64,000 nucleotides of DNA from Antedon mediterranea. Lineage: Eukaryota; Animalia; Echinodermata. The notes under the pieces were generated by a model that was given only the letters and a program-made list of their open reading frames with translations, had not been told where the DNA came from and did not search any database. The stretch lies in assembly GCF_964355755.1 (NCBI RefSeq), contig NC_092674.1, positions 1,612,001 to 1,676,000 on the forward strand. Reading direction: 5' to 3'. Position 1 is the first letter of the stretch. Each line of letters starts with the position of its first letter. The translations under genes were made by a program, and so were the position numbers. Positions 1-64,000 of the stretch are shown piece after piece.

Positions 1-1048
1 TGTTTGCCTGCCACAGAGGAAGAAACCAATAAACAACAAACGTTATATAATTTATCATTAGTCATTTAGTGACAAATAAAACACTAATATAATAATATCT
101 ACCTCAGATATGGCATAAATGTCCCCAAACTGCCAAGTCATAAATCGAATAAAAAATATCCACAACCGGTCTCTAGATAAACGTTCACCAGTCAGAAAGG
201 GTTGGACCATAAACGATAAACCTTTATATTTAATAAGCTACAGTTGAGTTACGCTACACTGAGCTCAAACCATAAAGACTTATACAAACACAAATAAAAT
301 ACTCATTCTGGTATTCAGTATATGCAAATTACCTCGTTGATGACTCATCTACAGTGGGCTAGACCTGCCTTGTTGCACCCTGATTGTATTTGTGCGGTAG
401 CCGTTACGTGTGGCATTTGTTCAACAGGTATTGATTGGGAGTTGTTGCTGTTTAATTTCCACTGTAGAGAAAGAGAGAGAAGAATGAGGGGGCTATAACA
501 ATAATAACTAACACATTGTGAAATAAATACAGCTACAGGTATGAAGTACGATTTATCATCAAGTACATATATACAATGATTATGCATAGACTTGCCCAAA
601 TCTTTATGGTTGTCTTTACGAGCAGCACTAGTCGGCAATTTCTTACAACATCTCCAAATATTTGGTTGACACATAACTTTATATTGTCAGCTCCATTGTT
701 TAACTTTAGTCGCAATAATGTGGTAAATTTGTACGGAGAGCTGCTAGCTAAAATAAAGAACGTACTAACCAAAAAAACACCTTCTTCTATACATAATATA
801 GGTAATGAAAAGGTGGATAGTTAGCTTATCTACTATAGCGCAACGATCCATACTATACAAATAGTATACTAGTTATTTTGACCGATTTTACCGAGACCGA
901 TTTTAAACCGAACTCATATAAGCCCTTGAAGGCTAATTACAACCTCGAAGGTGAGAAGGTTACACTGCTGCAAGGCATTCTACCTACTGTACTATAGTAT
1001 AGTATACTATGATGATGATGTTTCAATGAATATTGAATAGGCTGGCAC

Positions 1049-1270
1049 CGGTCAGTCTAATTACCGAAAACAACCGAAAACAACCGAAAACAACCGAAAA
1101 CAACCATAAACAACTGAAAACAACCATAAACAACCGAAAACAACCGAAAACAAACCGAAAACAAAATAACAATATCTAAATACCGAAAACAAATTTGATG
1201 CAGCTACTATATTGACCTCGCACGCCAAACAAATTTCTACAGTATATTTTTTAAATGTCGCCCTCTATTG
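1049..1270 (+). repeat. Left TIR of the MULE, built of tandem 10-bp CAACCGAAAA units
   Basis: About 10 copies of (CAACCGAAAA). The inner motif ATGTCGCCCTCTAT (~1255-1268) is mirrored by ATAGAGGGCGACAT in the right TIR. Confidence 0.9.
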
Positions 1271-1879
1271 ATAGGTGTTTCTAAAGCCAACAAGACCGCG
1301 CGCGCAAAGCCAAGGAGATAGAGACCATACGAAATGGAAGTGTGCACAAAATTTAACTCAATATCGTACAAACTCAATGATAACACCGTGCATTTACTTA
1401 CAGAATCTACAATATGTTAGATATTTAATATATATGTTACATGAATCTTACGGAGACAAGGAATTGTCTGTAGTCGTAAGACCCTTTGAAAAATAAAACA
1501 TTATCATAGAAAAAAACATGAAATAAGGTTTTAAAGATACAGGTTGGAAAGTTAAAGTATTCCTACATATAATATAAAAGAAACTACATAATAGTAGCCT
1601 AACACTAACACGCACCACGCATAATATATAAGCATTTTAATATATAAGCATTTTTAAATACTGTAATTCGATATAATCACTTCTAAAATATTTTTTAGTA
1701 TTTTATAACAATTTTAACAACTAGGGATGGTTCTCGAATACATAGTATAATTTCAGCGATTTCAAATGTACTTACCGCATGACAATAATACACCACTTCT
1801 ACGACGTTTATTTGTGTATATTGTGTTTATATGTAAAACAGTTTGTGAAAAACACCTCTATTCGGTGCAAATCGTAAAT

Positions 1880-2077
1880 TAGCAGGTCTGAAAATAATAC
1901 TAAAAAGTGGTCAAAAATTGGGACCGTAGTCCGGATTGCCTCCAAATGTAATGGAGTGGTCCTTGGCCACATATTTCTTGCAATAACTTTTTTGAGTAAT
2001 TCTGCTAACAAACAGACAGACAATCAAATAAACAGACACACGCGATCGATTAGAGATACCTCCTTGGCGGAGGTAAA
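1880..2077 (+). mobile_element. 3' end of a non-autonomous Helentron/HINE-like element
   Basis: (CAGA/CAAA)n microsatellite followed by the terminal palindrome ACCTCCTTGGCGGAGGT, the typical end structure of these elements. The 5' boundary is uncertain. Confidence 0.5.
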
Positions 2078-2194
2078 TAATAAATAACTTTTAAACCAAT
2101 CAATTAATTGTGATAGAAGTATTGTGGTATTTGACTGACTTTGACAAATCAAGAAAGACGCCAATAAAAAAATCCCTTTTATGTAATGCTGAAG

Positions 2195-2560
2195 TAATTT
2201 TATTTCTATCTACCCAATTAATAAAGAAAAGCCAGTAATGCCAAATTCATTCTGCATACGACTGATCAGGATGTCGTGATCTATCGTATCAAAAGGATAA
2301 AAAAAAAACTGCCAAAACTAGCATAATATATCACCCTTTATCATGTTTCATCAACATAATATATCACTTTTAACGCGATAGAGCAGTTTCCGTACTATGA
2401 GATTTATTATATTATTTATACCGACTGATATGTTTCATAAAGTAGACAGGAAATGGTTAGATACTGAATAATCTTACCTAACGTATGAAGGTTAGAAACT
2501 GGGCGAAAATCTGAGTTTAATGTTGATTTGGTCGGGAACCTAAACCAATAATTTCGCAAA
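2195..2560 (-). pseudogene. Degraded CR1/L2-type LINE reverse-transcriptase fragment
   Basis: The minus strand reads FRPVSNL (~2490-2510) and FDTIDHDILISRM..FGITG, both CR1/L2 RT motifs, with frameshifts. Confidence 0.7.
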
Positions 2561-2580
2561 TCAACATTAGTAGACATTCG

Positions 2581-2882
2581 TAGGGAGTGAGTGGCCGAGC
2601 GGTTACGACAGTGGAACAGTAATTACGTAGCCATAACATCGGCAGGGGTTCGAGGCTCACTCACTCCGTGGTTCTGGTGGTTAGAACGAGTCTTCTCGGA
2701 TAAGGACTATAAACCGTAGGTCCAGTGTACACATCTCGCTCGTGTGCACTTTAAAGAACCTAGTACGAGACGAGTAGGGGGTTACCCCGGTGTATTAGTA
2801 CATTACAGCCACTGATCACCAACTGGGTCCTCTGGGAGACCAGTCTTTGACTGAAGAGGTTACCCAGTATAAATATAAATTC
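2581..2882 (+). mobile_element. tRNA-derived SINE
   Basis: A-box TGGCCGAGCGG and B-box GGTTCGAGGC, then a central GGATAAGGACTATAAACCGTAGGTCC...TTAAAGAACC...GAGTAGGGG core resembling conserved metazoan SINE cores, and an A-rich tail. Confidence 0.75.
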
Positions 2883-3268
2883 AATCGATTCTGTGTTTTA
2901 AAACTTTTATTTTTATTTAAAATGTATTAGGATAAAAATGGGCAAAACGGATATATTGCTACATTTAAAAATGGAGGTCAAATACACAGTACAAATATTT
3001 TGTATATAGCCCGATTTAAACAAATGACAGGAGAAAAACATAATATCTATTTGGGTATTTATTTCTAACTATACGTTGATTTGTTTACAAACTTTTACGA
3101 TTGCATGTTCATTAAATTCGTCATAACCATGCCAGGTTACTTTCCAGAGGTGAATGACGATATAATATTTTTACATTAAATGCATTGGCGATATTGTTGT
3201 TACCTTTATTTTATGTACATCAAGGATTATGTGTTGCGCTGTATTATACATTTTTTTTTACTTTGATG

Positions 3269-3270
<2 letters not shown>

Positions 3271-3356
<86 letters not shown>
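3271..3356. repeat. (TA)n microsatellite
   Basis: Perfect TA run of ~85 bp. Confidence 0.98.
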
Positions 3357-3357
<1 letters not shown>

Positions 3358-3610
3358 TGAGGACTAGTTGTGTTCCAACCGTACCACGCCGAGAATGTTA
3401 AAGGGTCGTTATCCAATCGAGTTAAAGAACAATACCATGAAATGGTCTAATGGTTAGGGCAACTGCATATCAAGCAGACGGTCCGAGTTCGAGTCTCGGT
3501 TGGGTCGACTTTTTCTCATTCTCACAGATTTCCTCATCTTTATCATTTCAAAAATTAATTAAATAATTTTCAGTGTATCACCGGGCGGTTTGGAATTTAT
3601 TTCTATGCCT
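3357..3610 (+). mobile_element. (TA)n-associated repeat with a tRNA-like segment
   Basis: A-box-like TGGTCTAATGG and B-box-like GAGTTCGAGTC at ~3444-3495, without a good acceptor stem. It abuts the TA microsatellite. Confidence 0.4.
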
Positions 3611-4279
3611 GATGTGTTTTTATATTTATACAATTGTATTGCGAAGCACTGTGTAAATTATATATAAATAAATACTGTCAAATTACAGTGCTCATCGGAA
3701 CATGATCTCATAAACGCGTCATTGGCGAAAGTTCCGTATTTTTTAGTTGTATGAAAAAATGTCTCTGGCGGGATTCGAACCTGTATATACGTTTCATACA
3801 AAAATTGTAATTAATCACGGCAAACAATTCTACGTAGTTCCTCGGAAATCTGTCTTAAGGCCATAACTGACAGGCCTATGCAACTCATCGAATTAATTTA
3901 CTAACTTATTTTACAGAATTGATGCCGTCAAGAACTTGGCTGGGATGATGCAATACCTCGCACCATCCAATCCGAATGGAATATTGGTTAGATGAACTTA
4001 GAAGGCATGAAATATGTTACAAACTACAACACAAAAAGTATGCGAGAGCGAATTACACCCTTTTTTAGATGCTATAATTAAGGGCCAGCGTTTCTGTAGT
4101 TGATGACACTAACTATCGATGAGGCAGCACCCATAGATAGTAATGAAAATAAGTCAGTCTGAGATTTTCAACATGGGAGAACCTCTGGAAAACTATAGCT
4201 TGGGTACCAGGTCCTGAAATACAAGGCTCGACTGAGACAAATATTAAAACTACCAAGGAAGAAGAATGGATCCATCAAT

Positions 4280-4386
4280 ATTCTATCTACCCAATTTAAA
4301 GAAAAGCCAGTAATGCCAAATTCCTTCTGCATACGACTGATCAGGATGTCGTGATCTATCGTATCAAAAGGATAAATAACCTGCAA
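4280..4386 (-). pseudogene. Second copy of the CR1/L2 RT fragment (direct duplicate of ~2203-2300)
   Basis: Near-identical to 2203-2300. The minus-strand ORF reads FDTIDHDILISRMQKEFGITGFSLNW. Confidence 0.7.
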
Positions 4387-5437
4387 AAACTAGCGTTAAC
4401 AAAATTATTGAACCAGTATGAATATGATGTTTCAAAAGAGCACGTCATGAAGACCACAACATTTGAGAAATGTCTATTCCCACAATCAAATGCAATCACA
4501 CACGTATAAAGCATGCTGTGTATTTCAGTTTCTTATAGATACGGTATCAGTAACTTGAACTAGTATATTATGGAGATACTCTGTGGAGATCGATAGTTCT
4601 ATCAACTATGGTTGTTCATTTATTTGGTGCTCTTTAAGTATAGAATAGATAAAGATAAGCTAAAGCGTATCAAGCTCCAAATGGCGCGTTATACCTTAAA
4701 AAAAGCACCTCTGGTTGGTCTCCAATTAACTGAGATCCATAACGCTCTTTGTATGAAATACTAAAGATGGAAGTGTAATTGTGAATCCAAATATATTTTC
4801 TCCTCTCTCCTTTTAAATGTCTAAAATTTTAAGAAACTTAACTCTATAATGATAGATGAATGGAGAATTGAATTACAAAACAAATCGTTTGTATTATTAA
4901 TAAGCTGTGTTTTCTGTTGATTTTATTTAATACAATTTCACTATATTTCTTTATTCATTTTTGTACAGTAATGATCTACCCTATGTCCCTATGTATCGAT
5001 TAAAATTGGTTGGGGTGTTGCGGAGGGTAGAGGATATTTTAGGGGTTGTTAGTTGTTTTTTGCCTTTATAATTTTCTGTATGTATATTGTTATATTTTGT
5101 ATTGTTATTGTGAAGGATGCACGTGAATTTATCGGCTACTATTCACTGTTTAAAAACACAGACGATTTATTGTTGACACTTGAGAATTTGTATAAGTTAT
5201 TCATAAATCTAATTTTTTTACGAAAAAAGAACCTAATTTCACAACTAATTTTAGTGAATTTTCATATATTTATATTTAATCTCTATCGAACGGTGGGGCA
5301 GGGAATAGGCCTAATGGAGGAGGTAGGAGGGTGGGGATGAGCTATATTATAATGATGTAGGCATATGTATAATACCATTAAAATATACAATAGACACATT
5401 ATAATGTCAACAACCTTATAATAAAACAAATACTAAT

Positions 5438-5530
5438 GGAGAAAAACTCGAAAACAGAGACCCCCACTAAAACGTCTCATTATATTGGGGGTCTCTTTTT
5501 TTGAGATTTCCCGAGACCCCCTAATATAAT
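5438..5530 (-). repeat. Inverted copy of the GAGACCCC/GGGGTCTC minisatellite unit
   Basis: AAAACTCGAAAACAGAGACCCCCACTAAAACGTCTC is the reverse complement of units at 6060-6430. Confidence 0.75.
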
Positions 5531-6007
5531 CCCTGTTTATTGAGAGTGTTGCAAATACCCACCAACGAGCTTGGTCATAAATTATTAAAACCCAACTTTT
5601 ATCGCAAAAACCGTGAATTTATGTTTATTTATTTATCAATTTATTTTTATTTTTTTAATTCATTTCTTTTTAAAGGTTCGCCCAACACAATATATTTGTC
5701 TTCATCCTCCAGTCTGCCTCAAAGTCTGACCTCATATCATTTTGTTATTGCATTGTACGTTATTATCTTTTATGCTTGTTAATAAAGGTTACGAAACTAG
5801 TGTCAGTTTTTGAAATAATCTCCCGCTTTTTAGCTTCTAACATGCATTTATACATCTTACTTAACTTCTAGGACGTCGACCTTGTATTCCAAAATGACAG
5901 TCTCTTCACACGCGTTCAAGAATTCATCAATCTTCTTATCGTTGCGGCATGTTCTTTGATATCGGCATATCAGTTACCGTTTATTACTGATACGTCATTC
6001 TGTGATT

Positions 6008-6505
6008 TTGAGACGTTTTAGTGGGGACCCCCTATATAACGTAATATTGACCTAATATTGAGACGTTTTAGTGGGGGTCTCTGTTTTCGAGTTTTTCTCG
6101 AAAACAGAGACCCCTATATAACGTAATATTGACTTAATATTGAAACGTTTTAGTGGAGGTCTCTGTTTTCTAGAAAAACTCGAAAACTGAGACCCCCTAT
6201 ATAACGTAATATTGACTTAATATTAAGAAGTTTTAATGGGGGTATCTGTTTTCGAGTTTTTCTGGAAAACAGAGACCCCCTATGTAACGTAATATTGACT
6301 TAATATTGAGACGTTTTAATGGGGGTATCTGTTTTCGAGTTTTTCTGGAAAACAGAGACCCCCTATATAACGTATTATTTAGACGTTTTAGTGGGGGTCT
6401 CTGTTTTCCAGATTTTCTCGAAAACAGAGACCCTGGGTCTCGGGTCTCTGGTCTCTGTTTTTGAGACACCCGTTTCGACCTATCTCTTAGTCTCTGGTCT
6501 CTGTG
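6008..6505 (+). repeat. Minisatellite of ~80-bp internally palindromic units
   Basis: About 5-6 units of GAGACGTTTTAGTGGGGGTCTCTGTTTTCGAGTTTTTCTCGAAAACAGAGACCCCTATATAACGTAATATTGAC, each containing a hairpin. Confidence 0.85.
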
Positions 6506-6789
6506 TTCGAAGAACCTTAGTAATTTTATCAAGATCATACAAAGGAGTTCCTTACATGTTTATTCTTGACGGTAACCTATTTTGCAATATGTCAGTGGAA
6601 TAACTGGCATTTTATCGGAGTCGGACGGTTTTGTCAAAATAGTGTTTGATATGGCGATAGCACCGGTTCCGTGTGCGGTTATTATCAAAGCAGCCTGTTG
6701 GTTTCCGATTTCTTAAAGATGGTCCCAAATATGAGAGCAGCTTTGGCAAAATGTGCATTGCGATTGGTCTAGAACTTTGACGGTGTTAG

Positions 6790-7027
6790 GCTTCAGAAAA
6801 TAAGCCAATAAAAAAGACCTTCATGCAACTATGTAAAAAGCGTGGTTCTGCTGAAGTTTCTTTCCACTATTTAAAGCGATAAAAAAACACATCATACCTT
6901 TATTCTTGAATTCTCACTGGAGAAAATCCATCTAAATCTTTATTTTTGTACAGTTCAGTTCAGTTGTACAACAGTTCAGTCTATTTTTACTTAACCGTTC
7001 GGTTCTGACGAGCACACAGTGGTAAGT
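6790..7027 (+). promoter_or_regulatory. Putative promoter and non-coding first exon of the MULE gene
   Basis: CCAAT (~6805), TATA-like TATTTAAA (~6868), repeated TCAGTT Inr-like motifs (6950-6980), and a consensus donor G|GTAAGT at 7021/7022 that would pair with acceptor TTTCAG at 7925. Confidence 0.45.
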
Positions 7028-7928
7028 CATTCATAATTATTTACAGTTCATTTTTTAATAGTTAATCATTATTCAGTGTATAAAGAATGCTTTAATTTAA
7101 ATATCTACAACGGTATTCAAGTTATTTATTTGTGCGAATCGCAATTTTTCGCGTATACGCATTCGCAGTTTAATTTTTACCCAAAAATCATCAAACTAAT
7201 CATTTTGACTAATAATGATATAAAGAATTGAAAAACAATAAAGCCTAAGTTAAGCAATTTGATTTGTGTACTTGTTTTTTTTCTTTTTCTCTTTTGTGGC
7301 GCAAACACCACTTTTATTCACATTCATATTATCTCATATTACATAAAATCGTATTATTTAACTTGTAAATGTCGTTACAGTTCATAAGTAACATTTTTAC
7401 ATATATGAATTCTGTATTACTCCTTTTTTCATTAATTTTCTTATATTTTGTTATACACTTGACAGGATCATCATTATCATCTATCCCGTTTTAAAATAGT
7501 TCACACATTTTCATTTGTTTGTTTTCATTTTACAACCCGGATTATACAATATATTTATATACATGATAAAAATAAACAATAATAGCTCAGTACCACCAGT
7601 AACCCGTATCACTGTAATTCTTTTTCTGTTAATCGTATCAAATTAGAAATTATATTATCATAATCTTATTTCTTAAAGCTACCCATTTTTCTATACTTTT
7701 TTCTTTATTGTTATATGTTTCACATTCAATGTTATATAACATATTGCTTTTAAATGAATTCCATAAAGATTTACCGACTGGCTTATTTAGTGCAGATAAC
7801 ATTTTTATTCTATAAATAGTAAATGCTGCAAAAGTGTAAATATAATCTGATAAATATAATGTGTACTTGCTAATGATAGGACCTTACAATTGCTTTCAAA
7901 CCAATTGTTCTTATTTTACTTTCAGAAT

Positions 7929-8934
7929 ATGTACAGACAAAAAAGGCAGCACAAAAAAACTAGACCTTGTTTAACTTGTTTTGATTGTGACAAGAAAAAA
8001 ACGGGGAAATACTTTTGTGGTGTTTGTAAGTTTGCGTGCAACAATGACAGTATATTTTGTGATTATTGCTTACGCTGGTTCCACATATTGTGCGAAAACT
8101 TAACTAAAGCAAACTTGCATAGCTTAGGTAACTCTCCTTTGCATTTCACTTGTTCCGAATGCTGTAGCCCTAATGGCAGTTTTGATTTTTTGGCCTCATT
8201 AGAGCGTATTGATTCAGCTACCAAAAACAATTACAATATACTTGACATAGCGCAAAGTGAACGTTTATTTCTACGTAATCATCGCTTTAGTAAACCCCCG
8301 TTTACGATATCTCAACAGTATGTCATCGATGCTGTTTCTACAAGTATAATGAACAAATGTGGAGGTGGGCGTTTAATCCCTGTATCTGTCGCTGGTGACG
8401 GTAGCTGCTTGTTTAATGCCGTAGCTGTTGCTTTGACTGGCAATGAAAACATTGCTACTGAACTTCGCGTAAGAACATTTGTTGATATGGTAGAAAAAGA
8501 AACATTCTACAAGGAACTGCACAAACATTCAAAAATTGCTTTAACCAGTCCTGATTACAATCTCGCTTGTTCAGATTGTAGTCGTGAAAGCGGTTATTCT
8601 TCAGCTTGGCAGATACAGGCGTTGTCTAGTGTTATAGGGCAAGAAATTATTTCTGTGTATCCTCCTTATAATGGCGTTACTGACAATGCACATCGCATAT
8701 TGAATAGAAGTTTTTATCCTTGCGAAGAAACAGCTGACAGACATCCGATTTTTATTATGTGGACTAGTACACTATTACCTTCTTCAAAGGGTACGTGGAT
8801 TCCTAACCACTTTGTCCCGTTATTGGACAGTTCTTTAATAGATGAGAGAGTGTGTTTACCCGAAATATTGTCATCTTGCTTGTCATCTACTTCGTATGAC
8901 GACATTGGTCACAAGAAAGTAATCAAAAGGAAAG
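7929..8934 (+). CDS. Exon encoding a PHD finger and a vertnin-like OTU cysteine-protease domain
   Basis: C4HC3 PHD pattern (CGVC...CDYCLRWFHILC...CSEC). OTU motifs GDGSCLFNAV (Cys 8406-8408), ELRVRT and NHFVPLL (His 8808-8810). Acceptor ends at 7925, donor starts at 8935. Confidence 0.85.
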
Positions 8935-11900
8935 GTAAATTAGGCCTACTCTACTAATTTAGACAAATGGTTTCTTATTTATTTGTACAAATTTAAAAAA
9001 AATAAAATTTTAGGATAAGAATACACAAAACTTATCCGTACGTAGTGTACGCAATAGATTGGTTCATTGTTATTTTTTATTGTAACGAAGTTATCTCAGA
9101 GGTGTGTTTATATTATTGACCGAGATAAATCTAAATTTTTATAGTTCAAAAAAAGAAAAGGCGACCGAAAATGAAAGAACGAATCGCAACTATAGTACCC
9201 ATATCATCTGATTCCGTTGACTCAACACCACAGGTTGATCCTACAGACTTTCCCTCCACTTCTGTTGATACACAACCTTGCCATAAACGGGATATGATTT
9301 CCCTATCTCCACTGTCCACGCCCAACAGCGACAACGTACCCTTGTCGATGACAACGCCCGACTTGAAAACCACAACAGATACGCAACATGCAAGAGGTAG
9401 TGTTTTGTTCTGTTATTTTTTTTTTAACAAAGACATGTTTTATTTAATAAGTGTAGGCGTCTATAGAAAACTGAGATATCTGATTGTATCTACATCAAAT
9501 ACAATTGTGTGTTTGTACTTATCGATATGAATCTACATTTTTATAGTGCGAAAAAAGAAAACAAGGCGACCGAAGAAGAAGCAACGAATCGCAACCACAG
9601 TAACCATATCATCTGATTCCGTTGACTCAACACTTGATCCTACAGACTTTCTCTCCACTTCTGTTGATAGACAACCTTTCCATAAACGTGATATGATTTC
9701 CATATCTCCACTCTCCACATCAAACAGCGACAACGGCAAAAAGACAGACACAAATGCCACGATGGCTAATTTAGAGGGCTATCCAGCTACCTCTTTTTTT
9801 AACCAATCTTCCAATATAGATTCTGATCTGATTTCATTATCACACCCATTTTCTGACCCCAACAAGAACAGCAATGATCATGCAGACACCAATGAAAAGT
9901 TACTACCTAATCATAATGATGTATTGCATATGCCTATAACAGGAAAGCCTTCCGATAGTGTGATTTTCCAATCCCCAATTTGTAACCCCCACAGCGAAAT
10001 CATAAAGGAAAAAAGCACCATAAAAACTATGCAACATGAAGGTAAGTGTTTTGTTCGTTTTGATCTTCGCATTACAAGATCTGTGTTAGAAAACACAAAT
10101 TTTAGATATATCTAAGTTTTCTAGATCTAAAAAACTCAGATATTTGAGTTTCCTAGAATTATGAAATTTAAATAACAAGATCCGAGTTTCAATCTTCAAA
10201 TATAAAAATCAAATCACATAATACAGTAAATCGTGTCATTATTAATAAGAGGGTAGTGTTTAAAATACACCTATCATTGTAAGTACTGTTATTTGCAATA
10301 TAGTACTGCGGTCAACCTGCATAAAATGCGCCTAAAATGTATAACATGATATAGAACACTGTTCAATGTCTGGTTGTTTATCATGTATGTTATTTACCTT
10401 TAAAAGGCAAAAGAAAAGCTCCCAGCAATAGCCTGAAAATATAGGGGAATACATTTGTAGTTATGTATTGCATTATGGTTTGACAAATATTTTATATATT
10501 TTCAAAAAGGAAAACAGCAGAGGCGACACACTGTATTTTTCAAGATTGAAGATGTCGGTGATAATTCACCAATTATATTTTCTTCGTCCGAGTCTGAAGT
10601 TGATCCTACAGACTTTCCCTCCAATTCTGTTGATACACAACCTTTCCATAAACGGGATATGATTTCCATATCTCCACTGTCCACACCCAACAGCGACAAC
10701 GTACCCATGTCGATGACAACGCCCGACTTGAAAACCACAAAAGATACGCAACATGCAGGAGGTAGTGTTTTGTTCTGTTTTTTTTTTTGTAAAAAATAAA
10801 TGTTTTATTCAATAAGTGTAGGTGTCTATAGGAAACTGAGATATCTGATTGTATCTAGATCAAATAACATTGTGTGTTTGTACTTATCGATATGAATCTA
10901 CATTTTTATAGTACGAAAAAAGAAAACAAGGCGACCGAAGAAGAAGCAACGAATCGCAACCATAGCAACCATATCGTCTGATTCCGTTGACTCAACACCA
11001 CAGGTTGATCCTACAGACTTTCCCTCCACTTCTGTTGATAGACAACCTTTCCATAAACGTGATATGTTTTCCATATCTCCAATCTCCACACCAAACAGCG
11101 ACAACGTACCCTTGTCGATGACAACGCCCGACTTGAAAACTACAACAGCTACGCAACATGCAGGAGGTAGTGTTTTGTTCTGTTTTTTTTTTTTTTAACA
11201 AAGACATGTTTTATTTAATAAGTGTAGGTGTCTATAGAAAACTGAGATATCTGATTGTATCTACATCAAATACAATTGTGTGTTTGTACTTATCGATATG
11301 AATCTACATTTTTATAGTGCGGAAAAAGAAAACAAGGCGACCGAAGAAGAAGCAACGAATCGCAACCACAGTAACCATATCTTCTGATTCCGTTGACTCA
11401 ACACTTGATCCTTCAGACTTTCTCTCCACTTCTGTTGATAGACAACCTTTCCATAAATGTGATGTGATTTCCATATCTCCACTCTCCACATCAAACAGCG
11501 ACAACGGCAAAAAGACAGACACTAATGCCACGATGGCTAATTTTGAGGGCATTCCAGCTACCTCTTTTTTTAACCAATCTTCCAATATAGATTTTGATCA
11601 TCAATTTTCTGACCCCAACAACGACAGCAGTGATCATGCAGACACCAATGAAAAGTTACTACCTAATCGTAATGATGTATTGCATATGCCTATAACAGGA
11701 AAGCCTTCTGATAGTGTGATTTTCCAATCCCCAATTTGTAACCCCCACAGCGAAATCATAAAGGAAAGAAGCACGTCGATGACAACGCCCGACTTGAAAA
11801 CCACAAAAACTATGCAACATGAAGGTAAGTGTTTTGTTCGTTTTGATCTTCGCATTACAAGAATAGATCTGTGTTAGAAAACACAAATTTTAGATATATC

Positions 11901-14900
11901 TAAGTTTTCTAGATCTAAAAAACTCAGATATTTGAGTTTCCTATATTTATGAAATTTAAATAACAAGATCCGAGTTTCAAGCTTCAAATATAAAAATCAA
12001 ATCACATAATACAGTAAGTCGTGTCATTGTTAATAAGAGGGTAGTGTTTAAAATACACCTATCATTGTAAGTACTCATTGTTATTTGCCAAAAATAGTAC
12101 TGCGGTCAACCTGCATAAAATGCGGCTAAAATGTATATCATGATATAGAACACGATTCAATGTCTGATTGTTTATCATGTATGTTATTTACCTTTAAAAA
12201 GCAAAGGAAAAGCTCCCAGCAATAGCCTGAAAATATAGGGGAATACATGTATAGTTATGCATTGCATTATGGTTTGACAAATATTTTATATATTTTCAAA
12301 AAGGAAAACACCAGAGGCGACACACTGTATTTTTCAAGATTGAAGATGTCGGCGATAATTCACCATTTATATTTTCTTCGTCCGAGTCTGAAGTTGATCC
12401 TACAGACTTTCCCTCCACTTCTGTTGATACACAACCTTTCCATAAACGGGATATGATTTCCATATCTCCACTGTTCACACCAAATAGCGACAACGTACCC
12501 ATGTCGATGACAACGCCCGACTTAAAAACCACGAAAGTAACGAATCATGCAGGAGGTAGTGTTTTGATCTGTTGTTTTTTTTTTAACAAAGTAATGTTTT
12601 ATTCAATAAGTGTAGGTGTCTATAGGAAACTGAGATATCTGAATGTATCTAGATCATATAACATTGTGTGTTTTTACTTATCGATATGAATCTACATTTT
12701 ATAGTGCGGAAAAAGAAAACAAGGCGACCGAAGAAGAAGCAACGAATCGCAACCATATCATCTGATTCCGTTGACTCAACACCACAGGTTGATCCTACAG
12801 ACGTTCCCTCCACTTCTGTTGATAGACAACCTTTCCATAAACGTGATATGATTTCCATATCTCCACGCTCCACACCAAACAGCGACAACAGCAAAAAGAC
12901 AGACACAAATGCCACGATGGCTAATTTTAAGGGCATTCCAGCTACCTCTTTTTTTAGCCAATCTTCCGATATAGATTTTGATTTGATTTCATTATCACAT
13001 CAATTTTCTGACTCCAACAACGACAGCAGTGATCATACAGACACCAATGAAAAGTTACTACCTAATCGTAATGATGTATTGCATACGCCTATAACAGGAA
13101 GGCCTTCCGGCGATAGTGTGATTTTCCAATCCCCAATTTGTAACCCCCACAGCGAAATCATAAAGGAAAAAAGCACGTCGATGACAACGCCCGACTCGAA
13201 AACCACAAAAACTATGCAACATGAAAGTAAGTGTTTTGTTCGTTTTGATCTTCGCATTACAAGATCTGTGTTAGAAAACACAAGTTTTAAATATATCTAA
13301 GTTTCCTAGATCTAAAAAACTCAGATATTTGAGTTTCTTAAATTTATGATATTTCAATAACAAGATTCGAGTTTCATTATTCAAATAGAAAACTCAAATC
13401 ACCAAATACAGTAAATCGTGTCATTATTAATAAGAGGGTAGTGTTTAAAATACACCTATCATTGTAAGTACTGTTATTTGCAATAGTACTGCGGTCAACC
13501 TGCATAAAATGCGGATAAAATGTATCATGATATAGAACACGATTCAATGTCTGATTGTTTATCATGTACTGTATGTTATTTACCGTTAAAAAGCAAAAGA
13601 AAAGCTCCCAGCAATAGCATGAAAATATAGGGGAATACATTTGTAAGTTATGTATTGCTTTATGGTTTGACAAATATTTATATATTTTTAAAAAGGAAAA
13701 AAACAGAGGGGACACACTGCATTTGTCAAGATTGAAGACGTCGGCGATAATTCACCAATTATATTTTCTTCGTCCGAGTCTGAAGTTGCTCTAAGTAATT
13801 CCGAAACACGATACAGTCACATAAACAATTCATTTAGTTCTGATCTGGAAAAGCAAGGTTCGTTATTTAATTTACACAACCTAATTGAAACACTATATTA
13901 ATAAAATCTACATTATCTTTGTGTGACACAATATTCGAAAACAAAATTCATTATCATTTCCAATATGCAATTAAAATTAAAATAATTCTGTTTATTTTTG
14001 TGGGAAATTGTGACGGCTGATATCTTTTATTTTCCAAATAAAACTATCTTTAGATGTATCGACTACGTTTTAGCGTGTTCTTAAGGTACAATTACATGTT
14101 ACTAATATACTAATATTCTATTGTGAAAATATTACATATAAAATAGAAAATGCATGCATCATACATTTGCTCCAAAGTAACTATTGAAATAAAGTTTATA
14201 AACAGTGCCCGCAAAAAAGGAAACATGCCTATTACTGTTATTAAATATTTTGAAATTTTCAATATGCTTCGTTTTAGGTGACCGAATGTCGTGCAAAAGG
14301 TTCACAAAGCGGTTGTTAAACAAAAAATTTGTTCAGGTGTCTGAACTATACCAAATCCTCATGAAAACATCAGAAAATGCAACATTCCCAGACATTCCGC
14401 AGGGTGTTAAAGAAAATATGTTATTTGTTGTCAACAATGAAGGCAATGTACAACAACGTTTTGGAGGTGGTCGTAGCTTCTTTCCTGATGATTGTGGTGT
14501 ATGGGACTCGTCAAGTAGTAGTACTCCGAAGACACAGTTCACAAGAGTAGCTGGAAGGCTTATCACCATTGTCTTTAAGTGTGATAGATTTTGCATTAAA
14601 AAAAACGGTACTTGGGTCCCGCTCGTACCACAACCGACTAATATTATAACTTTGCATAGGTGTTATTGTAAATTAAAACGAGACAAAGGGTACAAAAAAC
14701 GAGTGTCGTGGATAGAAAACGAAAACGAAAAAATGAACAACTTCAATAGGCCTAAAGCAGTAGTTGAATACATTGGCAATTTTCCTTTTACCATTTCGTC
14801 ACATGGTAATGACAGACATACACACACAGAATACGTACGTACTCATCCGAAAGTTCTACGTGATGCTGAATGTAGACTTGTCCATTCCAAACCCAGGGAT

Positions 14901-16157
14901 ACTTACGCAGATATGGTTTTTTCTAACCCCGAAAGCGCACCCAGAGATATGAAACAACTGAGAAATTTGAAATATAACCGATCAAAAAAACTCACCACAG
15001 GTAGTAGGTCTAATGTTGCCGATGATATACAAAATTTAATAACCGAATTAACAAAACATGAATTTGTAAAAAAAGTCTTTGCTGTACCTAATCAGCCTCC
15101 TTGTGTAATTCTGTACACAAACAATCAAATTAATGACTTACGAAGGTTTTGTTGTGGCAATATTTCTCAAAGTATACTAGGGATCGATAGGACTTTTAAC
15201 TTGGGGGCTTGCTATTTAACGGTTACTGTTTTTAAAAACACTCTATTGCTTAAAAAAGAAGCAAATGATCATCCCATTTTTGTCGGCCCGATGCTATTAC
15301 ACTGGGATGGTCGGTACAGCACGTATCTTGATTTCTTTACACATTTGCGTTGTCAGCTTGACAGTGACATAAACAATTCCGAAGTTGGTATGAGTTGTAA
15401 TATGGTCATAGGTTCCGACGAAGAAAAGGCAATTTTGAAAGCTTTAAACTTTTCTTTCCCCAATTCGCGACACATATTGTGCACAAGGCATATCAAGCAA
15501 AATGCATCTCGTTACTTGCTTGAAAAGCAAGGAGCAAATAATAAGTACCGACAAATAATACTAAACAAAATCTTTTCGCCGTCCGGATTACTTGGGAGTA
15601 CAAACATTTCACAATTTGACAAACGTTCACTACAATTGGAAATAGATTTCCAAAAACAAGTTCCACTATTTGGAAATTATTTTAGAGATAAACTGTGCCC
15701 AACCTTAAAAGAAAAGGTTTTCAGACCCAATATTACCGACCGAGTGATTCCGGACCGTTGGACAAACAACAACTGCGAAAGCATAAATCACATTCTAAAA
15801 CTATCCATTAACTGGAAACCACAAAGGCTTCCAGATTTAGTACAAATTCTACACAAAATTGCGAAATTACAATATGCAGACGCCCGGCGTGCAATTCACG
15901 GACAAGGCAATTTTTACGTTATCCCTAGATTAAAGAAATATACAGTGCCAAATTCGGTTTGGATAGGGAAATCTGAAGATGAAAAAAACAAATATGTTTT
16001 ACGATTTTTGAAAATATCACTGAACAAAACAGTTGCAAAAACAACAACATCTAAAGACGGGAAATTAATTATTCCTGCAACACCACAATGTGCTAAAAAA
16101 CCAGGACAAAAAAAAAGAACCAGAGTTGCAAAAACCACATCATTCAGTAAGAAATAA
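7929..16157 (+). CDS. Spliced PHD-OTU(vertnin-like)-repeat linker-MULE DDE transposase fusion, ~1860 aa, 10 coding exons
   Basis: Exons 7929-8934, 9145-9396, 9547-10041, 10510-10761, 10912-11166, 11318-11824, 12304-12555, 12705-13226, 13696-13857, 14278-16157. All introns are GT-AG and phase 1. The joined length is 5583 nt with no internal stop. Confidence 0.75.
9100..13857 (+). repeat. Tandem segmental duplications (~1.75 kb period) of exon-intron cassettes encoding Ser/Thr/Asp-rich, basic-cluster peptides
   Basis: Recurrent peptides RKKKTRRPKKKQR, VDPTDFPSTSVD, MTTPDLKTT and KIEDVGDNSP. The introns are near-identical between copies (e.g. 10042-10509, 11825-12303, 13227-13695). Confidence 0.9.
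14278..16157 (+). CDS. MULE-family DDE transposase exon
   Basis: GIDRTFNLG (D 15186), IGSDEEKA (D 15417), CTRH (CxxH, 15480-15491), WTNNNCES (E 15777). Uninterrupted ORF with a basic C-terminus. Acceptor TTTTAG ends at 14277. Confidence 0.92.
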
Positions 16158-18855
16158 GAGTTGTATCAAGACTTGAAAGAATTAATGGTGAAGATTTTAC
16201 TTAGGCTATTTTATATTCACACTTATTTGAAACTCATAATCTACAATAATTACACTCTTTTTATAATAATATTGTTTTGTATATGTTTTTAACTTAATAT
16301 CATTTATATTAAATCAGTATATACTTGTATAATACAAAGATTTGAATGTGAAAAAAATAGTACCGTATTTATTCGAATAAATTGAATAAATGCAACCCAA
16401 CCCCTCTAATTAGGGCGACAATTACACAAACTAATTTTTACTCTATTTAACACGTCGTGATGTAATTGTATTGTAGTTTTCATATTGAAGAGGTTCCGAG
16501 ATATCTATTGAACCATTTTACACCAAAAAAAAAAAATAAAAAGTGCATTAAGCTTATTCAATCGGTTTCCCTAAATTTTGTCGAAGAACCCCATTATCCA
16601 CGCCATCAATGTGTCAAAAGCTAGTAATTTGATTAAATGTTCTCAGTTGTGTTTTATGTCGCACATTTAATAATTCCACATCTCGTACGTTTTACTATTA
16701 CTTTAACAATGAAACGTTTATTATTAAAGGTAGGCCTACCTTAGTTTCTCGTGTTATTAATTCTGTTTGCACTTATTAAATCTATCTTTTTATATTAATT
16801 ATTGTTAAAGTTAAGTCGCATTTTAAATATACTTATGTATTTACTCCAGTATTTGTCACAGTGTTAAATTTTTATTATTTAATAACGCATTTACTAGATA
16901 GCATTTACAGATTATTATTGCAATTTTAAATATGTTTATATTGGTTTGTACATGGAGGTCCTCCATGGTTTGTATAACACTACTTCCTAAAAACATACGT
17001 TCTCTGTCTAACAATTTTTAAAAGCAATGCAATCGTATCCGATTTAGATTGACAACTTAGCAGTTGTAAATATTCAGTTTTGCAATTAGCATTAAGTTAT
17101 AAAATTTCTTTTTTCTTTTAAACTTTTGTTCGATAATTTGTATTTTTTCTCCACATAGAATATAAATCACTTTGCCTTCAACAAACATGTGTATTAAGTT
17201 TGTTCTTTTTCAAAAAAAAATTCACAAATTGATATTTTATTGAGTTTCAACCTATACCTAAAAAAACATTAGATTTCAGTATGTTTTGTGTGTTTTTTTT
17301 TACAAATTAAATTTAGGTAGATGTTGATAATACATTTGATATCTTGAATCAAGTTTGTATACCTCAAAAACATTATATTTAATGCCTTTCCTCTGGTCAA
17401 GAGACGAGATAAGCCCTTGACCAATGTTAGGACCAATCAAGGTGCTTTAAACAGTCCTGGCTTTGTTTGTATCAAACCTGTTAGTGGCGGTAATTATCGC
17501 TGTTGGTTTTTATTTTAATAAAATAAAAAATAAAAAAATAAAAAAGGAATTATGTTACAGATTTTCAGTTGTGTTCTCATGTATTATTTAAAACATGAAA
17601 AATGTTATTTATTTACTACACTATGTTATTTAAATTTAGTTTGTTGTAGTTAAACAAACATGGCTAGATGTTGATAATACATCTGATATCTTGAATCGAG
17701 TTTGTACCTCGAAAACAAAATGAAATTTAGTACTAAAAAGATGTTACAGACTTGAGTTGTGTTCTCATGTTCTCTCAATATGATTAGGCCTAAGGTTAAT
17801 AAAGATTTACAAGTTAATGAAACATGTTTGTGTTTTCACTTCCTGTCATCATTTTTGTCAGACTATTATATATATATATATATTTCAACGGAGAAAAACA
17901 TTCATTAACTCATTAATCAGGGGAAACAACATTACGTTTAATTGTTAAACAACTTAATCAAAATTAAGCTGTCGCTGCAAAAGACTTAAAATGAATCCTC
18001 TCTAAAACGCACACTGCTGGAATTAAGAATTTAACTTATTTAATAAATGTTTATATATTTTTCTTTTTTATTTTAACCTTGATTTTAATTTGTATTACAA
18101 TACTTGTCTAGTCTAGTGGTGAATTGGGCATTACACCAGAAGGCTAGCTATACTCTTTCTTTCAAATTGATTTTTTAATGAAACAAGTACTTTGAACAAA
18201 TTCATGCGTGAGCACATAGGCATCATTTTCTCTCTATTTGCATTCAAATAAATTACAGTTATTCGTTTAGTGAACAAATAAATTCAAGAATCAACATTAA
18301 AATAACGTCAAATGATATGAGTTATGAGGTTCCATTTTTCATGAATTTTACGCGCGAGAGTACCCATTTCCGGCCATCTAGCTAGGGGTGTCATGGGAGT
18401 AAATTAGCTTCGTCACAGGCCCCACCATGGTTCCAATACTTCTTATCATTTTATCAGAACTAAACTTACCCACCCACCCACAATGATCATCTCAGGCATT
18501 ACAAATTTCTTAGTAGGCCTTCTAGCTGTTATATGGCCACCGAATAACAAAGTTTAATAAATAATAGACTATTTAATTAATTTTCAGTGGATTATTTGTT
18601 GGGTACTTGGGGGTATAGGCCTACTATAAAACAAAAAAACACCTCTGACGTATTTAGCTTTGCTTTTTGCTTCTCAGTTTGAAATGAACATGTCATAGGG
18701 GAAAACTTTACCTTTGCTCCCCCCCCCCCACATCTCCCTATTTCAAAATCCTGGATCCGCCCCTGATTTTGGTGCCGAATACTCGTCAGATCCTGACAAC
18801 CAAACCAAGGCTCACGTGTAATAACGCAGTGCTATCTACTTCAATATATCATTAA

Positions 18856-19015
18856 TATAGAGGGCGACATAACAAAAAATTTGTTTTCGGTAATTAGATT
18901 TGTTTTAGTTTGTTTTCGGTTTGTTTTCGGTTGTTTAGGGTTGTTTCCGGTTGTTTTCGGTTATTTTCGGTTGTTTTCGGTTGTTTTCGGTTGTTTTCGG
19001 TAATTAGACTGACCC
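18856..19015 (-). repeat. Right TIR of the MULE, tandem TTGTTTTCGG units
   Basis: Reverse complement of the left TIR, followed directly by the TSD GCTGGCAC. Confidence 0.9.
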
Positions 19016-19559
19016 GCTGGCACTATTTAACTTACCGCATACCGGTGGACAAATTTTAATGTGTTAATTTTTTTAAACTAGTCTTTTATACATGTCTTTT
19101 TTTTTATCAAATTTTGTAAAATACTACTTTTCAGCCTTTTGGCTGCCGTTGTATTTTTTATGTCTTTTTATGAATAAATATACCTGAATAATATTTACTA
19201 CTGTACTACCCGCAACCTGCAGCATGTGAGTAGCAAACCAGGCTAGAGGAGGCCTGGTGGTAGGTAGTTTTGCTAGCCTACTAGGCCTACTTACGCGGTC
19301 TTAATAATAAGTCTATACTAATTAAATTAATAAAAATATATATTATAATATAATATATTGATTGAAGACTACAAGAAAAAAAAGAGATGTAATTCATGAA
19401 TACTTTACTCCTATCCCTAAAAAAGAGCCGACCGAGTTAGAGACTAAGCTCAGTTAGTAAATACAAAATTCACCAACCTATCGTGCAAAACGTGTGGACG
19501 CATGGATCTCAGCTCAGGCTCAGCTGTCAATGCGCCTGGCTGTACACTTTTCAACAATG

Positions 19560-19700
19560 TGGTACACTCTCTCTGACGTCAGATGTACTACTGTCAATCA
19601 TTACGTCATCGCCATCAGACGCATGTAATCGCCGTGTGCACGCGCGCACGGAAAAGGCTCACATTCGCGGCCGCTTTTGGGCTCTCGATCTGTCTCTTTG
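19560..19700. promoter_or_regulatory. CpG-rich promoter-like segment with CRE sites
   Basis: TGACGTCA (19574-19581), TTACGTCA (19601-19608) and near-palindrome GTGCACGCGCGCAC, in an otherwise AT-rich context upstream of the TMEM45-like transcript. Confidence 0.45.
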
Positions 19701-21666
19701 TACGCGCCTATGCTGACACTTTCATTAGACGTTTATATAATATATATAATACATACGGATAGTGTATTTAATCAATTGGAATTAAAAGTATAAGTCGGGG
19801 CTCACTCACTCTAGTATAGGCCAACACAGTAAGCGGCAGTTTGGTCATGCCTCCTCCTATCAAGAAAAGTACATATATATAGAGGGCGCTAAGTGAATTT
19901 ACAGCATTGAGCGTTTTTTCAACTGAGTAAAAAAAACAGTGCATTTTATGGATAATTTCTTTGCTCCTGAATGTCATTCAGGCAACATTCATGTTACGTG
20001 TCGTGAAATACTGTAGATGCATTGATACAACCGACAGACGTACGTGTTTTAGTTTGTATTATGAAATTATTGCTACAAAATTCTCAATATCCTAAGTTCG
20101 TGACTTGCCGACTTCCTATATCGTGCGCGTAATTTAATAATCGAAATCAATGAAGCGTGACTTAAGCATGAGAGGTAATGAAGAGACTAAGTTCACCTTG
20201 ACCGTTCTGTGTCAGTCAACCTTCAGTCGCACGTGACAACACGCACGGGGTAAGTATACTATACAATATGTCAATATCATCGGTTATTTCAAATGAAATT
20301 ATTTAGCTTGGCAGTGTCTGAAATATTGAAATGATTGGATATATTATAACATTCATTCAGTCCACGTAATAATTTGATTACTGTATGCAGCGGATATTGT
20401 CTGCCTTGTCACCTCTGGCTACATCGCGTGTATGTATATGGATCGTTGCTTAGGAATATGCTTGAAAAAAATGGAACGGGACGGATTATTGTTTGATGTG
20501 TATTATAGAATACTTAGGCCTCTATGATCGATCCGGCATCTATAATAGAAATGATACTATTTTTGCGATATATGTTCGGGTGTACTAGAGAGTATAATAC
20601 AGTTTTTAATAAGTTTTAGCACCCATGGACGGGCCCGGACCAATATTAACAAAGACATCCACATTACACTTCCTCTCTCTTATAGGCCCAAGTGTTCCCA
20701 TATGTTACAACTAGTAATTTATGTACAACACCTACAGTTCTTCCAAATTATGTGTATTCGCATAGGCCTCCGGATTGTACTAGACTAGTTTTATTGTTAG
20801 AATATTAATACCAAGGTTCAGAGGGGATAAACAAAAAAACACGACTCTTGGATCATGGTAAATATATTCAAGACTGAGTGAGACATATGATAGGCCTCCA
20901 CAGCGAGTCATCTTCATATTTTTAATTGACGCGCGCCGGCGCATTGAATTCATTTGTGCACCTCCCAGGGCGGAGAGAAGAGGACGACGTCATTTCAACC
21001 TGAAATTAGACAATTACTGTAATTGATTCATAGTGGTAGGGCGTGGGCGAATTGATTGAATATAGGCCTATTCAATCATTAAGAAAATGTGTTTAACAAT
21101 TACCATATTGTTTTTCTAGAGCACGAGTGTCATATGATTGTCCCTTAAAAGTTAAACGCACTATAAAACTTAATACTTTTTGGCGCTAACATTTTGTAAT
21201 CCGGCGTCACGCTTCGTGAGTGATTTAAATATTTTCATCTATAAAAAATAATAATAAAAGGGTTGACCAAAAATTAAAGCAAACACATCCTACTAAGTTT
21301 GTGTAAAAAAGTATTTAAAATTAGGACTGTAAATATGCTATGCATTTCACCATATCTGTTTCCTTCCTTATTGTTAGGGCTGGCATATTGTATACAGTTA
21401 AGTAATTTATGTAAAGACATTCCGTACAACAAGAGCGACAAACAATTACGTTTCTTGTGGGTTAGCCACCCACTAGAAAGAAGCTGTTACAAAAATGTAA
21501 TTGTGCATTTGAATAATGTTATCAGTACAGTAATACAAATTGTTCTATTCTTCCAGATTGCCTACCCGTATATTTATTGAGGAGCAACGGGTACCTGCTT
21601 AAGTATTAACTTGAGTTACCAGCTAAGTGTCAAAGACCTTTATTTGGTATACGGTGTCAGAGTTCG

Positions 21667-22608
21667 ATGGCATCCGGCGACCATCATCAAACTGCGAATT
21701 ACATTACACTAGGGTTGCTTTTAGATACGCTGGCACTAACATGGATTATCGGCTACACTAATCATAAATTTGAGAATATTGTTGCCAGTTTGAAAAGGCA
21801 ACAAGCACACTTGACTATCATCCATGCGCCTAGTCATCAGACATCGATATGGCCGCGGGTGGAAGGAATATTCTGCCTCGCTGCTTTAATATGCCTATCT
21901 ATCAAAGAATTCTCGTTCCCATCGTATAAAATAGAAATAACCGCGCACAAAACGTCAAAAGACGCTTCACCAATCAATAACGGCGTAGATGATGACGAAG
22001 ATTGGTGTACGCGCGGATTATTCATGACGTCATTTTTATACGGACTTGCGAGATTGTACCAGGGAAGTGCCGCCAATTCTGGCGTAGTGATGTCTTGGTT
22101 TGTGCGATCATGTCTGCTCGCAACGTTTCTAAATGAACTGTACCTGTTCAGAAAGTTTTTATTTTATACAAACGACAGGATAGAAGTACGAATGCATAAT
22201 GTTTTAGTGATAATTATCGTACTTAGTGCCGCAGCTATACTAATGGACATGTTAAAAGATATCTCAGTTACATTTGCTACATTCAGGATTGTAGGAAAAC
22301 TACCATGGCTAAGATGTATTTTACTGCTATTACAAGGTAATTGGATGGTACAAATTGGATGTACGTTTTACGTTGACATTCTAAACAACGGGTCGTTGTT
22401 TGACCTTATTTTCTCTCTCATTTGTCAGACGAGTTTTGCGGCCTTTTTGATATGTCTTATGTATTTTACCGGTAAAGCATTAGTCTTTGATTCCCCAAAT
22501 ACGAAAGATATACAAAAAGATTTACCAAGTGATGAATGTACTGAAGCATGTATTGATTGTTTGACTGCTGTGTTTTCAAATGCTGGACCGTATTCGTATC
22601 ACTATTGA
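21667..22608 (+). CDS. TMEM45/DUF716-like multi-pass membrane protein (divergent)
   Basis: 313-aa ORF with ~7 hydrophobic segments. LRCILLLLQGNWMVQIG matches the TMEM45 signature (R..L..LQG.W..QIG). Upstream acceptor TTCCAG ends at 21556, with a candidate 5'UTR donor near 20250. Confidence 0.75.
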   Translation: MASGDHHQTANYITLGLLLDTLALTWIIGYTNHKFENIVASLKRQQAHLTIIHAPSHQTSIWPRVEGIFCLAALICLSIKEFSFPSYKIEITAHKTSKDASPINNGVDDDEDWCTRGLFMTSFLYGLARLYQGSAANSGVVMSWFVRSCLLATFLNELYLFRKFLFYTNDRIEVRMHNVLVIIIVLSAAAILMDMLKDISVTFATFRIVGKLPWLRCILLLLQGNWMVQIGCTFYVDILNNGSLFDLIFSLICQTSFAAFLICLMYFTGKALVFDSPNTKDIQKDLPSDECTEACIDCLTAVFSNAGPYSYHY

Positions 22609-22993
22609 CCGCACTGTGTCACGTGTTGCTGCAGTACATAACATTCTGCTGCAGTACAGATCAGCCACAGTTGCTTATTATTATATACAATCAATTTCAA
22701 CCTTTTAAAACAAATATTTACGTACGTGTGCTAAGAATATACCATCTACGGACGGTACAGTGCTACACAATGCGTCACTGCTTATAGCAGACTCACGAAG
22801 AGAAGTTGCGTTACCCGCGCGTGCACGCACCATCTTACGTCACCATAATAGGCATACGCGACGTATTAGTGGCCACAGAGAGCTTCCTCAATGTTTATGA
22901 TTATTTATTCTGCTATGTGATGGCTAAAATCGTTAAATTTTTCTTTTCGTCACAAATATAATATTTTAATAACTTATGTGCTGCAATATTTAA

Positions 22994-23524
22994 AGATGTA
23001 TTTTCCCTTTGACTATATTACAAAAAAATAAAAAATAACACATTTCGAAAAAAAGTGGGTCATTTTGATCTATCATAATAGTTATTAACTATTACCAAAA
23101 ATTATTTGAAAAAAAAAAACATTTAACTGAAATACAGACGTTTTTTGTTAAAAAAATAACTTTGTCTTCCAGTCAAAGTTTTCGATCAAAACATATCCCA
23201 TAATGAAACGCGCTTGTTTGGCTACTCTGTATATGCATCATAAAACTTCCTCACGATCTGTGTGAAAATACCTTCTCAACAGTGACGAGTTGTAAACAAT
23301 CCTAAATGCGTACTCGTGGATTGACATCTTTGTTTACTTTCGCTCGCGACGATTTTCCAGACGAAATGTAATCAAACTAATTTACCTGTTAATTATGTAA
23401 AATTGTTGCTTTTGGCTCGAATTTTCGACTTAAAGTGAATAACTTTAATATTATTTTGATATGGCCAATTTATATTTAGAATATTTTGACCTTCATTTTT
23501 TGTGTTTCAAGGGACAATACATCT
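22994..23524. mobile_element. Non-autonomous TTAA-TSD DNA transposon (Kolobok-like)
   Basis: TTAA|AGATGTATTTTCCC ... GGGACAATACATCT|TTAA. Confidence 0.75.
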
Positions 23525-23881
23525 TTAAAAATAATTTTCTCAACATAGCATTACTATGTATTTAAGATTAGGTCAAAGTGAATCACTGCTGGAAGGAACA
23601 AACCGAATTAACCTCATCAATGAAACAAAATACACTTTCTAATATTTTTTTCTCAAAACATGAAGTCGTTATGATACGAAAATTCTCATTATGGTAATTT
23701 GTGACGTTATACACGTGGTAATTTAAGCGAAATTATCGTTTGCAAAACGTCGTTTGTGAAGAGCACATCTCCAATTAATTTCAACTTTTATTATCGTTTT
23801 GTGGTCGTTTAAAGTTAGCTAGCTCACTCTAATTATAATCGATCGCTTAAAATATGTTGTTGAATTCATAAATGATTCTAA

Positions 23882-24045
23882 AGCTCTCTGCCTACACTAT
23901 CAAACTAGTTTGACAAAAAAAGTGTGATGTGTCCAAGTTAGTGATATGCTTAAATATGGCAGTGATGTGATGTGACATCACCATGTCCATATGGGCACAT
24001 CATATTCTTTTGTCACATAAAGTTTGATAGTGTTGTAGAAAGAGC
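23882..24045. mobile_element. MITE of the AGCTCTGTCTACACTATCAAACT family
   Basis: TIRs ...CTACACTATCAAACT / AGTTTGATAGTG(TT)GTAG..AGAGCT with TTAA-like flanks. Further copies at ~26720-26825, 29935-36163, 39135-39296, 45920-46050 and 63945-64000. Confidence 0.75.
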
Positions 24046-24404
24046 TTTAACAAAATGTTCTCAATAGACGTGTTGGTAAAATATAGAACATCCCTACATT
24101 GTTATAAAGAATATTCATATTAAGGGTTTAAATTATAAATAATAAATGCATTGCTTGGGCTACCTTATTTTGGGAGTTGGACAGTATTTTAATTTCAATT
24201 GTATTTTTCATTGTAATATAACGAACAAACATAATACAATCATTGCAACACGAAAGCGTTGGGATATTGCGTGGTGTACCATTGTCAATTTAATGTATTC
24301 AAGATCCAATCAATAACACATTAATATCATGAGTTTCTTGAGTATTGGCAGCAGACGAGTTATGTTACGAATTATTCACCTGTGTGTGGGGAAAGGGGTG
24401 GAAA

Positions 24405-24612
24405 ATATCAGGGGCCAAAACGGAGGATGAACCTAGTTGAAGACGAAGCGCTGAGTCTGATAGGGGAAAGGGAAGATGTCAGGTGCAAAAAAGGAGGTAA
24501 TGATGCACCTGGTTGAAGACGAAGAGCTGAGTCTGATAGGGGAAAAGGGGAGGAAGATGGCAGGTGCCAAAAAGGAGGTAATGCACCTGATTGAAGACGA
24601 AGAGCTGAGTCG
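24405..24612. repeat. Tandem ~80-bp purine-rich repeat (3 units)
   Basis: GTTGAAGACGAAGAGCTGAGTC(TGATAGGGGAAA) recurs three times. Confidence 0.75.
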
Positions 24613-26164
24613 CCGCGCGCGTGTTTGAATCTTTGAAGATGTTATCCCGATAGATTTTCGATTCGGTCCACTACTACAGCACCAATTTAGCACTAATAAA
24701 ACAAGATCCGTAAGTAATTATCATAATGGAAAACGGCAACGTTAGCATTTCCACTAAATACTGTAGATTAGTGCTGAGAAGAACAAAAACAATGACGCCG
24801 CAAGCAAAAGCCATAAAAACACCGTTGAGATTCCATAAAATGTAACTCAGTTCATCAACCTTGCGAGTATTTGGCTCGATCGTCATTTTTACTTTTACCC
24901 GAGCGAATTATACGTATAGGTCGGTATACGTTCTTTATTTGAGCCCGTTGCGGTAAGGAGAAACACTCGTGAAACTGTATTATTGGTGTTTAATGTAGTT
25001 AATAGAAATAACGTATAACCCGTAGTTTTCTCTAGCCATCGGACCGAATCCGAGCTCTGAAATTAACGCACGTTCAGTTTCCCGAAATTGTATCAAGCCA
25101 TCGGATCGATCCCAGTGTGAACGTAACGTATCCCAGATTTAGCCAAGAGCGATGCATTGGTGATTTTCAACGCATTTGGACTGGTATTAGTGTGATGTAG
25201 ACCAACAATATAAAACGTTCTCGGTACATAAAAACAAGGAATTTCTATAACTTAAATTCACAGCATTTTTTATTTTAAGCGGTTATAATGTCAATCAATA
25301 TTTCAATTTAATAATACAGTATTTTCATTAGCCTTCCAAGTTCCAGTCACGCCTTAGTGTTTATCCAGTTAGGCCGGCCACACACAAAATGGATGTGTAC
25401 CACATGACGTTAAGATTTCCCCTCCCACCCATAAACCAAATACCGATCTTAATTTTAAAGTATTACTTAAACTTATACTTAAAATTATATTAGGTCATAT
25501 TTTGCAGCACCACCAATTATTTGTACAAGTCACATTACAATTAATATTTGTATATTGATACATAGTTAGGCATACATCATAAATATTCATAAATACTCAT
25601 GAATATTATATTTATCACAACTGGGGGATATGCACGTAGGCCTACTCATCTATATCATTAGGCTACTAACCATTAACCTAAAAATTTGCCTTGTTATCAC
25701 TTCCCATATCATTATTACTGTATCATGATTACAACGCACATTATATACTTGTTTTGTACAATGATTATATAGAATACGATCCGAATAATGGGTATTAATG
25801 CCATATCAAATCGTGAATAAATCAAAAATCATAATAATATTGAACCACTTACATAATTAATTATACGGACCTTTTTCAAAATTACAGTAAAATAGGTTTC
25901 ACGTTTAATAAACCAGTTTACTTTTCTTATTATGCGTCAACTCGTAACGCGACGATATGGAGAATTCTGCATCCATGATTAGTAATGCAATAGGCTGCGT
26001 TTAGCGTTGTTAAGATAACATAATTGCATTTTTTGAAACGCGTTTAATACCCATTGTAGTATGCGTTTAAATGTTGACGCACCGGCATTTAGTGTAATTT
26101 AGTGTACTTAATTACTTTTTTTATAATAAACTAAAGCATGAATGCCGCTGCGTTATTAACTCTT

Positions 26165-26431
26165 AACCTTGGTTAACACTAGAGACGCAACTTAAGAACG
26201 TAGATTCAACGCAAGAACGTAGACGCAACACAATCGTGTTGACCAATGATAAGCAACAGTTCAAATAATCATCGTGATTGGTCAAATCACTTACGCTGCG
26301 TTGTTACGTCCTCGCGTCTCTAGTGGGAACCAAGCTTTACGCTGCGTTGTTACGTCCTCGCGTCTCTAGTGGGAACCAAGCTTTACGCTGCGTTGTTACG
26401 TCCTCGCGTCTCTAGTGGGAACCAAGCTTTA
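26165..26431. mobile_element. MITE with triplicated right end
   Basis: Left CTTGGTTAACACTAGAGACGC versus right GCGTCTCTAGTGGGAACCAAG. The 46-bp right terminus is repeated three times (26294-26431). A related degenerate copy lies at ~28777-28921. Confidence 0.7.
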
Positions 26432-27744
26432 TGGTGTTGATACAAACTGGCTAAATTTTCATTGCTATTGTATATTGTAAGAACCATCATTTGTCAACTT
26501 ACAAATCCTAATAATATAATTTATGGTCGATATCTATCTGAGTGGGTTTGAACACTATCTTGCTCCAAGCTAATTAGAAGTATAATAACCAATTATCAAT
26601 TCAATCTATGACTAAGGCTGAGAATAAGCATCTGCTTAAACAAACATATGTGGACTTCAATAACAGATTGTAATGTCTATAAGATTAGACAGCAGTAACA
26701 CCCCCACCCCCACAAAAAAGAGTCTGATGTGCCCAAATATGGTAGTAATATGACATCATCATATCCATATATGGGCACATCACATTTTTTTTGTCACATG
26801 TTTGATAGTGTATACACAGAGCTTAAGTAATTCGACTTCAATAATTTAAACAAATAAATTATGAAACTATGAATAAATGAAAAAGAACAAAAACAGCTAT
26901 AGCAGCACCTAATATGGCACCAATGAGCGCCCTCTCTTGGCTGGAAGACACTGATCATCTTGCTGTATAAGGGATAATCATAATTATTAATCAAACTATA
27001 AATGAAACATAATACTAATTTATGAACAACACCAACTTAATCAAATAACAAATTTGGGACGTGATGAAATAACAAATCAATGAATTAATGTAATACTGTG
27101 TTTTTTTTTCATTTTCTATACTATATCTTAGACATTCTCCACAACCTGTTCTACCCATCACATAAATCTTAATTTTCATTCTCTTTTTTAACAATTGTCA
27201 TGTCTGTTTTGTCTATAAATTAGTTTCACAATAAATATCATGTTTGTGTATAAATATAAATAAAATTGAACTGAATTTGAATTTCAATTATCTATAAAAG
27301 TTACCAATACAGGCCTAAAAATTTACAATTTAAATGTTTTCATTTCACTTTTGTCTTTTTCTAAACAATCAACATTGCAACAAACTTAAGAATGTTCAAA
27401 ACTTTTTTTTTTGTCAAATATTAAAATATTCTTCGGAATCAATGACATTATCATCATACTACAAAAACTTAAACCACAAAATACACTGTAAACTTTGACC
27501 TTTCATATTACCCGCTTTTAGTCTCAAATTGTTATTGCATCAACAACTTTCTTATATAAACAGACGCAATATTAATGCTGCTAAAGTTATAATAAACGTA
27601 TATACACTAATACTTAGCAAATCAACTGGTTAAAACTATATCTCTATTCTATTAATAATATATAATGTACAAGTCTATACAGTGGATATATTCACATTAC
27701 AGAGTATTTATCCTTAATCTTGCCTTTCTATACAATATATACAT

Positions 27745-28168
27745 TGTTTAAACCTGGTAATACAAGTTTAAACCTGGTAATACAAGTTTAAACCCAGTAA
27801 TACAGCTTTAAACCCAGTAATACAGCTTTAAACCCAGTAATACAAGTTTAAACCAAGTAATACAAGTTTAATCCAAGTAATACAAGTTTAAACCAGTAAT
27901 ACAAGTTTAAACCAAGTAATACAAGTTTAAACCAAGTAATACAAGTTTAAACCAAGTAATACAAGTTTAAACTCGGTAATACAAGTTTAAAACTGGTAAT
28001 AGAATTTTAAACCTGTTAAAAGTTTTAACTGATTTAACTTAGTACCATACAAGTTTAAACCCAGTAATACAAGCTTAAACCCGGTATACACATGTTTAAA
28101 CTTGGTTACATAAGTTTAAATCCAATAATACAAGTTTTAACCCGGTAATACATGTTTAAACCCAGTAA
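27745..28168. repeat. 20-bp minisatellite (AAACCAAGTAATACAAGTTT)n
   Basis: About 20 imperfect tandem units. Confidence 0.92.
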
Positions 28169-29532
28169 GCGCCATTAAGGTTATGTCATTATATTGATTT
28201 TGAATGCATAGCAACAAACACAATTTCAGATACGGGCATAATTTGTACAAACAAAATATATACAGTAAAATGGTAAGTCACATGGTTCTATTATGTAATT
28301 CAGAATTACATAATAAATAAACACCCAAACTTATTTTATCAGATGTTAATATGCATGCATTATTTACTGCATATAAGATAATAAACAACAGCAAACAATG
28401 TATGACATAACATTCTGAAAACTAAATAAAAAAACAGTAACAAGCTTAATTGTTGATATACTACAGACCTCTCAGCATTTCACCCACAAAGCAGACTTCA
28501 TGATAAATTATTTGTAATTTAATTTACGGTATATAAAATATTCAAGTATCATTTGTAAAATATACTTTTTTATGTTTTTATTCATAATAATAAAACATTT
28601 ATTTATGGGAATTTATATTGCTTTTAAATTTATATTTCATCCAAAAATATATAAATTCAAATCCATTACAAAGATAATTTGGCATCAATGTTAAAACGTT
28701 TTTCTAAAAATATATTTTGAACACGAAAATTTTACTGTTATTTTATGATATTCTAAATTTTAAAATTTGTGAGTTAAGTTTGGTTGGACATAACACAATG
28801 ATGTAAGCAAAACGCAAGTAATTTGACCAATCACAAGTGATGGCTAATTTGAATGGTTGATTGTCATTGGTCATTCACTTGCGTTGCGCTTACGTTGTGT
28901 TAAAGTGGGAACCAAGCTTTAGTGCACCGAATTATATTAATGCATTTTCTATACTGTAGGTTAATAAACTTCAGAGTAAATTATAGTTCATAATATAAAT
29001 AGGTCAAATACAACCATTATAAGTATATCTATGCATATGGCCTGTGGGTACTGTATATACAATACTTGTACACCTGAACTGAGAGACATTAATGGATGAT
29101 ACAACATTCACGGATAATATTGGTTGTCATGGATATCTCTAACTCAAGATTATTAACATTATGCAAGACCAATAGGAGATTAAAGTGGAGATACATTGGT
29201 AAATACATGTTGTAGGCCTATGTAGTCACATCACAGAACACAAACATTGAATAGACTAGTCAATAAAGAACAGACATATTTTATATAAAAGAAGTTTTAT
29301 ATCTTCATCATGCCTGTATTACCATGTATTATGATTACTACTTCTATTTGTAGGAACATGCCATGTGTCTATCTGTTTGTCTGTCTGTCTGTCCTGTAAG
29401 TACCTGCTAAAATATCCACTTCACTACATTTGTTCACACACAAAAGATATACAAAAATAAACATAAAATCACATTCACACTTAGAATACTCACATATTAA
29501 ATAAATAATAGATTATAAAACTATAATAAATA

Positions 29533-29657
29533 TCATGAGCAAAGCCAATGTATTGTGATTAATAAAACCAGTACGAACGGACAGTTAGTTGATAACCGCC
29601 AACATGAACTTGGAACATCTCGTGTCGAGTCACCATTAAATAAATGATTACGATAAC
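29533..29657 (-). CDS. ANOS1: Anosmin-1 terminal exon with hydrophobic, GPI-signal-like tail
   Basis: tttcag acceptor, in phase 1 with the previous exon: SYRNHLFNGDSTRDVPSSCWRLSTNCPFVLVLLITIHWLCS*. Confidence 0.72.
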
Positions 29658-32600
29658 CTGAAAAATAAATAAAATATTATTGAAATATATACATACATGT
29701 AAATGCTTATACGAGTGTGAATTCTATGGAAAATTACTTTAAAATGATGTGGCTGAACGACTAGTAAATAGAGTTTTATCTATTTGTAGATATTGTGTCA
29801 CAACAGAAACACCAACCTACAACTCCACATATAGATGCTCTTATAGATATAAACAAGTGTTTTAATTCTCCCTTTCTTATGCAAGAACAAGGATATTTCC
29901 ACTTACTTACAACTCTGCTCCTAAAAGTTCTTAAGCTCTGTCTACACTATCAAACTAGTTTGACAAAAAAGGTGTGATATTCCCAAATATGGTAGTAACT
30001 ATGGGCGGCCATTAGGGCCAAAATAGACAAACTTTGCCGTACGAACAATTCCGCTCCCGTAAGGCAAACTAATGGCGTTAAAGACATAATTCCTCGAGTG
30101 ACAAACAAATATTGCCGTACGGACACACACACACACATTGCCATATGAACAAATTGCCGTATGGTTAAATTGGCGTAAGGACAAAAATTGGCGTAAGGAC
30201 AGAAATTGGCGTAAGGACAAAAATTGCCGTAAGGACAAAATTGCCGTAAGGACAAAAATTGGCGTAAGGACAAAAATTGGCGTACAGTCTAACTAAATAT
30301 AAACGTTGAGGGTAGCATAGTATTTTAAAACCACGTGACTGAAACCACTCTGTGTCCAGTCCTGCTGGGGATTAAAAACATAATCGATCATTGAAGGCCT
30401 GTGTCAAGCTATGTCTTACTTATGGTTTTTATGGTATTAGAAAATAAATATTTGTGAGAAAACGGCGGATTGCTCCTCGGAGTCACTTTGATGGGATTAT
30501 ACTAGGGTACCTCTTTAGTCGTCCAGTATAGGCTAAGTTAGAGTAGGACCGCTGGTCCCATTTTTACTCGGAATTTATCTTTTAAATCTGAGTGTAATAA
30601 CTCAATTACGTTTTTTTATATATAGTGAAATTTGATACTGTATTTGTGAGAAAACGGCGGATTGCTCCTGGGAGTTACTTGGTGCATGAATTAAAGAAAA
30701 GAATAATATTCCTTAATCCATGCTTGGTGGGATTATACTAGGGTACCTCCTTAGTCTAGTATAAGTTAGAGTGGAACTGCTGGTCCCGTTTACTCAGCAT
30801 TTATCTTTTAAATCTGAGTCATGTAACTCAATTACGATTTTTTATATATAGTGGAATTTTATACTGTATTTGTGACAAAACGGCGGATTGTTCCTGGGAG
30901 TCACTTGGTGGGATTATACTAGGGTACCTCCTTAGTCGTCCAGTAAAAGTTAGAGTATGACCACTGGTCCCGTTTACTCAGCCCTCATCTTTTAAATCTG
31001 AGTGTAACTCAATTACGATTTATTAATATTATAGTGAAATTCGATACTGTATTTGTGAGAAAACGGCGGATTGCTCCTGGTAGTCACTTAGTGGGATTAT
31101 ACTGGGGTACCTCCTTAGTCGTCCAGATGTTAGAGTAGGACCACTAGTCCCGTTTACTCAGCATTTATCTTTTAGATGAATATGACTTGGACAAGTATAC
31201 CAACATGACTATAGTTGAGAACAGTGTTAAACGGTATCGTACATTAATGTTATTTGTTGTATTTTATTAAGTTTATCCTATTCTTTATCACTGTGCTCAA
31301 GTATACCAAAATGACTATAGTTGAGAACAGTTTTAAACGGGATCGTACATTAATGTTATTTGTTGTATATTGTTAAGTTTATCCTATTCTTTATCAATGT
31401 TCTCAAGTATACCAAAATGACTATAGTTGAGAACAGTGTTAAACGGGATCGTACATTAATGTTATTTGTTGTATATTGTTAAGTTTATCCTATTCTTTAT
31501 CAATGTTCTCAAGTATACCAAAATGACTACAGTTGAGAACAGTGTTAAACGGGATCGTACATTAATGTTATTTGTTGTATATTGTTAAGTTTATCCTATT
31601 CTTTATCAATGTTCTCAAGTATACCAAAATGACTACAGTTGAGAACAGTGTTAAACTACATCGTACATTAATGTTATTTGTTATATTGTTAAGTGTATTC
31701 TTTATTCTTAATAATTGTACTAAATTATTAAGAAAGAAACAGTAGTAAGCATAACATTTCCCCACTCCTACATTAGCATGGTAGGACATTGTAATGGTCG
31801 CAGGTGGCTCAACTTTATTTATTACTGCAATAGGATGGACATGGTCCTACTACCACCTTACCATCCAATAGGATTCCAGTAAATTTCCTTTAGGGCCTAC
31901 TACCATGTCAATCAGAATTCAGTAATTAAATGAATGAACCCCTCAAGTTAACAAGGAAATCAGCCTATCCGAATATACCAGTAGACTTCGTCGTACAGTC
32001 GTACTGTGGTAATAGTTGAGAATTCTCAATAGTCAATTTGGTATATTTTATATACCTGGCAGGACTGGACACAGAGTGGTTTCAGTCACGTGGCTTTAAA
32101 ATACCATGTGCCCTCAACGTTTAGATTTAGTTAGACTGTACGCCAATTTGTCCTTACGCCAATTTTTGTCCTTTCGGCAATTTTGTCCTTTCGGCAATTG
32201 TTGTCTTTACGGCAATTTTTGTCCTTACGCCAATTTGTGTCCTTACGCCAATTTTTGTCCTTACGCCAATTTAACCATACGGCAATTTGTTCATATGGCA
32301 ATGTGTTTGTGTGTCCGTACGGCAATATTTGTTTGTCACTCGAGGAATTATGTCTTTAACGCCATTAGTTTGCCTTACGGGAGCGGAATTGTTCGTTCGG
32401 CAACGTTTGTTTATTTTGGCCCTAATGGCCGCCCATATACCTCAACGAACACCTCCGTCTGCACTTTTTTCTTCAATAAGCTCTGTCGTCATTTCCTGGG
32501 CTATTTATACCAAAATTTTGTGGCGGGAATAATCTTCCATATTAGGAGTAACAATTTCCAAATATAGAAAGATATAATTTAACCCGGATGGTAGAAATTG

Positions 32601-35600
32601 CAGCAGATTTGTAAGGGTATTCCCATGCAAAATGCTTGCCGCGAAGTGAAAAGCGAACCGGAAGTCACTATAACTTGGCGATGCTCAGTGACCTGCGCAG
32701 TTAAAAAATATGGGCGGCCATTAGGGCCAAAATAGACAAACGTTGCCGTACGAACAATTCCGCTCCCGTAAGGCAAACTAATGGCGTTAAAGACATAATT
32801 CCTCGAGTGACAAACAAATATTGCTGTACGGACACACACACACACATTGCCATATGAACAAATTGCCGTATGGTTAAATTGGCGTAAGGACAAAAATTGG
32901 CGTAAGGACAAAAATTGGCGTATGGACAAAAATTGCCGTAAGGACAAACATTGCCGTAAGGACAACAAACATTGGCGTAAGGACAAAAATTGGCGTACAG
33001 TCTAACTAAATATAAACGTTGAGGGCAGCATAGTATTTTAAAACCACGTGACTGAAACCACTCTGTGTCCAGAGTCCTGCTGGGGATTAAAAACATAATC
33101 GATGATTGAAGGCCTGTGTCAAGCCATGTCTTACTTATGGTTTTTATGGTATTAGAAAATAAATATTTGTGAGAAAACGGCGGATTGCTCCTGGGAGTCA
33201 CTTTGGTGGGATTATACTAGGGTAGTAGGAGCGCTGGTCCCGTTTTTACTCGGCTTATCTTTTAAATCTGAGTGTAACTCAATTACGTTTTTTTATATAT
33301 AGTGAAATTTGATACTGTATTTGTGAGAAAACGGCGGATTGCTCCTGGGAGAGTCACTTGTTGGGATTATACTAGGGTACCTCCTTAGTCGTCCAGTAAA
33401 AGTTAGAGTATGACCACTGGTCCCGTTTACTCAGCCTCATCTTTTAAATCTGAGTGTAACTCAATTACGATTTATTAATATTATAGTGAAATTCGATACT
33501 GTATTTGTGAGAAAACGGCGGATTGCTCCTGGTAGTCACTTAGTGGGATTATACTGGGGTACCTCCTTAGTCGTCCAGATGTTAGAGTAGGACCACTAGT
33601 CCCGTTTACTCAGCATTTATCTTTTAGATGAATATGACTTGGACAAGTATACCAAAATGACTATAGTTGAGAACAGTGTTAAACGGTATCGTACATTAAT
33701 GTTATTTGTTGTATTTTATTAAGTTTATCCTATTCTTTATCACTGCACTGTGCTCAAGTATACCAAAATGACTATAGTTGAGAACAGTGTTAAACGGGAT
33801 CATACATTAATTTTATTTGTTGTATATTGTTAAGTTTATCCTATTCTTTATCAATGTTCTCAAGTATACCAAAATGACTATAGTTGAGAACAGTGTTAAA
33901 CTTGTAACATCGTACATTAATGTTATTTGTTATATTGTTAAGTGTATTCTTTATTCTTAATAATTGTACTAAATTATTAAGAAAGAAACAGTAGTAAGCA
34001 TAACATTTCCCCACTTCTACATTAGCATGGTAAGACACTGTAATGGTCGCAGGTGGCTCAACTTTATTTATTACTGCAATGGGATGGAAATGGTCCTACT
34101 ACCACCTTACCATCCAATAGGATTCCAGTAAGTTTCCTTTAGGGCCTACTACCATGCCAATCAGAATTCAGTAATTAAATGAATGAACCCCTTAAGTTAA
34201 CAAGGAAATCAGCCTATTTGAATATACCAGTAAACTTCGTCGTACAGTGGTAATAGTTGAGAATTCTCAATAGTCAATTTGGTATATTTTATATACCTGG
34301 CAGGACGCGATTTTTTTTTCCGTACGAGAGTTCCTCCATCGGTTCGTTTCGGACTCAATCGACTCTTCGGTAAGCCACCGATACTCACTGATGCGTGACA
34401 GCAACCACAAAACGTGAGCAGCTTCTTTGCACGAGTGACAAATTTATACATACTAGGCTATACTAGAGGCCTAATACTATACTCACTGTAAATATAATAA
34501 TAAATATTAATAGTAGTACTGAACGTCATTGTAATAATAATAATAGTCCTAGAATTTTAATAATATAATACTGTATAGGCAGCCACAAACCAATGTATGT
34601 ACACCATCAGATTCACAAACAGTAACACACACACACAGCAGCAGCACTTTGTTGGTCGTCACACTAGCAACTTAGGCCAGCTAGCCTAGCCCTACGTACG
34701 TGTGCTTCAATGTAGTACATTCCATCTACAGTACTATTTTTTATTTTAATAAAATGAAGTAGTAGGTTAGAAATTATATGTACAGAAGTAACACTAACAG
34801 ATGTTTTTATCAAGAAAATTACAATTTTCTTCAGGTTTTTAAGTGTAACATTTGAAAAATTGTATACATTTAGGCCTAGTATTAGTAACATGTATTCTTG
34901 TAAGTTGTAATGTATAGAAACACACGCTTGCTTATAAAGCGTTTAATATCGTGTTAATTTAATAATTGATGATAGTATCACATATAATTATAAGCTTCCT
35001 GGAAAATGTGTTATTATTAAATGTATTTGTACTATTGCAGTCTTGTCAGTACCGTAATTGAATGTTTTTTACTTTGCATGTATTTTTTATGATTTTCCAA
35101 ATTACATATAATAAACAATAATATTAGTTGTAGGCCTATACTCCAAAGTTGCCTATTATTAAAAGTCTGAAATCTTTTTTTCAAGATTGGGGATAATTAA
35201 TACGTACACCTTTAACGTAAAATTTCCATTACCTTACAATATAAATATTAATTTAATAATATTATTTTAAAAGGTATAAAAAACATACACTGTGCATAGG
35301 AATTCCTACTGTACATAATCATTTTAAATTCAAAAGTAATACCATGCATAGGCTTACACAAGCTAGCCTAGCCATGGGCTAGCTACAATACCATAAACGA
35401 TAAGAAAAAGAGCCTCTCGTTCGTGACAAAAGGTCGTTCAACTTCAAAAAATAATATCTGATACGACCTACTATTGGGTCGTAGACCTAAATATCTTCAA
35501 TATGCTATTGGGTTCTTAATGTAATTACTAAGTAGGCCTAGTATTTATTAATTAATGTCATCAAATCAAAACTCGTATTAGTGTAGATTTATTTTACTAT

Positions 35601-38600
35601 TGTGAGAGCCTGTGTGAAAGTAAGCTCGCGGTTTGTAAATGTAAATTGTATTATGTTGTCACGCATCAGTGAGCTGACTTTACCGAATACCGAAGAGAGT
35701 CGATTGAGTCCGAAACGAACCGATGGAGGAACTCTCGTACGGAAAAAAAAATCGCTGGCAGGACTGGACACAGAGTGGTTTCAGTCACGTGGTTTTAAAA
35801 TACTATGCTGCCCTCAACGTTTATATTTAGTTAGACTGTATGCCAATTTGTCCTTTCGGCAATTTTTGTCCTTACGCCAATTTGTGTCCTTACGCCAATT
35901 TTTGTACTTACGCCAGTTTAACCATACGGCAATTTGTTCATATGGCAATGTGTTTGTGTGTCCGTACGGCAATATTTGTTTGTCACTCGAGGAATTATGT
36001 CTTTAACGCCATTAGTTTGCCTTACGGGAGCGGAATTGTTCGTACGGCAACGTTTGTCTATTTTGGCCCTAATGGCCGCCCATAAGTAACATGACATCAT
36101 TGTTTCCATATATAGGAACATCACTTTTTTTGTCACATAAAGTTTGATAGTGTAGACAGAGCTTTAGACATAAACAAGCAATTGGATTCTTACATTTTAC
36201 TGCAAGAACAAGGATATTAGCACTTACTTGTTGGTGGAAGGGGTGTATTATCATAAACCCTAGGAGGTTTAACAATGATTGTTGATGTTCCACCTCCTCC
36301 TATCTCACACAATGACTGCACCTTAATCACATACTGTACACCTGACAGCATGTTGTCTAACCTGAACCAATGCTGATCCTGGACAAATACAACAATATAT
36401 AAACAAAATTATGTAAAGAAAAAAGTTAGTGGTTGAAACTATTCTCCATATTAGATTATTTTACTCCCTATTTGGATTTTTTTTCTCTTATATGGATTAG
36501 TATTTTTCTTACCCTTGGTAACGTCTTGGTCAGTGCTGTTTCACTTTTAATCATCTCAAACCTTTCAACAACATGTTTCTCTGGTGAGAGATGCCGTTGA
36601 CCCCATGTGACCTGGTAACCTGTCACCATCTCTGGTTTGCGTGAGGGCACTTTCCAATCAATTGAAAGACTAAGTTTAGCTCCAAGACTAAAATGATGAC
36701 TTAATTCCATAGGATTTGATGGAACATCTGGCGCTATTGAAAAATACAATTGTTTGGTTTTAATTTATGTTAGAAAGAAAATTAATTATTATATTATATT
36801 TCATATTATTAATTTATTATCCAATAAAAATATGTGTCAGAACAAATCAATCGAGAGAGAAATCAATCAATTGAGAAATCAATCAATCAATCAATCGAGA
36901 AATCAATCAATTAATCAATCGAGAAATCAATCAATTAATCAATCGAGAAATCAATCAATTGAGAAATCAATCAAACAATCGAGAGAGAAATCAATCAATC
37001 AATCGAGAGAGAAATCAATCAATCAATCAATCGAGAGAGAAATCAATCAATCAATCGAGAGAGAAATCAATCAATTGAGAGAGAAATCAATCAATCGAGA
37101 GAAATCAATCAATAAATCAAGAAATCAATAATAAATCTTACCTGTAGTAGGGCAAGTTGGCTTTTGTTTGCCCTTAACAATAACCTCATTACAAAGAGGT
37201 GTGTAGAAAAACCGGGTAGTTGGCTCGCCCTGCCGGAAGTTGCTGTCCACTGAATGAATAGTGACTTTATACTGGCAATCAAACATCAAGCCATAAAGCA
37301 TGAACTCTAAATCCTACACAACATAGATTGATAATCAGTTTACACCTTTCAATTTCACTTCATAAAACTTAATTGCGGAAATTTGATTTATCCGAAGCAA
37401 TCAATTAAGGATGATGGAGCGTATAGGGTTTTCTTAACAGTTTCATTTTAAATGTCACACATTCTTTTCACTCGGCTTTCTGTCAAATCATACCCATCAA
37501 CTCTCATGCATTCAACAACATGTTTACTAAACAATATTTTCTCATTATGTTTAGTTTAAAACATGCATTTAAAAAGATCAAAAACATGTTCCTCCATTTT
37601 ATGAAAGTCATACAGTAAGCCAAGCATGCTATGCAGTTGAGTAATACAATCATGGACCTATACATTAGATAGATAATTTATAGGTCCATGATACAATGCA
37701 CTACTACGATTAAAAGATTCTTGGAACTAACCAGAGAGGGCGGTATGTTACACAAGTATTATAATAATAAACTAATCTTGTTAGAATAACATTGCCATTT
37801 TCACACTTTGAATGAACACTGAATTATCATATCAATACCATTACTACAAATATAAAGCACAGACCTACAATCAAGGGCACAACATGCCACACATTGTATA
37901 CAATATAATGTTAACTGCAGCAGAGCCATAGCATAGTGGGGAGGTTGCAATTGAAGAAGCAACCCCAACTCTGAGTTTGGGACATTTTTAGAGATTTAAA
38001 TTTTACACTTAAAACCAAATTTTCGTTTATAGTGAAGGACAAGGTTATGTTGTCCTTCACTATTAACAAAAATTTGGTTTCAAATAATATTGTTGGAAGG
38101 AGATGAATTTTTTCAACTCATAATTGTTGTTAAAAATAAAAATTTCAGTTAAAGCCCCATTCCCTACGTTTTTTAGATCTAATTTAAGATCACAAACTAT
38201 ATTTAATGTAAAAATAATACTATATGGTCCTATTGCGATAACTTTTTTCGTCTTTAAACGGTTAAAAATGTGAAAAATAAATTGATTCTAATAATTATAG
38301 CGGCCCGCTATAAATCCCAAAATGCATTGCGCGCGGATAGATATTTTTGTTTTTCACCTGTAATTCGCCCACTTTTCGATCGATCGTGAAGCCAAAACAA
38401 ATGGAAGACTCCTAACTTTTCAGCGAAAATACCGGGTTTTCCCCAATTTGTATCAATGGAGTCTGGCAAAAATAGAAAGACAATTAATGCAGCAACTATA
38501 CAACGTCAGGCTAGGTATATAGCTAGCGTACGATGTTCGTACGTTATCGATGTTTACCAGCTAGGCCTACAAAACTAAGCCTAGCTAGGCTAGGCCTAAG

Positions 38601-41600
38601 ACCGTCCACGAGAGGTCGATCGCCGCGAGCTACTTAGGTAGTGCATTGTTTCTCACTTTTTATCATAATTTACCATAAAACGTACATTTAAGACAAGGAA
38701 TGACATGGTTTAATGTTTTTAAAGTGATATATATGTATTATTTTCCAAAAAACGTCCAAAATTGCAGGGAAGGGGTCTTTAACTTTACTCGATGTGACTA
38801 TGTCGCAGTCAACTGTAACATGTTATTTTTTCCCAATTCATATCTTATACATTAATCATTTGACATCAGTGACATTTAAAAATGCTTTTGTCCTTCTACG
38901 ACATAACAATCACGTTGCAACATGCACAAGTTAAACTCTTACATTTAAAAAGAAAGACACTTGACATCGCCATGGGAGATGACCTTTTGAATCATGCATG
39001 ATGTATTTTCTTTTTGGAATGAACATGCAAGAAATGCACGTCAAGCATTGAGGGAGGAGAAGATAAAAAAAGGCTTATTGTCTGCAGTTTCATCTAAAAA
39101 AATGAACTAAAAGGAATGGCATGAAAATGTTAATCTCTATCTACACTATCAAACTAGTTTGACAAAATAATTGTGATGTGCCTGCCAAATATGGTAGTGA
39201 TATGCTCAAATATGATAGTGATATGACATCATGATGTCCATAAATGGGCATATTAAATATTTTTGTCACATAAAGTTTGATAGTGTAAACAGAGCTTAAC
39301 AAAGGAATGTTTGTCTGACAGAGTGAGGGAGGCATATCAAGGCTGTCTGCAAGATGTTCATGGCACTACTTTCTTGCATCATGCCATATGCTACACTTAC
39401 ATGTGTCGTAGCTTCTAGGTTTAAGCTGTGTGGCCATCGAGATTCTACACCCAACTTTTAAAATGCAAGATAAAGAGGTCATAGGTCAAAGTTTACAAGT
39501 CATGTAATCCAAGAGTTTTCATTACACATTATAGATCTAAGGAACAAACTTTTCATTACAATTAAGTGTTTGGAACACAATAAAAGCAGCTTTGTTTTCA
39601 TAACCAGACCAGCTCTTACAATTGGTCAAGCAGAACCACATGCACAAGTATAGAATTAAATTAAAACAGAGCAGTTATTTCAAAACTGCTAAACACTGAC
39701 AGACAAACTAACTTTACACTTTTTTCACCGAGTTAAGGAGCACCAGGCTGTTGCAAATGTGAAATCAACAACAACAAGTATCTCAAATGGAGTATTTTAA
39801 ATTTGGAAGTATAGTTTTCACGAAATTTGAGAGAAAGAGAGAGGTAAAGGGGGGGGGGGGGGGAACAGTGCAATGAAATTGGCCAAAGTGGTTGCTGTAT
39901 TTGTACTTACATGGGTAGTAGCGTTCTTAGAATAACTTGTCAACTTGTTTGATAGTGAGATGCATAATGTTGGCTCCCAGTATAACATGTATCTATTAAC
40001 ATCATCATCTACATTATATAAATAATAAAACAATATAATATAATATAGTTTATAAATAATAAATCACAACAATAAGGATATTAAGAATAATATTTTATAC
40101 AGATATTGACTGCTTAGAGGTTAAATATAAGATTTGACATCCCCGAGGGAATGATATTAAGTTCGAGGGAATATATATTTCCCGAAGCGCCAGCTGAGGG
40201 AAATATATATTCCCCGAGAACTTAATATCATTCCCTCGGGGATGTCAAATCTTATATTTAACCGATATAAAAGGCAATATCTGTTATATTATATAGCCAA
40301 GAACAAGTCTGCTGGGTTGGGTGAAGCTAGGCTAGGCCTCCTATAGTATTTGTATTGTATTTAAAACAAGCCTGCCTAGACACCTTACCTTGCGAAGAAT
40401 AATATACAGATAATTACTAATTAATGATTCCTTGGCAATAAAATATTCACTTAGGCCTAGGTCGTTTAAATTAACAGAAGAATTTCCATCAATAAGCCTA
40501 TTAATAATAATATTATAATCAGGTAGGCCGAATAAACAATTCGTCTTTTCTCGATCTTCGAGGAGCCGAATCACCGGATGTTCAGCGCGTACTAGTTACT
40601 AGGTTACTACCGTGAGTATTGACCAATCACAAACGGTGTTTCATCACATTTAGGGTGGACTTATAACAAATGAGGGCGCTATGTATGCATAGCTTAAATA
40701 GTTTAGAAGATTAATTTCTTCAAGCAAATTCCGTGGCCCAGCGGATGAAACGTTGTCTTGCGATGGAGTGACAATTCCACCCGAGTTCAAGATCGAGTAG
40801 ATGACTTTTGTTTATTTATCGGCAAACTCGAGTGTTGCACACGAAAATTACACAGTCAATATCATCGTACTCAAGAATTTATATGATTAATGACAGGGGA
40901 CACGATTATTACGCGAAAATTACACAGTCAATATCATCGTTCTCGAGGATATATACGATTTACGATCCTCGCAGCGGTAGTCATGTGATGCAGTTTCAAC
41001 CAATCACGTTCGCGTATTTATATAGGCTATGTAATATTACAAATTATTGACTGGCTGTCATGGGTTTGTAGAGGGTCTAATCCAAATTTCCTTATTCTCC
41101 CGTTTCAGACGACTTGACGAATTTTGCCAAACTCAAGTGCATGCGCACAATAAATTGGCACGATGTCATAGGTCGTAGGTTATTGCATGACGTCATAGGC
41201 CGTATCTGTCACAAATGTAAACCTCCACATCAATGAGAGTGACTTTACTCTCACAAAACACTATCATTCAAAATTTAACTTTCAAACTTACCTAGAGGTT
41301 TTCGCCATTCAATTTTTGTACTCAAAGTATTGTTACTCCAAAACGGTGGATCAACGTTGACGATGTCACGCACTGGACGTGGTGTTGGTAATAGTTCATA
41401 ATATGGGTGTTCATAAACTGGAAGGTGTTCAGGTTGGTCTGAAGAAATAATAAAATGTTGACAATAAAATGATTTAGAATGAAATTTTAAAAAAATAATC
41501 CGAGTTTGTTACAATTTTCTGGTGGAAAAACTGTATTATAATTCTTCTAAATAATTTCAGAATTTTCCCCAAAAATTAAATCTCATTGCATGCACACCAA

Positions 41601-44600
41601 CAGTTTTGAACAGTACCTTTAGGTTGTGCAGTATCCATGGTGACCAAGTAGATGTCAGCTCGTTCACTATTCAACCTCGTTGAGCCCCACTGAGCTAGGG
41701 TGCTCACTTCCACAAAATATTTTGTATTGGGAAACAAACCCTCGATTGCAAAACTATGTTGATTCTAAAAAATAATACCAGAAGGAACAATTTAGTTAGT
41801 AGTGAAATTAAACTTGAAACAATTCAATAGAAACTATAAACCCAGGGTACCAACAAGCCCTGGAAAACAACAAGCCCCTGGGCAACAACACTCCTGGGAA
41901 ACAACAAGCCCCTGGGCAACAACAAGCCCCTGGGCAACAACACCCCTGGGCAACAACACCCCTGGGAAACAACAAGCCCCTGGGCAACAACACCCCTGGG
42001 CAACAACACCCCTGGGCAACAACACCCCTGGAAAACAACAAGCCCCTGGGCAACAACAAGCCCCTGGGCAACAACACCCCTGGGCAACAACACCCCTGGG
42101 CAACAACACCCCTGGGAAACAACAAGCCCCTGGGCAACAACACCCCTGGGCAACAACACCCCTGGGAAACAACAAGCCCCTGGGCAACAACAAGCCCCTG
42201 GGCAACAACACCCCTGGGAAACAACAAGCCCCTGGGCAACAACACCCCTGTGCAACAACACCCCTGGGAAACAACAAGCCCATGGGCAACAACAAGCCCC
42301 TGGGCAACAACACCCCTGGGAAACAACAAGCCCCTGGGCAACAACGCCCATGGAAAACAACAAGCCTCTGGGCACCAACATCCCTGGAAAACAAAAAACC
42401 CATGGAAAACAACAAGCCCCTGGGCAAAAACAAGCCCCTGGGCAACAACAAGCCCCTGGGCAACAACAAGCCCCTGGGCAACAACAAACCCCTTTTGATT
42501 GATATACCAGTCACCAATCTACAGTTTTACTACTTTAAAAATAGTTTTGAAATGAATTATGATTGAATTGTACTAAGCTACCAGCTGTTTACATTCTATC
42601 GTATATAATTTGTGTTTACTGTCAGGTTACAATTATGAATACATTAATTACAATAGGAATTTAATGCATTACCTAAATATAGGTTTTTATTAAGTAGGAC
42701 ACGGTTGAACTCTACATAACTCAGATTTTCAATGTTTAATTATTGCTATAACTTATCTATGAACTTCCATGACAAAGGGTTGTTTATGTTTTTTTAATTA
42801 TATAAAAGGTTAAATATTTCATTTTAATGAAAATGTAATACCAAGTTGGAATTTATTCAGAAAAGTCGGGGACAAGGACAATGAAAATATAATTTTTTTC
42901 TTTCGCGAGCCTTTTCAGGGTATGAAAGAACGTTCTTTCAACCTTAAAAAATAACTAAACACATCAATTTCCAAACATAAATATTTGGTGTATCTATGTT
43001 ATACATAATTTATATATCGAACAGCAACAACTAACTAAACAAATACAACATTTTGTCAAAAAATTTGAGTTTTTTTTTTTGGATCTGGTGCATTTTGGTT
43101 CTATTTGGGCGGGTGATATAATACTTTTAAATATATATTTTGGGCATGGCAACAATTAAGGGCCAAACAAATAAATAGTGGTATTCGTCTCGAGTGGGAA
43201 AAAATTTATATAGATTGTAGAGGTCATTCTTAAGGTCAACGGACCCATTTAGCTAGATAAATATATAAGTATGCTTTTAATTGAACATTTTTTTTAATAC
43301 AAAAAGTGGGAGGGAGTGGTTTTAATGCCTTCTTATTATGTCATTTCACTTTTTAAAAAATCATTATTTTGTTGCCGTTTTTTTTTTTTTTTTTTTCTTA
43401 ATAAAATATTTTTATTTAATCACAGTATATTTAGACTAACTTACTGCAGGTACATTTTTTTTGTGTACATCTAACGTGACATAGACTGGTGATATACTGC
43501 TTAGCCTTGGGCTCCAGAACACGCGATACCTCAACACCTCAAGGTCCGATTCCTTCGGTGGATCCCAATAGATCCATGTCGTCACGGTCTTATTCACAAT
43601 CTTTGATTCGCCCACTCGCAGATTCTGTGGCATGTTGGGAGGGTCAGGATCTGCATGGAGAATGTAAATTGATTCAATATACAGTACAGTACACTATCTA
43701 TTGTTATTTAAATGTTTATTTGGATTTTAATCAATTGTAATATTAGCATATTAATGTTTACTCTATGTCACTTGTAGGCAACTCGCCCAATACCAGACTT
43801 TTCTTGAAGTTTAAACAGTCCCAAATTCATTTTTAACATTAAAAACACATTCTGAATACCAGACTTGACAGAAAACCTGACATATTTGGCCAACCCAAAG
43901 GTGTCCGATATTGGGAGTTGACTGTATATGGTATTAATGTATAATGGTTTGGCTGATAAAAGATGATTATGACAAGCAGATTTTTGGAATGAAATCCATA
44001 GAAATTTCATACTATAGCTGTGTTGTAAATTTGTCAAAAAATATTAAAAAATGAAAATGTTTAAAATTATTTTAAATTATAAAAAAAAGCCATCTGAACT
44101 AGATATGAATAAGGTGGCAGTTCTCGCAAATGGTTGAAGGTTTCCCAAGTGGTGGCAGTCTTTAACATCTATACCTCCCACATTCTCTTCCCCGCCCCCC
44201 AACCAATCAATTCCAAACTTCTACCCCATCCCTCATGGCTTCCAACTAAAACTGTATCAGACATCATCCAACAACCAAATAAAGCCAATTACCATAGGAT
44301 ATAATCAATTAATGTGATATGATATACCTTTACAATTTATGCCTTTCAATGCCTGCCCTTAGCAGTAAGCTACCTAGACATACAGTCTACTATGGATCTC
44401 ATATCATAGCTCTCTTTGTCACACATCATCAGTCAATTAGTTGATTACATAATGAACGGCGGCTTCGTATACTTACCCTTGGATAGCCTGAAAGGTTCTG
44501 TCGGTCTGCTAAAACCTAATGTTCCGTTGTGATTGACTGACGCAATCTGGAATTCATAAAATACACCTCTACTTGCCTTCAGCTTGTAATGCGGTTCAAG

Positions 44601-47600
44601 AGTCTAAAGAGAATATATCATAAAGAATATTTAATTATATGACTATTATGCAACTGATTTGATGAATAAATCTTTTTTTTTAAGCAATAAAAACAACAAT
44701 AAGAATCACTAACAAAAAAAAGAAGCAAATGAATTAAACAGATATACTACTAACATCTGCAACATGATACCAAGTATCCATTCTATTCAAGCTGGGATGA
44801 TGACCCGTATTGTTACGCCCTTCTATCACAAAATATATAATTTCGGTAGGCGATGGATTCTTGCGTAAACTCCATGCTAATAGTATTTCTTTTGTACCAG
44901 GAACTTCAGAGACTTCTACTGTATTACGAGGTTTGGATGGAATATCTGTCAAGAAAATCAAATTTAATTTATCATTAAATTTTATTTATCATGCGATAAA
45001 AATCGATTAAAAAAATGTAATTTTTTTTAATTAAAATTTGTATAGACTTAAAAATATATAAATTAGTTAAAGAGGCACACTATGAATATAATTAACTTTG
45101 TACAATTTCTACGTAATATAATTTTTCGTAAGTTATTGGTGTTTATTGATTACGAAGAGAATGTATTTTGTAAAACACAGTATGTTTGTTGCCTTGCCTA
45201 TATCGATTATAAAAATTTTGTTTGAATGAAAATTTGTATAGAAGACTATATAGATAGATTAAGAGACACAATAAATATAATTAACTTTGTACAATTTCTA
45301 TATATAAATTATTTTTCATAATTTATTGGTGTTTATTGATTACGAAGAGAATGTATTTTGTTTGGACTCATGCCTATTACTTGGTCCTGGGGAAGTATGT
45401 ATTTTCTGATACACTTATTTCAATCTTACAATTTAATATAATAGATAGATAGCTAACATTGCAGACTTTTCTCTGATATATAACACTTATTTCAATCTTC
45501 TAAAACCAAAAGCAAAATGACTGCCAACAAACAATAATGTGATAACAAGGCAATTGATATCACGCTTTCTAATGATTCTATCATTAATATATTAGTTGGT
45601 GACAGCTATGTGTCTTCAGATGGATAGCAATACTATAGGTACAATGGTAATATTACATGTACACTAATTAACTACCAGTAATCAACTAATTGAGCTTCAC
45701 TGATTAACAGATCGCAAATTAAGATCTTCTGTGAGACTTGATAAAAGGTCAATGCTTTATGGTATTCATGCTTTTCTTTTATTTCAAAGATACTGGGTTC
45801 AATTCTGATTCTGATCTACAGATTATTAGGACTTGTGTTTATCAATCATTTTGCTTAATTCAAGGTAGTTAAGTTAAACAGAGGTTTTATTTATCAAATA
45901 AGTTTGAATGGAAAACAAACATGTGACAATGTGATGTGCCCATATATGGACATGATGATGTCATATCACTACCATATTTTGGCATATCACTACCATATTT
46001 GAGCACATCACACTTTTTGTCAAACTAGTTTGATAGTGTAGCCATAGCTTAAGCAAAATCATTAAAATAACAAAGTTTAGATGATGATTTTTTTTTTGCT
46101 AAGCATATTTTAGAAATCTGACCCCAGTTTCTGAATTATCAAATTATTATACTGTACCATCAGATTTTTTCAATGGCTCTTGACAAGTTCTTCCACAACC
46201 ATTAAAGCAGCATTTCTTTCGGCCATCACAATCGGAATCGTTACTACACGTTGGCAAGCACGCTTTCTCAAACCCTTTGGCGTCTGTCGGCTTTGGACAT
46301 ACACCTAGTTTACAGCTGTGCCACAACTTTAAAAATTCACAGGTTTCCAAACATTTATTTTCATTCTCTACTTCCCCCTAAAAAACAAAAGCAATAAAGT
46401 TAATTCAATTCATACTGAAAATGAACAATTTCTATTAAATGAAAAAAAAGATGATGGCTCTACCTCAGGACAAAATGGCTAATATAGTATTTCTCTCAAG
46501 TCAAATATTATACAAATAATGAATGTTTATGAGTGCAATGGTACAAATAATGGCACGAGGTGAATGATGAAAGGTTATATCAACGAGGCAAAGCCGAGTT
46601 GATATAACCTTTCATCATTCACCAAGTGCCATTATTTGTACCATTACACGAATACAAAACATTCATTATTTGTTTTATATAACATCTAGACGTTTTTTTT
46701 TCGTACACAAAAATGTTTCAAAAAGTACTATTTAACGATCGTTGAATAGTGCATACTATTGCACGCCATGTGACCCACATTCGTCCAATCAAATGACAGG
46801 AATTTATATAGGTGTTATATAATATTTAATAGCCTAGCCTACAGTAGCCTAGCCTAGCCTACAGTAGCCTAGCCTAGCTAGCATTTCTCTCCTGATAAGA
46901 AAATTGTTCAAATTGTTAATGTTAATAATTATATCCCATAGCTTAGGAATAGTATACAGTAGTGGTAACGGACTACCAAGGTATATGTTGGTTTTGTGTT
47001 TTTTAACATTAAATTTTATTTTATTTACAAAATATTGGATAAATTTAAAAATTAAAACTTGTACTGTAACTAAGTATTTAAAATTTTAAAAATGGTTTCT
47101 TTGTTTTATATTATCCTTCACATATTTGTGATTGTAATAATATACTTACAATGCATTTAAATCTGCAACTTGCTTGGTTTTTATATTCAATCATACATGG
47201 CAGTAAACACTACAAAATAAAAACAAAAATCAATGTTGAATACTGTCATTTCATGAGTTATTGATTTATATATGATTATTATTTTGTATTAAAAAGTCAA
47301 AAAACACCAGTATTAATATTCATAAAGTTGTAAGCTGTTATCCTGAGGCTAATTAATCAATAAGCGGATAACGAATCTTTACAACATCATTTCTCTCTGA
47401 ATTGTGTATTTTGTGCAGATTTTTACCAACACAATAGCGCACAGGTGGAATAGCATGTCAGTAAAGTTGAAAACCATGGTCAATTTGAGCACCCTTATTC
47501 TCACCCATCCATCCAAAAAAAATTGGAAATATTGGCATTGTTCTTACACCACACAATGAATTTTAGGTGAAGAGGTATGACAATTTAAACAGCAATGAAC

Positions 47601-50600
47601 CAAAATTATTTCATGGTTTTTTTTAAAAATAATTTACATAATTTAACACCACTAGCTATCCGCAGATTTTATAAACAAGTTGTATGGGTATTTAATTTGA
47701 TATAAAGCAGTGCAGTAAATTGTAAATAAATATAGTTTATGTATTTTCTCAATATCTGTAGGTGGGCGGAGGGGGAGCTGATAAACTACACAGATAGATA
47801 AATGTCCACACATCCACATACACTAAGCTTGTACGCTTGCATGGGGTAAAGTTAAGCTGATCCAAATCACATCAAGAGTTAATACAAATGTGTTCATACA
47901 GAACAAGCTAGATTGTCTGTATTTAAACTGGGCAAGAGTAGAAGGGAAAGTGTAAAAATAGCGCTTCTTCCATGGTTCTTACTTAGAAGATAAGGGATCA
48001 TATTTACAGTAGTATATCTACGTCCAATATGATAATTATCGGCAACTGTAACCAAATTACATAAGCTGCCATGTTATTTTGTGTTTGAATTATTTTACAA
48101 TTTAGATATAAGACCAGATAATAATGTTCATTTAACAATTAGATTTAAATCCTGAAATTGATACAAGTAGCGAATTCAGTTATCCTACTGGTACCTGATT
48201 ACATTATAATACTATTAGATACCAAATACAGATTACTTGTCTAGATATGACAAATATTAGTAGCAGGTGTCTGTGATGAACTAAAGCAAATCGAGTTCAA
48301 ATTGTACTGGTACAAGGTAAAATTGTTACTGGTGTGCGGTGACCATTTTGGTTAAAACCTCTTAATTTTACATATAGATTTTTTTAAATTTTACTTTTTT
48401 TCTTTTCAAACATTAACATTACTGTATATAAAATACTGTATAGTTAACCAAAACACTAGTTAGTGGCAAACTATTAAGTTATTGAAAATGTTCATAGCAT
48501 GTTATTGTTAGGTTGTGTTCTTTTTTAATACAGTATAAAAAGGTAAAGGTGAGTCCCGTGTTCTCTGAACGTAGGGGAATGAGCTGTTAGGAGCTCATTG
48601 TACTAAGCCTCGGCATTATGTGGTAGAACGTAGGGGAATGAGCTGTTAGGAGCTCATTGTACTAAGCCTCGGCATTATGTGGTAGGGTGGCCAGTTCCTT
48701 TCCACGCCGCCTTTTTTCTCCCTAGTATTTTCAACCAGGTACTCATTTTTACAGCTGAGTGGACTGGGAGTTGTCGGGAATTGAACCCGGGTCTATCTGT
48801 ATGACAGTCAAGTGTCCTAACCACTCGGCTATCAACAACTCCTATAGTATAGTAAATACAAAGTTATTATATATCAAATTCAATAAAACTTCATACAGTT
48901 TTCTTTTTGCAATATTAACACTGATAAATGCAAATTTCCATATACAATGAAAGTGGGCTGGCAGTTTTTATTCTTAAAAGAAAAACGGTTAAAATTGGAA
49001 AGACAACTGGTTTGTACAAATGCAATAAGCAACCTTGACCAAACGTAATGGTTTCTGTGGATTAGAGAACAATAGAAAAGGTTTCAAGAATTATTTCTTT
49101 TTCTATTCATTAACAGTTTAAAGTACTACTTTTGTAAGCCTAAGGCAACTTAGGTCATACTCAGCATGAAACGCCCCACTAACCAAGACCCTCTAGAAGG
49201 GTTTTATTGTGAAGGCTAAGCCCCCTTTTCTTGAAGGACACAAAGAACGTTAATAGCTGGAGCCTTTTCATGTTCAGGCATTCTTGTTGTATTTAGTCAC
49301 GGTTCATTGGTCAACAGTTAGCGAAAACGCTGAACAATGAGTACAATTTTATCATGCCTATACAAGTCCTCAGCTGGATGATAGTTTTGATAATGCAATG
49401 GGTTCCATTCTTCTAGAACAGTAACGCCATTTACTCACCGCTACTAACAAAAAAACGACCTCAAAACAAATTAAATTATCTAATAACTCTTTACACAAAT
49501 CATTTTTTTAAAATGAATATTGAACAAGATAATTATTATTTTTTATTAGAATAATATTAAATATGAAATTCTAAATTCCAATACTAAATTACTGGATTTG
49601 AAAACAAGAATTAAACATGATGATATTGAGAGACTATACTTAAAAAATATGTACAGTATTATATACGGTAATATAAAAAATTATGAAAAAAAAGCCCTTT
49701 TCAAAATTCAAAATTGTAGTCTAGTTTAAACTGTATGTCAAATTGTCTTACAACATGTTTAGTCTATGTTCTTGCACTGTTTCATACAAATTTGAAAAGA
49801 AAATGTTGATAAAAAATCAATTTTCATAGTAAAAGACTAAAATGAGTTTATGCAAAGAGTTAACTGAAGTAAATACTGTGATACAGTGGCGGACTGTACA
49901 AGCTCTATGGAGCCATAAGTGGTGCATTAAAGTACCAATAACAAAGCAACACAAATATTGTCTTTATTCAGTGTGAACGCAGAAGAATGCGTTCACACAA
50001 CTCCGGTCAGTTTGCTTAATAAGTATGCCCAACAAAGTATCTTATTTCAGAGTACTTTAACACGTTGGATAATAAAGTTTTTTTCCTCACGGTTGTACGT
50101 GTATCCATGCTTTAACAATTCACCGATGTAAAGTACAAATTGGATTATTTAAACTTTTGTTGAATTTTTTTTTTCTAATCTGATCATGGACAGTCGGGAG
50201 AAAAATGGCAAAAGGCTTCCTACTTTATAGGAGTTTTATCATCTATTATTGTTTTTGACAACTCTTCTGATTTTGCCATTTTGCCATTTTCCCCGAACTG
50301 TGGAAGGAAGATATAGTATTTATTTTTCACCTACCATATTAATGGTAGTCACCTTAAAACAGAACAAACTTGAAGCAAGAAATTGTTATACCAATATCAA
50401 TCTACAGCTTATATCAAAGTTAGTAATCGGTCAACTAATCTCCTCAAACAGTTTGATTACTGGTTTTATTTGATGTATGGATTAACAGAGATTGATATGA
50501 AGATAATCTATGCAACTTATCTGCACACTCATCAATATGAAGTACTAACAATCACACATGACCCTCTAGTCTTAACTGACTTTCCCATGACATCAGTAGT

Positions 50601-53600
50601 CAAATATTTTATTCAATTCGAAGACAACTTTGTTCTACAATAGATAACGATTACAAACTTGGTTCTACATGATAAAGATTACAACTTCATTCTACACTGA
50701 TTAGATTCTGATTAGATTTGGAATGTAATCATTGGCCATTAGTTTTAGGAGAAAGATATATGATAGTGATCAATATCTATGGATAGAGTGAAGTAGATGG
50801 TAGGCACTGTGTTACCAGATGTCCACATGGTTGTGTAGAAGCATGGAGGTACCTCCATGGTACAAGTAGTACACTAAAATATATAAATCTACAGATACTG
50901 ACAGTATTAAAATCACAGATAAATGCAATTTGTAATAACTTTATATATTTAAAAGGATCACACTAACCAACCGATATGGCAACAATATTTTTAAAATGAC
51001 TTGCTTATAAAATAAAACTATGTACGGTATACAGTATTAAATCACTACCACCAGTCTATTATTTTACATTTTTTAAATAACTTTTTGTCAAAATATTAGT
51101 ATGTTGAAGCTCTCTACTAAATTTATAAAATATGTTCATATCAAATTTTAATGCCAAATTCCATAATGTTGACTTCTTTACCCTAAAATATAAATCACAC
51201 AGCTTCAAATTTATAGTGCAAACTTAATCCTGATAAACTCGTATAATGCTGTAAAGTACATTGATTGAATCAAAACTATGTTGACCTTTGACCTGCAAAA
51301 TGATAAATTACTATTTTAGCAATCCAACAACTTGTTCTATACTTGTTTAGGTTGACTGAAAGAAGTGAAAAATGATTCATAAATTGTATTACTTATTTTG
51401 CAAATTAGGTGTTATTATTTATTTCATTTAGATTTATAACACAATGTTAAAGAGAGACTATACAGAAAAAAGTAAAGACTCATTTACTGTACAGAGGTGA
51501 TTTAAAAATAGAATGTATTAACAATAACAGTGGATTATATCAGTATTGAATTGAAAAGAGTCAGATTAAGAATAATTCCAAATAATATATAACCAATGAA
51601 ATCATTTGTTAATGTTATTTGGAACATTCTTATTTATTCTCTGTACAGTAATAAGTAGAAACGTGTTCTGCATAGTCTCTCTCTAACATTGTTAACCAAA
51701 TATTTTCAGGCTGCTATTTAACCAGTTACTGAAAATTTGTCCTGTTTCTGCTGCCAAATAAAAGTTTATAACTCTTAATATATTATTTATATTGAGTCGA
51801 AGGGTAATAAGGGTAAATAGAATAAGGGTAAATAGAATAAGAACATTCTAACATCTTTTAGTAAACTAACTTGTTGGAATTAGCATGGAATTAGTGGTTG
51901 GAAATTGGATCATTTTTTTCGATCTGTATCACCACTGTATTTATCTTGTCAACTTATAATAAGTCTTGTAAATATGAAGAAACTTGTAAGTTATGAAAAA
52001 AAATTATTATAAAACTACCTCCCACAGACAACAGCTGTAAGACCTATTCTTAGAATTATTGTCTAGATAATTGGATGCATGTATTATCTCCAACACCCCT
52101 GGGAAGAACTGCACTTTATGACTCAAATCTGAAGTACAGGGTACACATGTTTTAAGAATTTTAGAATAGGGCAGAGAAAGGAGTGATAAGGACTCACAAA
52201 ACCCTTTCCATCTACTATACTCTAGTCTATTAATATTCAAAGGATAATAATGTGAAATATGAATTTGAAGCTGTTGACAGGAAAAACAGTCTTCTTTATT
52301 AAGTAAAACAACCAAAAAAATATAATTGTAGGCTTATTTCACAATATTGAAATTTAAAAATCAATACTCTAAAATGTCATAGTTGAACCATGGAGGAATA
52401 ACTAAATAGCAGTTTCCTATTATCCTATATCCCCAAGACATTGGCCGAGGATTTAATACTAATTTTCATAGAGTCGCATCCCCTTTGGCTCCAATGAATG
52501 GAATATTTAATTTTCCTATTTGATGAATTAGATTTCTCAAGGTTTTAGCTTAAGGCTTTTGGAACGAATTACAATTCTCTTAGATGAAACGCCTCTCAGA
52601 AAACCATCTAAATAGTAATCAGTTAATAAGGATTCACGTTGATTTTCTAGTAAGAAAATGAACATATGAAGTTTGCATCACATTCCCAAATCATAAAAAC
52701 ATTTTTGCAGAAAAATACAGATTTTATTTTCAAGAATTTAATTAAAAATAACTAATGTATTGCTTATCCTTGTCACTCAAAAATACTGTTAAAATACGGT
52801 ATATTTTATACCATATTTTTTAGTACCTGTTTCTGCTATAAGTACTGTCTTGGGTGATCGTGTTAAATTTCATCTTTTTTACCTAACCTGCCTTTCAATC
52901 CCCCAAATCAATCAATCAATCAAAAAATACCTTATTAAATACGGTATTTACTTGGCAGCAGAAACAGGGCCTTGGACTATTACAGTACTATACTTACTGT
53001 TAGTTGTGTATATAAGGCAGAAGATAAAGAATGGAGGGGAAAGGGGGAAGTGTACACACACAAGCTCATTTTACAAACAATTTTACATGAACTTACACCT
53101 TACAGAAGGTTGATACAGTCAGTATAGCAATGCATTTTAATGATGCAGTATAAGCACATTTTGGAAACTAAAAAAAAAACAAAGTTCATTGGAAGTGAAG
53201 TTGTCCTCTACTGTTACTTACTGGTAGGTAATAAACCTTACTTGGTTTGATCACTTGCCAAACACTCTCTTCACAAAGTGAATAATGTTAATTATGTTTT
53301 AGTATGAATGAAGGTTAACATAAAAACCTACAGGTTAGTATTTATTAAACCATGGAGGAAATGATTAAACTATGGCAACTGGGTAGAGAGCAACCTTATG
53401 GATGGGCCACGCAGCCCGAAGAGGTTAGGTTATTGGGAAAAGAATACTCAGTAAAAATATTATGAAAAATATATTACAAGGGCAAAATTTACCAACAAAA
53501 TGATTGTTTTCTGTATCTTTTGAGTTCAGATGATTATTAAAAAAGAGATACCACAAAAAGAGAAGAAATACCACATAAAGAGGAGAGATATTAAAATGAA

Positions 53601-56600
53601 GGAGAAACTTTAGAGAGAAAAGTATCTTTCTGATAGTTTCTATCACATGGTTACAAGAAGAGAAGTCTACATCAGTAGCAGACACAAATCAGAAAAAAGA
53701 TCTTACTGCTTGCTTCTCATAATTTTCAGGGACATCAGAAGGAGAGAGAAAAAAAGAGAAAACTAGAAGAGACGTCAAACGTGAGAAACATCAGGAGGAT
53801 GATGTTTTGATCTGGTTGCTTCAACAAGAAGACGAGATACAATAAAAAGAGAAATAAAAAATTATTAAAATCTTCTTGCTTTTTATTATTAGAAAAGAAG
53901 TAGAGTAACATCAGAAAGGACTTTTGATCTAGTTGGTTCAATAAAGAATAATTGTGCCAAGAAGACACAAGAAAAGGAGAATAGAAAGAGAAAGTTATTA
54001 CTATAATATGTTTTTTCATGATAAAAGAGATAATAGAAGATGATAACCATCAGGAAGAGAGGATGATGACTTTAATCTGCTTGCTATTATTATTCAACCA
54101 GTGGAATGCTGCTGATTATTGATATTGGATCATGTTTAATCATTGTATAGTAGATGCAAATGAGTGAACTTTAATGTCAAATGTTGTTGAATATTTATTG
54201 ATAAAGCTTGCTTTAGTTTATTGATTCATGCAGCGTGCCATACCAAGTCAATTCATACTGTAATGGAGCAACTTCAAAACACTCGTCAGCTTTCAAAAGA
54301 TCCGATGTTTATGCAATAGATTGAAGAATAATAACAAATCCAAAACTGAATGGTTAATAACAGATAACCAATTAGTCTGCGGTCAAATAACGTAGATAAA
54401 AGGAAGCGGTGACAGCGGGTCATTTGTTGGTTTATTAATATGGCCAGACTTGACCACTCTAATCACTGATCCAAGATTATCAATTAATCAAGTGCACTAA
54501 ATCAAAAAGTGAAGAGAGATTTATAGTTTTACTGCAGCACTCTTTTCACTCAGTAATAATAAGTTAAGAAATGAAACTAGGTTGAGTACAGTATGGATAC
54601 ATTCATACCATACAGATGTAAAAACCAACTAAATATTAAACACATTGGAATAATTTTATTCAAAATCTTGTGTTACTCAACTTATATTGTTTTACATTAA
54701 TGTTTAAACATAAACATTTAAATATTTTTCTTGAACCTATTGTGATTATAAATCTTATTATCTTAAATTTATTCAAATCTGTCCCCAATTGTGTTTTTTT
54801 AAAATGTTTTGAACAGTGGTGTTTGAATCACTTTCCTGCCCCCTGTGACTGTACTATTATTATTAAATGCAAGGCTAGTTTAGCAATGAACTCTTGAAAA
54901 AGTGGATACATACTGTATATGTTCAACCAAAATAGTCAAGGTTACATTAAAATATATTTAAATTGAATTTAAAATGACCAACTAGACCAATATCTCCAAA
55001 TTCTTGTTACTGGATTTATAGGAAATGAACATTAATTTCAATACAGATAAACATCAATAGATTTGTATTTTTACCCGTGAAAAGCCAAACACAGGGTTTT
55101 TTATGCTAGACATTTTCTACCCTATGGCGCAACTAGTTTTCTAGGGTTCACTGCACGGAGCTAGGCAGGAGACTGACCAAGATAATGTATGGGTCATAGG
55201 GACTGGCTTTAGTGTCCTACACTACTGGTCATCATGTAGTTCATCCCAGCATGTTATTTGGTCAATAGATGGATTAAATGCTAGATTTTTATTACTTAAT
55301 ATAAAGTCTGTGATTGGAATATGACATCTAAAGTGATTGTAATTGGTTCAATTAATCTCACTTTCGTTTGTTTCGCCTGCTAATGAAATATAAATGACGT
55401 CCTAATGACGAATAAACATCATTCTGACGTAAAATAAATAGCCAATGAGAACAATTTACACATTCAAAAATGTATGCAGTTAGCTGATGAGATTTTAAAG
55501 TTAGGTATCAGGGTAAACAATGATGTGTTTATTACTAACTACTACAGTAGGCCTCTATATAGTTATTAACCTCAATCTTGCAGCCTTTAACCTGTTTCTA
55601 TAGATACCATAACTAGGCTAGCTGTATCTTATAATTGCTTAGCCTACAATAATTAAGTTCATTGTACTACTAAACTACCCAGAAGGAGATGATGGGTATA
55701 TTCACTTTCCTCTTGTTGTCAAATTGCAATTGTTTTGTATAGCATGCATAGTATACTAATGACAAGAATAGTATATTAATGCATGATGAATTGTAATTGC
55801 AAACCAATCATTTCACAGGGTCATTTCATAATTTAATTACTTCTATAAAAAGAAATTGGAAATCAAGCCTCTAATAAAGTCTTTGAAAAGTAACTATTAA
55901 TTTATTCAACAATTACATTACAACCTACTTTCAACATTTTTTGCAAAATGAAGAAATCACTAGCCAATTGCTTTTTGCTGTGATTGCTAACATAAACACG
56001 ATAAAAAAAAAAGTTTTTAATGTATTAATACAGTACATTACACTACTGCTGTAGAAATAGTGGGTCATTTGGATGTACTGCAATACAGTATTCCAAAATA
56101 GTGTATAAACATAAAAAAATAATTTTTAAAAATGATTAAAAAAATGTTTCTTCTGTACTTAAAGCACATACTCTACTATTACTGTATTGCCAAAATAGTG
56201 CCAACAACCACAAACTAATTGTTTAATAAAAAAACAGTGCAGGATGCAACTCTGTATGCTGTTGAGATATCAGTTTTCAAAAGCGGTGTTTACAAAAACC
56301 CTTCATTCAATTTTTATAATAGCATAAAGTGGTTTTCACCTATCAATTCACATCAAACTAACGAATTACACCTGTGAGTCTTGCGTGCGGCCCTGCGTGA
56401 TCAATTTCTATATATTGCAAAATGATTATCATCATCAATTGGTTATTTATTTTAATTATCTAGCCTCAGGGAATCACTGGCCATCACATTCCATACAAAA
56501 TACCCCATGTGTAACAAACTCTATTTAAAGTACAGTACTGAGCATTTATCAAGTTTGTCCTGATAGTAAACGTACATAATAGTTACTGTACTTTACTGAA

Positions 56601-59600
56601 AACTTTAATTACATGTGACGTTGTAATAATACAATACATTATTTCTTTTTTTTTGTGTGAAAATCATCAAGATAATCAAATGTTTGTAATGAATTAAATA
56701 ATGTTTATAATATTATAAAATTTCATTAAAATTAAATTTTTTTTAATTTTTTTTAATTTTTTTTTTAATGAATTATTTTTATAAACATTTATACAATTTC
56801 ATTGAAATTAAATTTTGTATTGAAGGTTTTTTTTATTTATGTAAAAATAGAGGCAACACATAATATTCCAAACCAAAACAGCACATAGAGTACAGTAAAG
56901 TACGTTTCTTTTCCTTTGTACAGTACTGTACAATACTGAAGTACATTTATTTTTTATTGACTGCAGAAAATTTCACAATTAAAGTTTCATTTTTATCTTG
57001 TGGTTTTTGGTCTTAACTTCAAATTTTCAATTTCTTTGTCAAGTAGTTTTTACACCAAACAACAGAATATTAATAAGGATTTATTCTTCTATAAAGTTAA
57101 TTATTTCATCTCAATGTACATGTATGTTTACGACATTTCCATGTGGTCGTCACAGTCATGTTACATATGTTTCTATTGTTTGGTCAAATTAAGCAATCTA
57201 CTTTAGATCCTGACTTAAGCCATCCAAACACTTAATTTCTTTTCTCTCTAATCCCGAAAACAGTTCCGATACTACTTTACTAAAGACAACTGATTTCAAT
57301 CTTGTTGTTTGTACATATCATATTATTTTTTAAATAATTGTGATATTGAAAATGTGTGTAGTTGGTCACTTTACTGTACTGTAGATGCTTTAATTGTAGA
57401 ATGTAATTTGTTTTAATTTTTTTATTTCTGTGCTCTGTTCTGGGTTGACCAACTACTAGCAAAGGTGTTTAGCACCTGTTTGGTCTTTCCTTGCCTTTTA
57501 TATTTGTTTTTCCTTCTTTATATTACATGTATATATGGCAGAAAATTGACTAAATAAATAAAATAAATAGATATCTCTACTGTATGTACATATGTAGGTG
57601 AATACAGTATATTGCCGAATAAGAAGCAAAAACTTTGCATATGTTGTAGCGTTTGAAATTTATTACGTATTCATGATTTTGCTGTACACATGAGCTTCTT
57701 AAAAAAAGATCTATTTCAGTCATTCTGTCTGTCTGTCTGTCCCATATCAGACAAAGTAAACTTGGTGAGTTTTCCTTATGTGTATGACATCATTTATATT
57801 TAGAAAAATCCATAATTCCAGTGAATTACCTCTAAAGAGCCGTTATCATCAATTCACGGCAAAGCCTATAAACCCGGTACATGCCGTATTAACAAAGTTC
57901 ATTGCATTTCACTCATTGAAATGATTTACCGACCAAAAATTCTGGATTAATTTCTAATATAATAATGCCCCTTCAGCCATTTACGAGTGCTGGAATCAGC
58001 GGTTTGAGCATGCAATGAGAAATTTTACGAGTTTCAGTATTGCATTTCCGCAAGTACGACAGCCAATTTACCTCAAAAGAAACGAAATGTCATGGCGCTT
58101 AGTAACACTGAGGCATGTTTCATTTCAAATCTATAAATATTTATTAGACCGAACTTAGATTGTATTTTTATTTCAAGCATAAGTGACTGAAATTATTAAA
58201 CAATTTTTAGTATTTGTTGTACAGTACAGTAGATGTCATATTTAAAATGACACTTCGAATTCGATTTATCAACTAAAAAAAAAATAATTTTAAAATGTTG
58301 CATTATATACAGTACTGTAGGCTACTGTAGATGCAATATTCGTACTGTATGGTAATTCTTAATTAAGTGGTCTAAAAGACAACAACCACCATTTAAGCAA
58401 CAGGTTGTTTGTCCAAATCCCACAAGAAACATCTTCTTTTGTTAATATTTCTGAATTTTAATTAAATATCAACAAATTAAATTTTCTTGGTTTGGTAATT
58501 AATTTCAAAACGTGATATTCATACAATTTCTTGGATTCAATATTAAGTTATCAAAGGCTATTAATTAAGAAAAATGAGATACGCAAGCAAGGTTCGAGCC
58601 GGTTCTAAAATTATCATACAGCCTGCTTTGTGTCATTCGCCATAACAACTGCTTCCCAGCGACATAGCTTACATACAACCTTGAATATGAAATACTTCAT
58701 TATGTTGTACAACCTGCTAGACTTTTATCCTCTATGTACTGGATTAGGTAGGATTAGATGGGATTAGCATTTATGTATGTACATGAACTGAATCATCTAC
58801 TTTAATATACCAATTGCAAAGTAATGCAAAGTAACAATATGCAGTATGTGCATTATTGGTCAAATTTGGTCATGATAATTTATGCGCTTATGGTGGATTT
58901 TGTTATAGCATTTTAGGGAAAGGGCAACGAAGACAAAGATGATTTGATATCATTTGAATAAAGGTTTTATATTATATAACTGTACATACAGTATATAAAC
59001 TGTACATAATATATACTGTAGTAAGTCTTTTCGTAAATGTAGAGTATACAGGTTAGTACCATAGAGTCGATAACGTGATTGTACGATGTTTTATTTATTT
59101 TCTTGATTCATAATAATATTTTTTTTTTACAATAAAATGTAATGACAAAAAACAAGAAGATCGACGTTTCGGAACCATTATGGAACCATTTACAAGATCA
59201 AGTAATCAAATTATACAAAAACAACAAACATCAATGGGTGACAGGAAACATTAATTGATTGGTTAATTAACATCAAAGAAGGCTTACAATACTAATAATA
59301 ATAATAAATATTAATTTTCTTATTGTATTCATTTTATATTTTTAAATGTTTTTTCTACAATTCTGTTGTTGTCTGGTGTATCATTTTTAGGGACCACAGT
59401 GGAAATACTGTAAGTTGCTTTTTCGGTTTACTTTTCTGTGTTTTTATCCTTGATCAACAGAATAAATAAATCATAGTACATACAGTGCTCTACAATATAA
59501 AATACTAAAGTGACCAATAGTATAATATTGAATCATTGAACTTTAAGCTGTATATTACACAAACCAACAGTGGTGTTGGTAGTCTATGAGTGCTGCTTAC

Positions 59601-61994
59601 CTGGATAAACCGACAATATAGCCTCTCTCTCCGAAGAGAGGATACAATTTACGAAAAAGAAAAATCCGTATATATAAAATAGCACCCCTATCGGATAATG
59701 CACGCATCCGTAAACCACGCCCTCCAGAGGGAGCCATCCAACGTAGTAGCGTCATTTCTTTTCGTACTTTAAGCTGTATAAATTGTTTGTATTTTGAGAA
59801 GCTCAAAAACCAATATACAGTATCACCCCATGCGCCCATGCAAGTACAGTATATTTGTCTTTACCAGCTGAAACAGATGTTAGTAATAAACTTTGATTGT
59901 TTTTAAATTAAATTTACAAAGTTTCATTAAAATCTAATCTATCACTATTCACTCAGAGGGATAGGGTTTGTTATCATATTTCATTTTATTACCCTCTGGA
60001 GTCAATAGGGCACATTTGAAATTATAAACTTCTTCGTTGTACACCATATGTCCTGGATGAAACTATAACACAGTGGGTAGGAAATGTTACAATACTTTCA
60101 TGACACCTTGGAGATATTTACTTAGCAGTTATTGATAAAATTATTAACTTACAGTACTGTATACTAAAAATTAAAATATTAATGGATAATGTCAAAGATT
60201 ATTCGTTTGTTTTATTTGTTTACTACTTTTTCTGAAGACACATTGCCGTCTTTGACGGATACTTAGTATCAGTTGACTTCACTGATGCCATGGTGTACAG
60301 TACTCTAGATCTACGTTTATACCATGCTATACACTTTTATTTATTTATTTATATAACATTTAGAAGAACAACTACAGTATGTTACTTATTAAAACCAATC
60401 TTTAAGTCGGGGTACTAGTACAGTATTGGTAGTTCAAAATTAAGAGATTGCTAAACCCCGCGCAAACCCCCGCAAACCTCCAAAAAAACATAGCAAACCC
60501 CACCGAACCAACATAAAAGTGATTGAATCATGTAGTGTACAACCCACTGGGTAATCCATGTAAAAAAAACATTACATTTTTACTGTTAACTACTTATTTT
60601 TGGGGTAAAACATCATTTTTTGGTCAAAAATGATTGCTACAGTATATTTTTAACCAGAAAAATGATGTTTTATCCCCAAAAAAGTAGTTTTAACAGTAGA
60701 AATTTAATAATTTATATACCCAGTGGGTCGTACACTACATTATTCAATCACTTTTATGTTGGTTCGGTGGGATTTGCTATGGTTTTTTGGAGGTTTGCGG
60801 GGTTTGCGGTGTTTAGCAATACCCAAATTAAGCTGGTCTCAATAGTGGTACAACTACAATATAAAGTAAAGTAAGAAGAAGGTTTTTGAATGGAGACTCC
60901 CTACTAGTGTAACTCCTTATGTAAAATGCATTCTAAGAAAGACAATCCAATTAATGCAACTGACTTATAAAAAAAAGGTTAAAATTCATAACACAGGTCA
61001 ATCTTTGGGGAGGTCAGGTACTTTGGGGAGGCCAGCATCTACTAACACTTTCAATGAGCTGTGCTATTAAAAGGAAACAATGATACACCTGTATCAAGGT
61101 AATAAACCAGATCAAAGAGAATCCTGCTGAACTTGGGTAAAAATGAAGTTAAGACGGCCGGGCGGCCCTGTTACATATCACAAAGAAACTATCTATCAGT
61201 TTTATTACCAAGCTTATCATAAATTTATCTTTTAAAATAAAGCTTACGACGAGGGATTACCAGCGATTCTTTTCAGAGTTAACAAATCAATACTAGTATT
61301 TGTAACGGGACCTACTTCCTTTAAATAACCATTTCTATAGAGATTGAAGTACATAGATAAAAATCATTCACAAAACAAAACGTTTCTTGTTGCATTTTTA
61401 TGAATTGTTTTGTTCTCTGAAAAGAAATATAGTGCATGATGAATTTGTGAAAGACTTTTTCAAAGGACTTTATATACTGACTAATCCTTTCGTGGTTTGA
61501 TTGTATTGAACTTCCATCGCCTATAGCGTACATACCCATTATCAAGAGGGTTGGCGTGACTTCCCTTAATTTATACTTTAATTTAGAAACCAGAATCAGT
61601 GAAACAGTGATATGCATCAGTTAAACCAAATGTCGGGGGTCATAATACAGTACTTGTTACTTCTTTGAAAAGACTTTAGGAATTGAGTGGGATGGATGCC
61701 TACAGCAATTTACAGACATTGAGAAATTACTACTACTAAATTTTTACCCATGAAATTTTGACTCAATTAATTTAGTTGTTAAAAGTCAACTAGGATATCC
61801 CATCTGTTTGTAATTGAATGGGTAACTCGTCCTGAAACAAATTTTGAATAGTTACAATTTAGTTTGATAATTTTTCATTATATTATACAGTACTATAAAA
61901 ACCTATAACAGTAAATTTTACATGTACTACTTACAGAAGAGCAGTTAACGTCATCAGCACAATCTTCTATGGCTTGAAGTGTACTCGACTTCCA
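29533..61994 (-). CDS. ANOS1: Anosmin-1 (Kallmann syndrome protein) orthologue, 5'-incomplete, 13 exons / ~641 aa in window
   Basis: Domain order Cys-rich box, WAP, four FN3. The GT-AG exons join in frame: 61935-61994, 47150-47209, 46158-46377, 44755-44945, 44477-44603, 43445-43650, 41617-41764, 41292-41438, 39911-40008, 37142-37313, 36513-36733, 36228-36378, 29533-29657. Confidence 0.9.
30000..32437. mobile_element. IS3EU-like non-autonomous unit 1
   Basis: TIRs of ~370 bp (30000-30366, ~32059-32437) containing ~20-bp TTGGCGTAAGGACAAAAA repeats. Internal arrays of ~190 bp (x4) and 106 bp (x5). No transposase. Confidence 0.82.
32709..36084. mobile_element. IS3EU-like non-autonomous unit 2 (same orientation as unit 1)
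   Basis: Same TIRs and internal arrays (x3 and x3), interrupted by an insertion at 34307-35755. Confidence 0.82.
34307..35755. mobile_element. Non-autonomous MULE-type element nested in IS3EU-like unit 2
   Basis: TIRs GCGATTTTTTTTTCCGTACGAGAGTTCCTCC... / ...GGAGGAACTCTCGTACGGAAAAAAAAATCGC, with 9-bp TSD TGGCAGGAC (34298-34306, 35756-35764). The empty site is visible in unit 1 (~32057-32065). Confidence 0.88.
36228..36378 (-). CDS. ANOS1: Anosmin-1 exon (FN3-4, second half)
   Basis: DQHWFRLDNMLSGVQYVIKVQSLCEIGGG; phase 0-1. Confidence 0.86.
36513..36733 (-). CDS. ANOS1: Anosmin-1 exon (FN3-4, first half)
   Basis: PDVPSNPMEL...IDWKVP...VTGYQVTWGQ...KTLPR; phase 1-0. Confidence 0.88.
36843..37130. 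repeat. Compound microsatellite (AATC)n/GAGAGAA
   Basis: Repeating ATCAATCAATCGAGAGAGAA units in an anosmin intron. Confidence 0.92.
37142..37313 (-). CDS. ANOS1: Anosmin-1 exon (FN3-3, second half)
   Basis: DLEFMLYGLMFDCQYKVTI...FFYTPLC...KPTCP; phase 0-1. Confidence 0.88.
38153..38778. mobile_element. Non-autonomous TTAA-TSD DNA transposon (Kolobok-like)
   Basis: TTAA|AGCCCCATTCCCT ... AGGGAAGGGGTCT|TTAA. Confidence 0.7.
39135..39296. mobile_element. CTACACTATCAAACT-family MITE
   Basis: TIRs CTCTATCTACACTATCAAACT / AGTTTGATAGTGTAAACAGAG with TTAA-like flanks. Confidence 0.75.
39911..40008 (-). CDS. ANOS1: Anosmin-1 exon (FN3-3)
   Basis: DDVNRYMLYWEPTLC...NATTH|gtaagt; phase 1-0. Confidence 0.85.
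40099..41036. mobile_element. Long-hairpin non-autonomous element (possibly Crypton-like)
   Basis: Near-perfect 145-bp palindrome at 40119-40263 at one end and a CCAATCA...TTTATATAGG.TAT terminus at the other. No TIR or TSD found. Confidence 0.5.
41292..41438 (-). CDS. ANOS1: Anosmin-1 exon (linker/FN3-3 start)
   Basis: ...VNVDPPFWSNNTLSTKIEWRKPL; phase 1-1. Confidence 0.85.
41617..41764 (-). CDS. ANOS1: Anosmin-1 exon (FN3-2, second half)
   Basis: NQHSFAIEGLFPNTKYFVEVSTLAQWGSTRLNSE; phase 0-1. Confidence 0.88.
41850..42492. repeat. GC-rich minisatellite (CAACAACA(AG)CCCCTGGG)n
   Basis: About 38 units of 16/18 bp, lying in an anosmin intron. Confidence 0.95.
43445..43650 (-). CDS. ANOS1: Anosmin-1 exon (FN3-2, first half)
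   Basis: DPDPPNMPQNLRV...IYWDPPKESDLEVLRYRVFWS; phase 1-0. Confidence 0.9.
44477..44603 (-). CDS. ANOS1: Anosmin-1 exon (FN3-1, second half)
   Basis: TLEPHYKLKASRGVFYEFQIASVNHNGTLGFSRPTEPFRLSK; phase 0-1. Confidence 0.9.
44755..44945 (-). CDS. ANOS1: Anosmin-1 exon (FN3-1, first half)
   Basis: IPSKPR...LLAWS...IYFVIEGRNNTGHHPS...W; phase 1-0. Confidence 0.88.
45045..45361. repeat. Local direct duplication of ~130 bp
   Basis: AATATAATTAACTTTGTACAATTTCTA...TTATTGGTGTTTATTGATTACGAAGAGAATGTATTTTGT occurs twice (ending 45171 and 45361). Confidence 0.8.
46158..46377 (-). CDS. ANOS1: Anosmin-1 WAP-domain exon
   Basis: CLETCEFLK...KLGVCP...GFEKACLPTCSNDSDCDGRKKCCFNGCGRTCQEP, a WAP four-disulfide core. 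Confidence 0.93.
46505..46822. mobile_element. Long-hairpin non-autonomous element (possibly Crypton-like)
   Basis: ~160-bp palindrome at 46513-46672 centred on CGAGGCAAAGCCGAG. Terminus CCAATCAAAT...TTTATATAGGTGTTATATAA. Confidence 0.55.
47150..47209 (-). CDS. ANOS1: Anosmin-1 exon (Cys-rich region)
   Basis: ttgtag|CLLPCMIEYKNQASCRFKCI|gtaagt. Confidence 0.82.
48540..48833 (-). mobile_element. tRNA-derived SINE with a Deu/Nin-like core and a 59-bp internal tandem duplication
   Basis: Minus strand shows A-box TAGCCGAGTGG, B-box GGTTCAATTCC, core CCCAGTCCACTCAGCTGTAAAAATGAGTACC and an (ACCTTT) tail. 48567-48625 is identical to 48626-48684. Confidence 0.78.
50191..50300. mobile_element. 110-bp MITE with 4-bp TSD TGGA
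   Basis: TGGA|CAGTCGGGAGAAAAATGGCAAAA ... TTTTGCCATTTTCCCCGAACTG|TGGA. Confidence 0.65.
60445..60824. mobile_element. Foldback/MULE-type MITE, almost fully palindromic, 8-bp TSD
   Basis: Long inverted arms (ATTGCTAAAC..CGCAAACC...CCCACTGGG / CCCAGTGGG...GGTTTGCG..GTTTAGCAAT), with AAATTAAG at 60437-60444 and 60825-60832. Confidence 0.8.
61935..61994 (-). CDS. ANOS1: Anosmin-1 exon (Cys-rich region)
   Basis: ctttag|WKSSTLQAIEDCADDVNCSS|gtaagt, phase 0-0; continues into CLLPC of the next exon. Confidence 0.75.
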
Positions 61995-63944
61995 CTAAAG
62001 GAAACATAACAAAAACAAATGATTAGTACTGTGTATACTGTAATACATGAAGAATACAGCACATTTAAACCATCATACTGACTATGAAATACTACTATTT
62101 ATCTACTGTACTACCGTACTGCATGTATTGGACGATTATATGTACGATTTATTAGATTAAGTTTTTTTTTTGCCATGGATATATTATGTCATCATTGTAT
62201 TCCTCAATTCCTATATGATGATTATTGTTTTTTGAATAAATAGAATTTTGTTTGGAGTTGGTTCACTGTTTATGTCACCAACATCGAAAACTTTACCCCA
62301 TACAAAAAATAAAATATTTAAAAAACTTCGAACATTATCACAAAACATTAAAAAAAATTTCCAGGAAAACCCTGAACTTCTTCATAGACCAAACAAAGAG
62401 ATTTATAACTTCTTCATAGACCAAACAATGAGATTTATAAAATATTTATTAATGGAACAGTTAAAAAGTATTTTGTAAAAAAAATTAAATATAATTTATT
62501 TCACACACAAAAGACATTAAATTTATTTTTTCTCTCTATCACGTTGAAGCAGAATAAGCAATCTATTATCACGTCAACAGCCTGAGCTTGTCGAATATTT
62601 AAAAAGTTGAAAGGGTCAAGCAAGGATATAAGCAATCTGTCACTTATCAATTATGAATTTCATAACAATTTTGAAGGTTATTAATTGAACAAATAACAAT
62701 TTTGAAAATGGAAAAAAAAAACCGGATTATAGTGTAGTAAAATCAGTAACAGTTATGCACAATACATTGTTTATTGTAAATTCGGAAATAAAATTAAACA
62801 AATATTTTATTTTATCTACAGTAAAATCATCTTGATTGTTTCGTGATGATACTGATAACTCAAGTATAGTATCAGATGTTGGATAAAACAAAACTAGAAA
62901 TTCAAACAATATTCAAGTTTTCAAAATCTAGAAAAGTGAGATCAGAACACACCCTTTAAGGACTAAGGATAGGACCATTTCTGATTTTAAAACTTTTCTT
63001 ATTATTTTAATTTTTAAACTTTACAATTAAACAATCATAGTCAGTCTATTTAAACTCACTATCATCAATACCATTGTAGTATTTACAGGGTATTTTGATT
63101 TTCAACTTTTTAATTGTTTGCTACACAATATAGAAATTGATCAGCAATTTTACTGCAAATTCGTTATGTTCTCTGCCTGATAAACAAAATCTAATATAGT
63201 TTATATTTTATTCAGCATTGTTGAAATATGTAGCCATCTGCTGTTCATTCCTTTACTACAATGTGGTTTGGGATTAATGCTAGCATAGAGACAACCTAAA
63301 AGCTTTTCCACAAATTGACAAGTATCGCCTAAATCCTTCTGGAATTGCAATGACTTCAATAAAAGAGTTGGTTGGAGACCGACGGGGCTCAAATGAGCCA
63401 AGAAACTTATTCGGCTTTGTGTCGCCAGAACACATTCATTAAAAATGAGTGGGGTATACAACATAATAGTTGTCTTTACATCGCGCTGGGATGCGCTTTG
63501 TTGCTCTAGAAATCCGTAGGATTTTAAAATTAGAATAGAATTTAAATGCATTTTTTTTACATTTTTAAAATACATAATTTAAGTGCATTCAACAGTTATA
63601 ATAAACTGCAAAGGTACTTACTGTAATGTGTATTCAATGCTGATAGTAATAAACTGCAAAGGTACTTAATATGTATTCAATGCTGATACTACAGACATTT
63701 TAATATTCCTAGTGAAATAGTTTTCGTCACCAAAATGTTGACCTAACTTACAGTATAAGACTGTTATCATTTTAATCGCATGCTCAAACATGTCATATCA
63801 ATTCATTGTCAACTGTACATGCTTGGTCATACAGTAGCCACCAGGATGGTTGGTAAAGGTTTCAACCTGACCACTTTTTGGCAAAGGCCTTGATGACCCT
63901 ATGGCCTGTACAGGGGATTGCTCCCTACTTGTTGCTACAACTTT

Positions 63945-64000
63945 AATGTGCCCAAATATCACACTTCTTTGTCAAAATAGTTTGATAGTGTAGACAGAGC
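63945..64000. mobile_element. Right half of a CTACACTATCAAACT-family MITE
   Basis: Ends AGTTTGATAGTGTAGACAGAGC at the window edge. Confidence 0.65.

Follow-up and report, generated by a model that had tools for sequence, protein, structure and literature searches.

An intact 18-kb Mutator-like element of Antedon mediterranea with a PHD finger, an OTU domain and a DDE transposase in one predicted chain

The window, i.e. the whole 64-kb stretch of Antedon mediterranea DNA that was analysed, contains an element of 17,967 bp, from 1049 to 19015, with inverted ends and an 8-bp target-site duplication (TSD). The reading that we prefer and consider probable is that of a Mutator-like cut-and-paste transposon (MULE) with one predicted protein chain, whose OTU domain likely strips ubiquitin-type tags during transposition. 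By analogy with IS256/Mutator enzymes, the transposase would bind the arrays of 10-bp units in the terminal inverted repeats (TIRs) and cut with its DDE centre. The OTU domain might act in cis, its targets being the transposase complex or else repair proteins and chromatin nearby, and might spare the enzyme from degradation or ease the host response. The PHD finger would tether the chain to histone H3 tails. The features are listed below, with the strand in brackets where one is assigned.

1041..1048: left TSD GCTGGCAC, one copy in the empty-site form
1049..1213 (+): left TIR, with the array of 10-bp units (inverted-repeat comparison)
2493..3754: nested high-copy repeats and an (AT)n run (depth bins of contig runs)
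3441-3501: tRNA-like piece (Rfam tRNA, 35.8 bits)
6026..6433: 83-bp minisatellite with internal inverted symmetry (repeat comparison)
6950..7022 (+): likely non-coding first exon (donor GTAAGT at 7023, acceptor at 7925)
7929..8934 (+): coding exon 1, PHD finger and OTU domain (Pfam, fold, residues)
8406, 8808 (+): OTU catalytic residues C160 and H294 (alignment)
7929-8934, 9145-9396, 9547-10041, 10510-10761, 10912-11166 (+): predicted exons 1-5 (GT-AG, phase 1)
11318-11824, 12304-12555, 12705-13226, 13696-13857, 14278-16157 (+): predicted exons 6-10 (GT-AG, phase 1)
9145..13857 (+): predicted exons 2-9, a Ser/Thr/Asp/Pro-rich linker with four basic K/R clusters (block comparison)
14278..16157 (+): coding exon 10, Mutator-type DDE transposase (fold, alignment, Pfam)
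15186, 15417, 15480, 15489, 15777 (+): transposase residues D, D, C, H and E (alignment)
16376..16390 (+): two AATAAA signals 3' of the stop, where polyadenylation is likely
18854..19015 (-): right TIR (inverted-repeat comparison)
19016..19023: right TSD GCTGGCAC, one copy in the empty-site form

The matching TIRs and the 8-bp TSD announced by the earlier note were both recovered. The TIR arms (1050-1165 and 18899-19014) are 89% complementary across 116 nt; their outermost 51 nt are identical, the similarity extends to about 1213/18854, and the terminal base pair of the element is mismatched (left C, right reads G). Identical copies of GCTGGCAC lie at 1041-1048 and 19016-19023, an agreement between two 8-mers expected by chance with a probability of about 3.5e-5 at the base make-up found here. 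The extent given previously, 1041..19023, includes the two TSDs. A 9-bp TSD was rejected, as it requires a mismatch and offset ends, and G mostly precedes 1050 in the contigs. The long TIRs and a TSD within the 8-11 bp range of MULEs (PMC6446971) are those of a MULE.

The domain assignments were examined by the profile and structure searches that had been proposed, and these back a PHD finger, an OTU domain and a Mutator/IS256-type DDE transposase, with marginal scores for MULE and PHD. All C4-H-C3 zinc ligands of the PHD finger are there (C30, C33, C44, C47, H52, C55, C75 and C78), and the Pfam score of the window's own protein is 23.9, slightly below the cut-off of 24. A Trp two places before the PHD His, at a position with a role in reading H3K4me, is conserved in the majority of the aligned relatives. 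The OTU domain scores 24.3, above its cut-off of 23.3, and the structure model of exon 1 (pLDDT 88) has OTU deubiquitinases as its fold matches. For the transposase, the Pfam MULE match (E 5.2e-6, 27.3 bits) falls slightly below the cut-off of 27.6, which several relatives pass, and the best five fold matches of the model (pLDDT 89) are all ISCth4, of IS256/Mutator type (E 2.7e-6). This top fold match of exon 10 (IS256 family; PDB 6xgx, 6xg8, 6xgw) is a bacterial enzyme with 9-14% identity to exon 10 and, unlike the element, without protease or PHD finger. The OTU Cys/His and the D-D-CxxH-E residues are intact, as claimed before (C160, H294, D1538, D1615, C1636xxH1639, E1735); the catalytic D, D and H are invariant in 72/72 aligned rows, and C and E are found in 71/72. 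Neither FLYWCH nor SWIM was detected by Pfam in the element and its relatives at E up to 1. The FLYWCH finger that precedes the transposase in Phantom-type MULEs was thus not found here, which speaks only in part against the Phantom type, since Phantom elements without a finger are also allowed (Table 1, PMC6446971). A CG-1 domain before the DDE core was weakly matched in one protein (E 0.024), did not recur in 32 proteins and was rejected.

Judged by sequence, the fusion is characteristic of a broad family of invertebrate MULEs. The exon-1 region is present in the same chain in 38 of 103 transposase relatives; among the long relatives scanned with Pfam, 17/48 have both OTU and Mutator domains, and 3/48 have all three. 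Retention of the OTU motifs was scored on the 57 stored proteins that combine an OTU domain with both parts of the transposase. The Cys region is covered by 52 of them; at 25-45% identity, all 52 keep the Cys motif and 50 the His motif, a count inflated because some of the relatives had been collected by way of their OTU. Four rows bearing Ulp1 instead of OTU form one branch nested among the OTU-bearing rows of the tree, consistent with a requirement for a ubiquitin-like protease at this position. That the protease acts on ubiquitin-like tags is, in our judgement, moderately likely. Passages of PMC9741609 describe the activity of transposon OTU domains as unassayed as of 2022, and Helitron-borne proteases of another class as active deubiquitinases.

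Alternatively, the OTU domain could be a self-processing protease that cuts the linker and frees the transposase, ubiquitin not being its substrate. Self-processing is proposed for Medicago MULE-OTU fusions in a section of PMC1702500, and a long disordered linker of 42-308 aa separates the domains in all relatives (82 proteins). However, deubiquitinases are the top matches by structure and by sequence, the protease that replaces the OTU in one branch is once more of a ubiquitin-like protease type, and the alignments showed no conspicuous conserved site in the linker; we regard self-processing as improbable.

The predicted gene comprises ten exons and nine GT-AG introns, all in phase 1, and its 5,583 nt encode 1,860 aa with a single, terminal stop in the joined frame, which reproduces the chain of ~1860 aa of the earlier note, the splicing being predicted. 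The open frame of exon 1 would stop 20 bases past its GT donor, and exon 10 starts at a good acceptor of the same phase. Three predicted acceptors are weak (AAG), and 288 other donor/acceptor choices near the predicted boundaries likewise leave the frame open, so that the open frame alone cannot fix the exact sites. None of 15 joints shown, out of 127 in the run contigs, falls on a predicted splice junction, a result without bearing on expression. Since the linker exons are all of phase 1-1, skipping any or all of them preserves the fusion; if exon 10 followed exon 1 directly, the chain would have 961 aa, as is usual for proteins of this family.

The linker (~940 aa) is a local, weakly constrained expansion built by exon duplication. 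Its exon-intron units are tandemly duplicated, with copies about 90-94% alike. Gaps between duplicated blocks are multiples of three in 11 of 13 cases in the predicted exons, the other two being an adjacent 10+5, and in none of 23 in the predicted introns, although block pairs share events and only about 6 (exon) and 11 (intron) are distinct. Every middle exon is free of stops when read in the model frame, against 2-22 stops when read in the other two frames. The linker residues show no clear purifying selection (pN/pS 0.47-2.1, five pairs).

PHD-OTU and transposase might instead be two transcripts or proteins in this copy, the middle exons being plain tandem repeats, in keeping with the Met of its own that exon 10 has near its start and with the many open splice paths. 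This is rather more improbable than self-processing, given the single-chain fusion in the relatives, the shared phase of exon 1 donor and exon 10 acceptor, the frame-keeping indels confined to predicted exons, and the absence of stops from the model frame only. PHD, OTU, linker and transposase are thus very probably made as one chain. Ends, gene model, Pfam, folds and relatives together support the mobile MULE with three domains in one chain that had been suggested.

About 10 kb of the 18-kb element is non-coding flank inside the ends and consists partly of nested repeats; the tRNA-like piece at 3441-3501 is likely a SINE. The region 6900-7022 is without ATG, and the acceptor at 7925 lies immediately 5' of the ATG. 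No second copy of either coding part was found in the 64-kb window.

Mobility was assessed on contigs of DNA runs X2-X5 from one sample. An empty site, which the earlier note had recommended searching for, was found in all four: contigs pass from 1048 directly into the right flank with a single GCTGGCAC. This form has 3-5 times the single-contig depth and is without 7 bp of the window's right flank, so that it may be a paralogous repeat rather than an allele. The TIR with other flanks before 1050 was found in 10-12 contigs per run; these have 6-10 differences and no readable second TSD pair, and may represent related subfamilies. The depth of interior contigs is roughly threefold that of the left-flank contig (130-164 vs 49 in X2, 875-1205 vs 307 in X4), which, contig depth being no copy number, is only suggestive. 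A 2,084-nt contig across the transposase exon differs by one letter. We conclude that this is almost certainly a real mobile element, that the copy is intact and probably young, and that the element is likely autonomous and has likely moved recently. It is hardly credible that this is a host gene, domesticated and fixed, whose ends are relics, or that the PHD-OTU part is an idle passenger. The many introns and the nested repeats do point to some time of residence; against this stand the perfect TSD, the identity of the terminal 51 bases, the contigs with the empty-site form or with other flanks, and the retention of the OTU Cys in every relative covering it.

A mobile lineage related to vertnin had also been suggested. 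The OTU type is indeed related, but the spacing weakens the case for this MULE as that lineage. Databases label this OTU type vertnin in some invertebrate proteins, and it rides on several unrelated transposon enzymes. The spacing from the Cys position to the conserved Trp is 67 here and 64-68 in 37/38 measured MULE OTUs, whereas it is 87-99 in 37/37 measured OTUs of another DDE-like family; pig vertnin, with 89 (counted by eye), fits the latter. The OTU-like domain of vertnin (VRTN) is inactive (PMC10318531), whereas C160 and H294 are present here, and the motif order is alike by eye in an alignment (PMC3024977, supplement 9). Vertnin has helix-turn-helix repeats after the OTU and neither PHD nor DDE domain; in the four ORFs scanned here, Pfam detected no such repeats, and the DDE domain is present. 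Vertebrate vertnin was absent from the 5 matches of the first search route, not recognisable in the best 150 of 1,665 matches (10 checked by name) and absent from the 120 matches listed out of 140. In Atlas, a vertnin cluster ranks no higher than 30 (score 0.78) and is at most a lead. The OTU tree, subsampled to 74 of 308 domains, has no vertebrate row because vertebrate vertnin was not retrieved. We tentatively envisage one vertnin-type OTU subfamily as a shared tool of animal transposons, an active deubiquitinase needed to move, with VRTN as its dead, domesticated long-insert offshoot; its hosts would be this MULE family, FLYWCH MULEs, a tyrosine-recombinase element, Helitrons, hAT and the other DDE-like family.

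Among known systems, MuDR-6_HM of Hydra (group 14, Dupeyron et al. 2019) is a one-ORF MULE with an 'Ovarian Tumour Gene' motif (Table 1, PMC6446971). Compared by description only, it is listed at 5,227 bp, without TIR or zinc finger and without a stated TSD, whereas the present element has TIRs, an 8-bp TSD, a PHD finger and ten predicted exons. Sections of PMC1702500 (Babu et al. 2006) report transposases fused to an OTU-superfamily protease in Medicago MULEs and to a PHD finger in those of Ciona and C. elegans; as described there, these fusions are C-terminal, occur in separate groups and have a WRKY-GCM1 domain, in contrast to the N-terminal, combined PHD and OTU found here. In Ginger1, Helitron and Mutator elements the enzyme is joined to OTU or Ulp1(+PHD) (Bao et al. 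2010, PMC2836005), with OTU on Ginger1 and Helitron and Ulp1 on Mutator, in an order and with partners unlike those of the element; a role of the protease in transposition was proposed there. Rehavkus resembles the element in its MULE-like DDE, PHD finger and repeats near the ends (PMC6446971), but has a 9-bp TSD and no OTU listed. The novelty is weakened by earlier records of an OTU domain on a MULE, one in a table of PMC6446971 and one in PMC1702500. Among the papers listed by our literature search, which covered texts other than those of Repbase and CDD, none described a PHD-OTU-MULE element or a transposon origin of the VRTN OTU. New here are the intact, probably young copy and its long linker from exon duplication.

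Why so many DNA transposons carry ubiquitin/SUMO proteases has been asked since at least 2006-2010 (PMC2836005, PMC1702500). In the family data the protease Cys is kept throughout, and on one occasion a Ulp1-type protease took the place of the OTU domain. Given the spacing data, the origin of VRTN is better sought in another transposon family. If the shared-tool view is true, this intact and probably still mobile copy would lend itself readily to tests of whether the PHD finger guides deubiquitination when the element transposes. As ends, frame and both active sites are intact, the protease can be tested in one construct, and the main value of the copy is that of an intact, probably recent case in which the purpose of the protease can be tested.

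The candidate MULE spans positions 1049 to 19015 (17,967 bp), and the TIRs and 8-bp TSD described in the earlier note were borne out. Its ends, made up mostly of 10-bp units, are 89% complementary over 116 nt, with 51 identical nt at the outermost end and the outermost base unpaired, and GCTGGCAC borders them on both sides. The window was compared with contigs from five public DNA runs (X1 to X5) of two samples, and both an empty site and dispersed ends, the genomic checks proposed earlier, were looked for. Two contigs apiece in X2, X3 and X4 depart from the window after 1048 into the right flank, and the same joint is present in X4 and X5 contigs. It is limited to the sample of X2 to X5, X1 from the other sample containing neither the joint nor flank cover. 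The joint represents a site without the element and with a single GCTGGCAC, which confirms the TSD. As the insertion site is repeated (at 1017-1029, depth is 8-10x that of the flank contig) and 7 bp of the window's right flank are missing from the empty form, this form may be a paralogue instead of an allele. In the same sample, the TIR is joined to unrelated flanks in 10-12 contigs per run. A number of about three near-identical copies is suggested by interior contigs of ~3x the depth of the flank contig, contig depth being no copy number, and by the transposase exon, of which 2,084 nt assembled as a single contig with one difference. The element is real and intact, and probably young. Other features of the window, within and outside the element, are as follows.

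2204-2322 and 4281-4394: 119-nt direct repeat (92%) bracketing nested high-copy repeats
3923-3988: short broken piece within the element's 5' part, weak Pao retrotransposon match (E 0.27)
21610-22608: one open reading frame of 332 aa that matches DUF716 (E 2e-8), 2.6 kb off the element's right end
30000-36084: foldback-like cluster of nested inverted and tandem repeats, 136-nt arms, 97-99%
34307-35755: element of 1.45 kb whose 60-nt inverted ends match perfectly, with the 9-bp direct repeat TGGCAGGAC at its borders; it resembles a non-autonomous MULE belonging to a different family
39186-46001: inverted arms of 73 nt, 6.7 kb apart; between them lies a tandem array of 16/18-bp units (41.8-42.5 kb)

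Exons were chosen by the best-looking GT and AG sites. As first read, ten predicted exons, here between 7929 and 16157, join into a single frame; it encodes 1,860 aa and its only stop is the terminal one. The nine predicted introns are of phase 1 throughout. Nearby GT/AG sites allow 288 open paths, of which the model is one, and the exact splice sites are therefore a prediction. A donor at 7023 and an acceptor directly before the ATG suggest an additional non-coding exon upstream.

Three indirect lines argue that PHD-OTU and transposase are made as one predicted chain, as initially claimed. Firstly, 38/103 exon-10 relatives, many drawn from short contigs, carry an exon-1 match in the same chain, those with names including proteins of molluscs, a tunicate and a crinoid; by Pfam, 17 of 48 longer relatives have OTU and Mutator domains together and three have all three domains. 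Secondly, the middle region consists of tandemly duplicated copies, 90-94% alike, in which 11/13 gaps inside predicted exons are multiples of three (the remainder being an adjacent 10+5) against 0/23 inside predicted introns, although the three compared copy pairs share gap events and distinct events number about 6 and 11, respectively. Thirdly, the only stop-free frame of each middle exon is that of the model, and these exons are richer in G+C than the introns (0.38-0.45 vs 0.25-0.29). Every linker exon is phase 1-1, so that the fusion would be kept under any exon skipping. The linker (~940 aa vs 42-308 aa in 82 relatives) shows no clear constraint in its residues, and its length is an oddity of this copy.

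Profile and structure searches supported the domain assignments. PHD (E 4e-5, 23.9 vs cut-off 24) and MULE (E 5e-6, 27.3 vs 27.6) scored just under the Pfam cut-offs and OTU above it (E 5e-5, 24.3 vs 23.3). The exon-1 model (pLDDT 88) first matched the OTU deubiquitinases VCPIP1, DUBA and Cezanne, a profile search of solved structures being in agreement, and the exon-10 model (pLDDT 89) first matched ISCth4 (IS256/Mutator type), then Hermes and P. The DDE and CxxH residues are almost invariant across 72 aligned rows.

Among 382 stored proteins, near-copies included, 57 have an OTU and both transposase parts, some having been recruited through their OTU. The Cys motif is kept in 52/52 proteins covering that region, and the His motif in 50 of them. 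Four relatives of the same MULE family (P0019, P0026, P0031 and P0038) have PHD-OTU replaced at the same position by a Ulp1-type protease, and cluster as a single branch lying among the OTU-bearing rows of a transposase tree (60 rows, quick method, midpoint root, 31 N-terminally short rows left out). This replacement fits selection for a ubiquitin-like protease in the family. Removal of tags by the OTU is therefore preferred over self-cleavage of its own chain; we infer its substrate, as well as the role of the PHD.

The proposal that the element represents a mobile lineage related to vertnin held in part. Vertnin is classed as an inactive OTU homologue (excerpt of PMC10318531), with a transposase-like helix-turn-helix remarked in it (excerpt of PMC3024977). 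A profile of the element's OTU type retrieves, among 120 listed matches, 6 invertebrate proteins named 'Vertnin' in UniRef, and also OTUs of FLYWCH MULEs, Helitrons, hAT, a tyrosine-recombinase protein family and a second transposase family, nameless in Pfam and DDE-like by our reading of its motifs, with the OTU on the C-terminal side. Spacing between the catalytic Cys and a conserved Trp amounts to 67 in the element, 64-68 in 37/38 measured MULE OTUs (58-79 in 62/63 by a looser pattern) and 87-99 in 37/37 measured OTUs of the second family, vs 89 in pig vertnin (by-eye count, PMC3024977 supplement 9 part 1). An OTU tree, built without a vertebrate vertnin row, placed the element among MULE OTUs with weak support, separate from the long-insert branch; placement of vertnin thus rests on one character, spacing. 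This points away from the element's MULE as vertnin's nearest mobile kin and is compatible with shared ancestry. The mollusc-rich, long-insert DDE-like transposases (P0105-P0108 and 39 more), whose spacing fits vertnin, are a better candidate. Separately, the cluster of P0144 (seven members, spread over several chromosome-scale contigs of one nemertean) joins an OTU of the element's type to a tyrosine-recombinase domain, possibly in a Crypton-like element.

Protease cargo on transposons is already known. Excerpts of the literature report OTUs on Ginger1 and Helitron and Ulp1 and PHD on Mutator (PMC2836005). MuDR-6_HM shares an 'Ovarian Tumour Gene' motif with the element but is listed with no TIR (PMC6446971 Table 1), and Medicago MULEs carry the OTU, and other MULEs the PHD, at the C-terminus (PMC1702500), whereas both are N-terminal here. 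No description of the N-terminal PHD-OTU-MULE form was found in the literature searched. Helitron VTD proteases are active, transposon OTUs being stated as untested in the part of PMC9741609 concerned. Because this copy is unbroken, the old question on transposon proteases becomes testable.
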